Source: Patescibacteria group bacterium
GTDB taxonomy: Bacteria; Patescibacteriota; Minisyncoccia; Phycocordibacterales; Phycocordibacteraceae
DNA length: 64,000 nucleotides
Assembly (NCBI GenBank): GCA_038064595.1
Contig: JBBTSV010000001.1
Coordinates: 1,915 to 65,914 of the forward strand
Reading direction: 5' to 3'
Shown here: in pieces, positions 1-64,000 of the stretch
How positions within the stretch are numbered: the first letter of the stretch is position 1
How the letters are laid out: each line of letters opens with the position of its first letter
The notes under the pieces: model-generated
Database searches by the model: none
What the model was told of the DNA's origin: nothing
What the model saw: the letters and a program-made list of their open reading frames with translations, nothing else
Made by a program: the position numbers and the translations under genes

Positions 1-639
1 AAGGGGCAGTGGTTTGTGATCTCTCCTTCGGCGGCATCCTCGACAGCACGCGGCTACGGGAGTGATTTCTCATATATCGCACGCTCTATTTCTGAAACAG
101 AGGTTGCCTACAAAGAGCAGCGCGCCGCGACTGTCGAGGTGGGGAAGAAGGTAAATCAGCTCGCCGAGAAGCATCGCCTCTTCACCTTCAAAACACAGCC
201 GAAAAAAGAAAATGTCGAGGGGCAGACCCTCTATCGGTATCAGCTCGATATCCGCAAAGAGGCCATTATCCCGTTTGTCAAAGACGTGGTTGAGGAGACC
301 AAGAACGACAGAGCGTTCAGCTTCCTCAACGATCCGGGGCTGCTCTCGTATCTGGAGAGCGAGGACTTTGACACCACCTTTGCCTATCTGAAGCACAACG
401 TCTTCTACACCGTGTGGACCGACCGTGACGGGTTCCCGGCGGTGCTTGAGTATCGGATGCGTGTCGTGCCGCCCGACACCGCGATGCAGCTTAAGGGCAA
501 ACAGATCGACCTTACTTTCAAATTGAATCTCGCTGAGATTAATAAAGGCGTGAATATCGAAGCACCGAAGGATGCTAAGCCGATCGAGAAGGTGATCGAA
601 GAGATGAGTAAAAACAAAAATTCCAGCTCACTTTTTTAG
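1..639 (+). CDS. hypothetical protein, 5' end truncated by the window edge (reading frame open from nt 1)
   Basis: Long ORF in frame from the window start; no recognisable motif; followed by a T-run. Confidence 0.45.
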   Translation, partial: KGQWFVISPSAASSTARGYGSDFSYIARSISETEVAYKEQRAATVEVGKKVNQLAEKHRLFTFKTQPKKENVEGQTLYRYQLDIRKEAIIPFVKDVVEETKNDRAFSFLNDPGLLSYLESEDFDTTFAYLKHNVFYTVWTDRDGFPAVLEYRMRVVPPDTAMQLKGKQIDLTFKLNLAEINKGVNIEAPKDAKPIEKVIEEMSKNKNSSSLF

Positions 640-674
640 ATTGAGTTTGTGTGGTAGAAAGATAAGGCACAGAA

Positions 675-747
675 GCCGCCTTAGCTCAGTTGGTAGAGCA
701 ACCCCTTCGTAAGGGGTAGGTCCTCAGTTCAAATCTGAGAGGCGGCT
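675..747 (+). tRNA. tRNA-Thr (anticodon CGU)
   Basis: Cloverleaf: acceptor GCCGCCT/AGGCGGC, D-arm GCTC..GAGC, anticodon stem ACCCC/GGGGT with loop TTCGTAA (CGT), T-arm CTCAG-TTCAAAT-CTGAG, discriminator T; CCA not encoded. Confidence 0.8.
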
Positions 748-768
748 CTAGGGGGTGTGGATAGAGGG

Positions 769-797
769 TTGACAAATATTTGACAGAGCTTTATTAT
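769..797 (+). promoter_or_regulatory. sigma70-like promoter TTGACA-17-TATTAT; predicted TSS about 804, coinciding with an ATG (leaderless)
   Basis: Consensus -35 at 769-774, 17-nt spacer, TATTAT at 792-797. Confidence 0.5.
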
Positions 798-803
798 TAT
801 TGC

Positions 804-1163
804 ATGGAAAATCCTGAAATGTGGAAGAGTGGAAGTCGTGCGGCGGAAAACAGGGCGAGTGAGCGTGCTTGGGTTGACTCCCTGTCTGGTGAGCAAGAGG
901 CTAACGCCAAGCTCGAGGCAGCGCGGGAGGTTGATCAAATCGATGCGCAGTTGATCGAACTCGACAATAACTTACAAGAATTGCAGACCAAGCTCGCAGA
1001 AGGGAACGCCAAGGCCGCGACTATAGGGGCAGATGAAGGCCTGCGCAAGCTCTCGATTACTCTTGGACGTCAGTTGCAGGCTGAGATTACTGCTCTCGAG
1101 ACACAACGCACCTCGCTCACTGATCGAAAGGCAAAACTTTCCTCATCGGGTACGCTTCAGTGA
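804..1163 (+). CDS. coiled-coil hypothetical protein / upstream ORF of prfB, terminated by an in-frame UGA
   Basis: ATG at the predicted TSS; the last ~27 codons (ITALETQRTSLTDRKAKL..) resemble the RF2 N-terminal helix; TGA at 1161-1163 is in the same frame as the prfB ATG at 1176. Confidence 0.35.
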   Translation: MENPEMWKSGSRAAENRASERAWVDSLSGEQEANAKLEAAREVDQIDAQLIELDNNLQELQTKLAEGNAKAATIGADEGLRKLSITLGRQLQAEITALETQRTSLTDRKAKLSSSGTLQ

Positions 1164-1175
1164 TCGTTCTGGGTC

Positions 1176-2051
1176 ATGGAGGATCGAGAGACGCGACTAT
1201 TAGCATTGGAGGCGCTGATGGCGTCGCCAGAGTTTTGGAGTGATAAAGAGGAGGCACAGCGCCTCGTCGCCGAGTATCAAAACCTCAAGGAAGGGATATC
1301 TGGCGATCCGCATGACGCGGGCAACGCCACCCTAGCTATCCTCGCGGGCGCAGGCGGAGACGACGCTGAAGACTTTGCCCGCCTCCTCCGGCGAATGTAT
1401 GAAGGCTACGCTGATAAGAAGGGGTGGCGTGTGCGTGAGCTGCATGCCAATGAGAACGACCACGGCGGGTACCGTAATCTCCTCCTTGAGATCTCGGGCT
1501 CTCTCGCCTATGGCCGACTGAAACATGAAGCAGGGGTGCATAGGCTTGTTCGCCAGTCTCCCTTTAATGCCAACGCAAAGCGGCAGACAAGCTTTGCGCT
1601 CGTTGAGGTGCTCCCGACTCTGGTAGCAAGCGACAAAGTCGAGCTTTCTCCAGACGATCTGGAGATCCAGTTCGCCCGCTCGGGCGGCGCAGGCGGCCAG
1701 AACGTGAATAAGCGTGAGACCGCGGTACGAATAGTCCACACGCCCTCCAATCTCTCTGTGCACGTCTCAAGCGAGCGCAGCCAGCTCGCCAACCGTGAGA
1801 AGGCGATGGAGCTCCTCAAAGCCAAAATATACAGAAAACAGGAGCAGGAGCAGGAGCGGGAGGCAAAAGGCCGGTCAATTGCAGCGACCACGGCGAATGA
1901 GTGGGGGAGTCAGATCCGCTCCTATGTGCTCCACCCCTATAAGATGGTGAAGGACCACCGTACCGAGTATGAATCCGGGAATCCCGAGAAGGTCCTTGAG
2001 GGCGATCTCGACGGCTTCATAGACGCGATGGAGTCACGTGCGGTAGAATAG
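1176..2051 (+). CDS. prfB: peptide chain release factor 2 (SPF and GGQ motifs), short N-terminal domain
   Basis: QSPFNANAKRQTSF (SPF), SGGAGGQNVNK (GGQ), and overall collinearity with RF2. Confidence 0.85.
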   Translation: MEDRETRLLALEALMASPEFWSDKEEAQRLVAEYQNLKEGISGDPHDAGNATLAILAGAGGDDAEDFARLLRRMYEGYADKKGWRVRELHANENDHGGYRNLLLEISGSLAYGRLKHEAGVHRLVRQSPFNANAKRQTSFALVEVLPTLVASDKVELSPDDLEIQFARSGGAGGQNVNKRETAVRIVHTPSNLSVHVSSERSQLANREKAMELLKAKIYRKQEQEQEREAKGRSIAATTANEWGSQIRSYVLHPYKMVKDHRTEYESGNPEKVLEGDLDGFIDAMESRAVE

Positions 2052-2058
2052 AGGGGTT

Positions 2059-2736
2059 ATGATCTACTTCGACAAAGTGACAAAGCGGTATGGCGAAACC
2101 GCAGCGCTCGAAGAAGTCAGCCTCTCAGTCGCCCCCAAAGAGTTTATCTCTATCGTTGGTCACTCGGGCGCCGGTAAGACCACCCTCCTGAAGCTCCTCC
2201 TCGCTGAAGAGCGTCCTACCGACGGCTCCGTCTTTTTTGAATCTATCGACATTAACGACCTCCCGAGCTCGGCCTTGCATCACTACCGTCGCAAGATTGG
2301 GATGGTATTTCAAGACTTCCGCCTTATCCCCAACAAGACTGCCTATGAGAACATCGCCTTTGCGATGGAGGCAGCCGGACGCACCGATGATGAGATCGCG
2401 AGCGATGTGCCCTACATTCTCGAGCTGGTGAATCTCGCCGATAAAGCGACCCATTTCCCCGACCAGCTTTCGGGTGGAGAGAAACAGCGCATCGCTATCG
2501 GCCGCGCGATCATCAACCAACCCGAGCTCATCGTTGCCGACGAGCCGACCGGGAATCTCGACCCTATCAACACCTACGAGGTGGTCGAGATCCTCAAGAA
2601 GATCAACGAGCTCGGTACCACGGTGCTGATTACTACTCACAATAAGGGGGTGGTCGACGCGATCGGCAAGCGAGTGGTTACGATCGACCGTGGGCGGATT
2701 GTGCGCGACGATGCGGATGGCAAATATGTCTTATAG
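2059..2736 (+). CDS. ftsE: cell division ABC ATPase FtsE
   Basis: Walker [10 protein letters not shown], signature LSGGEKQR, adjacent to ftsX. Confidence 0.9.
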
Positions 2737-2751
2737 CGGTACACTAGGGGT

Positions 2752-3681
2752 ATGAACTGGATGGTCCTCAAACGCATGTTCGTTTCCGGATGGAAGAACT
2801 TTGCCCGCGGCGGCGCGGTCTCAGCCGCGACCGTGGTGATCATGACCGTCACTCTCGCGATTATCGGCTCACTCATTTTTCTCTCGGCACTTCTCTCCTT
2901 CACCCTCACGTCAATCAAGGAAAAGGTGGATGTGTCGGTTTACTTTGTGACCACCGCCAAGGAGTCCGACATTCTTTCTGTACGGAGCCAGATTATGAAG
3001 CTCCCTCAAGTCGCTGAAGTCACGTACACGTCGGCGATCGACGCGCTCGCCGCATTTCGTGCGCGATATGCTACTGACCACCTGACGCTTCAGGCACTTG
3101 AAGAGGTGGGCGGTAATCCATTCAACGCGTCACTTTCCGTACGGGCAAAGGATCCTTCAGAGTACGAAAGTATTGTTAACTTTCTTGAAGCGTCTCCGAC
3201 ACTCTCTTCAGGCGGTACGTCAATTGTCGACCGTATCAACTACGATGCTAACAAGAAAGAAACGATCGACCGTCTCTCACTCTGGATCCAGGCGGCCGAT
3301 AGGATTGGTCTTGTAGTGAGTATCCTCTTTGCGCTTGCGTCGATCCTTATTGCGTTTGCTACCGTGCGTCTCGCGATCTATACCGCCAAAGACGAGATCG
3401 CGGTCATGCGGCTTGTGGGAGCGAGCAATGCGTACATCCAAGGCCCCTTCATAGTGACGGGGCTCATCACCGGTGGGTTTGCCGCCGGTTTGGTGCTTCT
3501 CCTGTTGTGGGGAGGGACGTCGTATGCCGGTGAGCGGATGGCGGTATGGTTGGGCGGCTTTAACGTCGCGTCATATTTCAGTGCACACTTCACACTCATT
3601 TTTCTCATCCTTGCTGGATCGGGGATCCTCCTTGGGGCGCTGGCATCACTACTTGCTATCCACAAGTATCTGAAGGCATAA
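2752..3681 (+). CDS. ftsX: cell division permease-like protein FtsX
   Basis: FtsX topology: TM segment, large periplasmic loop, three C-terminal TMs; immediately after ftsE. Confidence 0.85.
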   Translation: MNWMVLKRMFVSGWKNFARGGAVSAATVVIMTVTLAIIGSLIFLSALLSFTLTSIKEKVDVSVYFVTTAKESDILSVRSQIMKLPQVAEVTYTSAIDALAAFRARYATDHLTLQALEEVGGNPFNASLSVRAKDPSEYESIVNFLEASPTLSSGGTSIVDRINYDANKKETIDRLSLWIQAADRIGLVVSILFALASILIAFATVRLAIYTAKDEIAVMRLVGASNAYIQGPFIVTGLITGGFAAGLVLLLLWGGTSYAGERMAVWLGGFNVASYFSAHFTLIFLILAGSGILLGALASLLAIHKYLKA

Positions 3682-3690
3682 TCCACGGGT

Positions 3691-5349
3691 ATGGCAACTG
3701 AAGGACATAAGTACGTATTTGTACTCGGCGGCGTCATGAGCGGCGTTGGGAAGGGTGTCGTGACGAGTTCCCTAGGCCTCCTTCTTCAGGAAAAGGGGTA
3801 CCCGGTAAATCTGGTCAAGGTCGATCCCTACCTTAATGTCGATGCGGGGACGATGAATCCCACCGAACACGGGGAAGTTTTTGTGCTCCGGAGCGGGCTC
3901 GAGACTGATCAGGATATGGGGAACTACGAGCGCTTCCTCAACCGCGATCTCACTAATGAGGACTACATGACAAGCGGTATGGTCTACCAGTCTGTTATCG
4001 CGCGCGAGCGCGCGCTCGGCTATCACGGTAAGTGTGTCGAGGCTATCCCGCACGTTCGTGATGAGATCCTCTCGCGCATCCAGAACGCGGCTGCCTACAA
4101 CGGCAGCCGCGTTTCTGTTATCGAGATTGGGGGAACGATTGGCGACTTCCAAAATGCGCTTTTTATCGAAGCGGCGCGGGTGCTGAAGATGAATCATCCA
4201 AACGACGTTCTTTTTGTCATCGTTTCCTATCTTCCCACTCCGGGTACGCTTGGAGAGATGAAAACGAAGCCCACCCAGACCGCCGTGCGCGATCTTAATT
4301 CGTACGGCGTGCAACCAGATTTTATCGTCGCGCGCTCTAAGGAACCGGTCGACGAAAAACGGAAAGAGAAGCTCGCGATTTGGTGTAATGTGCGTAAAGA
4401 TCGGATCATCAGTGCGCCGGACATCAAGAGCATCTACGAAGCGCCACTCAATTTCGAAAAAGATAAGCTCGGGGAGGCGGTGCTTGATGCGCTCCACCTT
4501 CCCGCGAAGAAAAAGGCTTCACTCACCGCGTGGAAGAAATTTGCTGCTGCCGTTGCGAGCACTAAGGCGCCAGAGGTACAGATTGCGATTGTGGGGAAAT
4601 ATTTTGACACGGGGGACTTTGTCCTTTCTGACGCGTATCTTTCGGTTATTGAGGCACTCAAGTTTTCAGCAGCAAAGCTTGGGCTTCGTGTGAAGCTCTC
4701 GTGGGTTAATGCAAAAGAGCTCGAGAAGAAGGGTGCTGATATGCGCGCGCTTCTTGGAAAGTACCACGGGATCTTGGTGCCGGGCGGCTTTGGTGAGTCG
4801 GGAGTGGAAGGGAAAATCAAAGCGATCCGCTTTGCCCGAGAACACAAGGTGCCTTACTTCGGTCTCTGCTACGGTATGCAGCTTATGGTGGTTGAATACG
4901 CGCGCAATGTCTTGAAGTTGAAAGACGCTCACACGACCGAGATCAAGAAGAGTGCGAAGGATCCGGTGGTCGACGTGATGCTCGAGCAGAAGAAACACCT
5001 CGCTGACAATAAGTATGGCGGCACGATGCGGCTTGGCGTCTACCCCTGCTACCTAAAGAAAGGGAGTGTGGCTCGCGCCGCGTATAAGAAAGAGCTTATC
5101 GAGGAGCGCCACCGTCACCGCTATGAGATCAACGCCGCATACGTGAAGCCGCTTGAAGCTGCCGGTCTCATCTTCTCCGGCACCTCACCTGACGGTGTGC
5201 TCATGGAGATCGCCGAGCTTCCTACTCATACCCACCCCTTCATGCTGGGTACCCAATTCCACCCCGAGCTCCAAGCGCGCCCCCTCGCCCCGCATCCTTT
5301 ATTTACCGAGTTCCTCCGTGCTGCCGCTACCCACAAGCGCAAGAAATAA
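3691..5349 (+). CDS. pyrG: CTP synthase
   Basis: Synthase domain IEIGGTIGD, C-terminal GATase GLCYGMQL, 552 aa. Confidence 0.95.
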   Translation: MATEGHKYVFVLGGVMSGVGKGVVTSSLGLLLQEKGYPVNLVKVDPYLNVDAGTMNPTEHGEVFVLRSGLETDQDMGNYERFLNRDLTNEDYMTSGMVYQSVIARERALGYHGKCVEAIPHVRDEILSRIQNAAAYNGSRVSVIEIGGTIGDFQNALFIEAARVLKMNHPNDVLFVIVSYLPTPGTLGEMKTKPTQTAVRDLNSYGVQPDFIVARSKEPVDEKRKEKLAIWCNVRKDRIISAPDIKSIYEAPLNFEKDKLGEAVLDALHLPAKKKASLTAWKKFAAAVASTKAPEVQIAIVGKYFDTGDFVLSDAYLSVIEALKFSAAKLGLRVKLSWVNAKELEKKGADMRALLGKYHGILVPGGFGESGVEGKIKAIRFAREHKVPYFGLCYGMQLMVVEYARNVLKLKDAHTTEIKKSAKDPVVDVMLEQKKHLADNKYGGTMRLGVYPCYLKKGSVARAAYKKELIEERHRHRYEINAAYVKPLEAAGLIFSGTSPDGVLMEIAELPTHTHPFMLGTQFHPELQARPLAPHPLFTEFLRAAATHKRKK

Positions 5350-5351
5350 CT

Positions 5352-5891
5352 ATGGCAGTAAAGATTGTCTTTGAAGCACACGGCACAACCTACGATAACG
5401 AGGCACACGTGTCCTCTGGTCACAATGACGTCGAACTCTCTCCACTCGGAGTGGAGCAATCAAAAGAGATGGGCAAACGGTACGAGCACGATCATTTTGA
5501 TGCCATTTTCTGTTCAGATCTGCAACGTGCATATCATTCAGCTGAAATCGCTTTTGGAGAGGGGTTCCCAATTATAAAAGATGCGCGCTTGCGAGAGTGC
5601 GACTATGGAGATTTCACACAACATTCAAGCAGTGAAGTCGATAGTGAAAAACCAAAGCGTATTATCGAACCATTCCCAAACGGAGAAAGCTACGAACAAA
5701 CATCCGGGAGAATGAAGTCGTTTCTGCAAGACCTTATCCGTGGCCATGATGGGAAGCGGGTGATGATTATTGGTCATCGGGCAACCCAGTATGGACTCGA
5801 GCACTGGATTAATGGGCGGTCTCTTGAGGAGATTATTCCAGCACCATGGAAGTGGCAGCCCGGCTGGCTCTACACCCTTCCAGAAGTTTAA
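5352..5891 (+). CDS. histidine phosphatase (phosphoglycerate mutase-like) family protein
   Basis: N-terminal EAHGTTxxN motif and the family's length and pattern. Confidence 0.65.
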   Translation: MAVKIVFEAHGTTYDNEAHVSSGHNDVELSPLGVEQSKEMGKRYEHDHFDAIFCSDLQRAYHSAEIAFGEGFPIIKDARLRECDYGDFTQHSSSEVDSEKPKRIIEPFPNGESYEQTSGRMKSFLQDLIRGHDGKRVMIIGHRATQYGLEHWINGRSLEEIIPAPWKWQPGWLYTLPEV

Positions 5892-6005
5892 CTTCCGCAG
5901 AATGAGTAGTTATTCTGACTGATATAAAATACTACGATATATCATAGTGTTTTTATGCAGTATCCACACAACACAACTCGGTGGCTGCACATTGCTTGTA
6001 CGTGT

Positions 6006-6764
6006 CTAGGTGAGGGCACGGATGTCTTCGGTGAGGGCGTCGACGCGGCTGAAGAAGTGCGGACTCCGGATGTCGCGCGGGCGCGGGAGATCGACCGCAA
6101 TGATCTTCTCGACGCGGCCCGGGTGCGCGTTCATCAGTATGATGGTATCTGAGAGCTCGATGGCGTCGGGGATGAGGTGGTTGACCATAAGCACAGTCAT
6201 GCCATAGGAGCGCCAGATTTTCAACAAATCGGTCTTCAGTGCCTCGGCAGTGATTGTATCGAGGTTTGAGAACGGTTCATCCATGATGAGGAGGTCAGGC
6301 GAGATTGCGAGCGCGCGTGCGAGCCCGACTCTCTGGCGCTGGCCGCCCGAGAGGGCGGCGGGGTAGTGTCGCTCGAGGTGGACAAGCCCGACTTCATCGA
6401 GCTTCTCGCGCGCGACGCGTTCACGCTCTTTGCGTCCCACACCCTCCATCCGGAGACCAAAGGCGACATTCTCAAGCGTTGTGAGCCACGGGAAGAGGGC
6501 ATAATTTTGAAATACCATTGCCGGGCGCTGTACGTTGCGGATAATCTCACCGCTTCGTATCGGCATAAGCCCAAGAATGACACGCAGGAGGGTTGACTTA
6601 CCCGAGCCTGACGGACCAACAAGTGATACAAACGATCCGTGGGGGATAGAGAAGCTGACCTCATGCAGAACCGAGGGGTCCTGCTTCTCTTCGTCGACAA
6701 AACGCGTTGATACACGTGAGAGCACCAGTGCCATGGGAGGGTGGTCGGTCATGTTACTCCGCAT
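6006..6764 (-). CDS. ABC transporter ATP-binding protein (NitT/TauT-like)
   Basis: Walker A GPSGSGKST, LSGGQRQRV, Walker B LIMDEPFSNLD. Confidence 0.85.
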   Translation of the reverse strand: MRSNMTDHPPMALVLSRVSTRFVDEEKQDPSVLHEVSFSIPHGSFVSLVGPSGSGKSTLLRVILGLMPIRSGEIIRNVQRPAMVFQNYALFPWLTTLENVAFGLRMEGVGRKERERVAREKLDEVGLVHLERHYPAALSGGQRQRVGLARALAISPDLLIMDEPFSNLDTITAEALKTDLLKIWRSYGMTVLMVNHLIPDAIELSDTIILMNAHPGRVEKIIAVDLPRPRDIRSPHFFSRVDALTEDIRALT

Positions 6765-7503
6765 AGCGGCGGCTACTCTCTGAGAGGAGGGGCGCCCACA
6801 CGAGTCGGTTCACGATGAAGACGATGACGAGGATACCGAGCGCGCCCGCAACGGCGCTTGGGCTAAGGCCAGAAGCGTCGGCGCCTTTAATAAACGCGCC
6901 AAAGCCTTCACTACTGATAATAATTTCAGCGCCAATCACCGCTTCCCAGCCTATCGCGATACCCACAATTGAACCTGAAAGCACAGCGGGAAATGAGAGA
7001 GGGGCAAGGTAGTGGGTAATGCGGCGAAACCCTGTCGCACCAAAGATGATAGCTGCATCATTCAGATCTTTATGGACACTGCGGATGGTCGTGAGCACGG
7101 CAAAGAGTATGGGCCACACGATAGAGGTGACGGCAAACAAGACGATCATTTTGTCGGTGAAGCCGAAAAAGTAGACAAAGAGGGGGAAGAGAGCAAACGA
7201 GGGAAGGTTCTGGAGGACGTCAAAAAAGGGGAAGAGGAAATCCATAAGGGGACTCCAACCGACGAGAAGGCCGATCCCCACCCCCAGAGCCAGCGCGATA
7301 CCGTACGCAACAATCAGCCGGTATGTTGTCTGAAGAACTGCGTCAGTGAGTATGGGCCAGTCAACATCGGTAAAGTATCCCGTTTCGACAAACAAGACGG
7401 CACCGATAATCACCAGAGTCATCAGGAGCCACGCCAAGCGATTGCGTATCGAGTGCGCGTAGTGGAGCGAACGCGTTTTGGGATGCGAGATGCTCCCGAT
7501 CAT
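6754..7503 (-). CDS. ABC transporter permease (BPD_transp_1-like EAA loop)
   Basis: Six TM segments, DAAIIFGATGF EAA-like motif, overlaps the ATPase start. Confidence 0.8.
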   Translation of the reverse strand: MIGSISHPKTRSLHYAHSIRNRLAWLLMTLVIIGAVLFVETGYFTDVDWPILTDAVLQTTYRLIVAYGIALALGVGIGLLVGWSPLMDFLFPFFDVLQNLPSFALFPLFVYFFGFTDKMIVLFAVTSIVWPILFAVLTTIRSVHKDLNDAAIIFGATGFRRITHYLAPLSFPAVLSGSIVGIAIGWEAVIGAEIIISSEGFGAFIKGADASGLSPSAVAGALGILVIVFIVNRLVWAPLLSESSRRYAE

Positions 7504-7532
7504 GAGTTCATTCTAGCGCATCACGGGGTATC

Positions 7533-8462
7533 TCAGGGGAGGGTGTGTGGAGGAGTGGCGTCGCGTTCATCAAACTTGAAACCGCGTGCGACAAGCTCGC
7601 TCCAGAGATAGTTGTACCACAGTCGATATCCTTCACTGCTCGGATGCATTTTGTCTTTGGCATAGTAGCGATCAGGGTTTTCAAAAAATGGATTGGAGGT
7701 GTATTTGTGGATCTTCTCCGTAATAAAAAGCTCGACGAGCGGTAATCCGACCGCATCAGTCGCTCGCGCGAACACGTCGTGCACAATATCAGTACGCCGT
7801 CCGATAACCGAACGGATGAACGCTGGGAAGAAGGGTGCTTGTCCAAGATTTGCGTAAAAAAGTACAACGACGCGTCGATTGCTTTTTGCAATGGCTTGAT
7901 CAAGGAGGCGGCGGAGGTCTCGTTCAAGCGATGTTACACTGGTACGAAACAAAATATCGTTTCCTCCTGTACTTATAACAATCAAATCAAATGTCTGAGA
8001 GTCAGTACGCTCGAGTTGGGTGATGGCATCGCGTACGAGTGATCCATTTACCGCAACGTTGAGAATGGACGTATGAGGGAAATCGCGTCCAAGACGTCCT
8101 GCGATAGTATCTTCTGGCGCATCAGCACCAGTGCCGTACGCAGTACTATCACCAAGGACAAGAATTCGTTTCGGGCCATCACGCTGCGCTGAGTACACGA
8201 CAGGTTTCTTCCACATAAATTGAACCTCATGAAGCAGTGTCCAAATCATGTGGAGTACCTTGAGTGTCACGAGGAGTGCCGTACCTTCTCCAAGTAGGAT
8301 GAGGAATGCTGGGAGGAAGATCTCCACACCGACGGGTCCACCCAAGGAGATTCCATCGACGAGTGACTGTATATTCTCTCTTGTATGAGTGATCGCACCA
8401 CTACCGATACTAACAAAAACATCTCCAACTCGAGAGCCTATCGTGCGAAGAAAATCGGTCAT
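7533..8462 (-). CDS. SGNH/GDSL hydrolase with N-terminal membrane domain
   Basis: LVLGDSTAYG (GDS), GGNDI, and DKMHPSSEGY catalytic blocks. Confidence 0.7.
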   Translation of the reverse strand: MTDFLRTIGSRVGDVFVSIGSGAITHTRENIQSLVDGISLGGPVGVEIFLPAFLILLGEGTALLVTLKVLHMIWTLLHEVQFMWKKPVVYSAQRDGPKRILVLGDSTAYGTGADAPEDTIAGRLGRDFPHTSILNVAVNGSLVRDAITQLERTDSQTFDLIVISTGGNDILFRTSVTSLERDLRRLLDQAIAKSNRRVVVLFYANLGQAPFFPAFIRSVIGRRTDIVHDVFARATDAVGLPLVELFITEKIHKYTSNPFFENPDRYYAKDKMHPSSEGYRLWYNYLWSELVARGFKFDERDATPPHTLP

Positions 8463-9193
8463 GTTAGGAGCGCTCGTATGAGCGTCTCGTGTATCTGACG
8501 ATACCACACTTCATACCCTGCGTCATTTGGATGCATTAAATCACGAGCGAGGAGCTTCTGATCTATAACCGGGTCGTTTTTTTCATGGAAGAGTGATACA
8601 TGCGATACGCCAACCTCGTGCGCAACTTCCTGGTACAATATCTTCATTTGTCTTGAGCGATTGTGATAGAGCGGTAACAGAAAAGGAGGATAGCACAACA
8701 TGAGTCCCGCGTTGTTTGGACTAATAAGCACAATGTTTTTTCCGTACTGTTGACTCCGCGTAAGTATGGTCTTGAGGGAGCGCCGCAGAAGTGCAAGAGG
8801 GGTAAAACAAACAAGGTTCATACCACCAAGCATGATGACAATGAGATCAAATGGAGGGGTGTTTTTCTGAACGCGAGTATCAAGTGCAGTATGCGCGTAG
8901 GAGAGATAGACTCCCGGTTTACTCGCATTTTCAATATGGGCAGTTGGAATCGCAGCAGCAAGTCTCCCAGGGATGGAGTAGCGACCTTCGCTGGCACCTG
9001 TACCGTATCCGGTACTATCACCGATAAAGAGTACGCGCATCGGCGCTTGATCGTTGTGGCGTTCATAAGTGGTAAGCGCCGCACTCAATTCTCGCGAGAT
9101 TCGTAATTGACGGTATACGCGCATAGCTCCACACACGCCGTAGAATATCAGCATTCCGACAACGATACCCACCCCCTGACCGACACCTGTCAT
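8459..9193 (-). CDS. SGNH/GDSL hydrolase (paralog of the gene downstream)
   Basis: LFIGDSTGYG, GGMN, and DLMHPNDAGY blocks. Confidence 0.7.
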   Translation of the reverse strand: MTGVGQGVGIVVGMLIFYGVCGAMRVYRQLRISRELSAALTTYERHNDQAPMRVLFIGDSTGYGTGASEGRYSIPGRLAAAIPTAHIENASKPGVYLSYAHTALDTRVQKNTPPFDLIVIMLGGMNLVCFTPLALLRRSLKTILTRSQQYGKNIVLISPNNAGLMLCYPPFLLPLYHNRSRQMKILYQEVAHEVGVSHVSLFHEKNDPVIDQKLLARDLMHPNDAGYEVWYRQIHETLIRALLT

Positions 9194-9196
9194 GTT

Positions 9197-10759
9197 TTAC
9201 TGATTAGGAATCACTTTATAGTCTTTAGTTTCGTCTACCAGGACCACATCTCCCTCACGCAATCCTGACACTATCTCAACATAGCCATCGACACCGACTG
9301 ATCCGGTTTCGACATGGGTGCGCACAGGCATGTCATTTTGGAGCAGGTTGACCGTGGCGCTTTTACCAGCACCAGCGACGGCAGCGAGGGGGATAGCGAG
9401 TACGGACGGCTTATCAGCAACTTGAATGTGTGCGGATGCGGTGAGACCCGGACGGATATGCGCGTCGAACGGATCGAAGTAGACCGTCACTTTAAAATTA
9501 GGGACACTGTCTTGAGGGGTTGCCGTTGGATCAATGGAGCGCAGAGTGCCCGTAAATGACTCACCCGGGAATGCGTCAAGCATAATGGACACCCTCTGGC
9601 CGACCACTATTTTATTCGAGTGAACCTCTGGAACATACCCCTCAAGCTTTAAGGGTCCCGTAGCGATAAGGGAGAGCACGGTAGCTCCGGCGCCGACTGC
9701 TTCACCAACGTTTGGCTCTATCGAGGCGACGGTACCTGAAAGGGGAGCAACAAGAGTTTGGTCACTCAGCGTATCCTTTAGTTCGGCAACCAATTCACGC
9801 GCATGCGCAACGGCCGCTTCCTGTGCCTGACGCGCTTCGTGTGTTGGACCAGACAGGAGAAGATCGAGCTCGCGCTCTGCGACGGTGACCGCTGCTTGAG
9901 TGCTCCGCACGGCGCTATATGCCTCATCAAGGGTGCGATCAATCCCGGTAAGAGCCGTACGAGCGGTCGTCACCGCACTCTGTGCGGCGGCACTTTGGGT
10001 TGGATCGCCGCTTGCGAGAAAGGTCGTCAAATTATCGAGGATACCTGCGATGACCTGTATGTAGTCGTGCATGTCATCGGTGGCATCGAGTAACGCGTCG
10101 ACGGATCCAGTCTGGAGTGCCGTGATGCGTGATCGCCATGAGATAAGTTGTGGCTGGAGATTACGGCGGGCACTGAGTGTCTGGATACTTGTTTGTTGAT
10201 CGACGATAAGGATGGTGAACGAGGAATGTGTAAAGGACGGGTTCTGAATAAATTGATCAATAGTGACGCGGATGACCGTGTCGGTCATGCTTTGGGCACT
10301 CGCGATCACCTTCAGCAATGCCTTTTGTGCATTGGTAAAGGCAGTCTGGGCATCGGTTACCTGAGCACTGGCTACGGCTATCTGTTCAGGGCGGGTTCCA
10401 CGAAGAAGTTCACGTAATCGTGCGCTCTCCGCATCAAACTGTGCCTGTGCCTGTGCAAGCTGGTCTTTTACCGTCGAGCTCCGTAAGACTATCAGCGGGG
10501 TGGTGGTCGTCACCGAGTCCCCAACGTTCACGAGGACAGCTTCCACAATGCCGTTGTTTTTGAAAGCAAGATCAATCGTTTCGGCAGCTTTTGTTGTTCC
10601 GAACATATCGACTTGCTCGACTATGTGCCGGTAGCTCACGGGTACGGGTGTGAGCACCACTGATTGGGCACCCTGCATTTTTGCATAGCCGTACCATAGA
10701 CCAACGCCGCCGAGGACGACACCCACCACGACGGACACCACGGTCAGGATACGAGTCAT
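9197..10759 (-). CDS. HlyD/MacA-like periplasmic adaptor subunit of an efflux system
   Basis: N-terminal TM, long coiled-coil/alpha-hairpin, beta-barrel C-terminal region; located upstream of a MacB-like ATPase and permease. Confidence 0.75.
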   Translation of the reverse strand: MTRILTVVSVVVGVVLGGVGLWYGYAKMQGAQSVVLTPVPVSYRHIVEQVDMFGTTKAAETIDLAFKNNGIVEAVLVNVGDSVTTTTPLIVLRSSTVKDQLAQAQAQFDAESARLRELLRGTRPEQIAVASAQVTDAQTAFTNAQKALLKVIASAQSMTDTVIRVTIDQFIQNPSFTHSSFTILIVDQQTSIQTLSARRNLQPQLISWRSRITALQTGSVDALLDATDDMHDYIQVIAGILDNLTTFLASGDPTQSAAAQSAVTTARTALTGIDRTLDEAYSAVRSTQAAVTVAERELDLLLSGPTHEARQAQEAAVAHARELVAELKDTLSDQTLVAPLSGTVASIEPNVGEAVGAGATVLSLIATGPLKLEGYVPEVHSNKIVVGQRVSIMLDAFPGESFTGTLRSIDPTATPQDSVPNFKVTVYFDPFDAHIRPGLTASAHIQVADKPSVLAIPLAAVAGAGKSATVNLLQNDMPVRTHVETGSVGVDGYVEIVSGLREGDVVLVDETKDYKVIPNQ

Positions 10760-10788
10760 TATCCTCTATTGTAGAACATATTTTCCGT

Positions 10789-11496
10789 CTAGAGACCCAC
10801 CATTTGCTGAAGCGGGGATTGTGGAATATGGGTGACGTCAACGAGTTGGCCCTGTTTCAACTCGAGCACGCGTGTGGCCATACTAAGCGACTCTCGTTCA
10901 TGGGTCACCATAATAATCGTGGAACCCGCTTTGTGGATAGCTCTAAACATCGAAAGAATTTCAAGGGCGCTGGTAGTGTCCAGGTTGGCCGTCGGCTCAT
11001 CGGCCAATATATACGAGGGATTATGGGCGATTGCACGAGCAATCGAGACGCGTTGTTGTTGTCCACCTGAAAGTTTCGATGGTCGGTATTTGGCATGATC
11101 GCCCAGACCGACGCGGTCGAGTGCAGCACGGGCGAGTTCTTTTGCCTCAGCACGACTCTTTCCTCGCATAATGAGAGGGAGCACGACATTATCGAGAGCA
11201 CTCATCTCAGCCATCAGCCCATAATCTTGAAAGACGTACCCCAAACGGTCTAAGCGCAGATCAGATCGTGCGTTCCTTGAGAGTGTGCTTCCTACGAATC
11301 CATCAATACTGACCACCCCCTCGTTTGGGGTGTCGAGGAGACCCAAGAGGTAGAGCAGCGTTGACTTACCAGAACCGGAGCGGCCGGTGATAATAACAAA
11401 CTCACCCTCTGCGGCTACGAAATCAAGGTGCTCAAACACAATAAGCGAACTCTCGCCCGAAGCGAACTGTTTTTTTAAGTTGCGTGCCTCAAGCAT
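10789..11496 (-). CDS. MacB/LolD-like ABC ATPase
   Basis: GRSGSGKSTLL, LSGGQQQRVSIARA, ILADEPTANLD. Confidence 0.85.
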   Translation of the reverse strand: MLEARNLKKQFASGESSLIVFEHLDFVAAEGEFVIITGRSGSGKSTLLYLLGLLDTPNEGVVSIDGFVGSTLSRNARSDLRLDRLGYVFQDYGLMAEMSALDNVVLPLIMRGKSRAEAKELARAALDRVGLGDHAKYRPSKLSGGQQQRVSIARAIAHNPSYILADEPTANLDTTSALEILSMFRAIHKAGSTIIMVTHERESLSMATRVLELKQGQLVDVTHIPQSPLQQMVGL

Positions 11497-11501
11497 AGGA
11501 G

Positions 11502-12788
11502 TTAGCGGCCGAGAATGGCATCGACGATTTCTTGTCGCATAATCATTCGTGCCGGGACAATGCTTGCGCACATAATCGCTATGTAGAGCACCAACGCTTT
11601 TACCCACGCCTCGGTGATCGATACAGAAAGGATACCATTACTGAAAGGAAAATCGATCGGGTGAGCAACGAAATATGGTTCAATAAGCATAAAATTAAGC
11701 GCAATGCCAATGACTGCGCCCAGTGAGGAAAAGAGCGATGATTGAGCCACATAACCTATCTCGATGCCACCCGGACGGACCCCGATGGCTTGTAGGATGC
11801 CGATAGAACGGCGGTGGGTGACCGTGTTGATAAATACCAAAATAAAGACCGCAATGAATGATATGACCAAGCCCGTACTTCCAAGAATCGTGCCCAACTG
11901 ACCGAATGTTGATGCAAAGTCTTGGAAAAATGACGGTTCGGAGTCACGACCATAGAGTATCAAACCGTTATTCCCTATAGGCGAACGCTTGAGCTGGTCT
12001 CGAATGGTGGGGGCACTCGCTCCAGGAGCAACTCTGACCGCGATCTCGTTGACTCCCCGATTCGTTCGTCCAAGCATAGCGCGAAGTTGAGCATCCACCA
12101 TGTAGGCACTCAAGTTTATTTCCTCCAATTTACTTGCCACGATTCCTTTTACGGTCATTTCTCGCTCAATACCGTTCAGCATGATACGTACTTTGTCTCC
12201 CACCCCAACCTTGGGGATGGGTATGGTACCAGGGAGTGCCGTGAGCGTTTTGTACCGTGCCAACAGGCTCGTACCGATGAGAATCTGGTTGTAATCCGTG
12301 GGACGTAAATACTCACCCTCAACAATGAGGTGAGAGAGCCCGGTCGTGGCATCTTCTGCGGTTGGGTCGATACCAATGAACGTCGAAATAATTACATCGG
12401 GAGTATCTTGTTCAGTGATCTTCTCTGCATAATTTCCCTCGATGATCCCGGTTGTTTTGTAACGCGGAGAAAACGAGGTAATAAGTGGCAGCGTTTTTAA
12501 ATAAGAGATTGTGTCGGGAGAGTTCAGGATGGCGTTTTTTCGATCGTGCTGGACGATCATAATGTCCCCCGTATAGTGATCTCGTCGCTCTTGGCGTAGC
12601 CCATCAACAATACCGACCAGCAGCCCACTGACCATGAGGAGGTTGAGATACGTCAGAATCATCACGACCACAATAAGGATTGACGTACCCTTATTCGCCA
12701 GCATCTGACGGTTTGCAAGGAAAAATCCAACACGGATCGTGTTCCAGGTGCGCCTGAATGAGGAGGGAGGCATACTACGAGGATCCAT
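11502..12788 (-). CDS. MacB/FtsX-like ABC permease with a large periplasmic domain
   Basis: FtsX-family C-terminal TM bundle; -10 TATACT lies 7 nt upstream of the ATG at 12788. Confidence 0.75.
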   Translation of the reverse strand: MDPRSMPPSSFRRTWNTIRVGFFLANRQMLANKGTSILIVVVMILTYLNLLMVSGLLVGIVDGLRQERRDHYTGDIMIVQHDRKNAILNSPDTISYLKTLPLITSFSPRYKTTGIIEGNYAEKITEQDTPDVIISTFIGIDPTAEDATTGLSHLIVEGEYLRPTDYNQILIGTSLLARYKTLTALPGTIPIPKVGVGDKVRIMLNGIEREMTVKGIVASKLEEINLSAYMVDAQLRAMLGRTNRGVNEIAVRVAPGASAPTIRDQLKRSPIGNNGLILYGRDSEPSFFQDFASTFGQLGTILGSTGLVISFIAVFILVFINTVTHRRSIGILQAIGVRPGGIEIGYVAQSSLFSSLGAVIGIALNFMLIEPYFVAHPIDFPFSNGILSVSITEAWVKALVLYIAIMCASIVPARMIMRQEIVDAILGR

Positions 12789-12857
12789 GCACTTTAGTAT
12801 AGCGCAAGGTGCTCCCTTAATAGTGAGGCACAATTCTAACTGGTATACTACAGAGCG

Positions 12858-14081
12858 ATGACCTCTCCTTCCCGTTATCGACCCCGCATTCTCTTTGTAA
12901 GTGAAGCAGTCACGCTCGCCCATCTTGCACGCCCGCTTGCGCTTGCTTCAGCACTCGCTGAAGATGAATACGATGTCCATCTTGCCGTTGGGGATGCGTT
13001 TGAGACAGTCGTGAAGCAGAGTGCGATCACACGACACACGATTACCAACCTTTCGCGTACTGAACTCATCAAACGTGTGCGACGTGGTGCGCCCCTCTTT
13101 GACCGCGCGACTCTTGAACGAGAGGTGGTTGAAGATCAGGCGCTCATCAGAGCCCTCCAACCAGATCTCATCATCGGAGACTTCCGGCTTTCGCTTGGGG
13201 TAAGCGCCCGCATCTGTCGGGTCCCGTACGCCGGCATCTCCAATGCATACTGGAGCCCATCAGTAGCCTCCTGGTACGAGGTACCGCCGACTTTGTTTAC
13301 CCGTGTGTGTCCGCTCCCGCTCGCCCAATTCTTTTTTGATCATGCACAGACGCACATCTTTGCGCACCACACTCGACCCTACAACCAGGTACGTGCGCAC
13401 TATGGTCTTCCCCCGATCCCGCCAACGCTTACACACCTGTATACCGACGCTGACCACATGCTCTACGCTGATCCCCCTGACTTATTCCGAGGGCCACAGT
13501 ATTTAGCAAATGAACATTTTCTAGGGTTCATGCCGTGGTCGCTCGAAGCCCCGCACCCCTCAACGATAGAGTTTCCCAATACACACGAACCGCTCTGTTA
13601 CGTCGCACTCGGCAGCAGCGGTGCGCACCATCTAACCGAGAAAATTATTCAAGCATTCGGTGCTCTGCCGGTACGCGCGCTCATCGGGCGCGACGCCCAT
13701 CTCGTTGACGTCCCCCTCTCGCCTAACGTGCGTTTGACGCCGCTTTTGTCGGCAGCAACGATAGCAGAAAAAGCTGATCTCTTGATTATCAATGGCGGAA
13801 GTACGATGACGAGTCATGCGATAACTGCTGGGAAGCCAATAATCGGTATATCGGACAACATTGACGCATTGCTCAACATGCAGCGGATCGTAGCAAGTGG
13901 TATCGGCCTCTCCTTTCGTACCGATCGCTTTACGTCTCGAATGTTTGCAGATGGAGTGATGCGGATATTAACTGACCCCACCTTTCGCACAGCCGCACAG
14001 CTCCTTCAACGCTCTGCAGCGCAGCACGACTTTCGGAGAAATATCAGGTCATTCATTTCTTCAGTGACTGGTATACAATAA
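12858..14081 (+). CDS. GT-B glycosyltransferase, family 1 / MGT-like (UDP-sugar dependent)
   Basis: C-terminal signature INGGSTMTSHAITAGKPIIGISDNIDALLNMQRIVASGIG; -10 TATACT 8 nt upstream of the ATG. Confidence 0.8.
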   Translation: MTSPSRYRPRILFVSEAVTLAHLARPLALASALAEDEYDVHLAVGDAFETVVKQSAITRHTITNLSRTELIKRVRRGAPLFDRATLEREVVEDQALIRALQPDLIIGDFRLSLGVSARICRVPYAGISNAYWSPSVASWYEVPPTLFTRVCPLPLAQFFFDHAQTHIFAHHTRPYNQVRAHYGLPPIPPTLTHLYTDADHMLYADPPDLFRGPQYLANEHFLGFMPWSLEAPHPSTIEFPNTHEPLCYVALGSSGAHHLTEKIIQAFGALPVRALIGRDAHLVDVPLSPNVRLTPLLSAATIAEKADLLIINGGSTMTSHAITAGKPIIGISDNIDALLNMQRIVASGIGLSFRTDRFTSRMFADGVMRILTDPTFRTAAQLLQRSAAQHDFRRNIRSFISSVTGIQ

Positions 14082-14089
14082 AGGTACGC

Positions 14090-14758
14090 ATGAAAACCTC
14101 ACCTCTCGACCTTGTGTTCAACGGAGGTGCTTTCCTCCTCATTCTCGGGGGGGTGAGCGTGATTGTGCTCTGGTACGTTGCCCCCTTCACGACTGCGCTC
14201 ACGGGGGTATACCATCCCGTGTTTGATGTCGTGGTCGCGTCCGTCTTGTTTGGGGTAGGCGCAGGTATCCTGGTACGCACCACGCTTCTATTTCTCCCAC
14301 TTCAGCAAGGAACCTTTCGTATGGATCAACCGATTTTTACCTACTGGAAATTTCTCACCCTCACCTATTACACCGGGAAAGCTGCGCTCTCTCCAGTAAC
14401 GGTACTTCCACTTCGCCCGTGGGTGTTACGACTGTTTGGGGCACGTATTGGTAGCGACGTTGCGATTGATGGTGTGGTCGACACCCCGTTCCTCACCACC
14501 ATTGGCGATCGCACGCTTGTGGGAAACGGGTCACATCTTGCGGGGAACGTGACCCAGAACGGAGCACTGATTATCGGGCGTGTACAGATTGGATCAGACG
14601 TTACTATTTGTATGAATGCGGTCGTATTGCCGAATACGATCATCGGTGACCGTGCGGTCGTTGACATTGGCGCGGTGGTCATGCCCGGCTCGGTGATACC
14701 GGCAGGAGAGACCTGGCGGGGGAATCCGGCACGCAAGTGGCTCGGCGCGAGCGTCTAA
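14090..14758 (+). CDS. hexapeptide-repeat (LbH) acetyl/acyltransferase with N-terminal TM segments
   Basis: Imperfect tandem hexapeptide repeats (IGSDVAIDG.., IGDRTLVGNG.., IGSDVTIC..). Confidence 0.75.
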   Translation: MKTSPLDLVFNGGAFLLILGGVSVIVLWYVAPFTTALTGVYHPVFDVVVASVLFGVGAGILVRTTLLFLPLQQGTFRMDQPIFTYWKFLTLTYYTGKAALSPVTVLPLRPWVLRLFGARIGSDVAIDGVVDTPFLTTIGDRTLVGNGSHLAGNVTQNGALIIGRVQIGSDVTICMNAVVLPNTIIGDRAVVDIGAVVMPGSVIPAGETWRGNPARKWLGASV

Positions 14759-14762
14759 CACT

Positions 14763-15014
14763 ATGGATACGCGAGACAGAGTTCGCACCGTGTTTGACGA
14801 TACGCTCCAGCTCGGTGGACGCACCGCCGCGTGGGAGGAGACGACCCCGCTCCTCGGGAGCTTGGCCGAACTTGATTCGCTGACTATCTTTACGGTCATC
14901 GCTGCGCTCGAGAAAGAATTCGCTATCGCGTTTGATGATGGCGATATCAATGCCGAGGTGCTCGCGACACTCGGTTCACTCACCGCGTTTATCGACGAGA
15001 AACAGGCGACATAA
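14763..15014 (+). CDS. acyl carrier protein (phosphopantetheine site LDSL)
   Basis: 83 aa, acidic, LAELDSLTIFTVI helix-II serine. Confidence 0.65.
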   Translation: MDTRDRVRTVFDDTLQLGGRTAAWEETTPLLGSLAELDSLTIFTVIAALEKEFAIAFDDGDINAEVLATLGSLTAFIDEKQAT

Positions 15015-15020
15015 TCTGCC

Positions 15021-16601
15021 ATGATCATCCTCGTTCACGATCTCATAGCATCTGCAGCAGAGCGGTGGGGGGAACGGGTTGCGTTGCGGTACCAGAATCA
15101 AGAACTCACCTACCGGGCGCTCGCAGACGCGGTCGCCGCGAGCGCGTCCGGCTACAGGGCTCTCGGGCTTGCGCGCGGCGATCGTGTTGCGGTGTATACC
15201 GAGAAACGTCTCGAGACCGTCATCGCGCTCTTTGGCGCCACACATGCTGGTGGGGTCATGGTGCCTGTTAATCCGGTACTCAAGGCCAATCAGGTCGCAC
15301 ATATTGTACGCGACAGCACCGCACGCATACTTGTGACTACGAGTGAGCGGGTCGCGAGCCTCTCCGCCGTGCTTGATACCTGCCCAAGCCTCACTCACGT
15401 GATCTGTATCGGTGAAGCGCCCATTGACCACTCGGCGCGATTCTCGTGGGTTGGGTGGTCGTCTCTTCTGGAACAGGTGCCGTGTGAAGGTCACCGCACT
15501 ATTGATAGCGATATCGCCGCGCTCCTCTATACCTCCGGGAGTACGGGGAGACCCAAGGGCGTGATCATACCGCATCGTGTGCTCTGTGCGGGCGCGGCAA
15601 GTGTCGCAACGTATCTCGAGCTGACCGCCAAGGAGCGTGTGCTCGCCGTTCTCCCACTCTCTTTTGATTATGGTCTCAATCAACTGACGGCGACGTGGTA
15701 TGCAGGCGGCTGCGTGGTACTCATGAACCATCTTCTCGTAAAGGACATTATTTCTATGGTGGAGAAGGAGAAGATTACCGGTCTTGCGGCGGTGCCCGCA
15801 CTCTGGATCCAGCTCGCGCAGCTCTCATGGCCGCCCGCGTGTCGTGCCCACCTACGCTATATCACGAACTCTGGTGGGCATATGCCCAATGAAACGCTTG
15901 CGCGTTTACGTGCCGCGCTCCCGACCACCACTCCATACCTGATGTACGGCCTCACCGAGAGCTTCCGCTCGACCTACCTGCCACCGGCCGATCTTGATAC
16001 GCGCCCCGACTCTATCGGAAAAGCGATCCCGAATGCAGAGGTTTTGGTGGTACGCCCAGACGGCACTCCCTGCGCGCCGCATGAGCCGGGAGAGCTCGTG
16101 CATCGCGGCACACTGGTCGCACTTGGATACTGGAACGACCCGGAGAAGACCAAGGAGCGTTTTCGTCCGCTTCCGGGGCAGCGCCCCGAATTGCCTCTCG
16201 CCGAGCTTTGTGTGTGGTCCGGCGATACGGTTACTATGGATGAGGACGGGTACCTCTATTATGTTGGGCGCACTGATGAAATGATTAAGACGTCGGGGTA
16301 TCGAGTGAGCCCGACAGAGATCGAGGAGGTACTCTATGCCACGAAGCTCGTTGGGGAGGTCGCTGTTTTCGGCGTCCCGCATCCGGAGCTCGGGCAGGCA
16401 ATCGCGGTAGTCGCGACCCCCGCCTTGGGCACTGATCTCTCGCCCGAGACGCTGCTCACTGTCTGTCGACAGCGCTTCCCGCGCTATATGGTCCCAGCTC
16501 ATCTCGAGGTTGTGCACGGACCGCTTCCGGTGAACGCCAATGGGAAGTTCGACCGCCGTCTGCTTGCCGAAGAACGGAAACACGTATGCATCACATCTTA
16601 A
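15021..16601 (+). CDS. AMP-dependent synthetase/ligase (acyl-CoA or acyl-ACP ligase)
   Basis: LYTSGSTGRPKGV AMP-binding motif, 526 aa. Confidence 0.85.
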   Translation: MIILVHDLIASAAERWGERVALRYQNQELTYRALADAVAASASGYRALGLARGDRVAVYTEKRLETVIALFGATHAGGVMVPVNPVLKANQVAHIVRDSTARILVTTSERVASLSAVLDTCPSLTHVICIGEAPIDHSARFSWVGWSSLLEQVPCEGHRTIDSDIAALLYTSGSTGRPKGVIIPHRVLCAGAASVATYLELTAKERVLAVLPLSFDYGLNQLTATWYAGGCVVLMNHLLVKDIISMVEKEKITGLAAVPALWIQLAQLSWPPACRAHLRYITNSGGHMPNETLARLRAALPTTTPYLMYGLTESFRSTYLPPADLDTRPDSIGKAIPNAEVLVVRPDGTPCAPHEPGELVHRGTLVALGYWNDPEKTKERFRPLPGQRPELPLAELCVWSGDTVTMDEDGYLYYVGRTDEMIKTSGYRVSPTEIEEVLYATKLVGEVAVFGVPHPELGQAIAVVATPALGTDLSPETLLTVCRQRFPRYMVPAHLEVVHGPLPVNANGKFDRRLLAEERKHVCITS

Positions 16602-17800
16602 ACTCTTTTTCTACCACCAACCACGAGCTCGTCATCGGCGGTGTGCCGCTCACAACGCTCGTGGCGCGTGTTGGCTCCACCCCTTTGTATGTCTATGATC
16701 GAGAGCGGATCACTGACCGGGTTGCACTTCTGCGGAAACACCTCTCGCCGATGCTCAACGTCTCCTATGCCATGAAGGCAAACCCCATGCCCGCCGTGCT
16801 CGCGCACCTTGCGTCACAGGTTGATGGCTTTGACGTCTCCTCGCTTACCGAGATGACGCGGGCGCTCGATACAGGCATGCCAGCTACCGCGATAAGCTTT
16901 TCTGGACCGGGGAAAACTGAAAAAGAAATCACCTGTGCCGTGGCGGCGGGCGTACTCCTCCATGTGGAGTCGCTCCGCGAGCTGCGAGCAGTTATCGCTG
17001 CGGGGATAGCACTCGGACAGACACCACGCATTGCACTCCGGATCAATCCGGATTTTGCGGTGAAGGGGGTAAAGATAAAAATGGGCGGGATGACCCAGTT
17101 TGGTGTTGATCCGGAGACCGTCCCCGAGATGCTCACGATGCTCACGGCAGCCGGTCTTACCTGTGAAGGATTCCACATCTTCTGTGGCTCGCAGAACCTG
17201 CATGCCGACCTCGCAGTTACTGTGGTGAAGGACTCTCTTGCGCTCCTGTATCGTCTCTCTGCGCAGCTCCCCGCGCCGCCGCGTTCGCTCGTCCTCGGTG
17301 GCGGGTTCGGCATCCCGTATTTCCCGGGTGACGAGCCACTTGATATAGCTGCCGTGGGGAAGGGGCTCCAGCCTCTCCTGACTGAAGCGAAAGCGCATTT
17401 TCCCGAGGCAGTCATTGGTATGGAGCTTGGGCGCTATCTGGTGGGCGAAGCCGGGGTATATGTCGCGCGGGTGATAGACACAAAAACGGTACGGGAAAAA
17501 ACCTTTGTCGTCACCGATGGCGGACTCCATCACCACCTACCCGCCTCGGGGAACTTTGGGCAGTTTATCCGCCGCAACTACCCCGTCGCCATCGGTAACC
17601 GCATGAACACCCCAGCCACTGAGATCGTCTCAATCGTGGGGCCACTGTGCACCACCCTCGATCTTCTGGCCGACTCGGTGCAGCTGCCGCACGTGAGTAT
17701 TGGCGATCTGGTGGTCGTCTTTCAGTCGGGAGCGTACGGCCTCACTGCAAGCCCCCTCGACTTTCTCAGTCACCCACACCCCGTCGAAGTACTGGTCTAG
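16586..17800 (+). CDS. PLP-dependent decarboxylase (Orn/DAP/Arg decarboxylase fold type III)
   Basis: N-terminal TIM-barrel with AMKAN (PLP lysine) and a C-terminal beta-sandwich; overlaps the ligase stop. Confidence 0.8.
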   Translation: MHHILNSFSTTNHELVIGGVPLTTLVARVGSTPLYVYDRERITDRVALLRKHLSPMLNVSYAMKANPMPAVLAHLASQVDGFDVSSLTEMTRALDTGMPATAISFSGPGKTEKEITCAVAAGVLLHVESLRELRAVIAAGIALGQTPRIALRINPDFAVKGVKIKMGGMTQFGVDPETVPEMLTMLTAAGLTCEGFHIFCGSQNLHADLAVTVVKDSLALLYRLSAQLPAPPRSLVLGGGFGIPYFPGDEPLDIAAVGKGLQPLLTEAKAHFPEAVIGMELGRYLVGEAGVYVARVIDTKTVREKTFVVTDGGLHHHLPASGNFGQFIRRNYPVAIGNRMNTPATEIVSIVGPLCTTLDLLADSVQLPHVSIGDLVVVFQSGAYGLTASPLDFLSHPHPVEVLV

Positions 17801-17822
17801 AAGGCGGTATACTATACGTACT

Positions 17823-18683
17823 ATGTCCGTTGATGCTTGGTCATACCGTGAAGCGTTTGATCGCAACAGAAAGCTCATTAGTGACGATCATCAAGAAAAA
17901 CTCGAGCAGGCGCGCGTCGCGATCGCGGGGCTCGGCGGGGTCGGCGGGATCCACGCCACCACGCTTGCGCGGCTTGGGATAGGGCACTTCAGCATCGCTG
18001 ACCCCGATACGTTTGAGCTCTCCAATATCAATCGGCAACAAGGGGCGAACACCACCACCCTTAACATGCCCAAGAACATCACCCTCGAGCGGCTCATAAA
18101 AGAGATTAACCCCACAGCCGAGGTGCGCGTGAGCGGCGCCCTGACCGAAGAAAATATCGACGCCTTTCTCGAGGGAGCAACGCTTGCCGTCGACGGTATC
18201 GATTTCTTCACTATAAGTGCCCGCCGTCTCCTCTACCGCACATGCCGCGCGCGCGGGATCCCGGTCCTGGGCGCCGGACCAATCGGCTTTGGGTCCTCGA
18301 TGCTCAACTTCAGCCCCACTGGCATGAGCTTCGACGACTACATGAACATCACCGATGCCTTGCCGGAGCGTGAGCAGATACTCCACTTCGCGCTTGGTAT
18401 CGCACCGCGCATGCTCCAACGTTCCTACTTTGCGCCCACGACTATCGACTTCGCGGGTCATCACGCCCCCTCCTCCGTGCTGGGGACCCTCGCGTGTGCC
18501 AACTTCGTTGGTTGTGAGGCGTACAAGATTATCGTCGGACTCCCGTATGAGAGTGCACCGGTTTCCTGGCACTTCGACCCCTACGTGCGAAAGCTCCGAC
18601 GCTGCAACCTATGGGGAGGGAATCGTAACCCCATTCAGCGCTTCAAAAAATGGTATTTTATACATATCCTTAAATTGAAATGA
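17823..18683 (+). CDS. ThiF/MoeB/HesA-family E1-like adenylyltransferase
   Basis: VAIAGLGGVGG nucleotide-binding loop, NINRQ motif. Confidence 0.75.
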   Translation: MSVDAWSYREAFDRNRKLISDDHQEKLEQARVAIAGLGGVGGIHATTLARLGIGHFSIADPDTFELSNINRQQGANTTTLNMPKNITLERLIKEINPTAEVRVSGALTEENIDAFLEGATLAVDGIDFFTISARRLLYRTCRARGIPVLGAGPIGFGSSMLNFSPTGMSFDDYMNITDALPEREQILHFALGIAPRMLQRSYFAPTTIDFAGHHAPSSVLGTLACANFVGCEAYKIIVGLPYESAPVSWHFDPYVRKLRRCNLWGGNRNPIQRFKKWYFIHILKLK

Positions 18684-19324
18684 CCGCAACGCTCACTAAG
18701 AGGGTCGGCATACGCTCGCTCGACACCATATTCCGCACGACCCAGCTCATTACCTACCCCTTCAACTGGTGGCTCAGTCGGCGTATCAAGCTGACGGCAC
18801 GGGTGCCCTATACCTTCAGCGTACCGCGCGGGACCCTGGTGCTTGCAAATCACCGGAGTCTCTTTGATCCGTTTTTGATCGCGTATCACTTGGGGATGGA
18901 GAATTGGCTCCACACGATCCCCACGCGCTATCCGGCGACTCCTGACTATACGCTTCGCCCCATCCTTGGTTCGGTGATACGTGCGCTCGGCGCCTACAAC
19001 ATCGGTAGGACACCGATGGAGCGCGCCAAGAAGCTCGTGTTTACCCGTGACCTGCTTGATCGCGGATGTACGGTCCTCCTTTTTCCAGAAGGGAAGATTG
19101 TAGATAACGGGGAAGTGGTCGCCGAGTTTCAGCGGGGTATCAAGATGCTTTTCGCCCAGGACTACCCGATCGTCCTCGTCCGCCTCTCGGGCTTCAACAC
19201 CCACTCATTTCTGCGTCCCCATACCGTCGCCGACGCCCGTATTGAGTACAGCCCCGTTATCCGAGGGACTCCCGAGATGAAGCTCGAGCAACTCCGCACG
19301 TTTTACGGCTTACGCGATGTATGA
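18680..19324 (+). CDS. PlsC-family (lysophospholipid/OlsA-like) acyltransferase
   Basis: HXXXXD motif NHRSLFD and FPEG block. Confidence 0.75.
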   Translation: MTATLTKRVGIRSLDTIFRTTQLITYPFNWWLSRRIKLTARVPYTFSVPRGTLVLANHRSLFDPFLIAYHLGMENWLHTIPTRYPATPDYTLRPILGSVIRALGAYNIGRTPMERAKKLVFTRDLLDRGCTVLLFPEGKIVDNGEVVAEFQRGIKMLFAQDYPIVLVRLSGFNTHSFLRPHTVADARIEYSPVIRGTPEMKLEQLRTFYGLRDV

Positions 19325-19926
19325 TCTGGGATCTGGTGCGCAGTAGCGAGACGACGCGCGCGGCGCTCTCTACCGCCGGACATCAGGCAGCCACGCGCGC
19401 GGCACAGCGCGCCCTGCAGATCAGCGACCCGCGTGGAGAGCACCACACCATTGCTATCGAGAAAGATGTACTTGGGAAGCCGGAGGCGCGTGTGCTGGGG
19501 AGTGCCCAGTCAGTCGCGGTGTCCATATCACACGCAGCTCCGTTTGTCTGTGCGGTCGCGGATACGGCGCCGGTACTGCTCGGTACCGACATCGAGCGTA
19601 TCCGCCCGTGCACCACTGCCGTTTGGGAGGCCTGTCTCACCCCCGCGGAAAAAGCGTTCATCGCGGCCGCGCCGCGCCGCGAGCGCGAGATGCTCCAGAT
19701 TCGCGCGTGGTCGCTCAAGGAGGCGGTACTGAAGGCATTTGGGGTGGGGTTGCGCGTGCATCCGCGCAATGTTGATGTGACCAATGCGCTTGGGGCGACC
19801 ACCTCGACCGTGCGTATTGGATGGCGGGGGGTGTGGCATACTGCAACGGTAGAGTGGATGCACCTTAACCCCACCTATGTCGCGGTGGCGGTTGCATTTC
19901 CTTTTTCAGCTCGTACACTAGAGTGA
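19321..19926 (+). CDS. 4'-phosphopantetheinyl transferase (Sfp/EntD type)
   Basis: GTDIE and WSLKEAVLKA motifs. Confidence 0.75.
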   Translation: MIWDLVRSSETTRAALSTAGHQAATRAAQRALQISDPRGEHHTIAIEKDVLGKPEARVLGSAQSVAVSISHAAPFVCAVADTAPVLLGTDIERIRPCTTAVWEACLTPAEKAFIAAAPRREREMLQIRAWSLKEAVLKAFGVGLRVHPRNVDVTNALGATTSTVRIGWRGVWHTATVEWMHLNPTYVAVAVAFPFSARTLE

Positions 19927-20198
19927 TGGATGTTCGCGATTTTGTGCTCACGGCTATTGCAGAAACGCTTGACCTTCCGCTGGCCGTGGTGCGTGACGAC
20001 AGTAAGCTCGTCGACTTGGCCGAAGACTCGATTAAGCTCTTTGAGCTCCTAATCCGGCTCGAGAACCTTTTTTCATATCGCGTAAGTTATGAGGCGATTG
20101 TGCATATTGAGACAGTGGGCGATGTCATCGCCTACATAGAGACGCTCCCGATCGACCGCGGCGTGCTCCAGGCTACTACCCAGAAGAAAGCCGCATGA
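19923..20198 (+). CDS. acyl carrier protein (second copy, DSI serine)
   Basis: 91 aa, LAEDSIKLFELL. Confidence 0.6.
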   Translation: MMDVRDFVLTAIAETLDLPLAVVRDDSKLVDLAEDSIKLFELLIRLENLFSYRVSYEAIVHIETVGDVIAYIETLPIDRGVLQATTQKKAA

Positions 20199-20809
20199 GC
20201 GGGAACCCGCGTTGTGTGGTGCTCACCCTTCCCGCAGAAAAGCAGGCGGCCCAAGATATCGTCCGGCGTGTCTACGCGGCCCAAGGTTATGACTTGAGCG
20301 AGGGGGTGTTTGTCCGCTTCCTGCGCACCCCGAATGCTGTGGTGTGGGGGCTCTTCGAAGAGGATGTCCTCTTTGGCACCATCTCCATTATCCCTGACAG
20401 TGAGGCAGGACTCCCGATGGACTCGCTCTATGCTGAAGAGCTCGCCCCCTTTCGAGCCGAGGGGAAGAAAATAGCAGAAGTCGTCCAGTTTGCGATCGAT
20501 CATACGCTCAAAAAACCATCACCCTTTGAAGCGGTCCCGCTTCTTATCACCGTCCTCTCCTATGCACGCACCCAAAAAATTGACACCATCTGCATCTCAA
20601 TCCACCCAAAGCACAGCCAGTTCTACCACATGCTCGGTTTTGAAAAAATAGGTGACCTCAAGCAGTATCAGGCAGTCGCGGCACCAGCCGTTGCGTATGC
20701 GCTGCCGCTTGTCGCGTGGGAAACTAATCCCTTTTTTGGTAACTTTCTGCGCAACGCGATTCGCCCTGATGGTGGGGTCTCTAGTGGAGAAGAGCGAGCT
20801 GCAATATAA
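20195..20809 (+). CDS. N-acyl amino acid synthase (FeeM/OlsB-like GNAT-fold N-acyltransferase)
   Basis: About 200-aa protein with the layout of FeeM-family N-acyl amino acid synthases; terminal gene of the ACP/ligase/PPTase operon. Confidence 0.55.
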   Translation: MSGNPRCVVLTLPAEKQAAQDIVRRVYAAQGYDLSEGVFVRFLRTPNAVVWGLFEEDVLFGTISIIPDSEAGLPMDSLYAEELAPFRAEGKKIAEVVQFAIDHTLKKPSPFEAVPLLITVLSYARTQKIDTICISIHPKHSQFYHMLGFEKIGDLKQYQAVAAPAVAYALPLVAWETNPFFGNFLRNAIRPDGGVSSGEERAAI

Positions 20810-21104
20810 GCGCGAGAGCGATCATACCCCCAGGGATTATATAATCGAGCACAAAGGAGAGTCTTTTTTTATCCGGACTGAAGCCAGCCCTACGTAAGTA
20901 GTAATAGTAGAAGCCTTCATTCTCCTTGCCAAATTGCCCCTGGGTGATGAGGCAGCCCTTGGCGTAGTAGAGCTGGAGGTGGTAGAGCACGACGGTGAGG
21001 ATAACGATACGCCAGTCGAGGTAGAAGGGGGAGGTGTACCACAGAGCGAGGAGGACGATGTGGAGCACGAGAAAGAAGGAGTAGCGGAAGCGCGACAGGG
21101 ACAT
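20781..21104 (-). CDS. small membrane protein, hypothetical
   Basis: Two or three TM helices; starts 5 nt after the prmC stop. Confidence 0.4.
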   Translation of the reverse strand: MSLSRFRYSFFLVLHIVLLALWYTSPFYLDWRIVILTVVLYHLQLYYAKGCLITQGQFGKENEGFYYYYLRRAGFSPDKKRLSFVLDYIIPGGMIALALILQLALLH

Positions 21105-21109
21105 GCGGA

Positions 21110-22027
21110 TTAGTGTAAAACCATCACTCCCTCGTGACCATAGGGATCATCCCAGAAGGTAGACTGCCAGTCGGTGGTCGCGAGGATCTTCTTCAGCTCC
21201 TCAACCTGCGTCATGTCGCATTCGACATAGAGCGTGCCGCGCTTGGTGAGATATTGTTTGCCCTTTTCGATCAGCTCTCGGTGGTGGCCAAAGCCGTCCG
21301 TGGAGCCGAAGAAGGCGATACGTGGCTCGTAGTGCATCTCGGGATCCATGTCAGCTTCACCTTTTGGGTCAACGTAGGGTGGGTTCGCGCAGAGCACGTC
21401 AAAGGTGCCGGTAATTTTCTCAAGGCTATTACCGGCGAGGAGCGTCGTCCGCGACGGATCGATTGAGTTTATCTCAAGAGATTTCTTAATCTGCGGGAGC
21501 AGTGCCGCGTCGATCTCATTAAAGGTGCAGGTCGCCTCGGGCAGGTGTTTCAAAAGCGCGATGCCGATATTGCCGGCGCCAGCGTAGAGATCGGCCGTTG
21601 TGACTGGCCCCGCATCCTTCCACTCATCAATGACCCGCTTCACCCACTGTGCTGTCTCGTCACGAGGAACCATCGGGCGATAGGAGAGGTCAATCGTTGC
21701 GCCTAAGAAATCGGTATGACCGAGCACATACTCCCACGGCTCGTGTGCTTCAAGGCGCGCACAGTCTGCGCGATAGGCGTTACCCTCGACACCCGCATAT
21801 TTCTCGGTAAGTATTTTCTGCTTCGCTTGGGCGAGAGAGAGGTACACAGTGACGTCAGTATAACGCGGATGAAACCATCGGCAGAGTACGGACGTTTTAG
21901 TGGGTATGTTCGAGAAAGTCACACTCCGCATATTCGCCCTCTGTCTCGTGAGTTGCGCGAGCTTGGTCCTTTTCTCGATGTGGGTATATAAACCAGATTC
22001 AGAGGCATACTTTAAGCTCGCGGCCAC
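21110..22027 (-). CDS. prmC: release-factor glutamine N5-methyltransferase (HemK/PrmC)
   Basis: NPPY motif (CANPPYVDP), SAM-binding GxGxG region. Confidence 0.8.
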   Translation of the reverse strand: MAASLKYASESGLYTHIEKRTKLAQLTRQRANMRSVTFSNIPTKTSVLCRWFHPRYTDVTVYLSLAQAKQKILTEKYAGVEGNAYRADCARLEAHEPWEYVLGHTDFLGATIDLSYRPMVPRDETAQWVKRVIDEWKDAGPVTTADLYAGAGNIGIALLKHLPEATCTFNEIDAALLPQIKKSLEINSIDPSRTTLLAGNSLEKITGTFDVLCANPPYVDPKGEADMDPEMHYEPRIAFFGSTDGFGHHRELIEKGKQYLTKRGTLYVECDMTQVEELKKILATTDWQSTFWDDPYGHEGVMVLH

Positions 22028-22108
22028 CTTCTTTATCGTTGGTCTCGCCTCCTTCCTTGGTTGGCTGGTCTCACTGTTCTATAGCATTCGCGCTATCCTG
22101 CGCGCCTC

Positions 22109-22609
22109 TTAGAAACCAAGATAGTCATCTTTTTTGAGGGGGATCCCTTTAGAGCGCAGGATGTCGTAGGCGGTCGTGACGTGAAAGAAGAAGTTGGGGA
22201 GCGCGAGCTGCGTCGCATAAAAGTCCTTCTTGAACTTTTTTGTGGGGTGAAGGAATGTTTTTACCGTCCCTGTTGTTGAGGCACATGAACGGGGGGTGAT
22301 AGTTTTGAGAAAAGCGATCGCTTTTTTTAGACTATGATCGAGCTCAGTCAACGTTTTCTCGTCATATTTGAAATCCTGCGGCATTGGTCGCCCCGAGAGA
22401 TTCACCGCCGTCTCGAGCGCCATGAAGTAGGCATACTGCACCTGCTGGGTGAGCGTATACATATCGGGCGCGAGTCGCGCAGTGAGGAGTGTGCTCATTT
22501 TTATCTTCTTTCGCGGCGCATACCGCGCCGCCTTCCGCACTATCTTGCGCAGACTCTCAAGTGAGCGAATAAAGACCGGTATCGATACTTCGTAGAGGGG
22601 GTATTTCAT
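22109..22609 (-). CDS. DUF1993-like hypothetical protein
   Basis: 166-aa ORF, helical, no catalytic motif recognised. Confidence 0.5.
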   Translation of the reverse strand: MKYPLYEVSIPVFIRSLESLRKIVRKAARYAPRKKIKMSTLLTARLAPDMYTLTQQVQYAYFMALETAVNLSGRPMPQDFKYDEKTLTELDHSLKKAIAFLKTITPRSCASTTGTVKTFLHPTKKFKKDFYATQLALPNFFFHVTTAYDILRSKGIPLKKDDYLGF

Positions 22610-22684
22610 ACCCTAAGCCTATCACAGAGCTGCGGTTGTGGTACACTTTTTGGGACTCCTTTATTCACTTCCATAAACCCCAGT

Positions 22685-22972
22685 ATGAATGAATTTCATC
22701 CGTCAGATCTGGCCAGAGGTGAGCCGTTTCGCGAGTCAATCCGCTATAAAGAACCGTTTGACGTCGAAAGACTCGACAAAGCACACGCAATCCTTAGCGA
22801 GGTACTAGAAACACATGGGCACGAAAGTGTAACCCCCGAAAACTTCCACGAAGTGGTAGAACACATGCGTAAAGACTCTCGTTGGCATGGACTCCACTCG
22901 GCGGGACCGGCCTTCGAGAACGCGCTCCGCACACACCTCAAGATCGAAGATCCAGGCGAGACTAAGCATTAA
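22685..22972 (+). CDS. small hypothetical protein
   Basis: 95-aa ORF, no Shine-Dalgarno sequence. Confidence 0.35.
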   Translation: MNEFHPSDLARGEPFRESIRYKEPFDVERLDKAHAILSEVLETHGHESVTPENFHEVVEHMRKDSRWHGLHSAGPAFENALRTHLKIEDPGETKH

Positions 22973-23064
22973 GAACCTCTTTTTACGACCGTCACAACGG
23001 TAACCAGTGGAGGTGCAAAAATTGAAAGATTTGATACAGTCTAAAGGCTACACACCGTAGATAG

Positions 23065-23135
23065 TGCGGGTTCGTCTAATGGTAGGACACATCCCTCTGG
23101 AGGATGGTATTGGGGTTCGAGTCCCTGACCCGCAG
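23065..23135 (+). tRNA. tRNA-Gln (anticodon CUG)
   Basis: Acceptor TGCGGGT/ACCCGCA (U1-A72), D-arm GTCT..GGAC, anticodon stem CATCC/GGATG with loop CTCTGGA, T-arm TGGGG-TTCGAGT-CCCTG. Confidence 0.8.
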
Positions 23136-23187
23136 CAAAAGTGCGAAGCAGCTTTTGCTGCGGGGAGCGAGGTCTGGGAAACCTCGC

Positions 23188-23245
23188 GTCAGGGACTCGA
23201 AAGCCGGAGCGCGACGGCGCGAGGCGGGGTCGCGCAAATTTCTAG
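23188..23245 (+). repeat. tRNA-linked repeat R1 (58 nt): inverted copy of the tRNA-Gln T-arm, then a conserved core with a GCGC-GACG-GCGC hairpin
   Basis: About 90% identical to 51113-51170; the 5' 14 nt are the exact reverse complement of the tRNA-Gln T-arm. Confidence 0.7.
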
Positions 23246-23257
23246 AGGGGAAATCGG

Positions 23258-23282
23258 GGAAATCGTGACAGTCACGATTTCC
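23258..23282. promoter_or_regulatory. 25-bp perfect palindrome GGAAATCGTGACAGTCACGATTTCC (candidate operator or recombination site)
   Basis: Perfect dyad symmetry, preceded by a GGAAATCG direct half-repeat. Confidence 0.5.
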
Positions 23283-23321
23283 ACTCCGTTGTTGAATAAA
23301 TAGTTCGCGGACACGGACACT

Positions 23322-23349
23322 TTGCTTTCTGCAGGTTTTTCAGTATAGT
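23322..23349 (+). promoter_or_regulatory. promoter TTGCTT-16-TATAGT for the small-gene cassette
   Basis: Hexamers with 16-nt spacing upstream of an AGGAG ribosome-binding site and the ATG at 23397. Confidence 0.4.
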
Positions 23350-23396
23350 GTCGCGATGGACTGCAATGTCTGCGGTCCAATAACAGGAGCGAGAAA

Positions 23397-23678
23397 ATGA
23401 TCGAGATGACCAGGGCTGGGGGCGGGGGTCGAGGGCGCGTGCGGTGGCAGTTGACCGCCATCGCTGAAGACAGCACCGCCGCCATCGAGTTCCCGGGCCC
23501 CGAAGAGATTCGGGAACTCTTCCACAAGCATGCGGACGCCCGTCACCGGGAAGGTCCGTTCAGCGTGGTGAGTCGCTCACCGTGCGTTGTGGAACTCCCC
23601 GCTGGGGTGTGCCACCGTTGCCGCCAGAACTTCTTGGCGGCTGTCGCGGTGGTAATGGGTGTTCCCACCGCCCTCTAG
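23397..23678 (+). CDS. small Cys-containing hypothetical protein (paralog A)
   Basis: AGGAG 8 nt before the ATG; paralogous to 23806-24096 (RVRWQL/RLSRWWL; FSVVSRSPCVVELP/FMVVDRQINHVAFLMP; FLAAVAVVMGVP/FVAAIEAAIGLS). Confidence 0.55.
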   Translation: MIEMTRAGGGGRGRVRWQLTAIAEDSTAAIEFPGPEEIRELFHKHADARHREGPFSVVSRSPCVVELPAGVCHRCRQNFLAAVAVVMGVPTAL

Positions 23679-23686
23679 GGCGAATC

Positions 23687-23718
23687 GGGTCGAGGCATGC
23701 CTCGACCCGCGTCTTTTA
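23687..23718 (+). terminator. rho-independent terminator GGGTCGAGGC-AT-GCCTCGACCC followed by TCTTTTAT
   Basis: 10-bp GC-rich stem plus T-run. Confidence 0.7.
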
Positions 23719-23805
23719 TAGACACACCAGTTTCATTGTCTTTCATACGGAAATCAGTATGATGCGGCCATGGTCGCAATCCCTGCGACCTATGAGGAGA
23801 TGCCC

Positions 23806-24096
23806 ATGAACCCATGCCGGCTTGAGCTGGTACGGAGGGGAGCAGATGCCCCACGCCTTTCTCGGTGGTGGCTCGGGAGGAAGGATTGTCTTCCCGTCAC
23901 TCTGCCGAGCGATGGAGATCTGACGCAGATGTACGGCGCGACCATCGGCCGTGAGAGCGAGCGATTCATGGTCGTCGATCGTCAGATCAATCACGTCGCG
24001 TTCTTGATGCCGACGAGGAGCTCTGACGAAGAGCGCGCTCGCTTTGTCGCGGCCATCGAGGCAGCGATCGGGCTCTCCGTTTCTGCTCCTGTGTGA
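23806..24096 (+). CDS. small hypothetical protein (paralog B)
   Basis: GAGGAG 6 nt before the ATG at 23806; paralogous to 23397-23678. Confidence 0.5.
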   Translation: MNPCRLELVRRGADAPRLSRWWLGRKDCLPVTLPSDGDLTQMYGATIGRESERFMVVDRQINHVAFLMPTRSSDEERARFVAAIEAAIGLSVSAPV

Positions 24097-24102
24097 CCGA
24101 GC

Positions 24103-24136
24103 GGGTCGAGGCTTGCCTCGGCCCGCGTTGTTTTTA
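24103..24136 (+). terminator. rho-independent terminator, near-duplicate of 23687-23718
   Basis: GGGTCGAGGC-TT-GCCTCGGCCC followed by GTTGTTTTTAT. Confidence 0.7.
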
Positions 24137-24221
24137 TACGAATTCTTGCTTTTTTGATAAAAAAAGTGATGATGTACTGGGCCGTACACCGTACGCTCAT
24201 AACTCAACCCCTGGAGAAGAC

Positions 24222-24968
24222 ATGCACAACCCACCGAACATGGGCGACGTCTACGACGTGTTCGCCAAAGCGTTCCGCGAGGCCGATCAGTTGCCGACGT
24301 GGCAGTTTGTCGGCAAGCCGGCCATGGAGGCGCTCCTGCGCGACTCGGCGCCTGATATGCAATTTCTCGATCTTGGCTCCGCGAGCGCGCGGGTCGAGGT
24401 CGGGGTCCTCATCCCGCACGACGTTGCCCCAGGCAATATCACCGGCGTCGAGATCAGCCCCGAGCAGGTCGAGATGGCACGCATGCGGGTGCCGGGCGCG
24501 CGCTTTGAGGTCGGCGACATCGCCGATCCCAATCTCCTTGCAGGTGAAGAAGAGCAGTACGACGTGGTGCTTTCGCACATGGTGTTCGAGCACCTCGACG
24601 ACGCACAGCTTGCGTGGGCGTGCGCGAATGCATACCGCCTGCTGAAAGCGGGCGGGACTTTCGCCTTCGTCGTCACCCACCCTGACAAGATGACCGATCT
24701 TGAGGGAAATCTTGTCACCACCTATGGATCGTTCATCACGACAGCTCCATGGGGTGGCGAGCTCCACAACTGGCGTCGCAGTATTGCGACGACAAGGGAG
24801 ATCGTGGAGGACGTCGGGTTTGCGGTAAGCGGCGTGAGCGAAATTGCGTTCCCGACCGAGCCTCCCGCAGGGCTCGACCCTGAGCAAGAGGCCACGTTTC
24901 GCGCGGCTGCAGAGAAGTATCGCCGGTATCCGGCGATCCGGCTCGCGCTCCACGCGACCAAGGCCTAG
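24222..24968 (+). CDS. class I SAM-dependent methyltransferase
   Basis: LDLGSASARV (motif I), DVVLSHMVFEHL, LKAGG; GGAGA Shine-Dalgarno 4 nt before the ATG; the longer ORF start would overlap the terminator. Confidence 0.7.
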   Translation: MHNPPNMGDVYDVFAKAFREADQLPTWQFVGKPAMEALLRDSAPDMQFLDLGSASARVEVGVLIPHDVAPGNITGVEISPEQVEMARMRVPGARFEVGDIADPNLLAGEEEQYDVVLSHMVFEHLDDAQLAWACANAYRLLKAGGTFAFVVTHPDKMTDLEGNLVTTYGSFITTAPWGGELHNWRRSIATTREIVEDVGFAVSGVSEIAFPTEPPAGLDPEQEATFRAAAEKYRRYPAIRLALHATKA

Positions 24969-25034
24969 TGCGCGTGCGCACATGGTCGACCGACAGCGCC
25001 CCCGCGGCGCTGTTGTTTTTGGTACACTACGGGT

Positions 25035-25787
25035 ATGAAATCTCCATGGATCGGTACGGTGGTGGTGTGTGCCGGCATTCTCCTCGCCGCGGGTATCTTT
25101 TTCTATCCTGAAGGCACTCAAGCGCCGTCACATGACGCCGGCCGTGTCGAGGTCGGTCTTGGTGAGAGCGCGACGGCGCTTGGGGTGACGCTTACCCCAC
25201 GTGAGGTGCGTGAAGACAGTCGTTGTCCGAGCGATGTACAGTGTATCCAAGCAGGTCGCGTGCTCCTGCGTGTGTCGCTCATGCAGGGGAACGAGACATC
25301 GGACCATGATTTTCTTGTCGGAGAACCATTTCACCTAGGGACAGAGTTAATAACTCTTCTTGAGGTCCAGCCGGCGAAGGTCGCGGCGGTGACCATACCG
25401 AACGAGGACTACCGTTTTATATTCAAGGTAGAGAAGCTCGATATCGTTTATACCAACGCATCTGCTGACAACATTCGTGTTGCGCTCCCTTCTCCCGGCG
25501 CGGTAACCGGCAGGACATTTGTGGTGGTGGGGGAGGCGCGGGGGACCTGGTATTTCGAGGCATCATTCCCGATAAAGGTGATCGGTGCAAACGGAGAGAC
25601 GCTTACGACTGCTATCGCCCAAGCAGGGAGCGAGTGGATGACGAGAGACTTTGTCCCTTTTACTGCTCCAGTTACGATACCGGAGAGCTACAGCGGCCCG
25701 GCGACGCTGGTACTCATGAAGGATAATCCCTCGGGCGAGCCGATACACGATGCCTCGTTCTCATTCCCCATCACGATTGAATACTAA
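25035..25787 (+). CDS. secreted/membrane-anchored Gmad2 Ig-like domain protein
   Basis: N-terminal TM/signal peptide, beta-rich C-terminal domain. Confidence 0.5.
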   Translation: MKSPWIGTVVVCAGILLAAGIFFYPEGTQAPSHDAGRVEVGLGESATALGVTLTPREVREDSRCPSDVQCIQAGRVLLRVSLMQGNETSDHDFLVGEPFHLGTELITLLEVQPAKVAAVTIPNEDYRFIFKVEKLDIVYTNASADNIRVALPSPGAVTGRTFVVVGEARGTWYFEASFPIKVIGANGETLTTAIAQAGSEWMTRDFVPFTAPVTIPESYSGPATLVLMKDNPSGEPIHDASFSFPITIEY

Positions 25788-25838
25788 GAAGTGGATTAAT
25801 ACACGCGTACGGGGCACGGGGTGGTACGCTGCTGATAT

Positions 25839-26420
25839 ATGAACACACGCACCATTCTTCTTACTGCCGGTGGGGCAGTCGTGCTCGCCACGCTATGGTA
25901 TGTCGTAGGAGGAGCGCCAAGTATCGAGCCGGCTCCCGTACCGTCAGACGAAGTACGTCTCCCCGTCACACCGACCACTCCCGCCCCTGCGCCATCTGCG
26001 CCAGCACCAGCGCCGGCGAAAAAACCGACCCAAGCCCCGTCTCCCATAAAGGTCGCGGGCTACAACACGCTCACGTATCTTATCGGTCTGAAGGAGTCGC
26101 TGACCTGTACGGTGAAGGAGTCGAATAGTCGCACCGGTACCGTGTACGTTTCTGGCGGACAGCTGCGTGGCAACTTTGTGAACGTCTACTCCGGCATCAA
26201 GTCGTCGATGATTAATGACGGGACCAACCTCTACGCTTGGATCCAAGGCGCCTCAACTGGCCTGGTCGTTCCCGCAGCGCTCAGCGTCTCGGGGAGTGCG
26301 GTCGCGACTCATGGCGGCATTGACCTTGCCGTTTCAATTTCTTTCTCCTGCACCAGCGGTGTCCAGGGTGCCGGAGTCTTTGCCCCACCCACCTCGGTTA
26401 CCTTCTCCAAGAATCCTTAA
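25839..26420 (+). CDS. secreted hypothetical protein with a Pro/Ala-rich linker
   Basis: Signal-anchor followed by a PAPAPSAPAPAPA linker. Confidence 0.45.
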   Translation: MNTRTILLTAGGAVVLATLWYVVGGAPSIEPAPVPSDEVRLPVTPTTPAPAPSAPAPAPAKKPTQAPSPIKVAGYNTLTYLIGLKESLTCTVKESNSRTGTVYVSGGQLRGNFVNVYSGIKSSMINDGTNLYAWIQGASTGLVVPAALSVSGSAVATHGGIDLAVSISFSCTSGVQGAGVFAPPTSVTFSKNP

Positions 26421-26501
26421 TGCACGCTCGACACCTTTGTTCAAGATAGAGTAGGCATGGTGCAAGAGCCGCCCGACTGTTTTAATGGTATGGTATGGGA
26501 T

Positions 26502-27395
26502 ATGAAAAGAGGAATACTTGTGGGCGCCCTCGTGCTTCTGGTGGGTGGTGGTTTTCTGTATTGGTCGCAGAAGGTACCGATTGTCGCGCAAAGCGATTTT
26601 AAAAATGCCACCTATCAGATCGAGGGGCAGCCAGTCACCTTGGTCAACGGCCGATCTCCAGCCGCTGGAGTCATACCTGCGCCCGGGAGTATGGGGACCG
26701 CCTACTTTGGCAATGAGGCAGTTGGCGATCTAAATGGCGACGGTATCGCCGATACCGCGTTTCTTCTCACTCAGAGCTCGAGTGGAACCGGCACGTTCTA
26801 TTATGTGGCGGCCGGTATTAAGACGGCCGAAGGCTACACGGGTACCGACGCGGTACTTCTTGGCGACCGAATTGCACCCCAGACTACCGAGATTAGAAAT
26901 GGAAAGCTTATCGTCAACTATGCCGACCGTAATCCGGGTGAGCCGATGACCACCGCTCCGTCGCTCGGGAAAACACTCACGCTCAAACTCGACCCGACAG
27001 CGCTCCAGTTTGGCATCGTCGCACCAGACTTTGAGGGTGAGGCTGACCCATCACGGATGACACTCACGATGCAGACCTGGAAGTGGGTCGGCACGCGCAT
27101 GAGTGATGGCACGAGCGTAACCCCTAAAAAATCAGACGCATTCACCATCACGTTTATTAAGGATGGCTCTACCTTCTCGGCCACCACCGACTGCAACAGA
27201 ATAGGAGGGAACTACCGCGTTGTAGGGAACCAGATCACGATCAGCAGCATGATGTCGACCATGATGTACTGCAACGACTCGCAGGAATCAGAGTTCGCCA
27301 CGCCGCTCGGTGAGGTGCAGAGTTATCAGTTCACCTCTAAGGGTGAGCTCGTCTTTACCCTCAAGCTCGATAGCGGGACGATGACCTTTCGGTAG
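26502..27395 (+). CDS. META/HslJ-like domain protein (membrane anchored)
   Basis: N-terminal TM; C-terminal TDCNRIGGNYRV..ISSMMSTMMYCN pattern. Confidence 0.55.
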   Translation: MKRGILVGALVLLVGGGFLYWSQKVPIVAQSDFKNATYQIEGQPVTLVNGRSPAAGVIPAPGSMGTAYFGNEAVGDLNGDGIADTAFLLTQSSSGTGTFYYVAAGIKTAEGYTGTDAVLLGDRIAPQTTEIRNGKLIVNYADRNPGEPMTTAPSLGKTLTLKLDPTALQFGIVAPDFEGEADPSRMTLTMQTWKWVGTRMSDGTSVTPKKSDAFTITFIKDGSTFSATTDCNRIGGNYRVVGNQITISSMMSTMMYCNDSQESEFATPLGEVQSYQFTSKGELVFTLKLDSGTMTFR

Positions 27396-28477
27396 TGCTA
27401 CACTATAGGTCTATGACTCACAGCAAGGTCCGACCCTACTTTCTCGTGCTGGCATTGGCGGGTACCTGTGTGCTCACCGCGCTTGTATTTGCACCCTTTC
27501 TAAAGCCGCTCGCACTCGCCGCGGTCTTTGCGGTCGTCCTGCAGGGGCTCTATCGTAGGGTCGGAACGGTGTTTCGTGGGTGGCCGAGCATCTCTGCTCT
27601 CGTCACCGTTCTCGTGAGCGTAGTGCTCATCGTACTCCCTCTATCCCTCATCGGGACGCTCGTCGCACATGAAGCGAACATGCTCTACCTCTCTCTTGAG
27701 AGCACCGGGGGTGGGCGTACAGCACTCGCCCAGATGGTTCTCAATATCGATGCGAGCTACGGGAGTGTTGTACCGGGATTGAGCGCATTTGCCGAGAATG
27801 CTTCAGCGAATATCGATGCGTACATAAAAGAAGGGTTGCGGTGGGTCACCGACAATGCCGGCGGCATATTCTCTAGTTTCTCGCGAATCCTCCTCTCATT
27901 CTTTATTTTCTTTATCGCCCTCTACTACCTCCTGCGAGACGGGAAGCGCGTTCGCCAGTTTCTTATCCACCTCTCGCCGCTCGGCGACATTGAAGATACC
28001 CACGTACTCGATCGACTCGAGCTTGCGGTCAACTCGGTGATTAAGGGGAATCTCGTCATCGCGCTCGTGCAAGGCACCCTCACCACCATTGGCCTCACCC
28101 TCTTTGGGGTGCCGAGCGCGATTCTCTGGGGTATGGTTGCCGCTATCGCGGCGCTCATTCCGGGCGTTGGTACCAGTCTCGTCCTCGCCCCGTCGATTCT
28201 TTTTCTCTTTTTTGTCGGAGAGACCAGCCAGGCAGTGGGACTACTCATCTGGAGTGTCATTGCCGTTGGTCTTATCGATAACGTCCTCGGCCCCAAGCTG
28301 GTGGGCCAAGGGATGAATATGCACCCGCTCCTTGTCCTCTTGTCAGTGCTTGGCGGACTCCTCTTTTTTGGTCCATCGGGGATCTTTCTTGGCCCGCTCT
28401 CGGTGAGTCTCCTCTTCGCACTTCTCTCGCTCTACACAGATTTTTCTCATCCTCCGCAGTCGGGACATCTCTCGTAG
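27395..28477 (+). CDS. AI-2E family transporter (UPF0118/PerM-like)
   Basis: Eight TM helices with the typical AI-2E layout. Confidence 0.7.
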   Translation: MLHYRSMTHSKVRPYFLVLALAGTCVLTALVFAPFLKPLALAAVFAVVLQGLYRRVGTVFRGWPSISALVTVLVSVVLIVLPLSLIGTLVAHEANMLYLSLESTGGGRTALAQMVLNIDASYGSVVPGLSAFAENASANIDAYIKEGLRWVTDNAGGIFSSFSRILLSFFIFFIALYYLLRDGKRVRQFLIHLSPLGDIEDTHVLDRLELAVNSVIKGNLVIALVQGTLTTIGLTLFGVPSAILWGMVAAIAALIPGVGTSLVLAPSILFLFFVGETSQAVGLLIWSVIAVGLIDNVLGPKLVGQGMNMHPLLVLLSVLGGLLFFGPSGIFLGPLSVSLLFALLSLYTDFSHPPQSGHLS

Positions 28478-28481
28478 TGTC

Positions 28482-29108
28482 ATGCAGCATCTTAGGTGGT
28501 ATGGCGTAGTCGCACTTATTGTTCTCCTTGGCGGTTGGTATGTATATGCGACTCGCGAACGACCCGTTGCCAACTATCCGTCAGCGGGGACCGATATCAT
28601 CGCCTTTGGTGACAGCCTCGTCGCAGGGAGCGGCGCCTCCCCCGGAAACGACTTTATCTCGCTCCTCTCGCGCAAGATCGGGCGACCCATTATCAATCTC
28701 GGCGTCTCGGGCGACACCACGGCCGACGGTCTTGCGCGCGTAAACGAACTCGATCAGTACCAACCCAAGATTGTCCTCCTGCTCCTCGGCGGGAACGATC
28801 ACCTGCGGAGAGTGCCCGCCGAGACTACCTTTACCAATCTCGCCACACTCATCGAGGCGATTCAGGCGCGTGGCGCGATCGTCCTTTTGCTCGGGGTGAA
28901 GGGTAACCTCATCGGTGACTCGTTTGCGAGCGCCTTTGAGGAGTTGCGTGACACCTACCACACCGCGTATGTGTCGAATGTGCTTGGTGGGCTCTTCGGA
29001 AACAGTCAGTACATGGCCGATGCGATTCACCCCAACGACGCGGGATATGCTGTTATCGCCGATCGCATCTACCCGGTCCTCCTGCCCCTGTTGTCCGGTC
29101 GTATATAA
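28482..29108 (+). CDS. SGNH/GDSL esterase (arylesterase-like)
   Basis: FGDSLVAGSG, GGNDHL, DAIHPNDAGY. Confidence 0.75.
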   Translation: MQHLRWYGVVALIVLLGGWYVYATRERPVANYPSAGTDIIAFGDSLVAGSGASPGNDFISLLSRKIGRPIINLGVSGDTTADGLARVNELDQYQPKIVLLLLGGNDHLRRVPAETTFTNLATLIEAIQARGAIVLLLGVKGNLIGDSFASAFEELRDTYHTAYVSNVLGGLFGNSQYMADAIHPNDAGYAVIADRIYPVLLPLLSGRI

Positions 29109-29142
29109 AAGCAAAACGGTCACCCTAGGGTGACCGTCTTTT
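29107..29142. terminator. bidirectional rho-independent terminator (A-run, GGTCACCCTAGGGTGACC hairpin, T-run)
   Basis: Perfect 8-bp palindromic stem flanked by AAAA and TTTT. Confidence 0.8.
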
Positions 29143-29162
29143 GTCGCCCGCATGGGCGACGT

Positions 29163-29468
29163 CTAGAAGCGTTGCGGCTTCCAGATCGGAACGGCTTCGT
29201 ACAACGAGCCGTTCTCGGTCTCCAAAACCGTCCCTTCCCCTTGCAGGGTCGGGACTATTGCCGTGATCGGGCTCGTCCTGAAGCCCGGGACGTTCCCGCG
29301 CCTCCGAATTCCGAAGTGCTGTTCCGCCGGCACCTCGGCAGTTGCGGCAGGCGCCACCGCGATCGGCGGGAGACCCGGTCCCCGACCCTTGTGGGTTTGA
29401 GTGACCCGAAGGGTCACTCCGCGGTACAGCACCGTCGTGCCGACCAATGGGTCGCGCAGTGTGAGCAT
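29163..29468 (-). CDS. low-complexity 101-aa ORF with its own promoter, RBS and terminator; could instead be a structured ncRNA
   Basis: Minus-strand TTGACA-16-TATGAT (29523-29550), AGGAG 9 nt before the ATG, terminator at 29107-29142; G/P/T/V-rich product; multiple perfect hairpins in the DNA. Confidence 0.3.
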   Translation of the reverse strand: MLTLRDPLVGTTVLYRGVTLRVTQTHKGRGPGLPPIAVAPAATAEVPAEQHFGIRRRGNVPGFRTSPITAIVPTLQGEGTVLETENGSLYEAVPIWKPQRF

Positions 29469-29589
29469 TATCTCTATCTCCTAAAGTTCAGTTTCGCCAC
29501 CCTAGACAAGGGGACTTGGGTGCATCATAGCACCCTTTACGTATATGTCAAGCATTAAAAGTGCACGGCCCCTGGTGGGGCCGTGTGCG

Positions 29590-30114
29590 TCAGTCGGGGA
29601 GAAAGTTGCTCTCCCCCCCGAACGACAGCGAACTGTCCTCTTCGAGGGGGCGGAACCTCCGCGTCCTCACCCTTCTCTCCGCTCGGATCTGGTAGACAGA
29701 TCCGTTCCTCGTCATCACGACAAGGATCCGCTTCTTGCGGGAGTAGTAGAGGAAGTCTGTGATTGACCGCGTAACCCTCTCTTGGGGCACGCCGTCGAGC
29801 ACCTCCTCGGTGGGGATACGCAAGCGTTCCCCCGCCTTCACTCCTTGGTGGTATCCCTTTGGGATACGCCACCGGGCGCTTCGGCGCTCCTCGGGCGAAA
29901 GAAGTTGCCCATCGGAATTGCTTCCGATGTGGTCCCGCTCCTCGAGTGGGACATGATCGGTCGCCAGTCCCTTGCGGACCTGTGCGACCTTCAGGTCGCA
30001 TCCCTTGAAGTAGGTCGCCCCACCCCAAAGGATGATCGACAGCGCGCGCCACACGCGCAGGATGACCACATACGCGGCCCGTACGGCGCGCACTGCGGCA
30101 TGCAATTTTTCCAT
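29590..30114 (-). CDS. membrane-anchored hypothetical protein (174 aa)
   Basis: GGAGA Shine-Dalgarno 6 nt before the ATG, minus-strand promoter TTGACA-17-TATCAT (30173-30201), hairpin plus T-run terminator at 29561-29590. Confidence 0.5.
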   Translation of the reverse strand: MEKLHAAVRAVRAAYVVILRVWRALSIILWGGATYFKGCDLKVAQVRKGLATDHVPLEERDHIGSNSDGQLLSPEERRSARWRIPKGYHQGVKAGERLRIPTEEVLDGVPQERVTRSITDFLYYSRKKRILVVMTRNGSVYQIRAERRVRTRRFRPLEEDSSLSFGGESNFLPD

Positions 30115-30231
30115 TCGATCTCCTTCTCCTTGGTTGAATGTGCTTCGCTGCCAATTTGGGCAGCTTATGTATATGATATCATTATTATGTATATTTGTCA
30201 ATACTTCTCTAAAACGTGATAGAATAAGCCT

Positions 30232-30777
30232 ATGACAGAGACGGCGGTGTTTGGCGGCGGGTGCTTCTGGTGTACCGAGGCAGTATTTAAAATGCTCAAG
30301 GGGGTTGTGGCGGCTGCGCCCGGCTACGCGGGAGGGAAGACGGAGAACCCCACTTATGACCAGGTGTGTAGCGGGCTCACCGGTCACGCCGAGGTGATCA
30401 AGATTGAGTATGATCCCGCGCTCATCTCCTATCGCACTCTCCTGACCGTCTTCTTTGCTACCCACGACCCGACGACCGTTAATCGCCAAGGGCCCGATAC
30501 GGGGACCCAGTATCGTTCCGTCATTTTCTATACGACCCCAGAGCAGAAGGCCGAGGCCGAGGCTTTTATCAAGGAGGTCGACACCTCGACGAGTGCGGGC
30601 GACAAGGTGGTCACCACGGTCGAGCCGCTCTCCACCTTCTACGAGGCCGAGAACTATCACCACGACTACTTCACCCACCACCCCGACCAGGCCTACTGTC
30701 AGCTCGTGATTAGCCCCAAGGTGGAGAAGGTGCAAGAGAAGTTTGCGGAGTTACTTAATACAAAAACAAGCCTATGA
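30232..30777 (+). CDS. msrA: peptide methionine-S-sulfoxide reductase MsrA
   Basis: GGGCFWCTEAVF active site; -10 TAGAAT 6 nt before the ATG (leaderless). Confidence 0.9.
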   Translation: MTETAVFGGGCFWCTEAVFKMLKGVVAAAPGYAGGKTENPTYDQVCSGLTGHAEVIKIEYDPALISYRTLLTVFFATHDPTTVNRQGPDTGTQYRSVIFYTTPEQKAEAEAFIKEVDTSTSAGDKVVTTVEPLSTFYEAENYHHDYFTHHPDQAYCQLVISPKVEKVQEKFAELLNTKTSL

Positions 30778-31151
30778 AAAAAGATGAAGAGCTCTCGCCC
30801 GAGCTGCGGCGAGTCGCGCGCGAAGGCGGCACCGAGGCACCCTTTACCGGTGCGTATGTGAACAATCATGAGAAGGGGATGTATCGCTGTGCGATCTGTG
30901 GGACCGAGCTCTTTTCGTCTCTCACCAAGTTTGACTCTGGCACGGGGTGGCCGAGCTTCACGAACCCAGCCAATCTCGCACACGTGGAGCTGAAGACAGA
31001 CAGCTCGCTCGGGATACAGCGCACCGAGGTGGTGTGCAAGACCTGTGGTGCGCACCTCGGTCACGTCTTTGACGACGGGCCGCATGACCAAGGAGGTAAA
31101 CGGTATTGTATAAACTCCATTTGTTTAGATTTTGAAAAAGGTGGTGTGTGA
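30774..31151 (+). CDS. msrB: peptide methionine-R-sulfoxide reductase MsrB
   Basis: CxxC pairs (CAICGTELF, CKTCGAHLGHVFDDGP), GWPSF. Confidence 0.9.
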   Translation: MKKDEELSPELRRVAREGGTEAPFTGAYVNNHEKGMYRCAICGTELFSSLTKFDSGTGWPSFTNPANLAHVELKTDSSLGIQRTEVVCKTCGAHLGHVFDDGPHDQGGKRYCINSICLDFEKGGV

Positions 31152-31182
31152 GCGTGCTACACTACTCACACAAGTTGCAAAG

Positions 31183-31300
31183 CTTGTATCAAGAGGCAGT
31201 GAGAGAATTGGCTCGATGACCTGCCGGCAACACGGAGCACCAGCTCGCAGTGTGCCTCTTCCAACCCGCTCGGGAAAGATACCACTATCTTTTTTCGTGC
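31183..31300 (+). promoter_or_regulatory. SAM-I-clan riboswitch aptamer with intrinsic terminator (AAAGATA-CCAC-TATCTTT plus T-run) in the metK leader
   Basis: UAUCAAGAG..GGC..GAGAGA..GGCUCGAUGA..CCGGCAAC matches the SAM-I conserved core; P1 AAGAGGCA/UGCCUCUU. Confidence 0.6.
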
Positions 31301-31327
31301 TTTATAAAAAGTAAGCTTACACTCTGT

Positions 31328-32266
31328 ATGATCAGAACTGCTGAGTTTGTGTCTCCGGGTCACCCGGATAAGCGGTGCGACTTTATTGCTGACTCTATCC
31401 TCGACGCTTACCTCGCAGGCGATGCGGGGAGCCGGGTCGCGATTGAGGTGATGGGTGGCCACAACCTCGTCACGATTAATGGTGAAGTCACATCGGGGGT
31501 AAAGCCCGACATCATCGCGCTCGTGAAGGGGATCGTCGGTGAGGAGTATAAGGTGATTGAGAACGTTGCGCTCCAGAGTAAGGAGATCGGGCGCGGCGTC
31601 GACACAGGGGGCGCGGGCGACCAGGGGATCATGAAGGGCTATGCGACCAGTGAGACCGAGACTCTGATGCCACTTGAGTATGAGCTTGCGCGCAATCTCT
31701 GTCAGAAGGTCTATGAAAAGTATCCCTATGACGGCAAGACGCAGGTGACGGTTGAAGACGGTGAGGTGACCACGGTTGTCGTGAGCTTTCAGAACACAAA
31801 GAATGCCGAGCTCCTCCCCTTGGTACAGAGCGTGATCAACGCAAAGGAGTATCTCCTCAATCCTGCCGGCGAGTGGGTTCAGGGTGGCTTTGACGCCGAC
31901 ACCGGCCTCTCGGGGAGAAAACTTATTGTGGATAATTATGGGCCGGAGGTGGCTATTGGCGGGGGCTCATTCTCGGGCAAGGATTACACCAAGGTTGATC
32001 GCTCGGGTGCGTACATGGCGCGTCGCGTCGCGGTCGAGCTCCTCAAAGAGCGCAGAGCGAGGGCAGTGCATACCAAGCTCGCGTATGCGATCGGCAAGGC
32101 TGAGGCGGTGATGGCAGTGGCCGTTGTCGATGGGGTCGAGGAGCCGATCACCGGCTATGACCTCACGCCGCGCGGCATCCGCGCGAATCTTGCGCTCGAC
32201 ACCGTCCGCTACACCGACACCTGTACCTGGGGACACTTTGGGCGAGGCTTCACCTGGGACGCCTAG
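31328..32266 (+). CDS. metK: S-adenosylmethionine synthetase
   Basis: GHPDKRCD, GAGDQGIM, GGGSFSGKDYTKVDRSGAY. Confidence 0.85.
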   Translation: MIRTAEFVSPGHPDKRCDFIADSILDAYLAGDAGSRVAIEVMGGHNLVTINGEVTSGVKPDIIALVKGIVGEEYKVIENVALQSKEIGRGVDTGGAGDQGIMKGYATSETETLMPLEYELARNLCQKVYEKYPYDGKTQVTVEDGEVTTVVVSFQNTKNAELLPLVQSVINAKEYLLNPAGEWVQGGFDADTGLSGRKLIVDNYGPEVAIGGGSFSGKDYTKVDRSGAYMARRVAVELLKERRARAVHTKLAYAIGKAEAVMAVAVVDGVEEPITGYDLTPRGIRANLALDTVRYTDTCTWGHFGRGFTWDA

Positions 32267-32284
32267 GTGACGTATGATAGGGGC

Positions 32285-32560
32285 ATGAAATTCTCTGCAC
32301 TCGAGTGGCACAAGCGCTCAATCGTAAAGTCGATCAGTTATCGCGTCCTTAGTCTCACCGTCGATTCACTGGTCGCATACCTCTTTACTCGTGACGTTGC
32401 GCTCTCGGCCACCATCGTGATTGTGGTGAATACCTACAGCACTGTTCTCTACTACCTCCACGAGCGCGTATGGGCGCACATCCACTGGGGGCACACGCGG
32501 CTGCTCGCTACGCCGTTCCCAGGTGAGTTAAAAAGCGAGTCAACTCCGCGCCCTCAATAG
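32285..32560 (+). CDS. DUF2061-like small membrane protein
   Basis: Two TM helices, about 90 aa. Confidence 0.4.
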   Translation: MKFSALEWHKRSIVKSISYRVLSLTVDSLVAYLFTRDVALSATIVIVVNTYSTVLYYLHERVWAHIHWGHTRLLATPFPGELKSESTPRPQ

Positions 32561-33245
32561 GGCGGTGTGCGCCCGGTGCGAGATCGCCAAGGCGGATATT
32601 GAGGATCCGTGTGCGCTCGAGATCGACAACCGAGTTGTGCATCGTAGCGACCATACGACGGATCTGATGCTTCTTGCCTTCAGTGAGCGTGATGATGAAG
32701 CTTGTCGGTCCAGATTTGCGCACGATGCACGGCTTGGTCTGATAGCCCTCGATATCCACTCCGGCCTCCATCGTCTTTTTAAAGCTCTCGCGCAAAGGGT
32801 CGGCGACGCGTACGCGGTACTCCTTCTCGTGCTCGCGAGCGGGAGAGAGGAGACGCTCGGTGATGCGACCGTCGTTGGTGAGAATGAGAAGGCCGTGCGA
32901 GTCTTTGTCGAGGCGGCCGACCGGGAAGACGTCGTGAGGGAGTCCAGCACTTGTCCGCGCGTCTTTCTCTCCTTGCTTGGGCGAGTGGGTGATCACCCCG
33001 ATGGGCTTATTGAAAGCGTAGTAGACATACTGCGCGGGCGCACGCTTGTCGCGGAGCTCGACCGTGTCGCCTTCATTCACCTTCTCGCCGAGGGTGGCAA
33101 CACGGCCATTGACGAAGACTGTCCCGCGCGCGATGAGCTCGTCAGCCCCGCGACGTGTCGCAAGCCCTTGGTGAGCGAGGTATTTATTGATCCGCATCGG
33201 GTATTCCGCTGCGGTCTCTTCTGGCTGGGGAGCCTTTTTCTGCAT
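32508..33245 (-). CDS. rRNA pseudouridine synthase (RsuA/RluB family, S4 domain)
   Basis: N-terminal S4 (MRINKYLAHQGLATRRGADELI), catalytic GRLDKDSHGLLILTNDG. Confidence 0.8.
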   Translation of the reverse strand: MQKKAPQPEETAAEYPMRINKYLAHQGLATRRGADELIARGTVFVNGRVATLGEKVNEGDTVELRDKRAPAQYVYYAFNKPIGVITHSPKQGEKDARTSAGLPHDVFPVGRLDKDSHGLLILTNDGRITERLLSPAREHEKEYRVRVADPLRESFKKTMEAGVDIEGYQTKPCIVRKSGPTSFIITLTEGKKHQIRRMVATMHNSVVDLERTRILNIRLGDLAPGAHRPIEGAELTRFLTHLGTA

Positions 33246-33292
33246 GGAGGCACTATACAGTCTTTCCATTTTAATGCGAAATAGGTTAGGGT

Positions 33293-34816
33293 GTGGAGAT
33301 GGCAAAAGAAGAGAGCGTGATCCGCTTTGAGGAGGTGTCGTTTGGCTACGGACACAACAAGCCCATCGTGGATGGGGTCTCCTTTCCTGTCCGGCGCGGA
33401 GCGAAGATGGCCGTGATGGGGCAGAATGGCGCCGGCAAGTCGACCCTTTTTTCGCTCATGACGGGTGCACTCAAACCAGAGAGCGGAGAGATCAATGTGT
33501 CGCGCGGGATGAGAGTCGCTACCGCGCCGCAGGTGCTCCCGCGGGAGGAGCTCTCGCTTACGGTGCGTGCGTTCTTTGAGAAGCGCTTTAGCGAGAAGGT
33601 GTATGACATTGACCCTAAGATTGATGAAGTTCTTGAGGTGGTGAATCTGAAACACCACCACAAGAGTACTTCCATTTCCGTAAGTCCGAGTACGGACAAC
33701 GGAAATTGGTCGCACGAGAAGCTCCACGACCGATTGATGAAGAGCTTCTCGGGCGGGCAGACGGCGCGGCTGCTCCTCGCCTCCGCGCTCATCCAGAACC
33801 CGGATCTTCTCCTTCTTGACGAGCCGACCAATAATCTCGACAAGGCAGGGATTGAACACCTCACGCAGTTTTTGATCGACTATGAAAAGACCGTGATCGT
33901 GATCTCCCACGACTCCACCTTCCTCAACGCGTTTACCACCGGTGTGCTCTATCTCGACGTCTACACGCGCCAGATCGAGCAGTACTCGGGCAACTATACC
34001 GATGTGCAGCGTGATATCCTCGCGCGGATCGAGCGCGAGAACCGGGCGAACGCTCAGCTCGAGAAAAAGATCCAAGAGAATAAGGATAAGGCCAACTTCT
34101 TCGCCCAGAAGGGAGGGAAGATGCGCCTCGTGGCTAAGAAGATGCGTACCGAGGTCGAGGAGATGGAGGAGGAGAAGGTCGATGTGCGCAGAGAGGACAA
34201 GACAATCCGTCCGTTCACTATCCCCGCACAGACCGACTTAAGCGGCGTGGTGCTCGCGCTCACCAGCTACGCGGTGCTTAAGGGCAAGAAGCCGGTCGTG
34301 AAGAAGGCGAATGTCGCACTTCGTAAAAATAATCACCTCCTTCTGAAGGGACCTAACGGGATTGGCAAGAGCACCCTCCTTGAGGCGATCGCGAGGGGAG
34401 AGGCAAAAGGTGTCGAGATAACCAAAGGAGTGAAGGTGGGGTACTACCGCCAAGATTTCTCGACGCTTAACTTCGACCAGACGGTTCTTGAAGCACTGCG
34501 CGCGGCGGTGGGCCGGCCCGATGAGGAGAAGATACGTGCGACCGCCGCAGGGTTCCTCCTTACGGCCGACGTGATGGGCACAAAGATAGGTAGTCTCTCA
34601 GAGGGACAAAAGGGTCTGGTCGCCTTCTGCTCCCTTGTTTTGGAGCGCCCCGGACTCCTGATTCTCGACGAGCCGACGAACCATATCAACTTCCGCCACC
34701 TCCCGATTATCGCCAAGGCGCTTGATCAGTATCAGGGCGCGATGATCCTCGTCTCGCACGTCAGCGAGTTTGTCGAGCACATCCGCATCGACGACGTCCT
34801 CGACCTCGAGAAATAG
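33293..34816 (+). CDS. ABC-F family ATPase (tandem ABC domains, no TM)
   Basis: Two Walker A sites (GQNGAGKST and GPNGIGKST), two signature motifs, inter-domain linker. Confidence 0.85.
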   Translation: MEMAKEESVIRFEEVSFGYGHNKPIVDGVSFPVRRGAKMAVMGQNGAGKSTLFSLMTGALKPESGEINVSRGMRVATAPQVLPREELSLTVRAFFEKRFSEKVYDIDPKIDEVLEVVNLKHHHKSTSISVSPSTDNGNWSHEKLHDRLMKSFSGGQTARLLLASALIQNPDLLLLDEPTNNLDKAGIEHLTQFLIDYEKTVIVISHDSTFLNAFTTGVLYLDVYTRQIEQYSGNYTDVQRDILARIERENRANAQLEKKIQENKDKANFFAQKGGKMRLVAKKMRTEVEEMEEEKVDVRREDKTIRPFTIPAQTDLSGVVLALTSYAVLKGKKPVVKKANVALRKNNHLLLKGPNGIGKSTLLEAIARGEAKGVEITKGVKVGYYRQDFSTLNFDQTVLEALRAAVGRPDEEKIRATAAGFLLTADVMGTKIGSLSEGQKGLVAFCSLVLERPGLLILDEPTNHINFRHLPIIAKALDQYQGAMILVSHVSEFVEHIRIDDVLDLEK

Positions 34817-34935
34817 TAAAAAACCACTTTACCTTACCATCGTCTATAGGACAGACTAAGGTAAAGTGGAAATGAGAGATACATAAAAGCGACACCCCGC
34901 CGGAGCGGGGGTCGGGTGCGTACTGCGGTGTGTGG

Positions 34936-35229
34936 TTACGACGAACCGCACGAGAACACCTCCCGCAGTACCTTCGTGAGGGTCATCTCTTCGTCCCCGC
35001 GCAGCTCGATGGGGGACAGGGGAGTGACGCGGTGTGTGATCTGGAGTCTCCAATCACGCGGAGCACTTCCCGAGAAGATCCCCCGTACGGCAAAGTGGGG
35101 GAGGAAAGACTTGTCGCGACTAATCTCGCAGAGCAGCCGACCCATTGCCGTCTTCTGCGCGAGGTCGGTGGTCACGAAGACCTCGATGGGGAGAACGTTC
35201 TCCCCAACGACGACAGTTTTCATTTCCAT
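34936..35229 (-). CDS. small hypothetical protein (97 aa)
   Basis: AGGAG 5 nt before the ATG; hairpin plus T-run terminator downstream. Confidence 0.4.
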   Translation of the reverse strand: MEMKTVVVGENVLPIEVFVTTDLAQKTAMGRLLCEISRDKSFLPHFAVRGIFSGSAPRDWRLQITHRVTPLSPIELRGDEEMTLTKVLREVFSCGSS

Positions 35230-35296
35230 GATCACTCCTATCCGGCGACATGCCGGGTCTTGCGGCATCCTACACCTCTTAGGGCGAGATTCAAGT

Positions 35297-35680
35297 CTAG
35301 CGCTTCTCGAGGAGCGTGAGGATCTTTTCGAGCTTCTCGTTTTCGATACGGGCGAGACGGTGCTGGATATCTTCAATCTCCTCTTTCGCTTTCACATTTG
35401 TTGCATAGTCGGCCTCGGCTTGTATCCGGTCGCGTTGCGCCTGACGGTTCTGACTCATCATGACAAAGGTGGTGAGAAAGATCGCCTCGAGTGAGACAGA
35501 CATCGTGAGGAGGCCATAGGGAAACTTCTCGATCTTGAAGAAGAGCCACGCACCAAACCAGAGAATATGAAGGATAACGAATGGCCACGAACCGACAAAA
35601 GAGGTAATCATGTCCGAGAACCGCTCGCTCAGTGTCCGTTCCGCCTGATGCTTCTGATGCCAATTTAAAGTCATATTCAT
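35297..35680 (-). CDS. DUF1003-like membrane protein
   Basis: Two central TM helices and a C-terminal coiled-coil. Confidence 0.5.
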   Translation of the reverse strand: MNMTLNWHQKHQAERTLSERFSDMITSFVGSWPFVILHILWFGAWLFFKIEKFPYGLLTMSVSLEAIFLTTFVMMSQNRQAQRDRIQAEADYATNVKAKEEIEDIQHRLARIENEKLEKILTLLEKR

Positions 35681-35718
35681 ATACTATCACCTCGCGCGTG
35701 GTACAATCGACTCTTCAC

Positions 35719-36495
35719 ATGACTGAACCTGCGCTCACTATCAAAGACCTTGAGAAGACTTATGCGGGTGGTACCAAGGCGCTCGGCGGCGTCTCGCTCA
35801 CCGTCCCTGCCGGTGACTTCTTTGCGCTCCTTGGTCCCAATGGGGCGGGGAAGACAACGCTGATCGGTATCGTCACCGGGCTCGTGACCAAGTCGGGAGG
35901 CAGTGTCGAGGTTTTCGGTATCGATATCGAGAAGGAGCCGGAGAAGGCACGCACGATGATTGGCGTCTGCGGTCAGGAGGTCAATTTCGACCCATGGATG
36001 AAGCCCTTGGATATCGTGGTTAATCAGGCCGGTTACTACGGCATCCCGCGCTCGGTGGCGATCCCGCGTGCCAAGAAGCTCCTCGAGGATCTCGGGCTTG
36101 GCGATAAGATGGATCAAATAGGCTTTCGACTCTCGGGCGGGATGAAGCGTCGGTTGATGATCGCGCGCGCCCTTATCCATGAACCGCAGTTTCTTATCCT
36201 CGATGAGCCGACCGCGGGCGTTGACGTCGAGCTGCGCCGAAGCATGTGGGACTACCTTACCGAGCTTACCAAGAAAGGGGTGACGATACTTCTCACCACC
36301 CACTACCTTGAAGAGGCGGAGCGGCTCGCCAAGCATGTCGCCATTATTAACAAAGGTCAGATCGTGGCGAACGGTACCATGGAGGAGATTCTTGCGCTCC
36401 ACGATGGCGCCGAGAGCGGCTACGGCGGTGGCAAGCTTGAGGACATCTTTGTGAAGCTGACCACGGATTCGACCAGCTCACCGCAAGCCACCTAA
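35719..36495 (+). CDS. ABC-2 type transporter ATP-binding protein
   Basis: GPNGAGKTT, LSGGMKRRL, ILDEPTAGVD. Confidence 0.85.
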   Translation: MTEPALTIKDLEKTYAGGTKALGGVSLTVPAGDFFALLGPNGAGKTTLIGIVTGLVTKSGGSVEVFGIDIEKEPEKARTMIGVCGQEVNFDPWMKPLDIVVNQAGYYGIPRSVAIPRAKKLLEDLGLGDKMDQIGFRLSGGMKRRLMIARALIHEPQFLILDEPTAGVDVELRRSMWDYLTELTKKGVTILLTTHYLEEAERLAKHVAIINKGQIVANGTMEEILALHDGAESGYGGGKLEDIFVKLTTDSTSSPQAT

Positions 36496-36496
36496 T

Positions 36497-37273
36497 ATGT
36501 CTCCTGAAAAACAATTCATCTCGTTCTATACGATCCTGCGCAAGGGGGTCATCCGCATTTTCCGTATTTGGTCGCAGACCCTGCTGCCACCTCTGGTGAC
36601 CTCGGTACTCTACTTTGCCATCTTCGGCAGTATCCTCGGCGCACGCATCGGAGAGCTCGACGGCGTACCATACATCCTCTTTGTGGTCCCGGGGCTGGTG
36701 ATGCTTTCGGTCATCACAAGTGCCTTTATGGAGGTGGCATCGACCTTCTTCTTCGCCAAGTTCTTCTCGCGTAATATCGACGAAGTGCTCGTCTCGCCAA
36801 CGCCGCCGATCGTGATCATCGCGGGCTACATCGCGAGCGGCGTCGTGCGCGGGATGTTGGTCGGCGTTTTGGTACTCATCGTCTCACTCTTCTTCGCCCT
36901 CCCGTCGATCGAGCACCCTCTTATCGTCCTTTTGTTCCTCTTCCTCTCCTCGCTCGTATTCGCCCTCGGCGGGCTCATCAACGGTATCTACGCCAAGAAC
37001 TTCGACGGCATTAGCATCATCCCCACCTTCGTCCTCACCCCGCTCGTCTACCTCGGCGGCGTGTTCTACTCTATCAACTCCCTCCCTCCGCTTTGGCAGA
37101 ATCTCTCACTCTTTAATCCTATTCTCTATATCATCAACGGCTTCCGCTACGGCTTCCTCGGCACTGCCGATGTGTCGCTCTTCGCGTGTATCAGCGTCCT
37201 CCTTGCGCTCACCGCGGTCTTGGTCGGCGTCAATCTCTACTACCTCAAGAAGGGCCTCGGCTTGAAGCAGTAG
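36497..37273 (+). CDS. ABC-2 type transporter permease
   Basis: Six TM helices immediately after the ATPase. Confidence 0.8.
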   Translation: MSPEKQFISFYTILRKGVIRIFRIWSQTLLPPLVTSVLYFAIFGSILGARIGELDGVPYILFVVPGLVMLSVITSAFMEVASTFFFAKFFSRNIDEVLVSPTPPIVIIAGYIASGVVRGMLVGVLVLIVSLFFALPSIEHPLIVLLFLFLSSLVFALGGLINGIYAKNFDGISIIPTFVLTPLVYLGGVFYSINSLPPLWQNLSLFNPILYIINGFRYGFLGTADVSLFACISVLLALTAVLVGVNLYYLKKGLGLKQ

Positions 37274-37363
37274 CTTGACGGAGTAGGGCAGTAGGGTACA
37301 CTCAGACTGGCTGCTTGGGCAGAGTAGTCAGTCTCCTCCTGGCACAGTCCGCTGTGCTTTCAC

Positions 37364-37392
37364 GCGGGTCCCTCGGGGCCCGCTTTCTTTTT
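37364..37392 (+). terminator. rho-independent terminator GCGGGTCCC-TCG-GGGCCCGC plus TTTCTTTTT
   Basis: GC-rich stem plus T-run. Confidence 0.7.
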
Positions 37393-37445
37393 GCGCCTAT
37401 TTGTTGTATATTGAGAGCACCGCCCGCGCGGCCTTTTTTAATTCT

Positions 37446-39248
37446 ATGGAAATTCGTAATATCGCGATTATCGCGCACGTCGACCACGGTAAGACCGCGC
37501 TCACTGACGCTATCTTGAAGCAGACCGGTGCGGCCCAAGAGGGGACGACGATGGACTCTAACGCGCTCGAGCTCGAGCGCGGCATCACTATTTATGCCAA
37601 GAACGCCGCGGTTGAGTATAAGGGTACCAAGATCAACATCGTCGACACCCCGGGCCACGCCGACTTCGGCAGTGAGGTCGAGCGCGTCCTACGCTCCATT
37701 GACTCGGTCTTGCTCGTCGTCGACGCCCAGGAGGGGCCGATGCCGCAGACCCGCTTTGTGCTCAAGAAGTCCCTGGAGCTCGGCCTCAAGCCCATCGTTG
37801 TTTTGAATAAAATCGATAAGCCCGCGGCCGACGCGGCGCGCGCCCACGACCAGGTCCTCGAGCTCTTTATGGAGCTCGGGGCCTCTGACGCGCAGTGTGA
37901 CTTCCCGGTGATCTACTCTATTGGTCGTGAGGGGCGCGCCGCGACAAGCGTCGACGCGCTTAAGAACAGCACCCCCGAGGGCAAGGATCTCACCCCGCTC
38001 CTCGATTTGATACTAGAAAAAGTCCCGCCCGCAAATGCAACTGCCGATGCTTCAGCGCCGCTGATGCTCCAACCCTTTAACCTTGCCTATGACAACTTCA
38101 TGGGGCGGCTCGCGGTGGGTCGCATCTACGAGGGCACCGTGCGCCCCAACCAGCAGGTCTTTATCAAGAAGCCAGACGGCACGACGCGCACCGGCCGCAC
38201 CACCAAGGTCTTCACCTTCAAGGGGCTCGAGCGCGTCGAGGCCACTGAAGCAGCTGCGGGCGACATCGCGCTTATCGCCGGTCTCCCCGACATCTACATC
38301 GGTGAGACGGTCACCACCAACGAGAGCGCCGCGCCCCTGCCGGCTATTGCGGTCGATGAGCCGACGATTGCGCTCAACTTCTTGGTCAATAATTCACCCT
38401 TTGCGGGTAAAGAAGGGAAGTATGTCACGAGCCGCCAGATCCGCGAGCGACTCGCTCGCGAGCTCGAGGTCAACGTGGGGCTCAAGGTCGACTTCGATAA
38501 GACCGAAGTCTTCCATGTCTCGGGGCGCGGTGAGCTCCATATCGCGGTCCTCTTGGAGAACATGCGCCGCGAGGGCTATGAGCTCCAGGTCTCACAGCCG
38601 CAGGTCATCATCCGCGAGGAGAATGGGGTGAAGCTCGAGCCGTTTGAAGAGGTGATTATCGACACACCGTCAGAGTTTCAAGGCGCGATTATCGAGAAGC
38701 TTGGGCAGAGGGCCTTTGTGCTCCAGAACCTGGAGCAGCATGAGAACACCGTGCGCCTCACCCTCAACGGCCCCACCCGCGGACTCCTCGGCTATCGCAA
38801 CATTTTTATTATTGATACCAAAGGCGAGGGCATCCTCTCCTCTCGCGTACTCGGCTTCCAGCCGTATGCGGGAGAGATTAAGAAGCGGCAGGTGGGCTCG
38901 ATGATCTCGATGGCGACCGGCAAAGCGCTCGGCTACTCGCTCTGGTATCTCCAAGACCGTGGTCAGCTCTACATCAAGCCCGCGACGGAGGTGTATGAGG
39001 GCATGGTGATCGGCAACACCAGTAAGGGCGAGGAGATGATGGCCAACCCGACTAAGGGCAAGGCACAGTCCAACGTCCGCTCCTCGGGGATGGACGAGGC
39101 GCTCACGCTGGTGCCTATTTTCGACCTCTCGATTGAGCGCGGGATGGAGATCATGACCGAGGATGAGTATCTTGAAATAACGCCCACATCAGTCCGTCTG
39201 CGCAAACAATTCCTCACCGAGAACGACCGCGCCAAAGCGCGCCGGTAA
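37446..39248 (+). CDS. typA: translational GTPase TypA/BipA
   Basis: [27 protein letters not shown]; 600-aa EF-G-like architecture. Confidence 0.9.
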
Positions 39249-39254
39249 ATAGCA

Positions 39255-39290
39255 AACACAACAGCCGCGATTACGCGGCTGTTGTGTTTA
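39255..39290. terminator. bidirectional terminator AAACACAACAGCCGCG-ATTA-CGCGGCTGTTGTGTTT
   Basis: 16-bp perfect stem shared by typA (+) and ssrA (-). Confidence 0.8.
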
Positions 39291-39297
39291 AGATTGT

Positions 39298-39702
39298 GGA
39301 GGTGTCGAGAGTCGAACTCGAGTCCGATTCTGGCCATGAGAGCGCTTCTACGACGCATAGTCACCGTTATCTTTAAGATAGGATGCGAGGAACGGAGACG
39401 AAACCATTCCTACCCGATCCCTTATTTAGACGCAGCGGGCGGGAAGTCCGCGCGTCGATTCTACAGATGATTCCACCTCACTCTCCGACTGTAGAAACTC
39501 AGGGGAGTGAAATGTCGCGAGGCGAGAGGCCGTTAGGCGACCGCGTACGCGAACGTAAAGTCCTTACTACCGAAGTAGGGAGACTTTACGCTTGCAAGAG
39601 TGTTCTTGGCAAGTTTGGTTGCTCGTTAGATTAGAGTGATAGCCGAGCGTGCACTGCGTCGCACGTCTTTCAAGGTACAGACCGTCAAAGCCGGTCACCC
39701 CC
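39298..39702 (-). ncRNA. ssrA: tmRNA (ssrA), one-piece
   Basis: 5' GGGGGUG-ACCGGCUUUGACGGUCUG (acceptor plus D-analog) pairs with the 3' CACCUCC-A end (G3-U70), T-arm UCGAG-UUCGACU-CUCGA; downstream of smpB on the same strand. Confidence 0.75.
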
Positions 39703-39754
39703 CTAAAACATACCTTCGGTATGTTCGGGCGAACATTTCGTCAGACGAAATGTT

Positions 39755-40042
39755 TTAGCCAGAGAACGCATCTTTTTCTTTCGATGTGTTCTTTAGCCAT
39801 TCTAGCAATATCTTCTTTTTCGTGCGCGCTCCCCAAAGACTCTTGAGGAAGCGTTCACGATTGAAGGCGTCTGCGGTCAGCTCAAACTGTTCCGTATGGA
39901 TGAGCTCGAGAGGTCTGCGATTTACGGTCGCCTCGACCTGTCCACTGTGATGACGCTTCAATCTTTTCTCGATATCGCTAGTGCACCCGACGTACAGTTT
40001 CTTGTCCTTTTTGCTATAGAGGACGTACACCATGTAAGCCAT
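39755..40042 (-). CDS. GIY-YIG nuclease family protein (YhbQ/UPF0213-like)
   Basis: YMVYVLYSKKDKKLYVGCTSDIEKRLKRH GIY-YIG core. Confidence 0.7.
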   Translation of the reverse strand: MAYMVYVLYSKKDKKLYVGCTSDIEKRLKRHHSGQVEATVNRRPLELIHTEQFELTADAFNRERFLKSLWGARTKKKILLEWLKNTSKEKDAFSG

Positions 40043-40062
40043 GCTCTAGGGGATTGATCGAA

Positions 40063-40506
40063 CTATCTATTTTTCAAAACGCGTCCCGTTTCGCGCGCGG
40101 CGTCGCGCTTCTTGAGATCTTCGCGACGATCGCTCTTGCCTTTGCCGCGGACGATAGCGATGCGCGCCTTCACGAGATTCTTACTAGTATATACCTCAAG
40201 TGGGATTATTGTCAAGCCCTTCTTCTCCTCCTCCACAGCCAGTGTGGCGATCTCGCGCTTAGACAAGAGGAGACGACGCGGGCGCTCAGGGTCATAGCTC
40301 TTGCTCGTATTCGCCGGCTGGTATGGCGGGATCGTCATCCCCGTGATATACGCCTCGCCCCCGCGCACCACTACCCGCGCCCCTTCTAGAGAGCCGAGCT
40401 TAGCCCGCAGCGATTTCACTTCGGTGCCCAAGAGCTCGAGTCCCGCCGAGAAAGTTTCGAGCGGGGAGAAGCGTAGTAGGGCCTTCTTATATTCGACGAG
40501 AGTCAT
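40063..40506 (-). CDS. smpB: SsrA-binding protein SmpB
   Basis: Conserved SmpB blocks (LLLSKREI, GLTIIPLEVY, ARIAIVRGKGK). Confidence 0.9.
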   Translation of the reverse strand: MTLVEYKKALLRFSPLETFSAGLELLGTEVKSLRAKLGSLEGARVVVRGGEAYITGMTIPPYQPANTSKSYDPERPRRLLLSKREIATLAVEEEKKGLTIIPLEVYTSKNLVKARIAIVRGKGKSDRREDLKKRDAARETGRVLKNR

Positions 40507-40527
40507 GCGTTCCAGTATACTCGTTTT

Positions 40528-42465
40528 ATGGCACCCGTCTCTCCGAAGAAGCCAAAAGGGAAGAAGCAGCCCAGCAAGGGCGGCTGGCGCGCGCCCTTTG
40601 GCGGGAACTCCTTCTTCGGTAATTTGTTCTCCACCATCCTCATCTTCTTCCTCATCATGAGCGGGTACTCGCTCGTTGAAAGCCTGTTCGAGCCAAGTGT
40701 CGAGATCCCGCTCTCGGTGGTCGCGGCTGATGTCGGGGAAGGGAAGGTGAAGGCCATCACCATAAGTGGCGACTCACTCAAACTCGTTTACACCGATGAT
40801 TCGATTAAGATCTCGCGTAAAGACCCCTCGGCCGGTCTCCTCGAAACCCTCTCAACATACGGTGTGACTCCTGAGGGGCTCGCCAAGGTGGCGATTACTA
40901 TCCAGGGAGAGTCGGGATTCCAGTTCTGGGTTCTCACTCTTGCGCCAATCCTTATCCCGATTCTCTTTCTCGCATTTCTCTTCTGGTTCCTCTCTCGCCA
41001 GGTGAAGGGGGCGGGGATGCAGGCCTTCACCTTCGGTCAGTCGAAGGCGCGGGTCATCGATCCGGCTGATGTGACCCAGCGTGTTACCTTTGCCGATGTT
41101 GCGGGCGCCCGCGAGGCAAAGGAGGAGCTTTTAGAGATTGTCGACTTCCTCAAAAGCCCCAAGAAGTTCCTCGATATCGGCGCGCGGATCCCCAAGGGAA
41201 TTATCCTCATGGGCGCGCCGGGGACCGGCAAGACCCTGCTTGCGCGCGCGGTCGCGGGTGAGGCTGGGGTCCCGTTCTTCTCGATCTCGGGCTCTGAGTT
41301 TGTCGAGATGTTTGTTGGCGTGGGCGCCTCGAGAGTGCGCGATCTCTTCCAGCTCGCTAAGAAGGCGGCGCCTGCGATTATCTTCGTCGATGAGATCGAC
41401 GCGGTGGGGCGCGTGCGCGGCACCGGAGTGGGTGGCGGCAACGACGAACGCGAGCAGACTCTGAACCAGATCTTGGTGGAGATGGACGGCTTTGAGCCTA
41501 CCGAGAAGGTAGTGGTGATGGCGGCGACTAACCGGCCCGACGTCCTCGACCCGGCCCTCCTTCGCCCCGGGCGCTTTGACCGTCGCGTGACGATTGACCT
41601 CCCTGATCGGCGTGATCGCGAGGATATTCTCAAGATCCATGCGCGCGCGAAGCCGCTCGGCCCCGATGTCGCGCTCGCGGTTATTGCCGAGCGTACGCCG
41701 GGCTTCTCGGGCGCCGAGCTGTACTCACTCATGAATGAAGGCGCGATTCTTGCCGCGCGCGAGAATCGCAAAGAGGTCACCCAATATGATTTGATTCGTT
41801 CCATCGAGAAGGTGATGCTCGGCCCAGAGCGCAAATCGCATTTGCTTAGTAAAAAAGAAAAAGAGCTCACCGCCTACCACGAGGCGGGACACGCGCTTGT
41901 CTCTTCAGTCTTGCCGAATGCCGACCCGGTGCACAAAATTTCTATCATTAGTCGTGGTCGCGCCGCGGGCTACACGCTGAAGCTCCCCTTTGAAGACCGC
42001 AAGATGCAGTCTAAGAAACAATTTCTCGATGATATCGCGGCGACGCTCGGCGGCTACGTCGCAGAAGAGATGCTCTTTGACGACGTGACCACGGGGCCCT
42101 CTAATGACCTGATGGTGATTACCGCGCTCGCGCGTGAGATGGTGACGCGCTACGGCATGAGCGATAAGCTGGGGCCCGTCGCCTTCGGCGAGCGCTCCTT
42201 GGGCAACGAGCCCTACTCCGAGCACGTCGCCGCTCAGATCGACGCAGAGGTCACACGGATTATCGAGGAGGCCAAGGCACGCGCTAAGCAGGTGATTACC
42301 GATCACCGCGCTGCGCTCGACGCGATCGCCAAGGAGCTGACCGAGAAGGAGACGGTGGAGCGCGCTGAATTCGAGAAGATCCTCATCGCCAACGGCATCA
42401 CGCCCAAGAAGAGTGAAGAGGAAGGCATCGTCATCGCGCCCGCCCCTACAGGAGACATTGCATAA
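40528..42465 (+). CDS. ftsH: ATP-dependent zinc metalloprotease FtsH
   Basis: AAA+ [18 protein letters not shown] zinc site. Confidence 0.95.
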
Positions 42466-42474
42466 TTTTTAGTC

Positions 42475-42547
42475 CGCCCCCCTGGACTCGAACCAGGAAC
42501 CGCAGAGGTATAAGCTCTGTGCTCTAACCATTGAGCTAGGGGCGGAT
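42475..42547 (-). tRNA. tRNA-Ile (anticodon UAU)
   Basis: Acceptor CCGCCCC/GGGGCGG, anticodon stem CAGAG/CTCTG with loop CTTATAC (UAU), T-arm CCTGG-TTCGAGT-CCAGG, discriminator A. Confidence 0.7.
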
Positions 42548-42569
42548 ACTTCTGTACTCTAACGCACGA

Positions 42570-44810
42570 CTACTCCAAATGCATCTGCCGGTCGGCGGTG
42601 TGGGCGCGAGAGGCGAGGGCGGGGTGCATTGTTAAATCGGGGTCATCCGCGACGAGCGCGGCCGCCTCCAGCTTAGCCGCTTCGACGAGCTTAATATTTT
42701 TGAGCGCCTCCATCGCGATATCTGAGACGCCCCACTGGCGGCCGCCGACGAGTTCTCCGGCGCCACGGAGCGCGAGATCATACTCGGCGAGCTCAAAGCC
42801 GTTCTTAGCATTCTTAAACGCTTTCATCCGCTCGCGCGTGGTCTCACCCGCGCTCTCGGGGAGCGCGAAGCAGTACGACTGATGTGTGGAGCGGATCACG
42901 CGGCCGCGCAGCTGGTGGAGCTGCGAGAGGCCGAAGCGCTCGGCACCTTCGATGAGAATCACCGTTGCATTGGGCACATTCACCCCCACCTCCACCACCG
43001 AGGTGGCGACGAGAATGTGGGTATCGCCATCTTCAAACGCTTTCATCGTCGCCTCCTTCTCTGCCGGTGTCATCTTACTGTGGAGGATGTCGATCGTCGC
43101 TTCAGGGAACACTCCTTTGGCGAGCCGCGCTGCCTCGGCCTTGACCGACTTAGCCTGAAGCGCGAGCTCCTTGGCTGGGTCTGGCTCGTCGATGCGCGGA
43201 CAGATCACGTATGCCTGGTGACCTGCCGCGAGCTCCTGCCGTACGCGCGTGTAGGCGGCTTCGCGCTCCTTGGGAGAAAGCACCTCTGTGATCACGCGCT
43301 TGCGCCCTGCCGGCATCTCGTCAAGGAGCGTGAGGTCGAGATCGCCATAGAGCGTGAGAGCGAGGGTACGCGGGATCGGCGTTGCGGTCATCGAGAGCAG
43401 GTGGGGCGCGATCGCTCCCTTGGTCGCGAGCTTCTGCCGGTGTCCAGTGCCAAAGCGATGCTGTTCGTCGATGATGGCATAGGCAAAATATTTAAACGAG
43501 AGCGACTTTTCGATGATCGCGTGCGTGCCGATAACGATAGGGATCTCACCGTTGCCCACCATTTTCTTAAACGCGGGCTTGGAGAGCTTGGCCGATTCCT
43601 CATAACGCACCTTCGACGGGAACTTGCGGCACTCGCTCCCCATGATGAGCCCGATCGGGATCGGATGATCTCTGAAATACGAGACGAAGGTCGAGAAATG
43701 CTGCTTTGCGAGGATCTCGGTGGGGCACAGATAGGCGACTTGCAGGGTGCCGGCGATGCGGCCCTTTGGGAGCGAGGTGGCGACGAGGTACGCGGTCGCG
43801 GCAGCGACCGCGGTCTTGCCGCTGCCCACATCGCCCTCAAGGAGGCGGAGCATCGGGTGCGACTTCTCGAAGTCCGCGACGATACTGTCGATCGCGCGCA
43901 GCTGCGCGCCTGTTGCCGGGAAGGGAAATGAGGCGATAAAGTTCTTAAGCTTCTCGCGATCGACCGCCACCGGCAGTGCCTCCTCGCGGAGCTGGAGGGT
44001 GCGGCGCTGCTGCATCACGATCTGGAGCGCGAACACTTCTTCAAAGGCGAAGCGCTTACGTGCCGCGTCGGCATCACTCTTTTTCTGCGGTGCATGGATA
44101 AAGACGAGCGCGGCAGCGAGTGAAGGGAGCTTGTAGCGCGTAAGGATCAGGGAGGGTATCGGATCCTCGATTTTCTCATGCACACCAGACTCAAATACCT
44201 TCTTCATCGCATGAAAGAACCAGAGCGATGAGACGCCCATGCTCTCGGGGTACACCGGCGTGAGCGTCTCGTCCACAGGCACGTTTCTTTCGCTAAATAA
44301 ATTTGGGTGAACTGTCTCGGCTAAAACATTCTGCGAAGCAGAATGTTCGCCCGACCCGCCGCGTAGCGGCGGGTTTAGGGGCGACTTATCGATTTCTGGG
44401 TTGGCGAGATAGATCTTTACCCCGCTCCCCGCCACCTTCCCCCTCACTTTCACCACCATCCCGTCGTGCAGCGACTTCGCTATGTACGGTTGGCTAAACC
44501 ATATCATCTTTATCTTTCCCGAGGCATCCTCAAGCCACGCCTCAGCGATAGGGCGTCGACTCTTCCAGGTCTTCCTAATATCCGGCTTACGCACCGTGCC
44601 GTAGAGGGTGACCTCGGCCCCGGCTGCAACCCCTGCTATTGTCCCGAGCGATCCCGCCTGTTCATAGCGGGCAGGGAAGTGGTAGAGGAGATCACGAATA
44701 GATCGAATCTTGAGCTTGGTGAGTGCACTCCTCTGCTCCGGACGGAGCCGGGTGAAATGCTTCTCCAAGGGGTCGGTGGCGTTCACGCTTCTAGTATAGT
44801 CTGTTGTCAA
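42570..44810 (-). CDS. recG: ATP-dependent DNA helicase RecG
   Basis: Wedge domain plus DEAH-type helicase motifs (GDVGSGKT, DEQHRFG). Confidence 0.9.
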   Translation of the reverse strand: MTTDYTRSVNATDPLEKHFTRLRPEQRSALTKLKIRSIRDLLYHFPARYEQAGSLGTIAGVAAGAEVTLYGTVRKPDIRKTWKSRRPIAEAWLEDASGKIKMIWFSQPYIAKSLHDGMVVKVRGKVAGSGVKIYLANPEIDKSPLNPPLRGGSGEHSASQNVLAETVHPNLFSERNVPVDETLTPVYPESMGVSSLWFFHAMKKVFESGVHEKIEDPIPSLILTRYKLPSLAAALVFIHAPQKKSDADAARKRFAFEEVFALQIVMQQRRTLQLREEALPVAVDREKLKNFIASFPFPATGAQLRAIDSIVADFEKSHPMLRLLEGDVGSGKTAVAAATAYLVATSLPKGRIAGTLQVAYLCPTEILAKQHFSTFVSYFRDHPIPIGLIMGSECRKFPSKVRYEESAKLSKPAFKKMVGNGEIPIVIGTHAIIEKSLSFKYFAYAIIDEQHRFGTGHRQKLATKGAIAPHLLSMTATPIPRTLALTLYGDLDLTLLDEMPAGRKRVITEVLSPKEREAAYTRVRQELAAGHQAYVICPRIDEPDPAKELALQAKSVKAEAARLAKGVFPEATIDILHSKMTPAEKEATMKAFEDGDTHILVATSVVEVGVNVPNATVILIEGAERFGLSQLHQLRGRVIRSTHQSYCFALPESAGETTRERMKAFKNAKNGFELAEYDLALRGAGELVGGRQWGVSDIAMEALKNIKLVEAAKLEAAALVADDPDLTMHPALASRAHTADRQMHLE

Positions 44811-44839
44811 AACTATTCACCACGGTATGATTACGGGAT

Positions 44840-45418
44840 ATGAACACATCAACAGTCAGAAGTTGGTTCACGTGGCCCGTGATCCTTGTCGGCGTTCTCA
44901 TCGTTCTCGCACTCTACGTGGGTGGAAAATATAACGGTCTCGTTCGTCAGGATGAAGGTGTCAGTACTGCATGGGCGCAGGTTGAGTCACAGTATCAGCG
45001 CCGCTTTGATCTCATCCCCAACCTCGTCTCGTCAGTCCAGGGAGCGATGGCGCAGGAGCAGAGCATCTTTATTGCGCTCGCTGAAGCGCGCACACGTTAT
45101 GCTGGCGCGTCGACTCCGGATGCGCGTGCCGCCGCAGCTAATCAGCTTGAGGGCTCGCTTGCGCGCCTTCTCGTCGTGATGGAGAATTACCCGCAGCTGA
45201 AATCAATTGATGCAGTGCAAGGACTCATGAGTGAGCTCGCCGGTACCGAGAATCGTGTCGCGGTGGAGCGGATGCGTTACAACGAAGCCGTGCGCGGCTA
45301 CAACGTGAGCGTGAAGACGTTCCCGGGCTCACTTGTCGCCGGCATGTTCGGCTTTGATCCACGGACGATGTTTGAGGCCAAGGAAGGCGCCGAGGACGCC
45401 CCGAAGGTTAACCTCTAA
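44840..45418 (+). CDS. LemA family protein
   Basis: N-terminal TM plus the LemA helical domain. Confidence 0.8.
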   Translation: MNTSTVRSWFTWPVILVGVLIVLALYVGGKYNGLVRQDEGVSTAWAQVESQYQRRFDLIPNLVSSVQGAMAQEQSIFIALAEARTRYAGASTPDARAAAANQLEGSLARLLVVMENYPQLKSIDAVQGLMSELAGTENRVAVERMRYNEAVRGYNVSVKTFPGSLVAGMFGFDPRTMFEAKEGAEDAPKVNL

Positions 45419-46297
45419 ATGAAAGCGCTCGCCACGGCGAGTATTCTCGGAGCCGCTCTTCTCTCCCTCGCCCCTATCGCTTTCGCCTATACCTCACCCG
45501 GCTCACCGAGCGGGTATGTGAACGACTTTGCGCGTGTTCTCAGTACCGAGGCAATACAGACGCTGAACGCAGAACTTACTGCATTTGAGCAAAGCACCTC
45601 TAACGAGATTACCGTGGTCACCGTGCCGAATATGGGCGGTGACTACATCGAGAATTATGCCGTGAAGCTTTTTGAAGAGTGGGGAGTGGGAAAAGAAGAT
45701 CGAGACAACGGTATCCTGCTCCTCCTCTCTATTGAGGAACGTGCGATGCGTATCGAGGTCGGCTACGGGCTTGAGGGCGCGCTCCCAGACTCTCTGGCAC
45801 AGCGCATCCTCGACAACGAGATGACGCCCAAACTTAAAGCGGGGGATTATGATGGCGCGGTCACGGCTGCCGCGACCGCGCTTGAGCAGGCCACAAAGGG
45901 GGAGTATACCGGCAAGAGTTCAGCGAGTGACTTCTTCACGAACCTCTCACTTGAGACCGTCTTTGTATTCCTTTTCCTCATACCGCAGTTTCTTGCAGCG
46001 ATCCTCGCACGAAGCAAGTCGTGGTGGGCAGGCGGGGTCGTGGGCGGCGCCGGCGGGCTCGGGATTGGGTGGCTACTCGCCCTCTCTCTGGTCTCACTGT
46101 TTGGACTGACGGTTGTCCTGGTGTTTCTCGGTATGCTTTTCGACTATTTCGTCTCGAAGGGATACAAGGATGCTAAAGCACGCGGTATGAACCCGCCCTG
46201 GTGGACGGGCGGCTCTCTGGGACGTTCAGGAGGTGGCGGCTTCGGAGGATTCGGCGGCGGATCAAGCGGCGGAGGAGGGGCATCGGGCAGATGGTGA
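45419..46297 (+). CDS. TPM-domain (YgcG/DUF477-like) protein with Gly-rich C-terminus
   Basis: Signal peptide, TPM phosphatase-like domain, TM, GGGFGGFGGGSSGGGG tail. Confidence 0.7.
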   Translation: MKALATASILGAALLSLAPIAFAYTSPGSPSGYVNDFARVLSTEAIQTLNAELTAFEQSTSNEITVVTVPNMGGDYIENYAVKLFEEWGVGKEDRDNGILLLLSIEERAMRIEVGYGLEGALPDSLAQRILDNEMTPKLKAGDYDGAVTAAATALEQATKGEYTGKSSASDFFTNLSLETVFVFLFLIPQFLAAILARSKSWWAGGVVGGAGGLGIGWLLALSLVSLFGLTVVLVFLGMLFDYFVSKGYKDAKARGMNPPWWTGGSLGRSGGGGFGGFGGGSSGGGGASGRW

Positions 46298-46309
46298 TAT
46301 ATTTTCTCT

Positions 46310-47608
46310 ATGCGCAATGATCTCCTCTGGCTCGCCGCCTTTGCTGGATGCGTGAGCTCCATCACTATCTTTCTGATAGGAGGCGGAGCGTCGTCTCTTG
46401 ATCGCTCGCTCTCGTGGGTCTCGCGCGAGGCTGGGTCGGCGGCGGCTTTCTTTGTCACCAGTATCACCGCAACGCAGATTAAGAACGATTATCATAGCAA
46501 CACCACCGGTTCGGTTACCGACACACCACCGGCAAATGCCGCCGTCAGAAAGGTGGGAATCCTGATTGTCCCCGGGCACCAGCCCACGAGTGGCGGGACC
46601 GAGTTTAATGGTGTTTATGAGCGCAATGTCGTGGTCGACCTCGCCGAGGAGCTCGGAGCACTACTTGCGCAGAATCCACACTACAGCGTTATGGTGGCGC
46701 GTACCAAGGAGACGTGGCACCCCACGCTCCAAAATTACTTCGATACTCAAGCGGACGCTATCGAGACCTTCCGTCAGTCACTGCGAGAGCAGATGAAGGA
46801 CCATATCGCTGCGGGTACTATTCTCCCAGCCGCTGATCAGGTGTACCACAATAAAACCCCTTTAGAGGGGGCGCTGCAGCTCTACGGGATCAATAAGTGG
46901 GCAGGGGAGCAGGGCTACGACATCACGCTCCATCTCCACCTCAACGATGACGCCGAGCGCCGCGCACGCCGGGCGGGCGAGTACAGCGGCTTTGCGGTCT
47001 ACGTGCCGGATCGTCAATACTCAAATGCAGAGGCTTCAAAGGCGATCGGTGTCGCGCTTGCCGCCCGGCTCAATACCTTTCACGCGACAAGCACCCTTCC
47101 CAAAGAAGATCGGGGCGTGGTTGAAGACCAGCAGCTTATCGCCGTGGGCTCCAACAACAGCGCGAGCAGTGCGGCGCTTCTTATCGAGTATGGCTATATC
47201 TATGAGCCGCAGTTTCAAAATCGAGAGGTGCGCGCGATTGCTGTGCGGGACTATGCCTATCAAACGTATCTCGGGCTCCAGGATTTTTTCAACGACACCC
47301 CTTCGACTGCTCCCGGATCGCTCGCGTACCCCTACGACTGGAGTGAGGTAACCGCAAAGAAGGGAGAGAAAGGTGCCGATGTCTACGCGCTTCAGGCGGC
47401 GCTCCGTTCACTCGGCTTCTATCCACCCGCGGGGAAGAGCTTCTCTGATTGTCCAATCTCTGGGGTCGTGGGCGCTTGCACGCGGAGTGCGCTTGAAGCC
47501 TATCAGGCAGCACACGGCTTTGGGGTGACGGGCTTTGTGGGACCGGCGACCCGTGCGGCACTCACCGCCGAGGTGGGTGGCGCGCGGGATATTTTTAAAC
47601 CAATCTAA
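46310..47608 (+). CDS. N-acetylmuramoyl-L-alanine amidase (Amidase_3) with C-terminal peptidoglycan-binding domain
   Basis: ILIVPGH, DITLHLHLND, LLIEYGYI blocks; PG_binding_1-like C-terminus. Confidence 0.7.
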   Translation: MRNDLLWLAAFAGCVSSITIFLIGGGASSLDRSLSWVSREAGSAAAFFVTSITATQIKNDYHSNTTGSVTDTPPANAAVRKVGILIVPGHQPTSGGTEFNGVYERNVVVDLAEELGALLAQNPHYSVMVARTKETWHPTLQNYFDTQADAIETFRQSLREQMKDHIAAGTILPAADQVYHNKTPLEGALQLYGINKWAGEQGYDITLHLHLNDDAERRARRAGEYSGFAVYVPDRQYSNAEASKAIGVALAARLNTFHATSTLPKEDRGVVEDQQLIAVGSNNSASSAALLIEYGYIYEPQFQNREVRAIAVRDYAYQTYLGLQDFFNDTPSTAPGSLAYPYDWSEVTAKKGEKGADVYALQAALRSLGFYPPAGKSFSDCPISGVVGACTRSALEAYQAAHGFGVTGFVGPATRAALTAEVGGARDIFKPI

Positions 47609-47625
47609 CGATATACTGGTCCTCT

Positions 47626-48756
47626 ATGGATAAGAAAAAAATAGTCGCGACGTTTATGAAGCAGGGGGCGCGCATCGAGACGAAGGCGCGTGTGTCACTC
47701 AAGACTAAAAAAGATGTCGCGCTCTGGTACACCCCGGGCGTGGGCACCGCCTCGCTCCACCTCGCGAAGCACCCTAAGGACGCGCGTAAGATGTCAGTCA
47801 AGGGCAACAGCGTCGCGATTATTTCTGATGGTTCGGCGGTGCTGGGTCTCGGGAATATCGGCCCCTATGGTGCGCTCCCGGTGATGGAAGGGAAGGCCCT
47901 CCTCTTCAAGAGCATGGCCAATATTGACGCATGGCCGCTGGTCCTCAACACGCAGGATCCCGATGAGATCGTGCGTACCGTGCAGGCTATCGCCCCCTCC
48001 TTTGGCGGGATCAACTTGGAGGACATCAAGGCGCCCCAGTGCTTTCTGGTCGAGCGGCGACTTATCGAGAGTCTCGATATACCGGTGATGCATGACGATC
48101 AGCACGGGACAGCAATTGTGGTCTTGGCAGGGCTCATCAATGCTGCGAAGGTGGTGAAGAAAAGTCTGAAGAGTCTCAAGATCGTGATCAGCGGTGCCGG
48201 CGCAGCCGGCACCGCGGTGGCCAAGCTCCTTTTGGCGGCTGGAGTGAAGGACATTGTTCTCCTCGACCGTGCGGGCGCGATCTACACCGGTCGCCCCGGT
48301 CTCTCGGGCGAAAAGAGTGAGCTCGCGCGGCTTACCAATCCGCGAAATGTGGGCGGCGATCTTGCTGTGGTGATTAAGGGCGCCGACGCCTTTGTCGGCC
48401 TCTCAGGCAAGGGACTCCTCCACGCGGAGCATGTCGCAAGTATGGCACCGCGGAGCATCGTCTTCGCGCTTGCGAACCCTGACCCTGAAATCTTGCCAGA
48501 TGTTGCCACAAAAGCGGGCGCGGCTGTCGTTGCCACCGGGCGCTCTGATTTCCCCAATCAGATCAACAACGCGCTCGTCTTCCCGGGTATCTTCCGCGGT
48601 GCACTCGATAGGGGCGTGAGGCAGATCACGCAAGCGACCAAGCTGCGCGCGGCGCGCGCAATCGCTGCTCTCGTGAAGAAACCCTCGGCGAGCAGGATTA
48701 TTCCCGATCTCCTTGACACTCGGGTGGTAAAAGCGGTCGCAGGGGCAGTACGCTAA
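47626..48756 (+). CDS. NAD(P)-dependent malic enzyme (short form)
   Basis: YTPGVG, malic enzyme NAD-binding domain GAGAAG. Confidence 0.8.
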   Translation: MDKKKIVATFMKQGARIETKARVSLKTKKDVALWYTPGVGTASLHLAKHPKDARKMSVKGNSVAIISDGSAVLGLGNIGPYGALPVMEGKALLFKSMANIDAWPLVLNTQDPDEIVRTVQAIAPSFGGINLEDIKAPQCFLVERRLIESLDIPVMHDDQHGTAIVVLAGLINAAKVVKKSLKSLKIVISGAGAAGTAVAKLLLAAGVKDIVLLDRAGAIYTGRPGLSGEKSELARLTNPRNVGGDLAVVIKGADAFVGLSGKGLLHAEHVASMAPRSIVFALANPDPEILPDVATKAGAAVVATGRSDFPNQINNALVFPGIFRGALDRGVRQITQATKLRAARAIAALVKKPSASRIIPDLLDTRVVKAVAGAVR

Positions 48757-48778
48757 AAGAGATGATATACTCCATACT

Positions 48779-49345
48779 ATGACTACTATTACCATCGTTC
48801 TTATTGCGTTAGCAGTCGTTGTTTTATGGGCTATTTATTCGTATAACCGCTTCGTGACGCTCGTGAATCAGGCCAAGGAAGCGTGGTCGGACATCAGCGT
48901 TCAACTGAAGCGTCGCTACGATCTTATTCCGAATCTCATCGAGACGGTTAAGGGGTATGCTACTCACGAGTCGAGTGCGTTTGAGAATGTCACCAAGGCG
49001 CGTGCCGCCGCGATGGGGGCCGGAGGAGCAGCGCCAGCCGCGCAAGCACAGGCCGAGAATATGCTCTCCGGCGCACTCAAGACTCTCTTTGCCGTCTCGG
49101 AGGCATATCCTGATCTGAAGGCGAACCAGAACTTTCTTCAGCTCCAGAAGGAGCTGGGTGATACTGAAGATAAGATCCAGGCGTCGCGCCGCTTCTACAA
49201 CACGACCGTGATGACGCTCAACACCGCTGAGCAGGTCTTTCCGGGGAATCTTATCGCGTCAGCGTTCAACTTCAAGCCGATGGACCTCTTCGAGCTTTCT
49301 GAAGCCGATGCGGCCGCAAAGGAGCCCGTGAAGGTACAGTTTTAG
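48779..49345 (+). CDS. LemA family protein (second paralog)
   Basis: Same architecture as 44840-45418. Confidence 0.8.
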   Translation: MTTITIVLIALAVVVLWAIYSYNRFVTLVNQAKEAWSDISVQLKRRYDLIPNLIETVKGYATHESSAFENVTKARAAAMGAGGAAPAAQAQAENMLSGALKTLFAVSEAYPDLKANQNFLQLQKELGDTEDKIQASRRFYNTTVMTLNTAEQVFPGNLIASAFNFKPMDLFELSEADAAAKEPVKVQF

Positions 49346-50242
49346 ATGAATCTGTATCAGGAGCGAGCATCGAACCTTCGTCGGACATGGGCACTCGTCC
49401 TCGGTTTTTTGGTCGTCGTGATTGCGGTCGGCTACGCTATTTCTTGGTATTACGGCAACCCCCTTATCCTCTATGTGGCGGTGATGGTTGCGGTAGCGAC
49501 CAACTTTTACGCGTATTGGGCCTCTGACAAGCTCGTGCTCTCGCTCAACAAAGCGCGCCCTGCCACGCGGGAAGAGTTTTTTGATCTCTACACAGTGACC
49601 GAGAACATGGCGATTGCCGCAGGGCTGCCCACTCCCAAGCTCTACGTCATCGACGATGAGGCGCCGAACGCGTTTGCCACCGGCCGCGACGAGAACCATG
49701 CGGTCGTCTGCGCCACCACCGGATTGCTCGCACTCCTCTCGCGCCCCGAGCTCGAGGGAGTGGTCGCCCACGAGCTCGCGCACATCAAGAATCGCGATAT
49801 GCTCGTTATGACGGTGGCAGTGGTGCTCGCGGGCTTTGTGGCTATCCTCGCCGACATATTTCTGCGCACCTCGCTTCATGGAGGGTTCCGCAGCAGCGAC
49901 AGTAAACAGGGGAATGTCGTCCTCATGATCGGGGTGGTGGTCGCTATCATTCTCGCGCCGCTTGCCGCAAAGCTTATCCAGTTTGCGATCTCGCGTCGCC
50001 GCGAATTCCTTGCAGATGCTTCAGGCGCGCTCCTCACGCGCCATCCGGAAGGGCTGGCCTCGGCACTCCGTAAGATAAGCGGGGTCAACCGGCCGCTCAC
50101 CCACACGAGCCACGCGACGGCCCACCTTTTCATTGACGAGCCTTTTGGGAAGGCAGAAGGGAAGATGGGGTGGATTAACGGCCTCTTTGCTACCCACCCT
50201 CCGGTCGAGGAGCGCATTCGCGCCTTAACCCACACCCCCTAA
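49346..50242 (+). CDS. htpX: zinc metalloprotease HtpX (M48)
   Basis: HELAHIKNRD HEXXH, four TM helices. Confidence 0.85.
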   Translation: MNLYQERASNLRRTWALVLGFLVVVIAVGYAISWYYGNPLILYVAVMVAVATNFYAYWASDKLVLSLNKARPATREEFFDLYTVTENMAIAAGLPTPKLYVIDDEAPNAFATGRDENHAVVCATTGLLALLSRPELEGVVAHELAHIKNRDMLVMTVAVVLAGFVAILADIFLRTSLHGGFRSSDSKQGNVVLMIGVVVAIILAPLAAKLIQFAISRRREFLADASGALLTRHPEGLASALRKISGVNRPLTHTSHATAHLFIDEPFGKAEGKMGWINGLFATHPPVEERIRALTHTP

Positions 50243-50246
50243 GGGG

Positions 50247-50933
50247 GTGGTGTATACTCTGCACATGAAATTTTCTTTTGGGTCGCCAGACAAAAAGCCA
50301 GACAAAAGCATAGACGCACTTGAAGAGTTGCGACTCAGTAGGGAGGCTGGTAATGTCGCAGGACTCGCAGAAGACCACATCAAGTATCTGGAAGAGCAGC
50401 ACGAGACAGAAGGACTCACGGGACTCAAGACTCGTAAAGTCTTTGACCGAGAGCTCGAGGCCGCGCTGGGGCTCTTGAGCGGGAAGATACAGGAGCGTCG
50501 TGCGCACGCAGAGGCACCAAAGGTCGTTTCAGTTATCATGGTCGACCTCGATGATTTCAAAAAAATAAACGATACGCGCGGCCACGCGGTAGGTGATGCG
50601 GTGCTCCGAAGCGTAGCCGAGGTTATCAGTGAGTGCGTACGTGCTTCAGACACAGCGGCGCGCTACGGGGGTGAGGAGCTCGTGGTGCTCATGCCCGGCG
50701 CGACCGCGAAGGTTGCCGCACAGCATGCTGAGGACATTCGAGCTCGCATCGAACAACTCACCTTCGATCAGTACCCTGACTTGCGAGTGACGGGGAGCTT
50801 AGGCATCGCTGAAGTTACTGAGGTGCATGAGAATGACGAGTCTGATGTGCTGGTAAAGAATGCAGATAGGGCTATGTATGAAGCCAAAGCGAATGGCAAA
50901 AACCGTGTTGAAATCTATCAAGGAGGGCGGTAA
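50247..50933 (+). CDS. GGDEF-domain protein (GGEEL variant)
   Basis: RYGGEEL in GGDEF-domain context, DDFKKIND. Confidence 0.75.
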   Translation: MVYTLHMKFSFGSPDKKPDKSIDALEELRLSREAGNVAGLAEDHIKYLEEQHETEGLTGLKTRKVFDRELEAALGLLSGKIQERRAHAEAPKVVSVIMVDLDDFKKINDTRGHAVGDAVLRSVAEVISECVRASDTAARYGGEELVVLMPGATAKVAAQHAEDIRARIEQLTFDQYPDLRVTGSLGIAEVTEVHENDESDVLVKNADRAMYEAKANGKNRVEIYQGGR

Positions 50934-50971
50934 CCGGATAGAGGTTTTTCTGCTATAACTCATAGACGACG

Positions 50972-51056
50972 GAGGGTTCGCATAGAGGTCTAGTGCGCAC
51001 GCTTGGAAAGCGTGTGTGGGGAAACCCACCGAGGGTTCGAATCCCTCACCCTCCGC
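50972..51056 (+). tRNA. tRNA-Ser (anticodon GGA), type II with long variable arm
   Basis: Acceptor GGAGGGT/ACCCTCC, anticodon stem CACGC/GCGTG with loop TTGGAAA, variable arm GTGGG-GAAA-CCCAC, T-arm GAGGG-TTCGAAT-CCCTC. Confidence 0.85.
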
Positions 51057-51112
51057 AATGATTCGCAAAGACGGTTGGGAACCGTCTGCGCGAAGCATCA
51101 TTGCGCGAGATG

Positions 51113-51170
51113 TGAGAGATTCGAAGGCCGGAGGGCGACGGCCCGAGGCGGGGTAGCGCAAATTTCTAGC
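51113..51170 (+). repeat. tRNA-linked repeat R2 (58 nt): inverted tRNA-Ser T-arm copy plus a conserved core with a GGGC-GACG-GCCC hairpin
   Basis: About 90% identical to R1; two of the five mismatches are compensatory in the 4-bp stem. Confidence 0.7.
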
Positions 51171-51188
51171 AAGAAATTATGCGTGACC

Positions 51189-51207
51189 GAATCCCTCACC
51201 CTCCGCC
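51189..51207 (+). repeat. 19-nt direct duplicate of the tRNA-Ser 3' end (att-like scar)
   Basis: CGAATCCCTCACCCTCCGC identical to tRNA positions 51038-51056. Confidence 0.6.
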
Positions 51208-51240
51208 AGAAAGGAATGTTCTGCTATCATTGCTCTACCC

Positions 51241-51711
51241 ATGAAAAAATACATCCTCTACACGGTGGGCAGTATCATAGGCGTGGCTGTGCTCGCTTTT
51301 GCGTATTATGCGATATCGCCGCTCTTCAGAACTATCAAGGCTGACGATGCAATTCCTGATGCGAGTCCTGGTGTAAGCACCCCAACACCTCCTGAATCAT
51401 TTTCAATTATTGACACTCCGTTGCATCCTGCATCAGGCACCGTTCGAATCGTTCATGCAGATAATAAGAGCTACATCCGCTACGAGAACTTTAAGACCAT
51501 CAATGGCCCTGACATTTTTGTGTATCTGGCAAAAGATTTGGGCGCGAAAGAATATGTAAACATCGGAGCCGTTAAAGCGACGGAGGGCAATGTAAATTAT
51601 GAAATTCCAGAAGGAGTCAACGTCGACGAGTATCGGTATGTGATGGTGTGGTGCAAGGCATTTGGCGTCCTGTTTAACTACGCAGATTTGTCTCAACCAC
51701 GCCCAGAATAA
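51241..51711 (+). CDS. DM13-domain secreted protein
   Basis: N-terminal TM; GTVRIVHADNKSYIRYENFKTINGPDIFVYL pattern. Confidence 0.55.
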   Translation: MKKYILYTVGSIIGVAVLAFAYYAISPLFRTIKADDAIPDASPGVSTPTPPESFSIIDTPLHPASGTVRIVHADNKSYIRYENFKTINGPDIFVYLAKDLGAKEYVNIGAVKATEGNVNYEIPEGVNVDEYRYVMVWCKAFGVLFNYADLSQPRPE

Positions 51712-51766
51712 GTAGACATACCGGCCCAACATCAAAACTAACACCAAAACCAGGTATACTTACTTC

Positions 51767-52243
51767 ATGCATATTACCCGCGACGGCCGTTTTGAACGCA
51801 CGGACATCTGGAGAGAAGGGAAGTGGCTTGACCTCTGGAGTGTGGTCCACTTTCTCACTGGAGCGTCGATCGGTCTGTTCGCACCCTTCTTCTCTCTCGG
51901 CACGCCGGCCACTGTCGTTATTGTCTTTTTACTCCTCACGGGCTACGAGATGTGGGAAAAGATCGTTGCTATTGAAGAAGCACCCACGAATCGGGTGATG
52001 GATGTGGTGGTCGGTATGGCAAGCTTCCTTCCCACCTACCTTCTTCTCATTCCACGACTCTCTGATACCTCCTTTATCCTCGTCAGCGGTTTTGTCATCA
52101 CGGCGAATATCGTGATGAGTGTCTTTGGGTGGGTTGCTTCACAAAAGGCCGCAGCGCTTGAGCAGCGCTTGCGTGAGCGTTATGAGCGGCGGCGGGCGCG
52201 GTTACGCGCCCGCAAGCTCGAGCGTTCTCTCGGACAGCCATAA
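51767..52243 (+). CDS. membrane protein, hypothetical
   Basis: Four TM helices, Arg-rich C-terminus. Confidence 0.4.
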   Translation: MHITRDGRFERTDIWREGKWLDLWSVVHFLTGASIGLFAPFFSLGTPATVVIVFLLLTGYEMWEKIVAIEEAPTNRVMDVVVGMASFLPTYLLLIPRLSDTSFILVSGFVITANIVMSVFGWVASQKAAALEQRLRERYERRRARLRARKLERSLGQP

Positions 52244-52507
52244 GGGGAATACACTTTATTTCTTTGAGTTTTCAAGGACACATAAAGCTCTTTTTGTTTT
52301 GCGTCATCTAGACAGAGATGTCTTTTACACTCCAAGTAGCTTTTGTGTCTGATACATGTCTTTTACGCACGAATGCGTCAAATATCTGACGTTCATTGAA
52401 AAACTTTCTAAGCGTTACGAAATAACGCTGTCCACAATGACGTTTGCGGGGTGTAGGAGTACACTTATCAAAACAAGGTCATTATCAGTTTTCTAATTGT
52501 CCTCCTC

Positions 52508-54895
52508 ATGTCCAAATCTGCGAAAGTTTCTCTCCGCTCAAAGGCACTTGTCGCTCCCGTGTCGCAGGCTGCCGGGCCGGCTGACTCAAAGGAGACGCTC
52601 CGCTATCGTGAGCTCATCCCACAAGTTGAGAAACGTGATGGGCGACTCGTCCCCTTCAACTTTGACAAGATTGCGACCGCTGTGTGGAAGGCAATGAGTG
52701 AAGCAGGAGAGGGTGGACAAGAGGACGCGATCTTGGTCGCGCACCAGGTCGCGGGAGAGCTCGCGCGCTTTGCCAAAAAGTATAAGAGTTTTCTTCCCAC
52801 GGTGGAGGGGATGCAGGACTCGGTCGAGAAATACCTTATATTAAACGACTACGTCAAGACGGCCAAAGCCTACATCCTCTATCGCGATAAGCGCGCCCAG
52901 CTACGCGCCGCACACATCGATATCCCCGAACATGTGAAGAAGCTTGCAGAGGAAAGCAAGAAATATTTTGCAGGGAACACGCTCGGTGAGTTCGTCTATT
53001 TGCGCACCTATGCGAAATGGATCCCTGAAGAGGGTCGCCGTGAGACATGGGTCGAGACGGTCGATCGCTATATAGCTTTCATGCGCGAGAACCTTGGCCA
53101 GAAGCTCACCGAGAAAGAGTATGCCGAGGTACGCATGGGGATCCTCAAGCAGGAGGTGATGCCCTCAATGCGTCTCATGCAGTTTTCTGGTGAGGCAGCA
53201 CGCCGCTGTAATGCGTGTGCCTATAACTGTACTTTTGTTGCACCCACGGGACTGCGCGACTTCGCCGAGATCATGTATCTCTCGATGCAGGGATGCGGGG
53301 TTGGCTTTGCGGTTGAGAGTCAGAATGTCGAGCAGTTCCCACAGATTAAGAAGCAGATGGGGACGAAGCTCCCCGTGCACGTTATCGGTGATTCAAAAGA
53401 GGGATGGTGCGACGCGCTCACTCTCGGGGTTGAGACCTGGTATGCCGGCAAGGACATCACGTTTGACTACTCCCAGATTCGCCCCGCAGGTGCCCGACTG
53501 AAGACGATGGGAGGGAAGGCGAGTGGCCCCGAGCCACTCATGTCTCTCCTCTCCTTTGCTCGTGATCGGATTCTCACGCGCGCTGGTCGCCGACTCCGTG
53601 CGATCGACGTTCACGACATCTGCTGCAAGATTGGTGAATGTGTGGTTGCGGGTGGAGTCCGCCGCACCGCGATGATCTCACTCTCTGATCTCGACGATGT
53701 CGAGATGCGTGACGCGAAGAAGGGGCAGTTCTACATGACCGATCCACATCGTTCAGTTGCGAACAACTCAGCCGTGTACGAGGCGCAGCCGACCAATGCC
53801 GAGCTTATGGACGAGTGGGTCGCGCTCATGAAGAGCGGGAGCGGTGAACGAGGGATCTTCAACCGCGGCTCTTTGGCGGTCACGTTTCCCAAGCGTCGCA
53901 CCGACTACTTTAAGAAAGTCGGTTTTATTGGTGAAGACGGCGTGGTTCGTGGTCCGATTGGCACGAATCCGTGCGCCGAGATCATCCTCCAGTCAAAACA
54001 GTTCTGCAACCTCTCGGAGGTGATTGCGCGTGCGCACGACACGGAGGCGAGCCTCCTGCGCAAAGCACGCCTTGCCGCAATCCTCGGTACCTATCAGTCG
54101 ACTCTGACCAAGTTCAATTACATCTCGCAGGAGTGGGCTGACCACTGTAAAACGGAACGACTCCTCGGAGTCTCGGTGACGGGGCAGTGGGACTCGCCAG
54201 TTGCTCGCCAAAGCGAGGTGATGCGTAAGATCCGCGACGTTGCTGTGAAGGCCAACGTCCTCTACGCGAAGCGTTTTGGCGTCGAACGCTCGATGGCAGT
54301 CACCGCTGTTAAGCCCTCAGGCACCGTCTCCCAGACCTTTAATTGCGCGTCAGGCATCCATCCACGTCACGCGCCTTACTACATCCGCCGCGTGCGCATT
54401 AGCGCGACCGACTCGCTCTTCAAGATGATGCGTGATCAAGGCGTGCCGTATTACCCTGAAGTGGGGCAGTCGCTCGAAGAAGCCAACACGTATGTTTTTG
54501 AATTTCCAATCAAGGCTCCCGACCACTCAAAAGAGGCTCGATTTAAAGATAGCCTCACTGCGCTCGACCAGCTTGAATACTGGAAGCGGGTCAAGCTTAA
54601 CTTCACCGAGCATAACCCATCGGCCACGGTCTCGGTCGGTCCTGATGAATGGATCGGCGTGGTGGACTGGATCCAGAAGAACTGGGATATCATCGGCGGG
54701 CTCTCCTTCCTCCCGAGAACCGATCACGTTTATCGTCTCGCGCCCTACGAGCAGATTTCAAAAGAAGAATACGAGGCACGTCTCGCGCGCTTCCCTGAAG
54801 TAGACTACTCCAAGTTGATAGCCTATGAGCGGCAGGATGAAACCGAGATGAAGAAGGAACTCGCTTGTGCAGGTGGTGTCTGCGAGATCGTCTAG
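52508..54895 (+). CDS. nrdJ: adenosylcobalamin-dependent ribonucleotide reductase (class II, NrdJ) with ATP-cone
   Basis: N-terminal ATP-cone; RNR active-site Cys/Asn/Glu blocks; single large subunit. Confidence 0.8.
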   Translation: MSKSAKVSLRSKALVAPVSQAAGPADSKETLRYRELIPQVEKRDGRLVPFNFDKIATAVWKAMSEAGEGGQEDAILVAHQVAGELARFAKKYKSFLPTVEGMQDSVEKYLILNDYVKTAKAYILYRDKRAQLRAAHIDIPEHVKKLAEESKKYFAGNTLGEFVYLRTYAKWIPEEGRRETWVETVDRYIAFMRENLGQKLTEKEYAEVRMGILKQEVMPSMRLMQFSGEAARRCNACAYNCTFVAPTGLRDFAEIMYLSMQGCGVGFAVESQNVEQFPQIKKQMGTKLPVHVIGDSKEGWCDALTLGVETWYAGKDITFDYSQIRPAGARLKTMGGKASGPEPLMSLLSFARDRILTRAGRRLRAIDVHDICCKIGECVVAGGVRRTAMISLSDLDDVEMRDAKKGQFYMTDPHRSVANNSAVYEAQPTNAELMDEWVALMKSGSGERGIFNRGSLAVTFPKRRTDYFKKVGFIGEDGVVRGPIGTNPCAEIILQSKQFCNLSEVIARAHDTEASLLRKARLAAILGTYQSTLTKFNYISQEWADHCKTERLLGVSVTGQWDSPVARQSEVMRKIRDVAVKANVLYAKRFGVERSMAVTAVKPSGTVSQTFNCASGIHPRHAPYYIRRVRISATDSLFKMMRDQGVPYYPEVGQSLEEANTYVFEFPIKAPDHSKEARFKDSLTALDQLEYWKRVKLNFTEHNPSATVSVGPDEWIGVVDWIQKNWDIIGGLSFLPRTDHVYRLAPYEQISKEEYEARLARFPEVDYSKLIAYERQDETEMKKELACAGGVCEIV

Positions 54896-54987
54896 ACAGC
54901 GTTTTTTCTTGGTATACTCGTGTTCAGACGCACCTTGTCGCTACTGGGCGTCCTGTCGGATTTCAACGCAGCAAAGGAGATGACATG

Positions 54988-55188
54988 TACCCACACGTCG
55001 ACTTCCGCGCGGGCTATGACAGACCGTTGACGACTGAAGAGCTTTTTCGAAACGCCTACATATGGCGATTCGATAAGGACATTCCTCACAGTGCCCTTCG
55101 TGAGGACGTACAGGCCTATGAGCGAGATGGCGTATGTCCGCCATACGTTTCAACCTACGAGGCCTATCTGTCACAACCTGCTCGGTGA
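54988..55188 (+). CDS. small hypothetical protein (66 aa)
   Basis: AAGGAG 5 nt before the ATG; terminator hairpins downstream. Confidence 0.4.
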   Translation, partial: YPHVDFRAGYDRPLTTEELFRNAYIWRFDKDIPHSALREDVQAYERDGVCPPYVSTYEAYLSQPAR

Positions 55189-55314
55189 CTCGCTACCCCT
55201 CCTTTGCGTTTTGCGGGAGGGGAAGCCATTTCTATACGAGAAAAAATGGAAACACCCGCGCAGGAGCGTGGGTGTTTCCATTTAGTAGACCGGGTCGGTA
55301 AGCCGAATTCTGTT

Positions 55315-55597
55315 CCCGCTCTTTCTTGAAGAAAGGGCGGGAGGCGATCATTTATCTGGGATGGTACTTACGCACCACCTCGAGCGGCACTCCCCGCTCT
55401 TTCTTGACGAAAGGGCGGGACACGGCCTTGCATGCAGGTAAGGATTTGTTCGTTGCATTCCGGTCTTGCGACCGGCCTATTCCACAAGGGAATCCGCAGC
55501 CTCTCGGCATTGGCGTCTCTGTAGTCACCTCTATCCTCGCGGACGACGGGCGTTACCCGCTACCTATCTACCCGCTCTTTCCGTAAGAAAGGGCGGG
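55315..55597. repeat. three REP-like hairpins CCCGCTCTTTC-(TTGAAG/TTGACG/CGTAAG)-AAAGGGCGGG at 55315-55341, 55393-55419 and 55571-55597
   Basis: 27-nt imperfect palindromes repeated three times with irregular spacing, downstream of a RAYT-like gene. Confidence 0.65.
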
Positions 55598-55688
55598 TGC
55601 ATGTTCGGACTTTCCTCCCCAATACCCCAAAAGGGCAGTGGAGCGATCGTCTAACCCGGTCTGTTTCCATTATACCACACCTGCATTT

Positions 55689-56381
55689 TTATGGAATATC
55701 GAGATTCGCACAATACTGCCGTGCCTCGCGCAACATCTTGTGTATGGGGATAGTCCGCGCTTGAGACAGTATCTCGGTGTCTATGATAGCGCTGGCCGGC
55801 GTGGGTACGCCACAGTGAGCACTGAGGCTTGAATACGGATAGGTTGCTAAACGTTCTTCCACAAACTGATGGTCCACTACATGCCCCGTTTTCCATTCCG
55901 GTTCGTACAATATGGTCGGGTTAGCGTGCACATAGTTGATAAGGTGCGGATAGCGGTCGGGCGACGCATGGATCGACTGAAATGGCTTAAGGAACAGGTT
56001 ACCTTCTCGCTTATAGCGAGCGTTGAAGTAGAGCGTATACGCTGTCCCCACTTTCCGCATGAAGGTGGTAATACCCCCTTCTGAGGTTTCTTTGAGTGCG
56101 AGGTGGAAGTGGCTAGGCATCAGACAGAATGCCCCAATAGCGACGATTTTTTTGGTACGAGGAATCTTCAAAACCTCTTCAAACTTGCGTGTGCCGATGT
56201 CGTTGCGTCGCAGTGGCGCCTCATCATTGGCTAAGTAGAGGAGTTCTAGAAAGCGGTGATAGTCTCTGGTGTCCTCAAATGAGATACGTTTTTCGATACC
56301 GCGATTATAACAGTGGTACCACTCTCCTAGAGCAAACGGTGCATCTCGCTTTGTCATAAGGCACATAATACAAGGTGTCAC
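55689..56381 (-). CDS. IS200-like/REP-associated tyrosine transposase (RAYT, HuH Y1)
   Basis: HuH motif SHFHLAL, catalytic Tyr region AYTLYFNARYKREGNLF, C-terminal YVHANP. Confidence 0.7.
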   Translation of the reverse strand: MTPCIMCLMTKRDAPFALGEWYHCYNRGIEKRISFEDTRDYHRFLELLYLANDEAPLRRNDIGTRKFEEVLKIPRTKKIVAIGAFCLMPSHFHLALKETSEGGITTFMRKVGTAYTLYFNARYKREGNLFLKPFQSIHASPDRYPHLINYVHANPTILYEPEWKTGHVVDHQFVEERLATYPYSSLSAHCGVPTPASAIIDTEILSQARTIPIHKMLREARQYCANLDIP

Positions 56382-56516
56382 CTTACGGAGTCAATGAAAT
56401 ACAAAAAATAATAAGGTGACACCTCGCGGATACGTGTGGATAAGTCACTAGGTACACTCAAGATGAGAAGATACACTGACCCTATTACTAGTGAGTAGCT
56501 ATCACCATATCCACAT

Positions 56517-58889
56517 ATGCCCCCGCAACAGTCAGTAGTCGTGCGACGCAGTTCTCTTGAGCAGTTTAGTGTCTGGGCACTTTTTGCGACAGTTGCCGCA
56601 GGAGTGCTCGTGCTTATCCCGGGATCTTCAGTACCCGCGGTCACGACAAAAACATTTATTCTCGCTGCCGGAACCATTCTCACGCTTGCGCTCTACATCC
56701 TCGCGCGCCTCTCGCGTGGAAACGTCGTCTTACCGCCGTTTAAGCTGGTAGTTGCACTCTGGCTCCCCGCGATAGCGTACGGACTCTCCGCAGCCTTCTC
56801 GGGAGCGCCGTTCTCGAGTACGTTCTGGGGTGCTACGTTCGACACCGATACCTTTGGCTTTATGCTGGTCGCGGCAGTCTTGGGGACGTTGGCCGCATTT
56901 GTGCTCCGCCGCGCTGACCACTACAGTTCCTTCCTGCGTGCGGGAGCAGTGCTCTTTGGCGCCGTCGCGCTTCTCCAGACGCTGATTGTGCTCGTGGGGC
57001 AAGTCATGCCAAACACTATCTCCCCGACCCTCTCTCTTCTTGGATCTTTTGATGATCTTGCATACTTCATGGGACTGGGTGTGATCGGAGTACTTCTCGC
57101 ATTCCGTTTCCTCAAGCTCCAGCAACGTACGCATCGCGCGCTTATGGCAAGTGGAGCGCTCGCGCTCTTTCTTCTCGCGCTCGCAAATGCAAGTGTCGTG
57201 TGGGTGCTTGTTGCCCTAGTCGCTCTCGGTCTGTTTGTGGAGTCGGTTATGCAGCGTGGCCCTAAATCGGCAGATAGCGATCTCGACGATATGGTGGAAC
57301 TTGGTGATGCCTCTCCTGATCATGAGGAGGGCGTACACTCACTCGTGATGCCGCTCGCGGTCCTCGCGGTCTCTCTCTTCTTCCTCATCGGGGGTACGCT
57401 GGGAAGCGCGCTCGCACAGTCGTTTAATGTCGGTACGCTCACGGTCCGCCCGTCGTGGCAGTCGACCTTCTCAGTGGCGCAAAAGACGTATAGCACCATG
57501 CCGGTTTTTGGTTCTGGCCCAAGCACCTTCGGCATTGAGTGGCTCAAGTATCGTGACGTCTCTCTCAACACCACTCAATTCTGGAACGCAGACTTTGTGA
57601 CCGGTATCGGTTTCCTGCCGACCTCGTTTGTCACAACTGGCATGCTTGGGGCGCTCGCGTGGATTGCCTTCTTTGTTCTCCTTCTTGTGTCTGGGCTCCG
57701 GATGCTCATTCTCCGTGCTCCTGAAGACGCGTTTATCCGCTTTGTTGCGATCCTCTCCCTCGTAGGTACCGTATATCTCTTCGTAAACGCGGCCTTTGGA
57801 CAGCCAGGTGCGGTACTCCTTGCACTCGCGTTTGTCCTTGCCGGCGTATTCGTCTCGACAACGCGCTTTGCGGCGCGTAGTCAGCAGTGGGGGGTTATCT
57901 TCTCACGAAGTCCACGACTGGGCTTTGTGATTGTCTTCTCGCTCACCATCCTGCTCCTCTCTTCAGTGGTTGCTGCGTACACGCTCGCGGGTCGTTACTT
58001 GGCCACCGCTGAAATCGCTCACGCCAATGCAAGCTATAACGCAGGTAACTTGGACGCTGCTGATCAGGCAGCACAGCGTGCGCTCTCATTCACCCCAAGC
58101 ACGCTTGCATATCAGGTGCAGGCAGGGGTTGCACTTGCGCGTCTCAATCAGATCGTGAGCTCGACCACCATGCCGGCAGCTACGGCACGTCAAGAATTCC
58201 AGAACGCACTTTCTGCTGGTATTAACGCTGCGCTTACCGCAACGCGTCTTGCACCAAATGAATACCGCAGCTGGCTCACGCTCGGTAACCTCTACGCACA
58301 AGCAGTTCCGCTCGGTGTCTCGGGTGCATATGAGAGTTCCCGGGAGGCTTATAAGAAGGCAGCAGCACTGAATCCAACCAACCCGCAAATTCCATTTATC
58401 ATCGCGCAGCTCGATATTGCCGGTAAGAATCTGAAAGCGGCACAAGAGGAACTCAAGACCACCATCGCTCTCAAACAGGATTATACAGCCGCGATATTCC
58501 TCCTCTCTCAGCTCCAGGTGCAAGATGGCAATGTGAAGGACGCGCTTGCATCAGCGCTTGCGGCCGCGTACTTCCAACCCAGCGACCCAAATATTCTCTT
58601 CCAAGTCGGTATTCTCTATGCCGCGCAGAGCGACTTCCAGAATGCAGCAGCCGCGCTTAGTGCTGCAGTTGCTGCGAATCCACAGTTTGCGAATGCCCGC
58701 TACTTCCTTGCGGCAGTGTACGCAAAGCTGAATGATCTGCCGAACGCTCTCTCGCAGGTGCAAGCAGTTGCTGCGATGTCCCCAGAGAATGCTGCAGCGG
58801 TGGAGACTCAACTCAACGCTCTTAAGAGTGGGAAAAATCCGTTTCCCGCGAATCTCCTCTCCGCTCCTCCCGCGCCTATCAAACAGTAA
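56517..58889 (+). CDS. polytopic membrane protein with O-antigen ligase/polymerase-like core and C-terminal TPR repeats
   Basis: About 12 TM helices followed by multiple TPR-like Ala-rich repeats. Confidence 0.55.
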   Translation: MPPQQSVVVRRSSLEQFSVWALFATVAAGVLVLIPGSSVPAVTTKTFILAAGTILTLALYILARLSRGNVVLPPFKLVVALWLPAIAYGLSAAFSGAPFSSTFWGATFDTDTFGFMLVAAVLGTLAAFVLRRADHYSSFLRAGAVLFGAVALLQTLIVLVGQVMPNTISPTLSLLGSFDDLAYFMGLGVIGVLLAFRFLKLQQRTHRALMASGALALFLLALANASVVWVLVALVALGLFVESVMQRGPKSADSDLDDMVELGDASPDHEEGVHSLVMPLAVLAVSLFFLIGGTLGSALAQSFNVGTLTVRPSWQSTFSVAQKTYSTMPVFGSGPSTFGIEWLKYRDVSLNTTQFWNADFVTGIGFLPTSFVTTGMLGALAWIAFFVLLLVSGLRMLILRAPEDAFIRFVAILSLVGTVYLFVNAAFGQPGAVLLALAFVLAGVFVSTTRFAARSQQWGVIFSRSPRLGFVIVFSLTILLLSSVVAAYTLAGRYLATAEIAHANASYNAGNLDAADQAAQRALSFTPSTLAYQVQAGVALARLNQIVSSTTMPAATARQEFQNALSAGINAALTATRLAPNEYRSWLTLGNLYAQAVPLGVSGAYESSREAYKKAAALNPTNPQIPFIIAQLDIAGKNLKAAQEELKTTIALKQDYTAAIFLLSQLQVQDGNVKDALASALAAAYFQPSDPNILFQVGILYAAQSDFQNAAAALSAAVAANPQFANARYFLAAVYAKLNDLPNALSQVQAVAAMSPENAAAVETQLNALKSGKNPFPANLLSAPPAPIKQ

Positions 58890-58911
58890 AAGAGTAGGGT
58901 AGTATTGCAGG

Positions 58912-60618
58912 ATGGTTGGGCAGATCTTCAAGCGCATCACTGCGCCGGTACGCGGTCTCGTTCTCCGGCCGATACGCAGCCTCCATCAGGCTGCGTATCT
59001 GCTTGCGGGTCTGACCCTCGCTTCTCAAGTGCTTGCGCTCCTGCGAGATAGAGCCTTCGCGCACACCTTTGGGGCAGGGCAGACCTTGGACCTCTACTAC
59101 GCAGCGTTCCGGGTCCCGGATCTCGTGTTCGCGCTCGTATCTTCGCTCGTGAGCGCGTACGTGCTCATCCCCCGTATCACGGGGATGGACCGTACAGAGA
59201 CGCGTACGCTTCTCTCGGAGTCGGCGACGTTCCTCCTTGGACTCGGAGGGACGCTCAGTGTGGCGCTCTTCGTGTGGATGCCGAACTTCCTGGCGTTTCT
59301 GTATCCCGATCTTATGCACACCGCGGCACGAGACGAGTTCATTCTCCTATCGCGCCTCCTCCTCCTGCAGCCGATCCTCTTAGGTCTCTCGGGCGTCCTC
59401 GCGAGCGTGACGCAGGTGCATCGCCGCTTTGTGCTTTTTGCCCTCTCGCCGATTCTCTATAATCTCGGAATTATTTTTGGCGCGCTGGTACTCTATCCCC
59501 GTTTTGGGCTCATTGGGATCGGGTGGGGTGTTGTCATTGGCGCGCTTGCATACCTCTTTGTGCATGTGCCGGTTGTGATTGAGGCAGGAGTACTTCCGAC
59601 ATTGCGGTGGCCGCAGATGAGCGTCATGGCCTCGGTCGTGCGCGACTCGGTGCCGCGCTCTCTGGCGCTCGGGATGGGTGCGGTGACTGCGCTCGCACTC
59701 ACCGCACTCGCTTCTCAGGCAGGGACAGGTGCGGTCTCAATCTTCACCTTTGCGAGTAACCTTGAGGCGGTGCCGCTGGGGCTGATCGGCGCCTCCTACG
59801 CAGTCGCCGCCTTTCCGGCACTTTCTGAAGCGTCAGCGCTTGATCGGCGTAGTGAGTTCACAAACATCCTCTCGGCGAGCGCGCGTCATGTCATTTTATG
59901 GTCTCTGGTCGCCTTTGGGCTTATTGTGGTGCTGCGCGCACATCTGGTCCGTGTAATCCTAGGGACGGGCGCTTTTGACTGGAATGCGACGCGTCTTACG
60001 GCCGCACTCCTCGCGATCTTTGTGGTTGGTCTCGCGGCGCAAGGGCTTATTCTCCTCTTCTCGCGCGCGCTCTATGCTGCACGCAAATCATGGCAGCCAC
60101 TTCTGTACCAAGTAATCGGGGGCATTCTTACGGTCGCACTTGCGTATTTTCTACTCACCCTTCCCCCAGACGGGTTTCCTAGAACACTCGCCACTCTCCT
60201 GAAAGTGGGAGATCTCCAGGGGACACCCATACTCCTTCTCGCCTTTGCCGCGACGTTGGGGCAGCTTGGTCTCCTCGGGTGCTTGCTGTTTGCGCTCCGG
60301 AACGTGACTCCCGGGCTCGCGCGCACCCTGTTACGTCCCGTGATCGACGGCAGCATCGCTGCTCTTGTGGGCGGCGCAGCTGCGTACGGCACGTTGCTTA
60401 TCGGGGGAAGTATTGCACCACTTACCACGCTTATGGCGGTGTTTATTGAGGGTGCGCTTGCCGGCATTGTTGGTCTTATCTTCGCTGCACTTGCGCTGTA
60501 CGTGGTTGAGAACGAGGAGTTCCGCATCGTTTTTGCTGCGCTTGAAAAGCTAGTGCGCGCACGCGAGGAGCGAGCGACCGCACTCGCCCCTTCGGCTGAA
60601 GAGCCGCTCCGCCCATGA
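58912..60618 (+). CDS. murJ: lipid II flippase MurJ (MviN)
   Basis: 14-TM MOP-superfamily pattern, conserved N-terminal RDxxxA block. Confidence 0.8.
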   Translation: MVGQIFKRITAPVRGLVLRPIRSLHQAAYLLAGLTLASQVLALLRDRAFAHTFGAGQTLDLYYAAFRVPDLVFALVSSLVSAYVLIPRITGMDRTETRTLLSESATFLLGLGGTLSVALFVWMPNFLAFLYPDLMHTAARDEFILLSRLLLLQPILLGLSGVLASVTQVHRRFVLFALSPILYNLGIIFGALVLYPRFGLIGIGWGVVIGALAYLFVHVPVVIEAGVLPTLRWPQMSVMASVVRDSVPRSLALGMGAVTALALTALASQAGTGAVSIFTFASNLEAVPLGLIGASYAVAAFPALSEASALDRRSEFTNILSASARHVILWSLVAFGLIVVLRAHLVRVILGTGAFDWNATRLTAALLAIFVVGLAAQGLILLFSRALYAARKSWQPLLYQVIGGILTVALAYFLLTLPPDGFPRTLATLLKVGDLQGTPILLLAFAATLGQLGLLGCLLFALRNVTPGLARTLLRPVIDGSIAALVGGAAAYGTLLIGGSIAPLTTLMAVFIEGALAGIVGLIFAALALYVVENEEFRIVFAALEKLVRAREERATALAPSAEEPLRP

Positions 60619-62408
60619 TGAGTACAGATATCCGTAACTTTTCTATCATTGCCCACGTCGACCACGGGAAGTCGACTCTGGCAGACCGTCTCCTCGAGCG
60701 TACCGGAGCGATCCCAGAACGTCTCATGCGCGACCAGGTGCTCGACCGTATGGATCTTGAGCGCGAGCGTGGCATCACGATAAAAATGCAGCCCGTTCGG
60801 ATGCACTATAAAAACTATGTACTGAATCTGATCGATACGCCCGGCCATATCGATTTTTCCTATGAGGTATCGCGGGCGCTTCACGCGGTTGAAGGAGTGT
60901 TGCTTCTGGTTGATTCGACACAGGGAGTGCAGGCACAGACGCTCACGACGCTTGCGGCAGCGCGAGCCCAGGGCTGCGTCGTGATTCCTCTGGTCTCAAA
61001 GATTGACGCGCCCGCAGCGCGGGTATCTGAGGTGCGTGCCGAGCTCGCTGCACTCGTGCACTGTGCTCCAGAAGACGTGCTCGCGGTCTCGGGAAAAACA
61101 GGAGACGGGGTGGATGCACTTCTTGAGGCGATCGTCGCACGGGTCCCACCACCAGTGGCCTCCGCGAGTACGAGCGAGCCGCGCGGACTCGTCTTTGACT
61201 TCTCGTTTTCCTCGCATCGAGGTGTGGTGGTCTACCTACGCGTCTTTGACGGCGTTTTCAAAAAAGGGCAGCCACTCGTCTTTCATGCTGCCGGAAAAGA
61301 GTTTGTCGCTCTTGAGACGGGGATCTTCACTCCCGGTGAGACTCCCGCTGATATGCTCTCGGCAGGCGAGATCGGTTATGTCGTTACGGGGATCAAGGAG
61401 CCGGGCGTGGTCGCCGTTGGCGATACGGTCGGTGTGGTTAAAGGGACGCTCCCCGCGCTCCCCGGGTACGCACGTCCGCGCCCCGTGGTGTGGGCCTCAG
61501 TCTACCCTGAGAGTCAGGACGATCTCCCGCTTTTGCGCAAAGCGCTCGAGCGCCTGCGTCTCTCTGATTCCTCACTCTCATTTGAAGAGGAGTCTTCCGG
61601 TGTGCTGGGGAGAGGGTTTCGCTGCGGCTTCTTGGGCCTCCTGCATCTCGAGATCATTACCGAGCGCCTACGTCGCGAGTTTAACCTCACACTTATCGTC
61701 ACGATTCCCACCATCTCGTATGTGGTGACGACCACAAGCGGCGCGCGAGAGGTGATCTATACTCCCGCGAAGTTCCCCGAGTATGGGAATATTACTAAAA
61801 TTGAAGAACCGTGGGCGAGAGTGACCATCATCACTCCTCCCGAGACCGTGAGTGCACTCGTACAAATGCTCTACGATCACGAAGCGATCACGAGCGGGAC
61901 TGAGACCTTTGGTGATGGGCGGGTGGAGCTCACGGTGGAGATGCCGCTCCGGGAGCTTATGCGCGGCTTCTTCGATAAACTCAAGAACATTTCCTCGGGC
62001 TATGCCTCGCTCTCGTACGAGATTCTCGAGGAGCGGGAGGCAGATGTAGTGCGTCTTGATGTGCTCGTTGCGGATGAGCCGGTGCCGGCTTTTGCACGCG
62101 TGATTGCTCGCCGTAGAGTGGAGGAGGAAGCAGAGAAGATGGTCGAGAAGCTCCACAGCATCCTCCCCAAACAGCTCTTTGTGACCAAGATTCAGGGGCG
62201 CGCTCTTGGAAGAATCATCGCCTCGCGCTCACTCTCGGCGATGCGCAAAGACGTCACGGGCTACCTCTACGGCGGTGACGTCTCGCGTAAGAACAAGCTC
62301 CTCGACAAACAGAAGAAGGGTAAGAAGCATCGGGCTCAGTTTGATAAAAATCGCATCCAGATCCCCGAGGATGTGTTTATGAAAATGGTGCAGTCCTCCG
62401 CGGAGTAA
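60615..62408 (+). CDS. lepA: elongation factor 4 (LepA)
   Basis: [24 protein letters not shown], LepA-specific C-terminal domain. Confidence 0.95.
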   Translation: MMSTDIRNFSIIAHVDHGKSTLADRLLERTGAIPERLMRDQVLDRMDLERERGITIKMQPVRMHYKNYVLNLIDTPGHIDFSYEVSRALHAVEGVLLLVDSTQGVQAQTLTTLAAARAQGCVVIPLVSKIDAPAARVSEVRAELAALVHCAPEDVLAVSGKTGDGVDALLEAIVARVPPPVASASTSEPRGLVFDFSFSSHRGVVVYLRVFDGVFKKGQPLVFHAAGKEFVALETGIFTPGETPADMLSAGEIGYVVTGIKEPGVVAVGDTVGVVKGTLPALPGYARPRPVVWASVYPESQDDLPLLRKALERLRLSDSSLSFEEESSGVLGRGFRCGFLGLLHLEIITERLRREFNLTLIVTIPTISYVVTTTSGAREVIYTPAKFPEYGNITKIEEPWARVTIITPPETVSALVQMLYDHEAITSGTETFGDGRVELTVEMPLRELMRGFFDKLKNISSGYASLSYEILEEREADVVRLDVLVADEPVPAFARVIARRRVEEEAEKMVEKLHSILPKQLFVTKIQGRALGRIIASRSLSAMRKDVTGYLYGGDVSRKNKLLDKQKKGKKHRAQFDKNRIQIPEDVFMKMVQSSAE

Positions 62409-62430
62409 TTCATCGTGATATTCTTTAGAG

Positions 62431-62817
62431 GTGATGAAAGATTTTACGAAATGGTTCAAAGAAAAGACAGGAGTACATAACGAAAAGGAGAGGCCGTTCT
62501 TCCGTGACGGCGAAGTGTGGTCTGCATCGCTCGGAGCAAATATCGGTTTTGAGCAGGATGGTCGAGGAGAACAATACTTGCGGCCAATCCTAGTCATTAG
62601 AAAATTCAACAAAGAGATTTGCTGGGGCATCCCACTAACGAAAAACAAGAAAAAAGGCCCCTACTACTTCTCATTCTTTTTAAACGATGCACCGAGCACA
62701 GCAATACTTTCTCAAATTCGTCTTGTGGATGCGAAACGTTTGTACTACCGTATCGGCACAGTCGCGGAGACTGACTTCACAGAAATGAAGAAGCGGCTCA
62801 GGGCATTACTGCCATGA
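62431..62817 (+). CDS. MazF/PemK/EndoA-like toxin (mRNA interferase fold), no visible antitoxin
   Basis: GEVWSASLGANIGFEQDG..RPILVI..IPLT..IRLVDAKRL matches the PemK pattern; AT-rich context. Confidence 0.5.
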   Translation: MMKDFTKWFKEKTGVHNEKERPFFRDGEVWSASLGANIGFEQDGRGEQYLRPILVIRKFNKEICWGIPLTKNKKKGPYYFSFFLNDAPSTAILSQIRLVDAKRLYYRIGTVAETDFTEMKKRLRALLP

Positions 62818-62940
62818 ACCGCTTTTCCATTTTTACCCCTTTCGGGGAGGGCCGAAGCCGTTTGTCTAAGCATGATAGTACGTATGACCTATGAAGTCAA
62901 TGGTTGTAGTGTGTCTGGTACTATATCTTGAAAACACAGC

Positions 62941-63705
62941 ATGAAGCCGCATCTCATTTTAGTGCACTCATTCCCCACGAATAGCATTCTGCTCCATGGG
63001 CTTGAAGAGTTTCTGGCTGATTTTTTCACTGTACATTTCATAGATCTCCCTGGGTTCCACCAAGAGAGCCCTCCGTTTAAGGGAGCTATCACCCTGCGTA
63101 AATTCTCACAGTACCTCGATGAGAAAATCACAGAGTTGAATCTAAAAGAATATATCGTGGGAGGCGTTTCCTTTGGTTTTCTCGTCATAAACAATGCTAA
63201 ATTGAGTACACATTGCAAGGCGATACTGGCCATGGAGCCGTTTATAAATACCCAGTGTTTGAATATGACGTTTTGGGAGAAAAGAAGGTACACATTCCTA
63301 GCGGCTCTGATGAAAGTCATACATCACCTCCACCTCGAAAAGAGGGTATGGAACTCACAATGGTTCAATACGTACCTCCAAGAAGTATCCGGCTATCCAA
63401 GAGTACGGGTCGATACGATCATACAGCATGTAGATCCTCGAACATTCTTTGCTGTTATGGGTTTGTTATTGAGCTATACCAAGAATCCGACATTCCACAA
63501 TCTCCCGCACTTCTTAGTGGGAAACTTTTCGGATAAGACAATTCATTTCGATAAGACGGTAGAGATTTTCATTAAAAATCTACATGAATTGCACCTCACT
63601 TCCGAGCCTATTGATCACTACCCTAAGGATCTGACGAAAAGCTATTTTAAAACACGCATACCCGAGGAACACATACAGCGGATGTTGGCCTGCATAGAGG
63701 GGTAA
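62941..63705 (+). CDS. alpha/beta-hydrolase fold protein
   Basis: GGVSFG nucleophile elbow; AT-rich codon usage. Confidence 0.5.
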   Translation: MKPHLILVHSFPTNSILLHGLEEFLADFFTVHFIDLPGFHQESPPFKGAITLRKFSQYLDEKITELNLKEYIVGGVSFGFLVINNAKLSTHCKAILAMEPFINTQCLNMTFWEKRRYTFLAALMKVIHHLHLEKRVWNSQWFNTYLQEVSGYPRVRVDTIIQHVDPRTFFAVMGLLLSYTKNPTFHNLPHFLVGNFSDKTIHFDKTVEIFIKNLHELHLTSEPIDHYPKDLTKSYFKTRIPEEHIQRMLACIEG

Positions 63706-63726
63706 TAGAAGACGCTATACTACCTC

Positions 63727-64000
63727 TATGCGTGGGAAACAGATGCGACAAGGGCTCATAGTGAGCGTTCTCGCGGTGGTGGCCTTTTGGCTCGGCACGA
63801 GTATTTGGAACCTCGGGAGTAAGGTGCTCATAGCTGTGTCAGAGGCCAATGAAGCGCAGCTGCAGTATGAAGAGATCCACTCACGCAAGGCGGCACTTGA
63901 GGCAAGTGTAGCCACGCTCTCAACCGAGCGCGGTAAGGACGCGGCAATCCGCACCACCTTTGGGGTTGCGCGGGAAGGAGAAGAGGTTATCGTAGTGGTA
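63727..64000 (+). CDS. FtsB/DivIC-like septum formation initiator, 3' end truncated by the window edge
   Basis: N-terminal TM, coiled coil, C-terminal TTFGVAREGEEVIVV motif; ORF runs off the window. Confidence 0.45.

Follow-up and report, generated by a model that had tools for sequence, protein, structure and literature searches.

A stand-alone ThiF-like protein in a Patescibacterial operon as a probable cyclase of N-acyl amino acids

The gene at positions 17823..18683 on the forward strand of a 64-kb stretch of DNA (the window, i.e. the whole stretch analysed) from a Patescibacteria (CPR) groundwater MAG encodes what is, judged by its sequence, a genuine ThiF/E1-fold protein and not a canonical ThiF or MoeB. 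[quoted passage not shown] Two features of the locus are new: a conserved CPR module, ThiF-PlsC-PPTase-ACP-FeeM, that is accompanied by a MacB exporter and GDSL lipases; and, in the window, an oxidase-less arrangement in which the slot of a nitroreductase-family flavin oxidase (FDO) is held by a glycosyltransferase (GT) gene and a hexapeptide transferase (Hexa)-ACP-ligase-decarboxylase module.

Results

Gene content of the operon

The genes on which the argument draws are as follows.

7533..12773 (-): divergent exporter/lipase unit (gene calls and Pfam on the identical contig L001), made up of the next five genes
7533-8507 (-): GDSL lipase
8459-9193 (-): GDSL lipase
9197-10759 (-): periplasmic adaptor
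10789-11496 (-): ABC ATPase
11502-12773 (-): MacB-type permease
12858..14081 (+): MGT/EryCIII-like glycosyltransferase, first gene of the operon (Pfam EryCIII-like_C)
14090..17800 (+): four-gene Hexa-ACP-ligase-decarboxylase module (Pfam and NCBIfam), made up of the next four genes
14090-14758 (+): small TM and hexapeptide (LbH) transferase, resembling a Pls/PosA-type NRPS C-terminal domain
14763-15014 (+): ACP1
15021-16601 (+): AMP-ligase, passing TIGR03098
16586-17800 (+): PLP decarboxylase, passing TIGR03099
17823..18683 (+): ThiF-like (E1-fold) adenylating enzyme, NF006077/PRK08223, 286 aa (Pfam, NCBIfam and AlphaFold)
18680..19324 (+): PlsC-family acyltransferase (Pfam Acyltransferase, E=7e-15; HX4D motif NHRSLFD)
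19321..19926 (+): Sfp-type 4'-phosphopantetheinyl transferase (PPTase; Pfam ACPS, E=1e-14)
19923..20198 (+): ACP2, carrier protein directly 5' of FeeM (PP-binding domain; DSI motif in the translation)
20195..20809 (+): FeeM, N-acyl amino acid synthase (Pfam FeeM, E=2e-35; match to 2G0B)

Ten genes from 12858 to 20809, in the order GT, Hexa, ACP1, AMP-ligase, PLP decarboxylase, ThiF-like, PlsC, PPTase, ACP2, FeeM, are spaced at -16 to +22 nt and so form one tightly packed operon. The ThiF-like open reading frame begins with ATG at 17823, 22 nt beyond the stop codon of the decarboxylase, and ends with TGA at 18683; this stop codon overlaps the start codon of the PlsC-family gene (ATGA), which is translationally coupled to it. 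Promoter-like sites within the operon are at background (4 against 3.7 expected), and the terminator-like sites (11 against ~6 expected) are all weak and lie inside genes, none being read as functional. Neither GC nor GC3, taken gene by gene, separates the Hexa-ACP-ligase-decarboxylase cassette from the ThiF module, and base composition therefore gives no hint of recent transfer. The remaining genes examined in the window belong to the usual CPR housekeeping set (RF, FtsEX, CTP synthase, BipA, FtsH, RecG, class II RNR, MurJ and LepA), with no thiamine, molybdopterin or exosortase genes among them, and two open reading frames, at 29590-30735 (-; 381 aa) and 51767-52243 (+; 158 aa), have no Pfam match. 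Three separate samples yielded contigs that encode an identical ThiF-like protein, deposited under the name 'ThiF family adenylyltransferase [Patescibacteria group bacterium]'.

An E1 fold with adenylation motifs and without conserved cysteines

An earlier, sequence-only reading of this DNA had placed an E1-like adenylyltransferase at 17823-18683, and both the enzyme and its limits are borne out by the 286-aa open reading frame and by Pfam ThiF (PF00899), which covers residues 13-263 with E=2e-38. The AlphaFold model (pLDDT 92.4, pTM 0.91) consists of the E1 core and one C-terminal helix only; the rhodanese domain or peptide-clamp extension that had been suggested for scrutiny by structure prediction is accordingly absent, with neither a rhodanese domain nor an N-terminal peptide clamp found by Pfam or in the model. 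Across an alignment of 27 homologs the invariant residues are R14, N15, G36/G38/G39/G41/G42 (within the GxGGxGG motif, residues 36-42), D60, D62, N68, N70-R71-Q72, K84, D124 and D127, and the HMMER alignment matches the invariant ATP-handling residues to D59, R70, K83 and D127 of E. coli ThiF. The E1 adenylation motifs, i.e. the Arg finger, Gly-rich loop, ribose Asp, NRQ, Lys and Mg-binding Asp, are thus intact.

No Cys is invariant across the 27 aligned homologs or the family representatives, and hence the family has neither the Zn tetracysteine site nor the catalytic Cys of ThiF/MoeB. Some 60% of family representatives carry a C-x-x-C in the long helix 219-238, where the window protein has T-L-A-C (residues ~226-229, ~18498-18509); this pair may be what is left of the second Zn-binding pair in ThiF/MoeB. 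Among solved structures, AclA (9egb), ThiF, PaaA, MoeB, TcdA and MccB come closest, all at ~21% identity. By both sequence and fold the top PDB match is the set 9egb/9egc/9egd, released in 2025 as 'AclA from Tenacibaculum discolor in complex with substrate', with which the window protein has an N-terminal xRNR motif in common; a literature search traced no paper for AclA 9egb/9egc, and the match gives no functional clue.

Assignment to the NF006077 family

Model scores place the protein in one family and keep it out of several others. It passes NF006077 (PRK08223) with 324 bits (cutoff 266), a model that carries only the name 'hypothetical protein', and fails those for ThiF (TIGR02356, 84 bits, cutoff 275), MoeB (TIGR02355, 68 bits, cutoff 377), ThiF/MoeB as tested by NF004281 (77, cutoff 266) and TcdA (NF011696, 60 bits, cutoff 304), although automatic annotation has named some homologs MoeB or TcdA. 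The match to the Rv1355c/TrzS model NF005901 is distant (78 bits, cutoff 476). NF006077 is also passed by a stand-alone ThiF encoded beside an FDO (L080, 462 bits) and by the ThiF halves of ThiF-FDO di-domain proteins (L017, 408 bits; L040, 412 bits). In addition, the window protein matches the ThiF portions of PRK14851 (679 aa) and PRK14852 (989 aa), the C-terminal parts of which both align with FDOs, and the window FeeM matches the N-terminal part of PRK14852, a first hint of natural NAS-ThiF fusions.

The link to characterised enzymes runs through one of these di-domain proteins. The ThiF domain of a Roseomonas nepalensis ThiF-nitroreductase (L040) shares 48% identity with the window protein over 275 residues (E=2e-72). 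We tie L040 by species and architecture, rather than by accession, to the R. nepalensis entry that Table S1 of the OxzB discovery paper gives among the OxzB homologs; the connection to P. rubra OxzB and M. tuberculosis TyzB is likewise made through catalogued homologs and shared architecture rather than by direct alignment.

Neighbourhoods and fusions across the family

In species-representative genomes, 80 loci were found with 39-51% identity to the window ThiF, mostly from Beta- and Gammaproteobacteria and Planctomycetes, with one from a Saccharibacteria MAG; neighbours were identified with iterated profile HMMs and examples confirmed by Pfam. An FDO is adjacent or fused in 52/80 loci, 14 of the 80 being ThiF-FDO fusions of ~670 aa, and a FeeM-like NAS lies within 5 kb in 55/80. 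Taken together, FDO and/or NAS occur in 71 of the 80 loci, and NAS without FDO in 19. In many betaproteobacterial loci a homologous GT is encoded close to ThiF. A library of 1.84 billion proteins, represented at 50% identity, holds ~318 family clusters at E<=1e-30, and the length of 74 of the best 150 representatives fits a di-domain protein; Pfam confirmed fusions of the types ThiF-NTR, NTR-ThiF, NAS-ThiF, NAS-ThiF-NTR and methyltransferase-ThiF. This family pattern is the architecture of OxzAB, TyzABC and TrzAS.

Proteins P0279, P0306 and P0347 carry the methyltransferase-ThiF fusion, and methyltransferase genes also lie beside the ThiF module in CPR loci (e.g. L090, 9886-10563) and in the window (21110-22027, -), which recalls the methyltransferase-ThiF-nitroreductase clusters for stieleriacines.

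The protein partner expected of a canonical E1 enzyme was not found. The sequence-only reading had held that the operon has no ThiS/MoaD-like partner and had proposed a search for a small GG-terminated open reading frame that might have been missed; throughout the 64-kb window only one open reading frame of 40-140 aa ends in GG (50190..50507, -), and it is spurious, lying antisense to M48 peptidase and GGDEF genes. The lack of a partner in the window accordingly stands. The operon also has no unassigned inter-gene space that would give room for a precursor peptide. That reading had further set against itself a canonical MoeB/ThiF, variably present in orthologous operons, with its partner encoded elsewhere; what we find is failure of the canonical models together with consistent linkage to FeeM-type synthases.

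FeeM and the likely substrate

Four genes downstream of the ThiF-like gene and within the same operon, the window FeeM shows 54% identity (E=7e-54) to the FeeM of known crystal structure, 2G0B, and keeps its proposed catalytic Glu95. It probably makes the substrate of the ThiF-like enzyme, which would most likely be a long-chain N-acyl aromatic amino acid; an aromatic amino acid such as tyrosine is favoured because of the 54% identity to FeeM. ACP2, which we take to be a counterpart of FeeL, would be the acyl donor carrier for FeeM, and the ACP-FeeM pair is conserved in CPR relatives.

The ThiF of 'uncultured bacterium CSLC2' (P0019) is 57% identical to that of the window, proteobacterial homologs being 39-48% identical. 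CSLC2 is presumably a soil-eDNA NAS clone from the laboratory that described the fee cluster, and the classic soil-eDNA N-acyl-tyrosine clones may derive from CPR-like bacteria.

Patescibacterial relatives and the missing oxidase

Nine Patescibacterial relatives with 58-74% identity to the window ThiF were compared. In 8/9 of these loci PlsC, PPTase, ACP and FeeM genes accompany ThiF, and in five (L084, L085, L087, L089 and L091) the exact run ThiF-PlsC-PPTase-ACP-FeeM is kept; PlsC lies directly 3' of ThiF in 5/9 and nearby in three others. A divergent unit of FDO, MacB permease, ABC ATPase, adaptor and two GDSL lipases is present in L084, L085, L090 and L091, where the FDO gene is immediately upstream of ThiF on the opposite strand; in L084 it spans 7818-8924 on the minus strand. 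L088 has the genes of this unit in rearranged form, L089 has MacB and FDO ~5 kb away, and L087 retains only the two GDSL lipases. The conserved MacB exporter and lipases suggest that the product is exported and that acyl chains are scavenged, and the corresponding MacB/ABC/adaptor and GDSL lipase genes of the window would be candidate exporter and lipid-scavenging partners. One CPR homolog (L086, 9001-9867; 66% identity) is solitary, with no FeeM, PlsC, ACP or FDO within 9 kb, so that the linkage of ThiF to the FeeM module is strong but not universal. In L092 (4138-5866) two ThiF paralogs (P0013 and P0018) stand in tandem upstream of PlsC-PPTase.

FDO is found in 6/9 of the relatives, whereas profile HMM and tblastn searches with four queries found no FDO/nitroreductase homolog above chance in the 64-kb window; for want of an FDO homolog there, the canonical three-enzyme pathway is incomplete in the window. 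In its place, between the MacB gene and ThiF, stand the GT, Hexa, ACP1, ligase and decarboxylase genes, which are found in none (0/9) of the relatives' loci.

A junction of two modules

The nearest homologs of the decarboxylase (63-65% identity) have the same genes alongside and no ThiF: L093 has a Hexa-ACP-ligase-decarboxylase run at 5560-9319, and L094 (1491-4809) a decarboxylase with Hexa-ACP ~1 kb downstream. Because this unit occurs elsewhere without ThiF, and because the ThiF loci of CPR relatives lack it, the operon joins two modules; ThiF is part of the ThiF-PlsC-PPTase-ACP-FeeM module and not of the Hexa-ACP-ligase-decarboxylase module that precedes it. What had earlier been described as one lipid biosynthetic operon is made up of these two modules.

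The TM-hexapeptide transferase, ACP, TIGR03098 ligase and TIGR03099 decarboxylase recur together in the window (14090-17800), L093 and L094, and the window ligase also matches amino-acid adenylation domains (272 bits); the set looks like a dissociated Pls-type A-T-C system. The next-best decarboxylase matches (55-61% identity) include 'exosortase A system-associated' decarboxylases of Betaproteobacteria, although most of the matches are unnamed; despite the exosortase names, there is no exosortase gene among the window genes examined. Action of the PLP decarboxylase on an N-acyl amino acid was considered and set aside on mechanistic grounds, i.e. the need for a free alpha-amine.

Discussion

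Proposed reaction

[quoted passage not shown] An FDO would in most relatives then desaturate this product; since the FDO gene is missing from the window, its product would either be the saturated azlactone or be oxidised by the product of a gene elsewhere in the genome.

This proposal draws on family membership, on the linkage and fusions, and on the ATP-binding residues, and takes the cyclisation, including that of a saturated substrate, by analogy with homologs, for three of which (OxzB, TyzB and TrzS) ATP-dependent cyclisation of N-acyl amino acids to oxazolones has been demonstrated biochemically. From the same comparison we infer the identity of the substrate and that the window protein would perform the same reaction. 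Counting against a cyclase are the lack of an FDO homolog in the window, the score of only 78 bits with the TrzS model, and the PlsC, ACP and PPTase of the CPR module, which have no role in the published pathway. [quoted passage not shown]

Alternative readings

Saturated azlactones are reactive species and good acyl donors. It is conceivable, though on our assessment unlikely, that the N-acyl-aminoacyl adenylate or azlactone made by ThiF serves as an activated donor and is intercepted by an amine or hydroxyl that neighbouring enzymes provide; the nucleophile might then come from the decarboxylase product, the Pls-like hexapeptide transferase, the GT or PlsC, at a similarly low likelihood, and ThiF would act as an amide- or ester-forming condensation enzyme for head-group elaboration. 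Consistent with this are the occupation of the FDO slot by GT and Hexa-ACP-ligase-decarboxylase genes in one translationally coupled operon, the position of PlsC after or near ThiF in the CPR loci as counted above, and the report in the OxzB discovery paper of some oxzB genes that lie in clusters with GTs and NRPSs. The NF006077 family offers no precedent for such a reaction, however, and the Hexa-ACP-ligase-decarboxylase genes, being an independent module that is found without ThiF, may adjoin it fortuitously; moreover, sister genomes (67-72% identity) keep FDO, which argues for unchanged chemistry.

E1 enzymes normally pass acyl-adenylates to thiols, and the core CPR modules have no AMP-ligase even though FeeM-type enzymes need acyl-ACP. 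ThiF might on these grounds adenylate a scavenged fatty acid or N-acyl amino acid and load it onto the phosphopantetheine thiol of ACP2, standing in for an acyl-ACP synthetase in organisms that lack fatty-acid synthesis, a role that we hold to be quite improbable: fusions and linkage throughout the family are to NAS and FDO and not to ACPs, proteobacterial members work with NAS enzymes that use acyl-CoA, an acyl-ACP synthetase may be encoded elsewhere, and an AMP-ligase is in any case present in the window. There is scarcely any likelihood, finally, that the protein is a canonical ThiF/MoeB, TcdA or MccB/PaaA-type enzyme whose macromolecular substrate is encoded elsewhere. The E1 fold, the nearest structures at ~21% identity and the MoeB and TcdA auto-annotations would agree with this, but the ThiF, MoeB and TcdA scores lie far under their cutoffs, the invariant Cys, N-terminal peptide clamp and rhodanese domain are all lacking, and neither a GG-ended partner nor thiamine or Moco genes appear among the window genes examined.

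Implications

If the enzyme is the cyclase that we favour, the generic label 'ThiF family adenylyltransferase', carried by hundreds of metagenomic proteins, could be replaced by a specific and testable role, and ultra-small Patescibacteria would have retained a conserved pathway, linked to an exporter, to N-acyl amino acid or oxazolone lipids, a plausible tool for interaction with host membranes. CPR/Patescibacteria are generally regarded as lacking fatty-acid synthesis. A search of the full-text literature for Patescibacteria together with N-acyl amino acids returned nothing relevant. The oxidase-less variant is a natural experiment on whether a useful reactive azlactone can arise from the ThiF step by itself, and the ThiF module may indicate the source organisms of the classic soil-eDNA clones. 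Were the donor role to prove true, an E1-like enzyme would be the condensation catalyst that builds a complex exported amphiphile in a CPR bacterium that is presumably unable to make its own fatty acids.

Comparison with known systems

The supposition that activity of an E1-like enzyme in a lipid pathway would be unusual has been overtaken by chemistry published between 2020 and 2025, since when a small-molecule role has been known for the ThiF-like family, of which the window gene is a further member. In Pseudoalteromonas rubra, whose di-domain protein was the starting point of this chemistry, OxzA makes N-acyl-Tyr/Phe and OxzB (A0A5S3UR53), a ThiF-nitroreductase di-domain oxazolone synthetase, gives the oxazolone only with ATP present; according to a 2025 review, no ThiF-like enzyme other than OxzB is known to have a small-molecule substrate. 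The window protein resembles OxzB in its NF006077 subfamily, in its FeeM/GNAT-type N-acyltransferase partner, in the lack of a ubiquitin-like partner and in its proposed small-molecule substrate. It differs in being stand-alone, with neither a nitroreductase/FDO domain nor such a gene in the window, and in an NAS of the ACP type (FeeM-like) rather than the acyl-CoA type of OxzAB, within a Patescibacterial rather than a Proteobacterial host.

TyzB of M. tuberculosis (Rv2338c, 'MoeW', P95234), a ThiF homolog that cyclises N-acyl tyrosine in an ATP-dependent manner, is likewise stand-alone, ~300 aa long and encoded beside an NAS, and a lipid exporter gene is nearby in both cases (MmpL9 at tyzACB, MacB in the window); unlike the window ThiF, TyzB works with an adjacent FDO, TyzC. 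For TrzS, cyclisation by the ThiF domain must come before desaturation, the saturated cyclised intermediate builds up without O2 or with an inactive FDO, and mutation of the conserved Asp of the adenylation motif (D217A) gives an inactive enzyme; this D217 corresponds by motif to the invariant D127 of the window protein. TrzS is, however, a tryptophan-specific fusion from Actinobacteria, related to the window protein only through the distant NF005901 match.

The fee cluster (FeeM/FeeL, soil eDNA, long-chain N-acyl tyrosine) is like the window in the FeeM sequence with its catalytic Glu and in an ACP gene immediately upstream, and unlike it in that the accessible part of the fee-related literature gives no role to a ThiF. 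TcdA, too, forms an oxazolone, by cyclodehydration of an N-carbamoyl amino acid moiety. With E. coli ThiF/MoeB and TcdA the window protein has the fold and the ATP-binding residues in common, but at ~21% identity, without Zn-binding cysteines and outside any ThiS/MoaD or tRNA context.

Follow-up and report, generated by a model that had tools for sequence, protein, structure and literature searches.

The window, as we call the whole 64-kb stretch of Patescibacteria (CPR) DNA analysed here, holds four tRNA genes, two of which, for tRNA-Gln and tRNA-Ser, are followed by copies of the same short folded element. The copy at tRNA-Ser is complete and intact, while that at tRNA-Gln is an old, decayed insertion, a degenerate relic. 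Their parts are listed below.

tRNA-Ser locus
50971–51056, + strand: tRNA-Ser(GGA), the target gene (ARAGORN; Rfam tRNA, 55.6 bits)
51038–51056, + strand: first direct repeat (DR1), CGAATCCCTCACCCTCCGC, an exact 19-nt repeat
51057–51105, + strand: spacer or 'S module' (inverted repeat and folds)
51103–51125, + strand: inverted copy of the target end (93% complementary; its helix P1 covaries and it tracks the cognate tRNA)
51127–51149, + strand: module helix P2 (P2a paired in 98% and P2b in 97% of cells; double changes in 6 of 7 pairs)
51152–51188, + strand: module helix P3 (98.7% of cells paired; G.U in 85 of 86)
51188–51206, + strand: second direct repeat (DR2), an exact 19-nt second copy of the tRNA-Ser 3′ end, identical to 51038–51056 and followed by CA

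tRNA-Gln locus
23065–23136, + strand: tRNA-Gln(CTG), the target gene of the second copy (ARAGORN; Rfam)
23129–23164, + strand: spacer hairpin (13-nt inverted repeat, 100% complementary; fold)
23167–23187, + strand: side hairpin GCGAGGT ctgggaa ACCTCGC (read from the sequence and folded)
23185–23201, + strand: inverted tRNA-Gln T-loop and T-stem 3′ strand (CGCGTCAGGGACTCGAA), 17 nt, 94% complementary to 23116–23132
23203–23269, + strand: decayed module (covariance-model match 23187–23281, 43.9 bits)

At the tRNA-Ser locus, the order is the tRNA gene, whose last 19 nt are DR1, a conserved spacer hairpin, the inverted T-loop and T-stem, a P2–P3 module with the terminus GTGAC (51187), and DR2; the insert between the exact 19-nt repeats of the tRNA end measures 150 nt. 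DR1 runs from T-loop position C56 to one base beyond the discriminator. It is evidently the functional 3′ end of tRNA-Ser, staying intact in relatives whose DR2 decays, and DR2 is a displaced, non-functional end. The S module reads AATGATTCGCAAAG, a variable 6-bp hairpin with a GGGA loop, and CTGCGCGAAGCATCATTGCG; it forms a long hairpin that also base pairs with the terminal bases of tRNA-Ser, and S modules with a covarying inner stem were also found elsewhere at tRNA-Ser, tRNA-Ile and tRNA-Leu loci. Within the inverted copy, 51103–51111 (GCGCGAGAT) complements the 3′ strand of the acceptor, though degenerately, and 51112–51125 (GTGAGAGATTCGAA) complements the T-loop, the 3′ strand of the T-stem and another 2 nt. 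This inverted copy is the 5′ strand of helix P1, with DR2 as the 3′ strand. P2 is made up of a GCC/GGC stem, a conserved GGAG/CGA internal loop, possibly of tandem G.A pairs, and the variable, covarying hairpin P2b (GGC GACG GCC), while P3 (GGTAGCGCAAATTTCT, loop AGCA, AGAAATT(A)TGCGTGACC) contains 15–16 bp, one bulged A and an invariant G.U pair.

In the tRNA-Gln copy, the last 8 nt of the tRNA and the following AAAAG pair with CTTTTGCTGCGGG around a GCGAAGC mini-hairpin loop, and this spacer includes an inverted acceptor copy, GCTGCGG, at 23157–23163. The side hairpin separates the inverted acceptor from the inverted T-stem; an equivalent hairpin occupies the matching place in four relatives (L009, L018, L026 and L040). 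P2 (23203–23225) and the 5′ strand of P3 (23228–23243) are intact, but the 3′ strand of P3 has been remodelled to GGAAATCGTGAC (23258–23269) after a small duplication, and the covariance-model score is 43.9 bits compared with 100 bits for the tRNA-Ser copy. No DR2 or other second copy of the tRNA-Gln end was found anywhere in the 64-kb window, whereas L031, the orthologous tRNA-Gln locus, has an intact copy complete with DR2. We also considered a larger island downstream of the decayed copy and rejected it, as the tRNA-Gln end is not repeated within the 64 kb; judged by eye from their translations, the ORFs that follow resemble ordinary host genes. Separately, the L090 version of this locus carries a methyltransferase gene and a Gmad2-domain gene.

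These data extend an earlier sequence-only reading of the window, which had described a 58-nt core shared by the two loci, beginning in each with an inverted copy of the T-arm of its own tRNA. The core is real (51 of 58 positions identical, 88%), as is the inverted T-arm (14 of 14 positions at tRNA-Gln; 13 of 14, at 51112–51125, at tRNA-Ser). Its coordinates were correct for tRNA-Gln (23188–23245) and one base too high for tRNA-Ser, where it occupies 51112–51169. The proposal that the three positions differing between the copies each match the cognate tRNA holds for all three at tRNA-Gln and for only two of three at tRNA-Ser, where A51117 faces C. Within the window, a 25-nt core motif has exactly two occurrences, where shuffled sequence gives an expectation of 0.00. 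At tRNA-Ser, beyond the 58 nt lie the 3′ strand of a 16-bp hairpin, reaching to GTGAC (51187), and then the exact 19-nt DR2. The peptide 'ATARGGVAQIS' shared by ORFs at the two loci had been dismissed as an artefact, and we agree that it falls in spurious ORFs and that the element is non-coding.

Searching with a covariance model recovered 89 copies on 77 CPR contigs. The module of about 75 bases is protein-less, tightly folded and apparently belongs to an undescribed family of small CPR insertion elements; keyword and motif-sequence literature searches found no published description. Elements measure about 85–150 nt and contain no ORF. Most of the 75 distinct copies share the tRNA-Ser layout, with the insert between repeats of the target end, and the element ends read ..TCGAA-R-GCCGGAG and ..ATGCGTGAC followed by CGAAT. 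Some 70% of copies lie behind tRNA genes, which represent 16 or more specificities, and the earlier suggestion that these structured non-coding elements form a family associated with tRNA 3′ ends is right. The association is not exclusive, since a tRNA is absent from the 300 nt around 22 of the 73 scored copies, although some of these are contig-edge artefacts. Other sites include rplL 3′ ends, both ends of a 5S rRNA gene and further positions, among them intergenic sites with direct repeats of their own. At non-tRNA sites, orientation relative to neighbouring ORFs is mixed by crude ORF calls. One 171-kb contig carries three copies of the strict motif.

We then examined the fold across the family. 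Pairing is preserved in 89.5% of cells with double changes in 29 of 34 pairs, values reached by 0 of 500 shuffles, and fold z-scores range from −8.3 to −8.4. All helices covary, P1 included. The compensatory GC stem noticed between the two copies (GCGC/GCGC and GGGC/GCCC) is helix P2b, paired in 97% of cells over 87 distinct sequences with double changes in 4 of 4 pairs. Covariation, the bulged A, the invariant G.U pair and an excess of G.U over A.C pairs in P3 (45 and 0) together support, at the level of compared sequences, a fold on one strand. This support fits RNA and single-stranded DNA alike, and tolerance of G.T does not separate them. Finally, the inverted segment follows the adjacent tRNA across the family, as had been proposed from two copies: among 19 tRNA-linked members, 0 of 20,000 permutations reached the observed score, and the tracking holds with the T-loop left out.

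Such conservation might also be expected of a structured RNA useful to the host: a part of the tRNA 3′ trailer, either freed by tRNA processing as a stable small RNA or serving as a module for processing, termination or folding control, and spread by occasional duplication. The inverted segment would then have the tRNA T-arm and the decoy DR2 as alternative pairing partners. The conserved covarying structure, with its invariant G.U, bulged A and GGAG/CGA loop, and the acceptance of G.U but not A.C pairs suit this explanation. So does orientation, with 51 of 73 scored copies lying on the same strand as the upstream tRNA, between it and the next promoter-like motif, and so does the recurrence of the module in distant genomes at the same genes, tRNA-Ser(GGA) in the window, L016 and L025, and tRNA-Gln in the window, L031 and L081. 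Taken together, moreover, the inverted acceptor, the side hairpin and the inverted T-stem look like an acceptor/T-arm mimic. However, one copy is antisense to the 5S rRNA gene that it flanks and two copies in L051 point away from each other, which weakens the 'processing or termination module' offered by the sequence-only reading while leaving it some standing. Copies located at the ends of protein genes, or between genes and flanked by direct repeats of their own, also argue against a host RNA, as do the decay of the tRNA-Gln copy and the lack of any match to an Rfam family or ribozyme core. In L084, a 7.6-kb island with toxin–antitoxin genes lies between DR1 and an intact module with DR2; most of its larger ORFs are on the strand opposite to the tRNA and module, and the tRNA is thereby parted from the module. 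The direct repeats, tandem arrays and nested insertions are also left unexplained, and we regard a host-useful RNA as unlikely.

The direct repeats have a constant left edge, at C56 and adjoining GTGAC, and a variable right edge. A repeat scoring at least 12 is present in 37 of 51 tRNA-linked copies; lengths range from about 7 to 40 nt or more, with a median of about 18, and right edges cluster at the mature tRNA 3′ end plus 0–3 nt. The two repeats differ in fate. DR2 carries A58 changed to G in L030 and L054, has a broken acceptor in L021, retains only 10 nt in L008 and L060, and is split by a mini-hairpin in many loci. Comparison of these loci shows that DR2 decays while DR1 does not, and thus marks DR1 as the functional repeat.

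In the broad sense, the family is mobile: it has an empty as well as filled sites, unrelated targets, and nested and tandem copies. The tRNA-Val(GAC) site is filled in L008 and L060 and empty in L019, and is followed by the same gene in each. At an rplL end (L042), at least three units stand in a tandem array, in direct rather than alternating orientation, and nested or truncated copies are present in L003, L013, L015, L005/L023 and L022. The S-type spacer also occurs at tRNA-Ile and tRNA-Leu, and in L024 the distal GCG complements the Ser end, not the Ile end. L022 has two rplL ends, one in frame and one within the element; each encodes KVTLK-stop, and they are set apart by 6 synonymous differences, indicating that the element brought a once-functional target end from another lineage. 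An identical 61-nt module is found at 12 loci, where the target and inverted-copy flanks differ and each is cognate to its own locus, which suggests that the element acquires its inverted segment by copying the target when it inserts. Strain-level comparison relied on exact-protein look-ups of flanking genes and assembled contigs; in it, 7–8 same-strain contigs from other samples carry both copies or break inside, and several short-read contigs of the window's strain end inside the element. Comparison with relatives therefore yielded an empty orthologous site in L019 but none within the strain, and we saw no within-population polymorphism or excised or circular forms that would mark ongoing activity in these data.

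Among the three origins offered by the sequence-only reading, integration, in the form of a MITE with target-derived inverted termini, fits best because of the target-end direct repeats, the decay of the distal repeat, the tandem and nested copies, the empty orthologous site and the presence of one identical module at many targets. The element is nonetheless neither a classical MITE nor a simple island scar: the structure of the module is conserved, and its sequence nearly invariant, in CPR lineages that are only distantly related. In favour of an ordinary DDE-type MITE or a REP/BIME-like palindrome, moved by a transposase or RAYT, the element is small, ORF-less and present in several copies per genome, and mosaic hairpin units, among them relics with P2 alone and additional P3 units, make up the copies at gene 3′ ends. 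Such an element would, however, bear its own terminal inverted repeats, whereas the sole inverted pair here is target-derived and differs per target, and its direct repeats would be of a fixed 2–10 bp rather than variable. With array units direct instead of alternating, and no related IS or RAYT gene seen in the flanking ORFs, we consider this explanation highly improbable.

A scar of a classical integrase island or prophage would be an attL/attR pair left after deletion of the interior. A tRNA 3′-end repeat starting in the T-loop is the signature of integrases that target tRNA genes and reportedly, following Williams (2002, Nucleic Acids Res), their textbook sign. The flanking repeat is present here, and in L084 an island does lie between DR1 and the module with DR2. 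In contrast, the other hallmark, an encoded tyrosine or serine recombinase, was not found: no integrase was detected in any flank, and none, nor another recombinase, by Pfam in the 7.6-kb L084 island. The same intact, covarying 75-nt module would need to have survived dozens of separate deletions, and no single integrase specificity explains an identical module at many tRNAs. We also found no relatives in phage, plasmid and IMG/VR collections. Together, these results make island scars very improbable.

More generally, all-against-all BLAST of flanking ORFs revealed no neighbour protein recurring across loci, and the recurrent Pfam families of 148 flanking ORFs included no integrase, transposase, recombinase or reverse transcriptase. 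The last of these bears on retro-insertion, in which a template-switching reverse transcriptase would join module RNA to abundant RNA ends (tRNA, 5S rRNA, rplL mRNA) and chimaeric cDNAs would recombine into matching genes, template jumps and snap-back synthesis giving sense and antisense copies of the RNA ends. Every identified target is a very abundant RNA, and the inverted copy reads as a cDNA begun at the tRNA 3′ end and stopped at T54, with the encoded CCA included in L005/L023 (TGGTGCC). The clustered right edges, variable repeat lengths like those of target-primed events, and inverted copies that look freshly templated for each target point the same way. Nevertheless, no reverse transcriptase is linked to the element, and repeats pass the mature RNA end into flanking DNA in L044 (33 nt), L074, L047 and the L079 5S copies. 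The synonymous-only rplL pair in L022 is better explained by a carried gene end than by local duplication of the target, and simple serial RNA jumps do not give sense and antisense target copies on one strand. We therefore judge retro-insertion distinctly unlikely.

The best reading, which we hold with somewhat less than even confidence, is that both loci are members of one family of ORF-less, structured CPR insertion elements, probably moved as a folded single strand by an enzyme encoded elsewhere. We infer that such a non-autonomous integrative mini-element would enter inside the tRNA T-loop, with its right junction between T55 and C56. It would supply its own copy of the gene 3′ end (DR1), by which the tRNA would stay functional, and the original 3′ end would be pushed downstream as DR2, free to decay. 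Between the repeats would lie an optional spacer hairpin, the inverted target copy and the conserved P2–P3 module. As the inverted copy can pair with either direct repeat, the whole element on one strand could fold into a target-mimicking stem capped by the module. It would presumably move in this form, most likely as single-stranded DNA, and a recombinase or nuclease encoded elsewhere may join it to the target, by analogy with CTXphi attP(+) and integron attC. A double-stranded DNA circle of 85–150 bp is hard to bend, which we count in favour of single-strand movement, and the insertion layout matches the published CTXphi product, which we count in favour of the mechanism. The circle junction is predicted to be ..ATGCGTGAC joined to CGAATCCCTCACC.. 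and the spacer, and a precise empty site to be ..GAGGGTT joined to CGAATCCCTCACCCTCCGCCAGAAAGG.

Several observations sit less easily with a mini-element of this kind. A simple carried-attP model does not explain a templated inverted copy; one fixed geometry fits neither the upstream 5S copy in L079, with its distal functional copy, nor the mini-hairpins that split DR2; and the strong conservation of sequence and structure equally fits a host-useful RNA. The inverted copy might instead be a programmable guide, a 10–20-nt antisense copy that a two-hairpin scaffold shows to a trans-acting CPR enzyme, with insertion where the guide pairs and re-templating of the guide for each target. We think this quite improbable. 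If true, it would amount to nucleic-acid-guided, self-retargeting insertion, distinct from CRISPR-associated transposons, IS110 bridge RNAs and TnpB.

The genomes of CPR/Patescibacteria are tiny and few mobile elements are known from them, and the family seems to occupy a large share of their tRNA genes while being invisible to current annotation and breaking assemblies. As a mini-element, it would be close to the smallest conceivable integrative element, essentially an attachment hairpin alone, which repairs the gene that it interrupts and whose stem is rewritten to fit each new target. Its mobilizing enzyme, if found, could be a recombinase, nuclease or reverse transcriptase that reads a scaffold and a target-mimicking or pairing helix, and may be of value for programmable insertion. 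The covariance model can already mark copies and the duplicated tRNA, 5S and rplL ends, which when unmarked yield spurious ORFs and pseudo-tRNA calls.

We finally compared the element with known systems. At gathering scores, the Rfam 15 matches in the window were confined to tRNAs, tmRNA, RNase P and a SAM riboswitch, scanning the two loci permissively (E up to 10) gave only chance-level matches, and no hammerhead, twister, pistol, hatchet or HDV match overlapped the module, whose three-way junction lacks a hammerhead core by eye; we thus rejected a known RNA family or ribozyme. A tRNA T-loop intron was rejected because the upstream tRNA is complete and the distal 3′ end, decaying in many loci, is not used. 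We also set aside a TnpB/IscB omega-RNA or crRNA-like scaffold with a guide, as no tnpB, iscB or cas gene is adjacent and an intact DR1 match persists beside GGTT in the occupied allele, which would mean self-targeting. The RtT repeats of E. coli tyrT, reportedly described by Egan and Landy in 1978, lie downstream of a tRNA gene and each hold about 19 nt of its 3′ end. RtT (RF00391) is, however, a single locus rather than a dispersed family, and it has no similarity in sequence or structure to our element (13 bits against a gathering score of 45, E = 9).

Like P4-type integrase islands at tRNA genes, the element is inserted in the T-loop, supplies the tRNA 3′ end and displaces the old end as a direct repeat. 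It differs in being 100 to 1000 times smaller, in lacking an integrase, in its extra inverted target copy and in the use of at least 16 tRNA specificities by one module family. With IS200/IS605 ends, PATEs and REP/REPIN sequences, it shares imperfect hairpins with bulged bases, which in those systems are subterminal and act single-stranded, and a very small, non-autonomous form, there seen in derivatives; in IS608, a guide beside the hairpin foot pairs with the cleavage or target site. Those systems neither duplicate the target nor copy a target gene end, and neither a Y1 transposase nor a RAYT turned up in the neighbourhood of our copies. Integron attC is a recombination site defined by single-strand folding and not by its sequence, a property that our element may share; both have an imperfect hairpin with extrahelical bases and a variable terminal structure, and both form arrays of ORF-less units downstream of one primary site. 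In our element, by contrast, the stem copies the end of the target gene and the junction repeat spans about 7 to 40 nt or more instead of 7 nt. Identity with attC was rejected, there being no RYYYAAC/GTTRRRY core site at either end, no intI-like neighbour and no attI. A dif-like Xer site (11-6-11) was rejected too, as the P3 arms only loosely resemble one XerC arm and stand 14 nt apart, the wrong spacing, and the stem copies the tRNA T-loop, T-stem and acceptor.

CTXphi attP(+) and the Xer-exploiting integrative elements (IMEX) differ from our element in target, which is dif rather than the tRNA T-loop, rplL and 5S ends, and in that the CTXphi genome is present whereas our element (85–150 nt) is barely more than the hairpin. 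Integration of CTXphi yields one functional target site together with two target-like copies that do not function, oppositely oriented and about 90 nt apart (PMC3089051). In both CTXphi attP(+)/IMEX and the family described here, two opposed target-like sequences, about 75–90 nt apart, can pair into a stem that mimics the target, no recombinase is encoded, and tandem arrays form at the regenerated site.

Two of the four tRNA genes in the window are followed by a copy of the element, here called the Gln and Ser copies. None of the four encodes CCA. ARAGORN and Rfam also identified an RNase P RNA and a SAM riboswitch in the window.

RNA genes and element copies in the window
675-748: tRNA-Thr; element absent
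23065-23136, + strand: tRNA-Gln(CTG) (ARAGORN and Rfam)
23129-23281, + strand: Gln copy, a decayed element
39294-39702, - strand: tmRNA, with an ordinary hairpin next 3'; element absent
42472-42545, - strand: tRNA-Ile, anticodon TAT; element absent
50971-51056, + strand: tRNA-Ser(GGA) (ARAGORN and Rfam)
51038-51206, + strand: Ser copy, a complete element

The sequence-only reading had described tRNA-linked paired repeats, each with an inverted copy of its own tRNA's T-arm and a covarying GC hairpin; the observation was confirmed and extended, and its interpretation as a whole was supported in part. The shared cores, at 23188-23245 and 51112-51169, are 88% identical (the Gln coordinates had been placed correctly, those of Ser one base too high), and a 25-nt core motif has two exact occurrences in the window, with 0 expected by chance. 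Ahead of each core, the T-loop and T-stem 3' strand of the adjoining tRNA indeed appear in reverse complement (Gln, 17 nt, 94%; Ser, 14 nt, 93%). The three inverted-segment positions that differ between the copies, all said to match the cognate tRNA, do so in Gln (3/3); in Ser, two of three match.

The Ser element extends past the end first assigned to it. After ..TTTCTAG comes the 3' strand of a 16-bp hairpin, P3, ending in GTGAC at 51187. Directly 3' lies CGAATCCCTCACCCTCCGC (51188-51206), identical to the 19-nt end of the tRNA-Ser gene (51038-51056) and spanning T-loop C56 to one base beyond the discriminator. We denote the functional tRNA 3' end DR1 and its displaced downstream copy DR2. 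The locus thus runs, in order, tRNA (DR1), spacer hairpin, inverted copy of the target, P2, P3 and DR2: a 150-nt insertion in the T-loop of the tRNA gene that brings along its own replacement for the 3' end. The front half is shared by the Gln copy, which has in addition a side hairpin separating the inverted acceptor part from the inverted T-stem part, and a remodelled P3 3' strand; no DR2 for it was found anywhere in the window. It scored 43.9 bits with a covariance model versus 100 bits for the Ser copy, and the model found no third copy in the window. A promoter-like motif (TTCTGCTATAAC / TTCTGCTATCAT), probably the CPR -10 region, lies at 50945-50960, 5' of tRNA-Ser, and at 51220-51233, just past the Ser DR2 and before the next gene. 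Similar motifs (TGCTATAAC or TGTTATAAC) occur 5' of tRNAs and genes in L008, L016 and L019 (L numbers denote loci from other genomes or metagenomes carrying, or compared for, the element).

An exact-motif scan of one genome per species returned 33 loci, all from CPR/Patescibacteria MAGs (labelled Paceibacterota, Kaiserbacteria, Nomurabacteria, Minisyncoccia or 'Saccharibacteria'), and a P3-only motif added 52 loci from metagenomes. The covariance model, trained on 33 copies, recovered 89 copies from 77 non-redundant sources at an E of 1e-8 or better. The motif had no match in IMG/VR, GenBank phages or PLSDB plasmids, and the family is confined to CPR bacteria within all collections searched. 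It looks undescribed: no Rfam family matched, and literature searches, including for the motif sequence itself, found no description. Contig ends in short-read assemblies of the window's strain (L087-L089, L091, L092) fall within the element or the tRNA next to it: three contigs begin within P3 of the Ser copy and two end within tRNA-Gln; the family evidently fragments CPR assemblies.

The conserved module comprises two hairpins, P2 (P2a, P2b) and P3, and is accompanied by a helix, P1, between the inverted copy and DR2.

Consensus of the fold
P1: target-specific helix, inverted segment paired with the start of DR2; then AA-R
P2a: GCC/GGC, with variants GGC/GCC, GTC/GAC and AGC/GCC
Internal loop after P2a: GGAG/CGA, conserved
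P2b: freely covarying hairpin, then GG
P3: GGTCGCGCAAATTTCY-AGCA-RGAAATT(A)TGYGTGACC, with a bulged A and one G.U pair in 85/86 sequences

On the alignment of covariance matches, which was fitted to the model and is thus biased towards the structure, 89.5% of cells were paired and 29 of 34 pairs showed double changes. No shuffle among 500 reached any observed measure on this alignment, and slid controls paired at just 30-50%. An unfitted MAFFT alignment agreed (85.3% paired, 21 pairs with double changes). P3 pairs include 45 G.U and 0 A.C, indicating a fold of the + strand alone. By comparison with shuffles the complete Ser unit folds far better, at z -8.3 for RNA and z -8.4 for DNA. When P2b is left out, window positions 51127-51153 (GCCGGAG..GAGGCGGGG) are nearly the reverse complement of a tRNA-Ser(GGA) 3' end (CCCCGCCTCCGC in L025). 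Judging by this resemblance, the module may itself be the fossil of an inverted tRNA-Ser end that received a hairpin insertion, and this would indicate a founder insertion at tRNA-Ser. Spacer-hairpin tips frequently read GCGAAGC (window 23143-23149; also L020, L027 and L044). As DNA this sequence reportedly forms an exceptionally stable mini-hairpin (Hirao and colleagues), and the tips are therefore a small hint of a single-stranded DNA form.

A same-strand tRNA lies upstream, within 300 nt, of 51 of the 73 distinct copies scored. The tRNAs concerned represent at least 16 amino-acid specificities and about 27 anticodons, and a direct repeat of the tRNA end is clear in 37 of the 51 copies. The left edge of the repeat is fixed (..GGTT|C56 in DR1, ..GTGAC|C56 in DR2), while the right edge varies. 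Inverted segments matched their cognate tRNA at a mean of 11.6 of 14 positions, compared with 9.1 for non-cognate pairs; 0 of 20,000 permutations reached this score, and the result holds with the T-stem part alone. Among tRNA-linked copies the inverted segment thus tracks its own tRNA, and even the unusual T-loop TGCAAGT of the L013 tRNA-Met is mirrored. In ten loci (L018, L026, L039, L040, L047, L057, L074, L081, L083 and L084), a 14-nt mini-hairpin, AAGYGTAATCRCGG (also AAGCGTACTCGCGG), just past GTGAC interrupts DR2 in its T-loop part, between CGA and TTC. The hairpin may point to a second site of insertion or crossover, at A58.

Several observations argue for insertion rather than an ancient fixed feature. 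Decay hits DR2 and spares DR1: the DR2 of L030 and L054 has G for A58, that of L021 has a broken acceptor, and that of L008 and L060 is down to only 10 nt. With the same downstream gene, the tRNA-Val(GAC) locus is occupied in L008 and L060 and empty in L019. An identical 61-nt module occurs at 12 loci; its target and inverted-copy flanks differ among them, and every flank is cognate to the locus where it lies. Altogether, 66 copies comprise 46 module sequence variants. The Ser-type spacer module recurs beside tRNA-Ile and tRNA-Leu, and in L024 the distal GCG of this spacer remains a complement of the Ser end, not of the Ile end. Nested or truncated copies recur, several broken at the P2|P3 junction (L005/L023, L013, L015, L046), and L023 exceeds its close relative L005 by one P3 unit. 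Separately, a site without a tRNA at L051:539-775 has two modules arranged back to back, in opposite orientation and separated by about 50 nt, a layout found at no other locus of the set.

Targets other than tRNAs, each with its own direct repeat, include a 5S rRNA gene, the last codons of rplL (L029, L022 and L042, the last with a tandem array of at least three units) and further sites.

The 5S rRNA locus (L079:460-950)
514-577, + strand: upstream module, preceded by a duplicated 5S 5' end
626-731: 5S rRNA gene (70.5 bits), with modules at both ends
762-851, - strand (antisense to the 5S gene): downstream module, followed by a ~70-nt duplicate of the 5S 3' part that contains an inserted hairpin

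In L022, the in-frame rplL end (AAA GTG ACA CTA AAA TAG) and the in-element copy (AAG GTT ACG CTT AAG TAA) both specify KVTLK-stop, their only differences being six synonymous positions, and each is followed by its own inverted copy. Hence the element brought in a gene end that had once been functional in another lineage, and replacement by a carried target copy fits better than duplication of the local target.

The same layout (spacer hairpin, inverted tRNA end, 75-95 nt of cargo, direct repeat) also occurs with cargo unrelated to P2-P3, so the architecture is wider than this module family.

Loci with other cargo
L013:7056-7225: tRNA-Asp locus
L019:781-950: tRNA-Glu locus
L018 4160-4300, minus strand: second element

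Type B cargo starts with ACCTTGCGAGCATACTTTGC, and in L019 ends with the mini-hairpin motif AAGYGTAATCRCGG / AAGCGTACTCGCGG; type C cargo sits at a tRNA-Asp.

All-against-all comparison of flanking ORFs revealed only syntenic housekeeping genes in common, and no integrase, transposase or reverse transcriptase was among the recurrent Pfam families of 148 ORFs within 4.5 kb of modules. One locus carries an island:
L084:3841-11621, - strand: 7.6-kb island exactly between tRNA-Gly(CCC) and the block of spacer, inverted copy, module and DR2

In L040, L061 and L068 this block directly and contiguously follows the tRNA. The island's junctions have only CAC in common. It encodes an APS kinase, a sulfotransferase-like protein, a histidine phosphatase, a cytidine-deaminase-like protein, an archaeal-type AdoMet synthetase and two toxin-antitoxin pairs, with no recombinase or integrase; a HigB/HigA-like pair and an RHH protein are among its products.

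Layout, fold, target tracking, spread and the lack of a linked enzyme being observed, we infer for the mode of movement that the element would integrate as a folded single-stranded intermediate through a trans-acting recombinase or nuclease. In CTXphi, XerC exchanges one strand between folded attP(+) and dif, leaving one functional target copy and two non-functional ones in opposite orientation, 75-90 nt apart (PMC3089051). A folded single strand is favoured because the integrated layout equals this product, because the conserved fold is strand-specific, and because a double-stranded circle of 85-150 bp makes a poor substrate for recombination. The presence of identical modules beside inverted copies that each fit a different target suggests that this copy is templated from the target at every insertion, which a carried-attP model leaves unexplained. 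A retro-insertion route, a live rival, accounts for this copying from each target and also agrees with every identified target being a very abundant RNA; set against it is the carried-end replacement preferred over local-target duplication in the L022 rplL. A further weakness of the favoured mechanism is that neither an enzyme nor a circular form was observed, and contigs of the window's own strain showed no active presence/absence polymorphism. An RNA function useful to the host could coexist with mobility.

With no terminal inverted repeats of its own and no fixed short target duplication, the element is not a classical MITE, and the lack of an Rfam match sets it apart from known RNA families. 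We file it as a variant within the general class of non-autonomous integrative or insertion elements, outside every named family and mechanistically unusual enough to merit experimental follow-up. Integron attC is a recombination site set by a single-strand fold with variable terminal structure. The element differs from CTXphi attP in having no dif-like site, from attC in having no attC core sites and from tRNA-targeting islands in having no integrase. In its working it most resembles attP or attC, in what would be a folded-strand site without an enzyme of its own, and the islands, in T-loop entry, a replacement 3' end and a displaced repeat.

Follow-up and report, generated by a model that had tools for sequence, protein, structure and literature searches.

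What is the short GC-rich islet that follows tRNA-Gln in the genome of an uncultured groundwater Patescibacteria, and did its genes arrive there together? The window, that is the whole stretch of 64,000 nucleotides that we analysed, has a GC content of 55.8%, while positions 23137-25030 reach 60.5% (+1.6 standard deviations, 98th percentile). The islet lies next to the tRNA gene, as a preliminary description of the sequence had it, and starts 1 nt past it; among the stretches of about 1.9 kb in the window, only this one and another at 41.0-42.3 kb share the highest GC content. Every element listed in that description was recovered in place or very nearly so, in the following order 3′ of tRNA-Gln: a 25-bp palindrome, ORF1 with a terminator, ORF2 with a terminator, and a class I SAM-dependent methyltransferase gene. 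The features are as follows, in window coordinates.

23065-23136, plus strand: tRNA-Gln, anticodon CTG, CCA not encoded (ARAGORN; Rfam RF00005, 53.2 bits)
23116-23201, no strand assigned: fold-back of the tRNA 3′ end (inverted repeats; RNA fold)
23203-23245, plus strand: tRNA-flanking repeat, 43-nt core (second copy at 51127-51169, 40/43 identical)
23249-23282, no strand assigned: tandem GGGGAAATCG, twice, and 25-bp palindrome (repeats; RNA hairpin)
23322-23350, plus strand: promoter-like site 1, TTGCTT-16-TATAGT(G) (read in the sequence; -10 region conserved with unit 2)
23357-23379, plus strand: 5′ leader hairpin 1, UGGACUGCA-AUGUC-UGCGGUCCA (RNA fold; compensatory changes)
23397-23678, plus strand: ORF1, 93 aa (joint profile; AF2 model)
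23686-23719, plus strand: predicted intrinsic terminator 1 (hairpin 23686-23709, T run)
23736-23763, plus strand: promoter-like site 2, TTGTCT-16-TATGAT (consensus scan 9/12; aligned with unit 1)
23769-23794, plus strand: 5′ leader hairpin 2, GGUCGCA-AUCCC-UGCGACC core (RNA fold; comparison with unit 1)
23806-24096, plus strand: ORF2, 96 aa (joint profile; AF2 model)
24101-24136, plus strand: predicted intrinsic terminator 2 (hairpin 24101-24126, T run)
24222-24968, plus strand: class I SAM-dependent methyltransferase, 248 aa (Pfam domains)
24991-25015, plus strand: predicted intrinsic terminator of the methyltransferase gene (stem-loop and T run)

ORF1 and ORF2 are real genes and distant paralogues. 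They had been called clear paralogues, and while the relationship stands, its clarity was overstated, since the two proteins are only 20-23% identical and a BLASTP comparison missed the paralogy, returning E=0.65 on a different local match. When the global alignment was compared with shuffled sequences, z was 3.6-4.8 and between 0 and 9 of 2000 shuffles scored as well; moreover, a joint profile of the two proteins finds homologues common to both. The structure prediction that had been proposed as a check gave both proteins one confident topology: the AF2 model of ORF1 (pLDDT 87.2, pTM 0.79) has the order beta-beta-alpha-beta-beta-alpha, and that of ORF2 (pLDDT 84.3, pTM 0.74) the same E-E-H-E-E-H succession. 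Both window proteins, the only two that were modelled and on the basis of very shallow alignments (2 and 7 sequences), are thus confidently predicted to form a compact two-layer sandwich.

The coding signal of these genes is weak when taken alone, given their low codon scores of 0.047 for ORF1 and -0.06 for ORF2 (0.36 ± 0.13 for native genes), which fall at about the 1st to 5th percentile of native 95-codon pieces and near the 90th percentile of off-frame sequence. Of the six frames at ORF1, its own scores highest, with one antisense frame nearly equal to it. Such scores, together with the long antisense ORFs that overlap the region, the non-coding flanks that are more conserved than the ORFs and the word-indexed searches that came back without a homologue, are what one would expect if both ORFs were chance frames in GC-rich non-coding DNA and the functional products were RNAs defined by the leader and terminator hairpins. 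This explanation is already largely refuted and we consider it very improbable: an exhaustive profile search retrieved collinear homologues of about 90 aa elsewhere, with motifs conserved along their entire length, both ORFs yield confident AF2 models with one topology and have strong Shine-Dalgarno sites at the correct spacing, and no Rfam match was found.

That profile search, made with the joint ORF1 and ORF2 profile, brought up five further proteins of 84-118 aa (P0004, P0005, P0007, P0008 and P0011; E=9e-8 to 6e-4), with matches covering about 80 of some 90 residues. A family HMM run against all fetched DNA found these genes again and no others, and word-indexed searches of 5.8 billion proteins returned the same members only. 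The family alignment has five invariant columns (W, L, P, P and R) and the consensus WWLGR-x7-FPS-x3-L-x2-LF ... N-x-C-x-I-x2-P-x-G ... R-x2-FL-x-AV; the proteins, of about 90 aa, are neutral to strongly basic (pI 7.8-10.8) and lack a signal peptide. The family has no match among PDB sequences or in the Pfam, PADLOC, PHROGs and NCBIfam collections: with the threshold relaxed to E<=10, Pfam and PADLOC still returned 0 families, and the PHROGs and NCBIfam searches gave noise only. Likewise, Foldseek returned no match at E<=0.001 against PDB or BFVD, its RecJ/Cdc45 matches being weak (E 0.2-1, TM about 0.4-0.5). Judged by these searches, the proteins make up a previously undescribed and extremely sparse family with seven known members, which appear to originate from Patescibacteria/Paceibacterota according to source labels and gene content, taxon labels being available for the window and P0008 only.

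By its predicted promoters and terminators, the region downstream of tRNA-Gln is organized as three independent single-gene transcription units, the promoters and transcript ends being predictions from sequence. Rho-independent terminators are predicted after all three stop codons (23686-23709, 24101-24126 and 24991-25015). Units 1 and 2 have a common build, which consists of a promoter-like TTGnnn-16-TATrrT, a 5′ stem-loop leader, a strong Shine-Dalgarno sequence, an ORF of about 95 codons and a GC-rich palindromic intrinsic terminator. The TTGCTT-16-TATAGT sequence that had been read as a promoter is indeed present at 23322-23350, and we treat it as a promoter-like site; it was not counted by the consensus scanner because its -35 hexamer matches only 3/6 bases. 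The scanner did count site 2 (9/12 matches), although one such match is no more than chance expects and the region as a whole has no excess of promoter-like sites over chance. Leader hairpin 1 (-15.4 kcal/mol, z=-3.1) is followed by AAUAAC and by an AGGAG Shine-Dalgarno at 23385-23389, 8 nt before the ATG, while leader hairpin 2 continues into GAGGAG at 23794-23799, 6 nt before the ATG of ORF2, so that the strong ribosome-binding sites initially reported are both in place. ORF2 has an alternative ATG at 23770, which is the start used in NCBI entry MEK7604211.1, a 108-aa version of the protein. Between the two leader hairpins there are two compensatory pair changes.

The terminators had been described as duplicated, and they are 84% identical across 38 nt with a spacing of 416 nt. 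Terminator 1 is a perfect 24-bp palindrome, CGGGTCGAGGCA/TGCCTCGACCCG, followed by CGTCTTTTAT, and terminator 2 has an 11-bp stem followed by GTTGTTTTTA; both stems, of 10-11 bp, are GC-rich with T runs after them. Only two sites in the 64 kb match the terminator motif (both strands match at each), where 0.03 chance matches are expected. ORF and terminator were duplicated together, as had been proposed, and the repeat also takes in the -10 box and the 5′ leader hairpin; the window has only two copies of the scaffold. The -10 box, leader hairpin and terminator are conserved better than the ORFs between the two units. Since these regulatory flanks are about 70-86% alike in DNA while the proteins are only 20-23% identical, and since ORF1 is nearer to homologues from other genomes (37% identity to P0005, 31% to P0004 and P0008) than to ORF2, the flanks seem to have been copied or homogenised on their own, apart from the coding sequence.

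A parallel to this organization was found in a Paceibacterota lineage. At locus L089, a promoter-leader module follows tRNA-Glu and precedes a 172-aa ORFan, and the module occurs again before P0008. At locus L097, the module comes after a tRNA 3′ end and precedes P0005 and a 165-aa ORFan, beyond which a second partial copy of the tRNA 3′ end is found with the module once more. The DNA of the two loci aligns at the modules only (82-84%), and P0005 and P0008 are 41% identical. There, a single promoter-leader module that begins right after tRNA-Glu recurs before unrelated ORFans and two family members. We therefore suggest, from one pair in the window and one other lineage, that a promoter-leader/terminator scaffold may carry different ORFs, and that local duplication or recombination between scaffolds could produce a small variable region next to a tRNA. 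A tRNA-proximal variable region of scaffolded units, holding members of an undescribed family beside an unrelated methyltransferase, is in our opinion the probable explanation of the locus as a whole.

Gene neighbourhoods vary among the other family members, and the homologues elsewhere occur as single genes. P0004 belongs to a RecJ-RNase HI-X-ORFan operon with ComEC downstream; this operon recurs among the contigs carrying it (26 index blocks; longest contig 370 kb), and P0011 adjoins ComEC in the same RecJ-RNase HI-ComEC neighbourhood. In the genome-context comparison that had been recommended, neither the methyltransferase nor the palindrome turned up at the homologue loci.

The DNA between tRNA-Gln and ORF1 has an organization of its own. 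The last 26 nt or so of the tRNA gene (T-loop, 3′ T-stem, 3′ acceptor strand and trailer) recur inverted at 23152-23201, broken by a nested hairpin of about 25 nt, and the resulting fold-back at 23116-23201 has an RNA fold of -81.6 kcal/mol (z=-8.2). The 14-mer TTCGAGTCCCTGAC occurs only twice in the window, once per strand (0.06 expected). Next comes the 43-nt core, whose second copy lies 3′ of tRNA-Ser, and at both tRNAs the flanking repeat consists of an inverted copy of the tRNA's own T-arm and the common core. A Logan assembly contig begins within the core, at window position 23216, which is consistent with an assembly break at the repeat. At tRNA-Ser, 19 nt of the tRNA 3′ end recur exactly and in direct orientation 150 nt downstream (start to start), the two copies enclosing a 131-bp insert without cargo.

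The perfect 25-bp palindrome noticed upstream of ORF1 was confirmed at 23258-23282 as GGAAATCGTGAC-A-GTCACGATTTCC; its perfect 12-nt arms flank a single central base, and its RNA hairpin has -17.4 kcal/mol (z=-3.8). A search for recurrences, which had been suggested, showed it to be single-copy within the 64-kb window. The tandem GGGGAAATCG that begins at 23249 runs straight into it. A palindrome with 12-bp arms whose end lies 40 nt before the ORF1 -35 hexamer could be an operator bound by ORF1 and/or ORF2 as small autoregulating DNA-binding regulators, all the more so as the proteins are small, the family is basic, and a site with two-fold symmetry could suit a dimeric small alpha/beta protein. 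However, no comparable palindrome was found upstream of ORF2 or of any homologue, and the proteins have no helix-turn-helix, ribbon-helix-helix or AbrB-type match by sequence or by fold. Instead, the palindrome directly adjoins the tRNA-flank repeat and in alignment falls at the position of the att-like direct repeat 3′ of tRNA-Ser. In addition, terminator 1 is a perfect palindrome as well, and perfect palindromes here behave as transcript hairpins. Past the 25-bp palindrome the sequence reads CCGTTGTTG, which is similar to CGCGTTGTTTTT, the tail of terminator 2. The regulator/operator pair put forward in the preliminary description is accordingly improbable and the palindrome is probably not an operator; positions 23249-23282 probably form the far end of the tRNA-flank repeat, a terminator-like element that insulates the ORF1 promoter, or both.

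The same tRNA-derived sequences raise the question of site-specific integration at tRNA-Gln, with ORF1, ORF2 and the methyltransferase as co-acquired cargo and the integrase and distal att site lost later. The stretch lies directly 3′ of a tRNA, is among the two most GC-rich of the window and contains two small ORFs with atypical codon usage; a repeat with tRNA-derived sequence separates tRNA-Gln from ORF1, and its tRNA-Ser copy is bounded by the exact 19-nt direct repeat, an att-like footprint. In the other lineage, family members belong to a tRNA-Glu-proximal array that includes a second partial tRNA 3′ end. For Prochlorococcus tycheposons, tRNA-proximal islands with degenerate elements and partial tRNAs are documented (bioRxiv 10.1101/2020.12.28.424599). 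Against this, neither the genes called within 10 kb of ORF1 on each side nor the ORFs at 21.5-27 kb include an integrase or recombinase, and nowhere in the 64 kb does the tRNA-Gln 3′ end recur in direct orientation at <=3 mismatches, the sole copy being inverted and adjoining the tRNA. IMG/VR gave no matches, and the codon usage of the methyltransferase is fully native (0.355). Furthermore, the tRNA-Ser repeat closes after about 130 bp without cargo, which suggests that the repeat at tRNA-Gln also ends near 23290, before ORF1. As for a comparison of presence and absence, the nearest species representatives are too distant (53-57% identity in the flanking Gmad2 protein, synteny lost) and every contig with the locus is 100% identical to the others. 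Acquisition at a tRNA is possible, and the acquired cassette first proposed is weakly supported, by the tRNA proximity, the GC content, the codon usage of the small ORFs and the tRNA array of the other lineage, while co-acquisition of all three genes by an integrative element strikes us as rather unlikely.

The third gene had been described as a downstream class I SAM methyltransferase with its own terminator, and both parts of that description hold: two Pfam domains exceed their cut-offs (PF08241, 49.6 bits, cut-off 21.2; PF13649, 47.5 bits, cut-off 27). Its best Pfam matches are Methyltransf_11/25/12/31/23 and CMAS, its NCBIfam matches (BioC, CpaM, ArsM, UbiG and Tam) are all far below cut-offs, no DNA-methyltransferase family is among the Pfam and NCBIfam matches listed, and no PDB relative was found by sequence at E<=0.001. 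The gene thus appears, from these matches, to encode a methyltransferase of a generic small-molecule type in a separate predicted transcription unit. Its codon score equals the genome mean, its terminator is unlike terminators 1 and 2 in sequence, and at the homologue loci examined no such gene was ever found beside other family members, so that it is probably functionally unrelated to ORF1 and ORF2. Its neighbours are ORF2 and a Gmad2-domain protein, with no nuclease or specificity partner; this, together with the generic small-molecule matches, rules against the restriction-modification or DNA modification system that had been among the initial candidates.

Regarding the function of ORF1 and ORF2, we make a tentative and rather doubtful guess, namely that the proteins could be small, abundant accessory proteins that bind nucleic acids and may function as homo- or heterodimers. 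The guess draws on the strong expression signals, on the basic charge and the conserved Trp and Arg of the proteins, and on the two homologues in the RecJ-RNase HI-ComEC neighbourhood. A toxin/immunity pair had been suggested earlier, and a toxin/antitoxin or orphan-immunity pair, perhaps with the methyltransferase as a third component, would likewise fit small tandem genes beside a tRNA that diverge fast and are patchily distributed. Two homologues each with an unrelated ORFan 41 nt downstream also loosely resemble pairs of a conserved and a variable gene. Yet here the would-be partners are homologous and have one fold, unlike the partners in toxin-antitoxin or toxin-immunity systems, and a bicistronic operon is at odds with the predicted terminator (23686-23709) and promoter-like site (23736-23763) between the genes, each of which has a set of its own. 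Other members occur singly, and one belongs to a RecJ-RNase HI housekeeping operon; neither PADLOC nor Pfam gave a toxin, antitoxin or immunity match, and no polymorphic-toxin gene was found nearby (ORFs and called genes 10 kb either side). A conflict function is thus about as improbable as an operator role of the palindrome.

Several known systems resemble parts of this locus. The predicted fold has the element order of DCoH/pterin dehydratase (PDB 4low), permuted ferredoxin-like and BMC/LuxS-type sandwiches, with a four-stranded antiparallel sheet and two helices, but the Foldseek matches are insignificant (best E 0.02-0.3, TM 0.3-0.5) and the resemblance is one of topology, not of membership; we noticed no catalytic motifs of these DCoH/pterin dehydratase-like, ferredoxin-like and BMC/LuxS-type proteins in ORF1 or ORF2. 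As in type II toxin-antitoxin and toxin/immunity pairs, which are often found in variable regions, two small genes are adjacent and evolve fast; unlike type II toxin-antitoxin pairs, they are paralogues of one fold with predicted separate transcription, occur singly elsewhere and have no family match. Short single-ORF cassettes between palindromic structures, with conserved spacers and varying ORFs, also recall integron arrays, but the window has neither intI nor attI, its palindromes are terminators with GC-rich stems and T runs rather than attC sites, and both units come with a promoter-like site of their own, while integron cassettes as a rule have no promoter.

Also alike in setting are the Prochlorococcus tycheposon islands, which are tRNA-proximal and contain degenerate integrative elements and partial tRNA copies (bioRxiv 10.1101/2020.12.28.424599). 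The Gln islet differs from what is described there in measuring less than 2 kb and in having no integrase, replication or excision gene and no bounding direct repeat. Its tRNA-derived piece is inverted, tRNA-specific and coupled to a 43-nt core, a coupling on which the consulted passages of bioRxiv 10.1101/2020.12.28.424599 are silent. The likeness to the islands as reported there lies in the position immediately 3′ of a tRNA gene, in the tRNA fragments (an inverted one for tRNA-Gln, an exact direct one of 19 nt for tRNA-Ser and, at L097, a second partial 3′ end of tRNA-Glu) and in an ORFan content that varies between related genomes, as between L089 and L097.

In the tyrT locus of Escherichia coli, tandem downstream units of about 178 bp each contain the tRNA 3′ end and encode the small basic Tpr peptide of 33 aa. 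The units of the window, with their 416-nt period, differ from these in lacking a tRNA fragment and in being full promoter-leader-ORF-terminator sets, and their ORFs encode diverged, folded proteins of about 95 aa rather than a 33-aa peptide. Nevertheless, tandem units past a tRNA with copies of the tRNA 3′ end and a small basic ORF are common to both settings, L097 being the best fit, and by this parallel local unequal recombination would be the likely origin of the array.

Every element that the preliminary description had placed downstream of the tRNA-Gln gene was recovered: the tRNA itself, two tandem small open reading frames (ORF1 and ORF2), their terminators, a palindrome and a methyltransferase gene. 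ORF2 corresponds to NCBI entry MEK7604211.1 ('MAG: hypothetical protein AAB442_00165 [Patescibacteria group bacterium]').

Features of the locus and of the tRNA-flanking repeats (window coordinates)
23065-23136: tRNA-Gln(CTG)
23137-23290: tRNA-flanking repeat at tRNA-Gln
23188-23201: inverted copy of the T-arm of tRNA-Gln
23258-23282: 25-bp palindrome with perfect arms, unique in the window
23397-23678: ORF1, 93 aa, AGGAG 8 nt upstream of the ATG
23806-24096: ORF2, 96 aa, GAGGAG 6 nt upstream of the ATG
24222-24968: methyltransferase, recognized by Pfam
51057-51206: tRNA-flanking repeat at tRNA-Ser

The two ORFs are followed, 8 and 5 nt past their stop codons, by GC-rich stems of 10-11 bp with T runs; these terminators lie 416 nt apart and are 84% identical across 38 nt, and their motif has no further site in the 64 kb, where 0.03 matches were expected. 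The islet (23137-25030) is indeed GC-rich, with 60.5% against 55.8% for the window (98th percentile), but the excess is modest and a second stretch at 41.0-42.3 kb is equally GC-rich, the two being the most GC-rich stretches of that length. This second stretch (41000-42300, at least 60.5% GC over 1.9 kb) adjoins tRNA-Ile (42472-42545, minus strand), and thus has a tRNA beside it as the islet does. Public annotations call a 69-aa gene on the minus strand at 23991-24200 (L001 10595-10804), where it overlaps the end of ORF2, terminator 2 and the region of the methyltransferase promoter; this call belongs to a 163-aa antisense open frame (23743-24234, minus strand) and, the DNA being GC-rich, is in all likelihood spurious. 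Directly upstream of tRNA-Gln there is a 95-aa ORFan (22685-22972) whose codon-usage score of 0.042 is similar to those of ORF1 and ORF2, which has no Pfam or NCBIfam match and which is unrelated to the small-protein family described below. A compact, biosynthetic-looking gene cluster occupies about 13400-20800 (L001 1-7413), with Pfam labels for an EryCIII-like glycosyltransferase, a hexapeptide transferase, an AMP-binding enzyme, an Orn/DAP/Arg decarboxylase, a ThiF-like protein, an acyltransferase, a 4′-phosphopantetheinyl transferase, a carrier protein and a FeeM-like N-acyl amino acid synthase; such a cluster would be unexpected in a Patescibacteria genome.

When ORF1 and ORF2 were compared by BLASTP, nothing meaningful was obtained (E=0.65), and paralogy was judged instead by shuffle-tested global alignment and by profile searches. 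The global alignment is collinear, with 20-23% identity and z=3.6-4.8 relative to shuffles. Word-indexed searches of 5.8 billion proteins left each ORF an ORFan, and with the ORFs and a seven-member profile they returned only the query members. An exhaustive search of 1.84 billion representatives with the two-ORF profile brought in a further five proteins (84-118 aa; E=9e-8 to 6e-4), matched across almost their entire length. AlphaFold2 gave confident models even though the alignments are shallow (pLDDT 87.2 and pTM 0.79 for ORF1, 84.3 and 0.74 for ORF2), and the predicted beta-beta-alpha-beta-beta-alpha topology is common to both. Codon-usage scores are 0.047 for ORF1 and -0.06 for ORF2, against 0.36±0.13 for native genes; both frames are the top-scoring of the six, with one antisense frame about equal. 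Contigs from metagenomes of the Hainich groundwater well H41 are 100% identical to the window, and since no SNP was found among the contigs carrying the locus, no dN/dS could be derived. Although the two ORFs by themselves give thin evidence, the collinear alignment, the profile homologues and the confident models lead us to conclude that ORF1 and ORF2 are both real protein-coding genes and distant paralogues. The relationship, first described as clear, is thus real by profile, shuffles and fold, but it is only a distant one.

Together with the five homologues from other genomes (P0004, P0005, P0007, P0008 and P0011), they yield an alignment with invariant W17, L19, P33, P68 and R76 (ORF1 numbering) and the consensus WWLGR..D....FPS...L..LF....G.L.V..R..N.C.I..P.G.....R..FL.AVE. 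With ORF1, P0005 shares 37% identity and P0004 and P0008 each share 31%, and the most distant pair within the family is ORF1 and ORF2 themselves. Members have a pI of 7.8-10.8 and, by inspection, neither a signal peptide nor a transmembrane segment. Profile searches of Pfam, PADLOC, PHROGs, NCBIfam and PDB sequences gave no match, and Foldseek returned nothing at E<=0.001 from the PDB (both models) or BFVD; its top matches (LuxS, EutS/BMC, eS24, an archaeal RecJ/Cdc45 domain and a DCoH-like protein) are generic two-layer alpha/beta sandwiches with a TM of 0.3-0.5. The archaeal RecJ/Cdc45 domain was matched weakly from both AlphaFold2 models, at a TM of about 0.4-0.5 and below significance. Members of the family are extremely rare: no further one was gained with the enlarged profile, and none was found elsewhere in the window or in about 1.3 Mb of other loci, mostly labelled Patescibacteria. 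It is a new, rare and foldable small-protein family without a database entry. Matches to Far1/FusB (E=0.085 over 19 residues) and ClpS (E=0.17) were judged to be noise; GatC, suggested by the tRNA-Glu/Gln adjacency and the size of about 95 aa, was dropped for lack of a Pfam match, as were a GIY-YIG-like nuclease, an AbrB/MazE-type swapped hairpin and a SUI1 fold, which had no sequence or Foldseek support.

The homologues lie in diverse neighbourhoods. Close to ComEC and upstream of it, P0004 belongs to what appears to be an operon (RecJ-RNase HI-P0004-134-aa ORFan), and it appears to be co-transcribed with RecJ and RNase HI; the arrangement recurs across the contigs carrying it (26 index blocks, longest contig 370 kb). 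P0011, from another lineage, is found in the same neighbourhood, where it lies on the other strand between SOD and the ComEC 3′ end and has its own terminator. The conserved RecJ-RNase HI-ComEC-SOD neighbourhood is thus occupied in two lineages (L085 3869-8154; L094 471-5737), at different slots and on opposite strands. P0008, from 'Candidatus Paceibacterota', is flanked by an ORFan and the murE/dcw cluster, and P0005 and P0007 are both on contigs of about 1 kb. Because of the basic charge, the conserved Trp, Arg and Asn and the occurrence of two members near RecJ-RNase HI-ComEC, nucleic-acid binding may be offered as a tentative guess at function, one we think has a rather low chance of being correct. 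No partner gene is common to the homologues, and the neighbouring ORFans (134, 165 and 172 aa) match nothing in Pfam and are not similar to one another. A toxin/immunity pair, one of the candidates initially put forward, and a toxin-antitoxin system fail in those defining features that can be tested here.

The sequences around the ORFs are better conserved than the ORFs themselves. In a DNA alignment of the two window units, the best-kept blocks are the -10 region (TCAGTATAGTG vs TCAGTATGATG), a leader hairpin directly downstream and the terminator, whereas little of the coding sequence can be aligned. Both leader hairpins (at 23357-23379 and 23769-23794) have folding energies near -15 kcal/mol, and their stem is preserved between units through two compensatory double changes. 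The proposed duplication of ORF and terminator as a module is therefore borne out, and the repeat extends to the -10 region and leader hairpin as well.

A parallel, in which the effect is clearer still, was found in one other lineage. In L089, the locus carrying P0008, a promoter-leader module (TTGATTTAT..., then hairpin-containing GAAATCCTGACCGGTTGCGGCAGGT, then an A-rich stretch and a ribosome-binding site) starts no more than 3 nt past a tRNA-Glu(CTC) and stands upstream of a 172-aa ORFan, after which come a terminator and a second module copy before P0008. L097 (1 kb) begins with a tRNA-Glu 3′ end, followed by the module, P0005, a 165-aa ORFan, a second partial tRNA 3′ end (no complete tRNA) and the module again. 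Only the tRNA end and the modules align between the two at the DNA level (77-84%), and P0005 and P0008 are 41% identical. In these Paceibacterota tRNA-Glu arrays (L089 5186-6340; L097 1-1059) a module of about 70-100 nt with the core GAAATCCTGACCGGTTGCGGCAGGT precedes each single-gene cassette, and the cassette content differs between the two related genomes. In the window the scaffold also includes the terminator and occurs in two copies in all of the 64 kb, without extra leader, terminator or family copies. One metagenome scan with the L089 leader motif returned only the already known contig, IMG/VR scans with the leader, the terminator and a 43-nt core described below gave no match, and Rfam gave nothing for the leaders, tRNAs alone exceeding the gathering score. 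In two independent lineages, therefore, family members occur in tRNA-proximal arrays of single-gene cassettes, each window gene having its own predicted promoter, structured leader, strong ribosome-binding site and strong terminator. Since the flanks are more conserved than the ORFs in both lineages, the scaffolds would have been copied or homogenised independently of the ORFs.

The 3′ 26 nt of tRNA-Gln are repeated in inverted orientation directly downstream (23152-23201), broken by a nested hairpin, and as RNA this fold-back reaches -81.6 kcal/mol (z=-8.2). tRNA-Ser (50971-51056) is similarly followed by a hairpin and an inverted copy of its own T-arm (51112-51125). Both continue into a 43-nt core (23203-23245 and 51127-51169) identical at 40 of 43 positions, with 0 such matches expected by chance. 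At tRNA-Ser, the tRNA 3′ end recurs as an exact direct repeat of 19 nt (51188-51206) that lies 18 nt past the core, giving an att-like footprint that encloses a 131-bp insert without cargo. At tRNA-Gln, two copies of GGGGAAATCG and the palindrome fill the position after the core, and no direct repeat of the tRNA-Gln 3′ end was found within the window. tRNA-Thr and tRNA-Ile have no tRNA-flanking repeat. A Logan contig starts within the core, as expected of a multi-copy repeat. The tRNA-flanking repeat resembles a footprint left by an element or process that targets tRNAs, one that has neither cargo nor an integrase. The palindrome would therefore be best read as this repeat's distal part, a terminator-like insulator, or a combination of the two. 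Terminator 1 is a perfect palindrome too, of 24 bp, and the tail after the 25-bp palindrome resembles that of terminator 2. The regulator/operator pair entertained earlier would make it an operator of ORF1, which is unlikely, as no such site exists at ORF2 or at any homologue locus; this reading, too, fails in the defining features that can be tested here.

The methyltransferase passes the Pfam thresholds of Methyltransf_11/25/12/31/23 and has its own terminator, unrelated to terminators 1 and 2. In NCBIfam it shows only far-sub-threshold similarity to small-molecule types (BioC, CpaM, ArsM, UbiG and Tam), no PDB relative was found by sequence, and its codon score of 0.355 equals the genome mean. 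It is a generic class I SAM enzyme, and since it forms a predicted separate transcription unit and no methyltransferase lies beside any homologue, we treat it as an unrelated neighbour. The suggestion of a modification system fails in those defining features that can be tested here, the enzyme being of a generic small-molecule type.

Patescibacteria genomes are small and rich in unannotated genes, and to our knowledge little has been reported on how accessory genes are gained or varied, or how genes are expressed, in this group. The units described here would be strongly and separately expressed, judging from the predicted promoters, leaders, ribosome-binding sites and terminators, and their flanks could act as an expression scaffold that is reused and that also offers a substrate to local recombination. 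A broader reading, which we consider improbable at present, is that Patescibacteria carry integrase-less cassette arrays at tRNA genes. The conserved module (here with the terminator) would be a portable scaffold and recombination handle, between copies of which unrelated ORFan cassettes, the new fold family included, would be duplicated or swapped; exchange could proceed by natural transformation followed by homologous recombination, and an undescribed element or process that targets tRNAs and seeds the arrays would have left the tRNA-flanking repeat as its footprint. The sample is small and the immediate importance modest. The locus nevertheless offers a concrete foldable small-protein family with a confidently predicted structure, and the clean unit of promoter, 5′ hairpin leader, Shine-Dalgarno sequence and palindromic terminator could be of use in annotation or in heterologous expression. 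It also shows two signals of evolutionary interest, scaffolds better conserved than their ORFs and a repeat combining a tRNA-specific inverted segment with a shared 43-nt core; should these prove general, they would suggest that variable regions can be built simply, by recombination, with no need of classical mobile-element genes.

Our verdict is a small tRNA-proximal variable region holding a new rare family, and neither the conflict nor the modification readings are supported. Acquisition of the islet, which was first seen as a small acquired cassette, through integration is less likely than not, although it has points in its favour. The islet contains no integrase and no bounding direct repeat, its largest gene, the methyltransferase, has native codon usage, and tRNA-Ser indicates that the repeat closes before ORF1. 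In a synteny test anchored on the flanking Gmad2 protein, the closest GTDB species genomes were MAGs of Parcubacteria (57% identity) and Kaiserbacteria (53%), both too distant for a comparison of presence and absence and without gene order in common with the locus. The tRNA-proximal position, the GC excess and the atypical codon usage of the two small ORFs did stand, however, and the att-like footprint at tRNA-Ser, formed from a repeat also present at tRNA-Gln, and the variability of the tRNA-Glu arrays of L089 and L097 speak for acquisition too. It also has a precedent in tRNA-linked islands, where degenerate elements and partial tRNAs occur, as described in a preprint (bioRxiv 10.1101/2020.12.28.424599).
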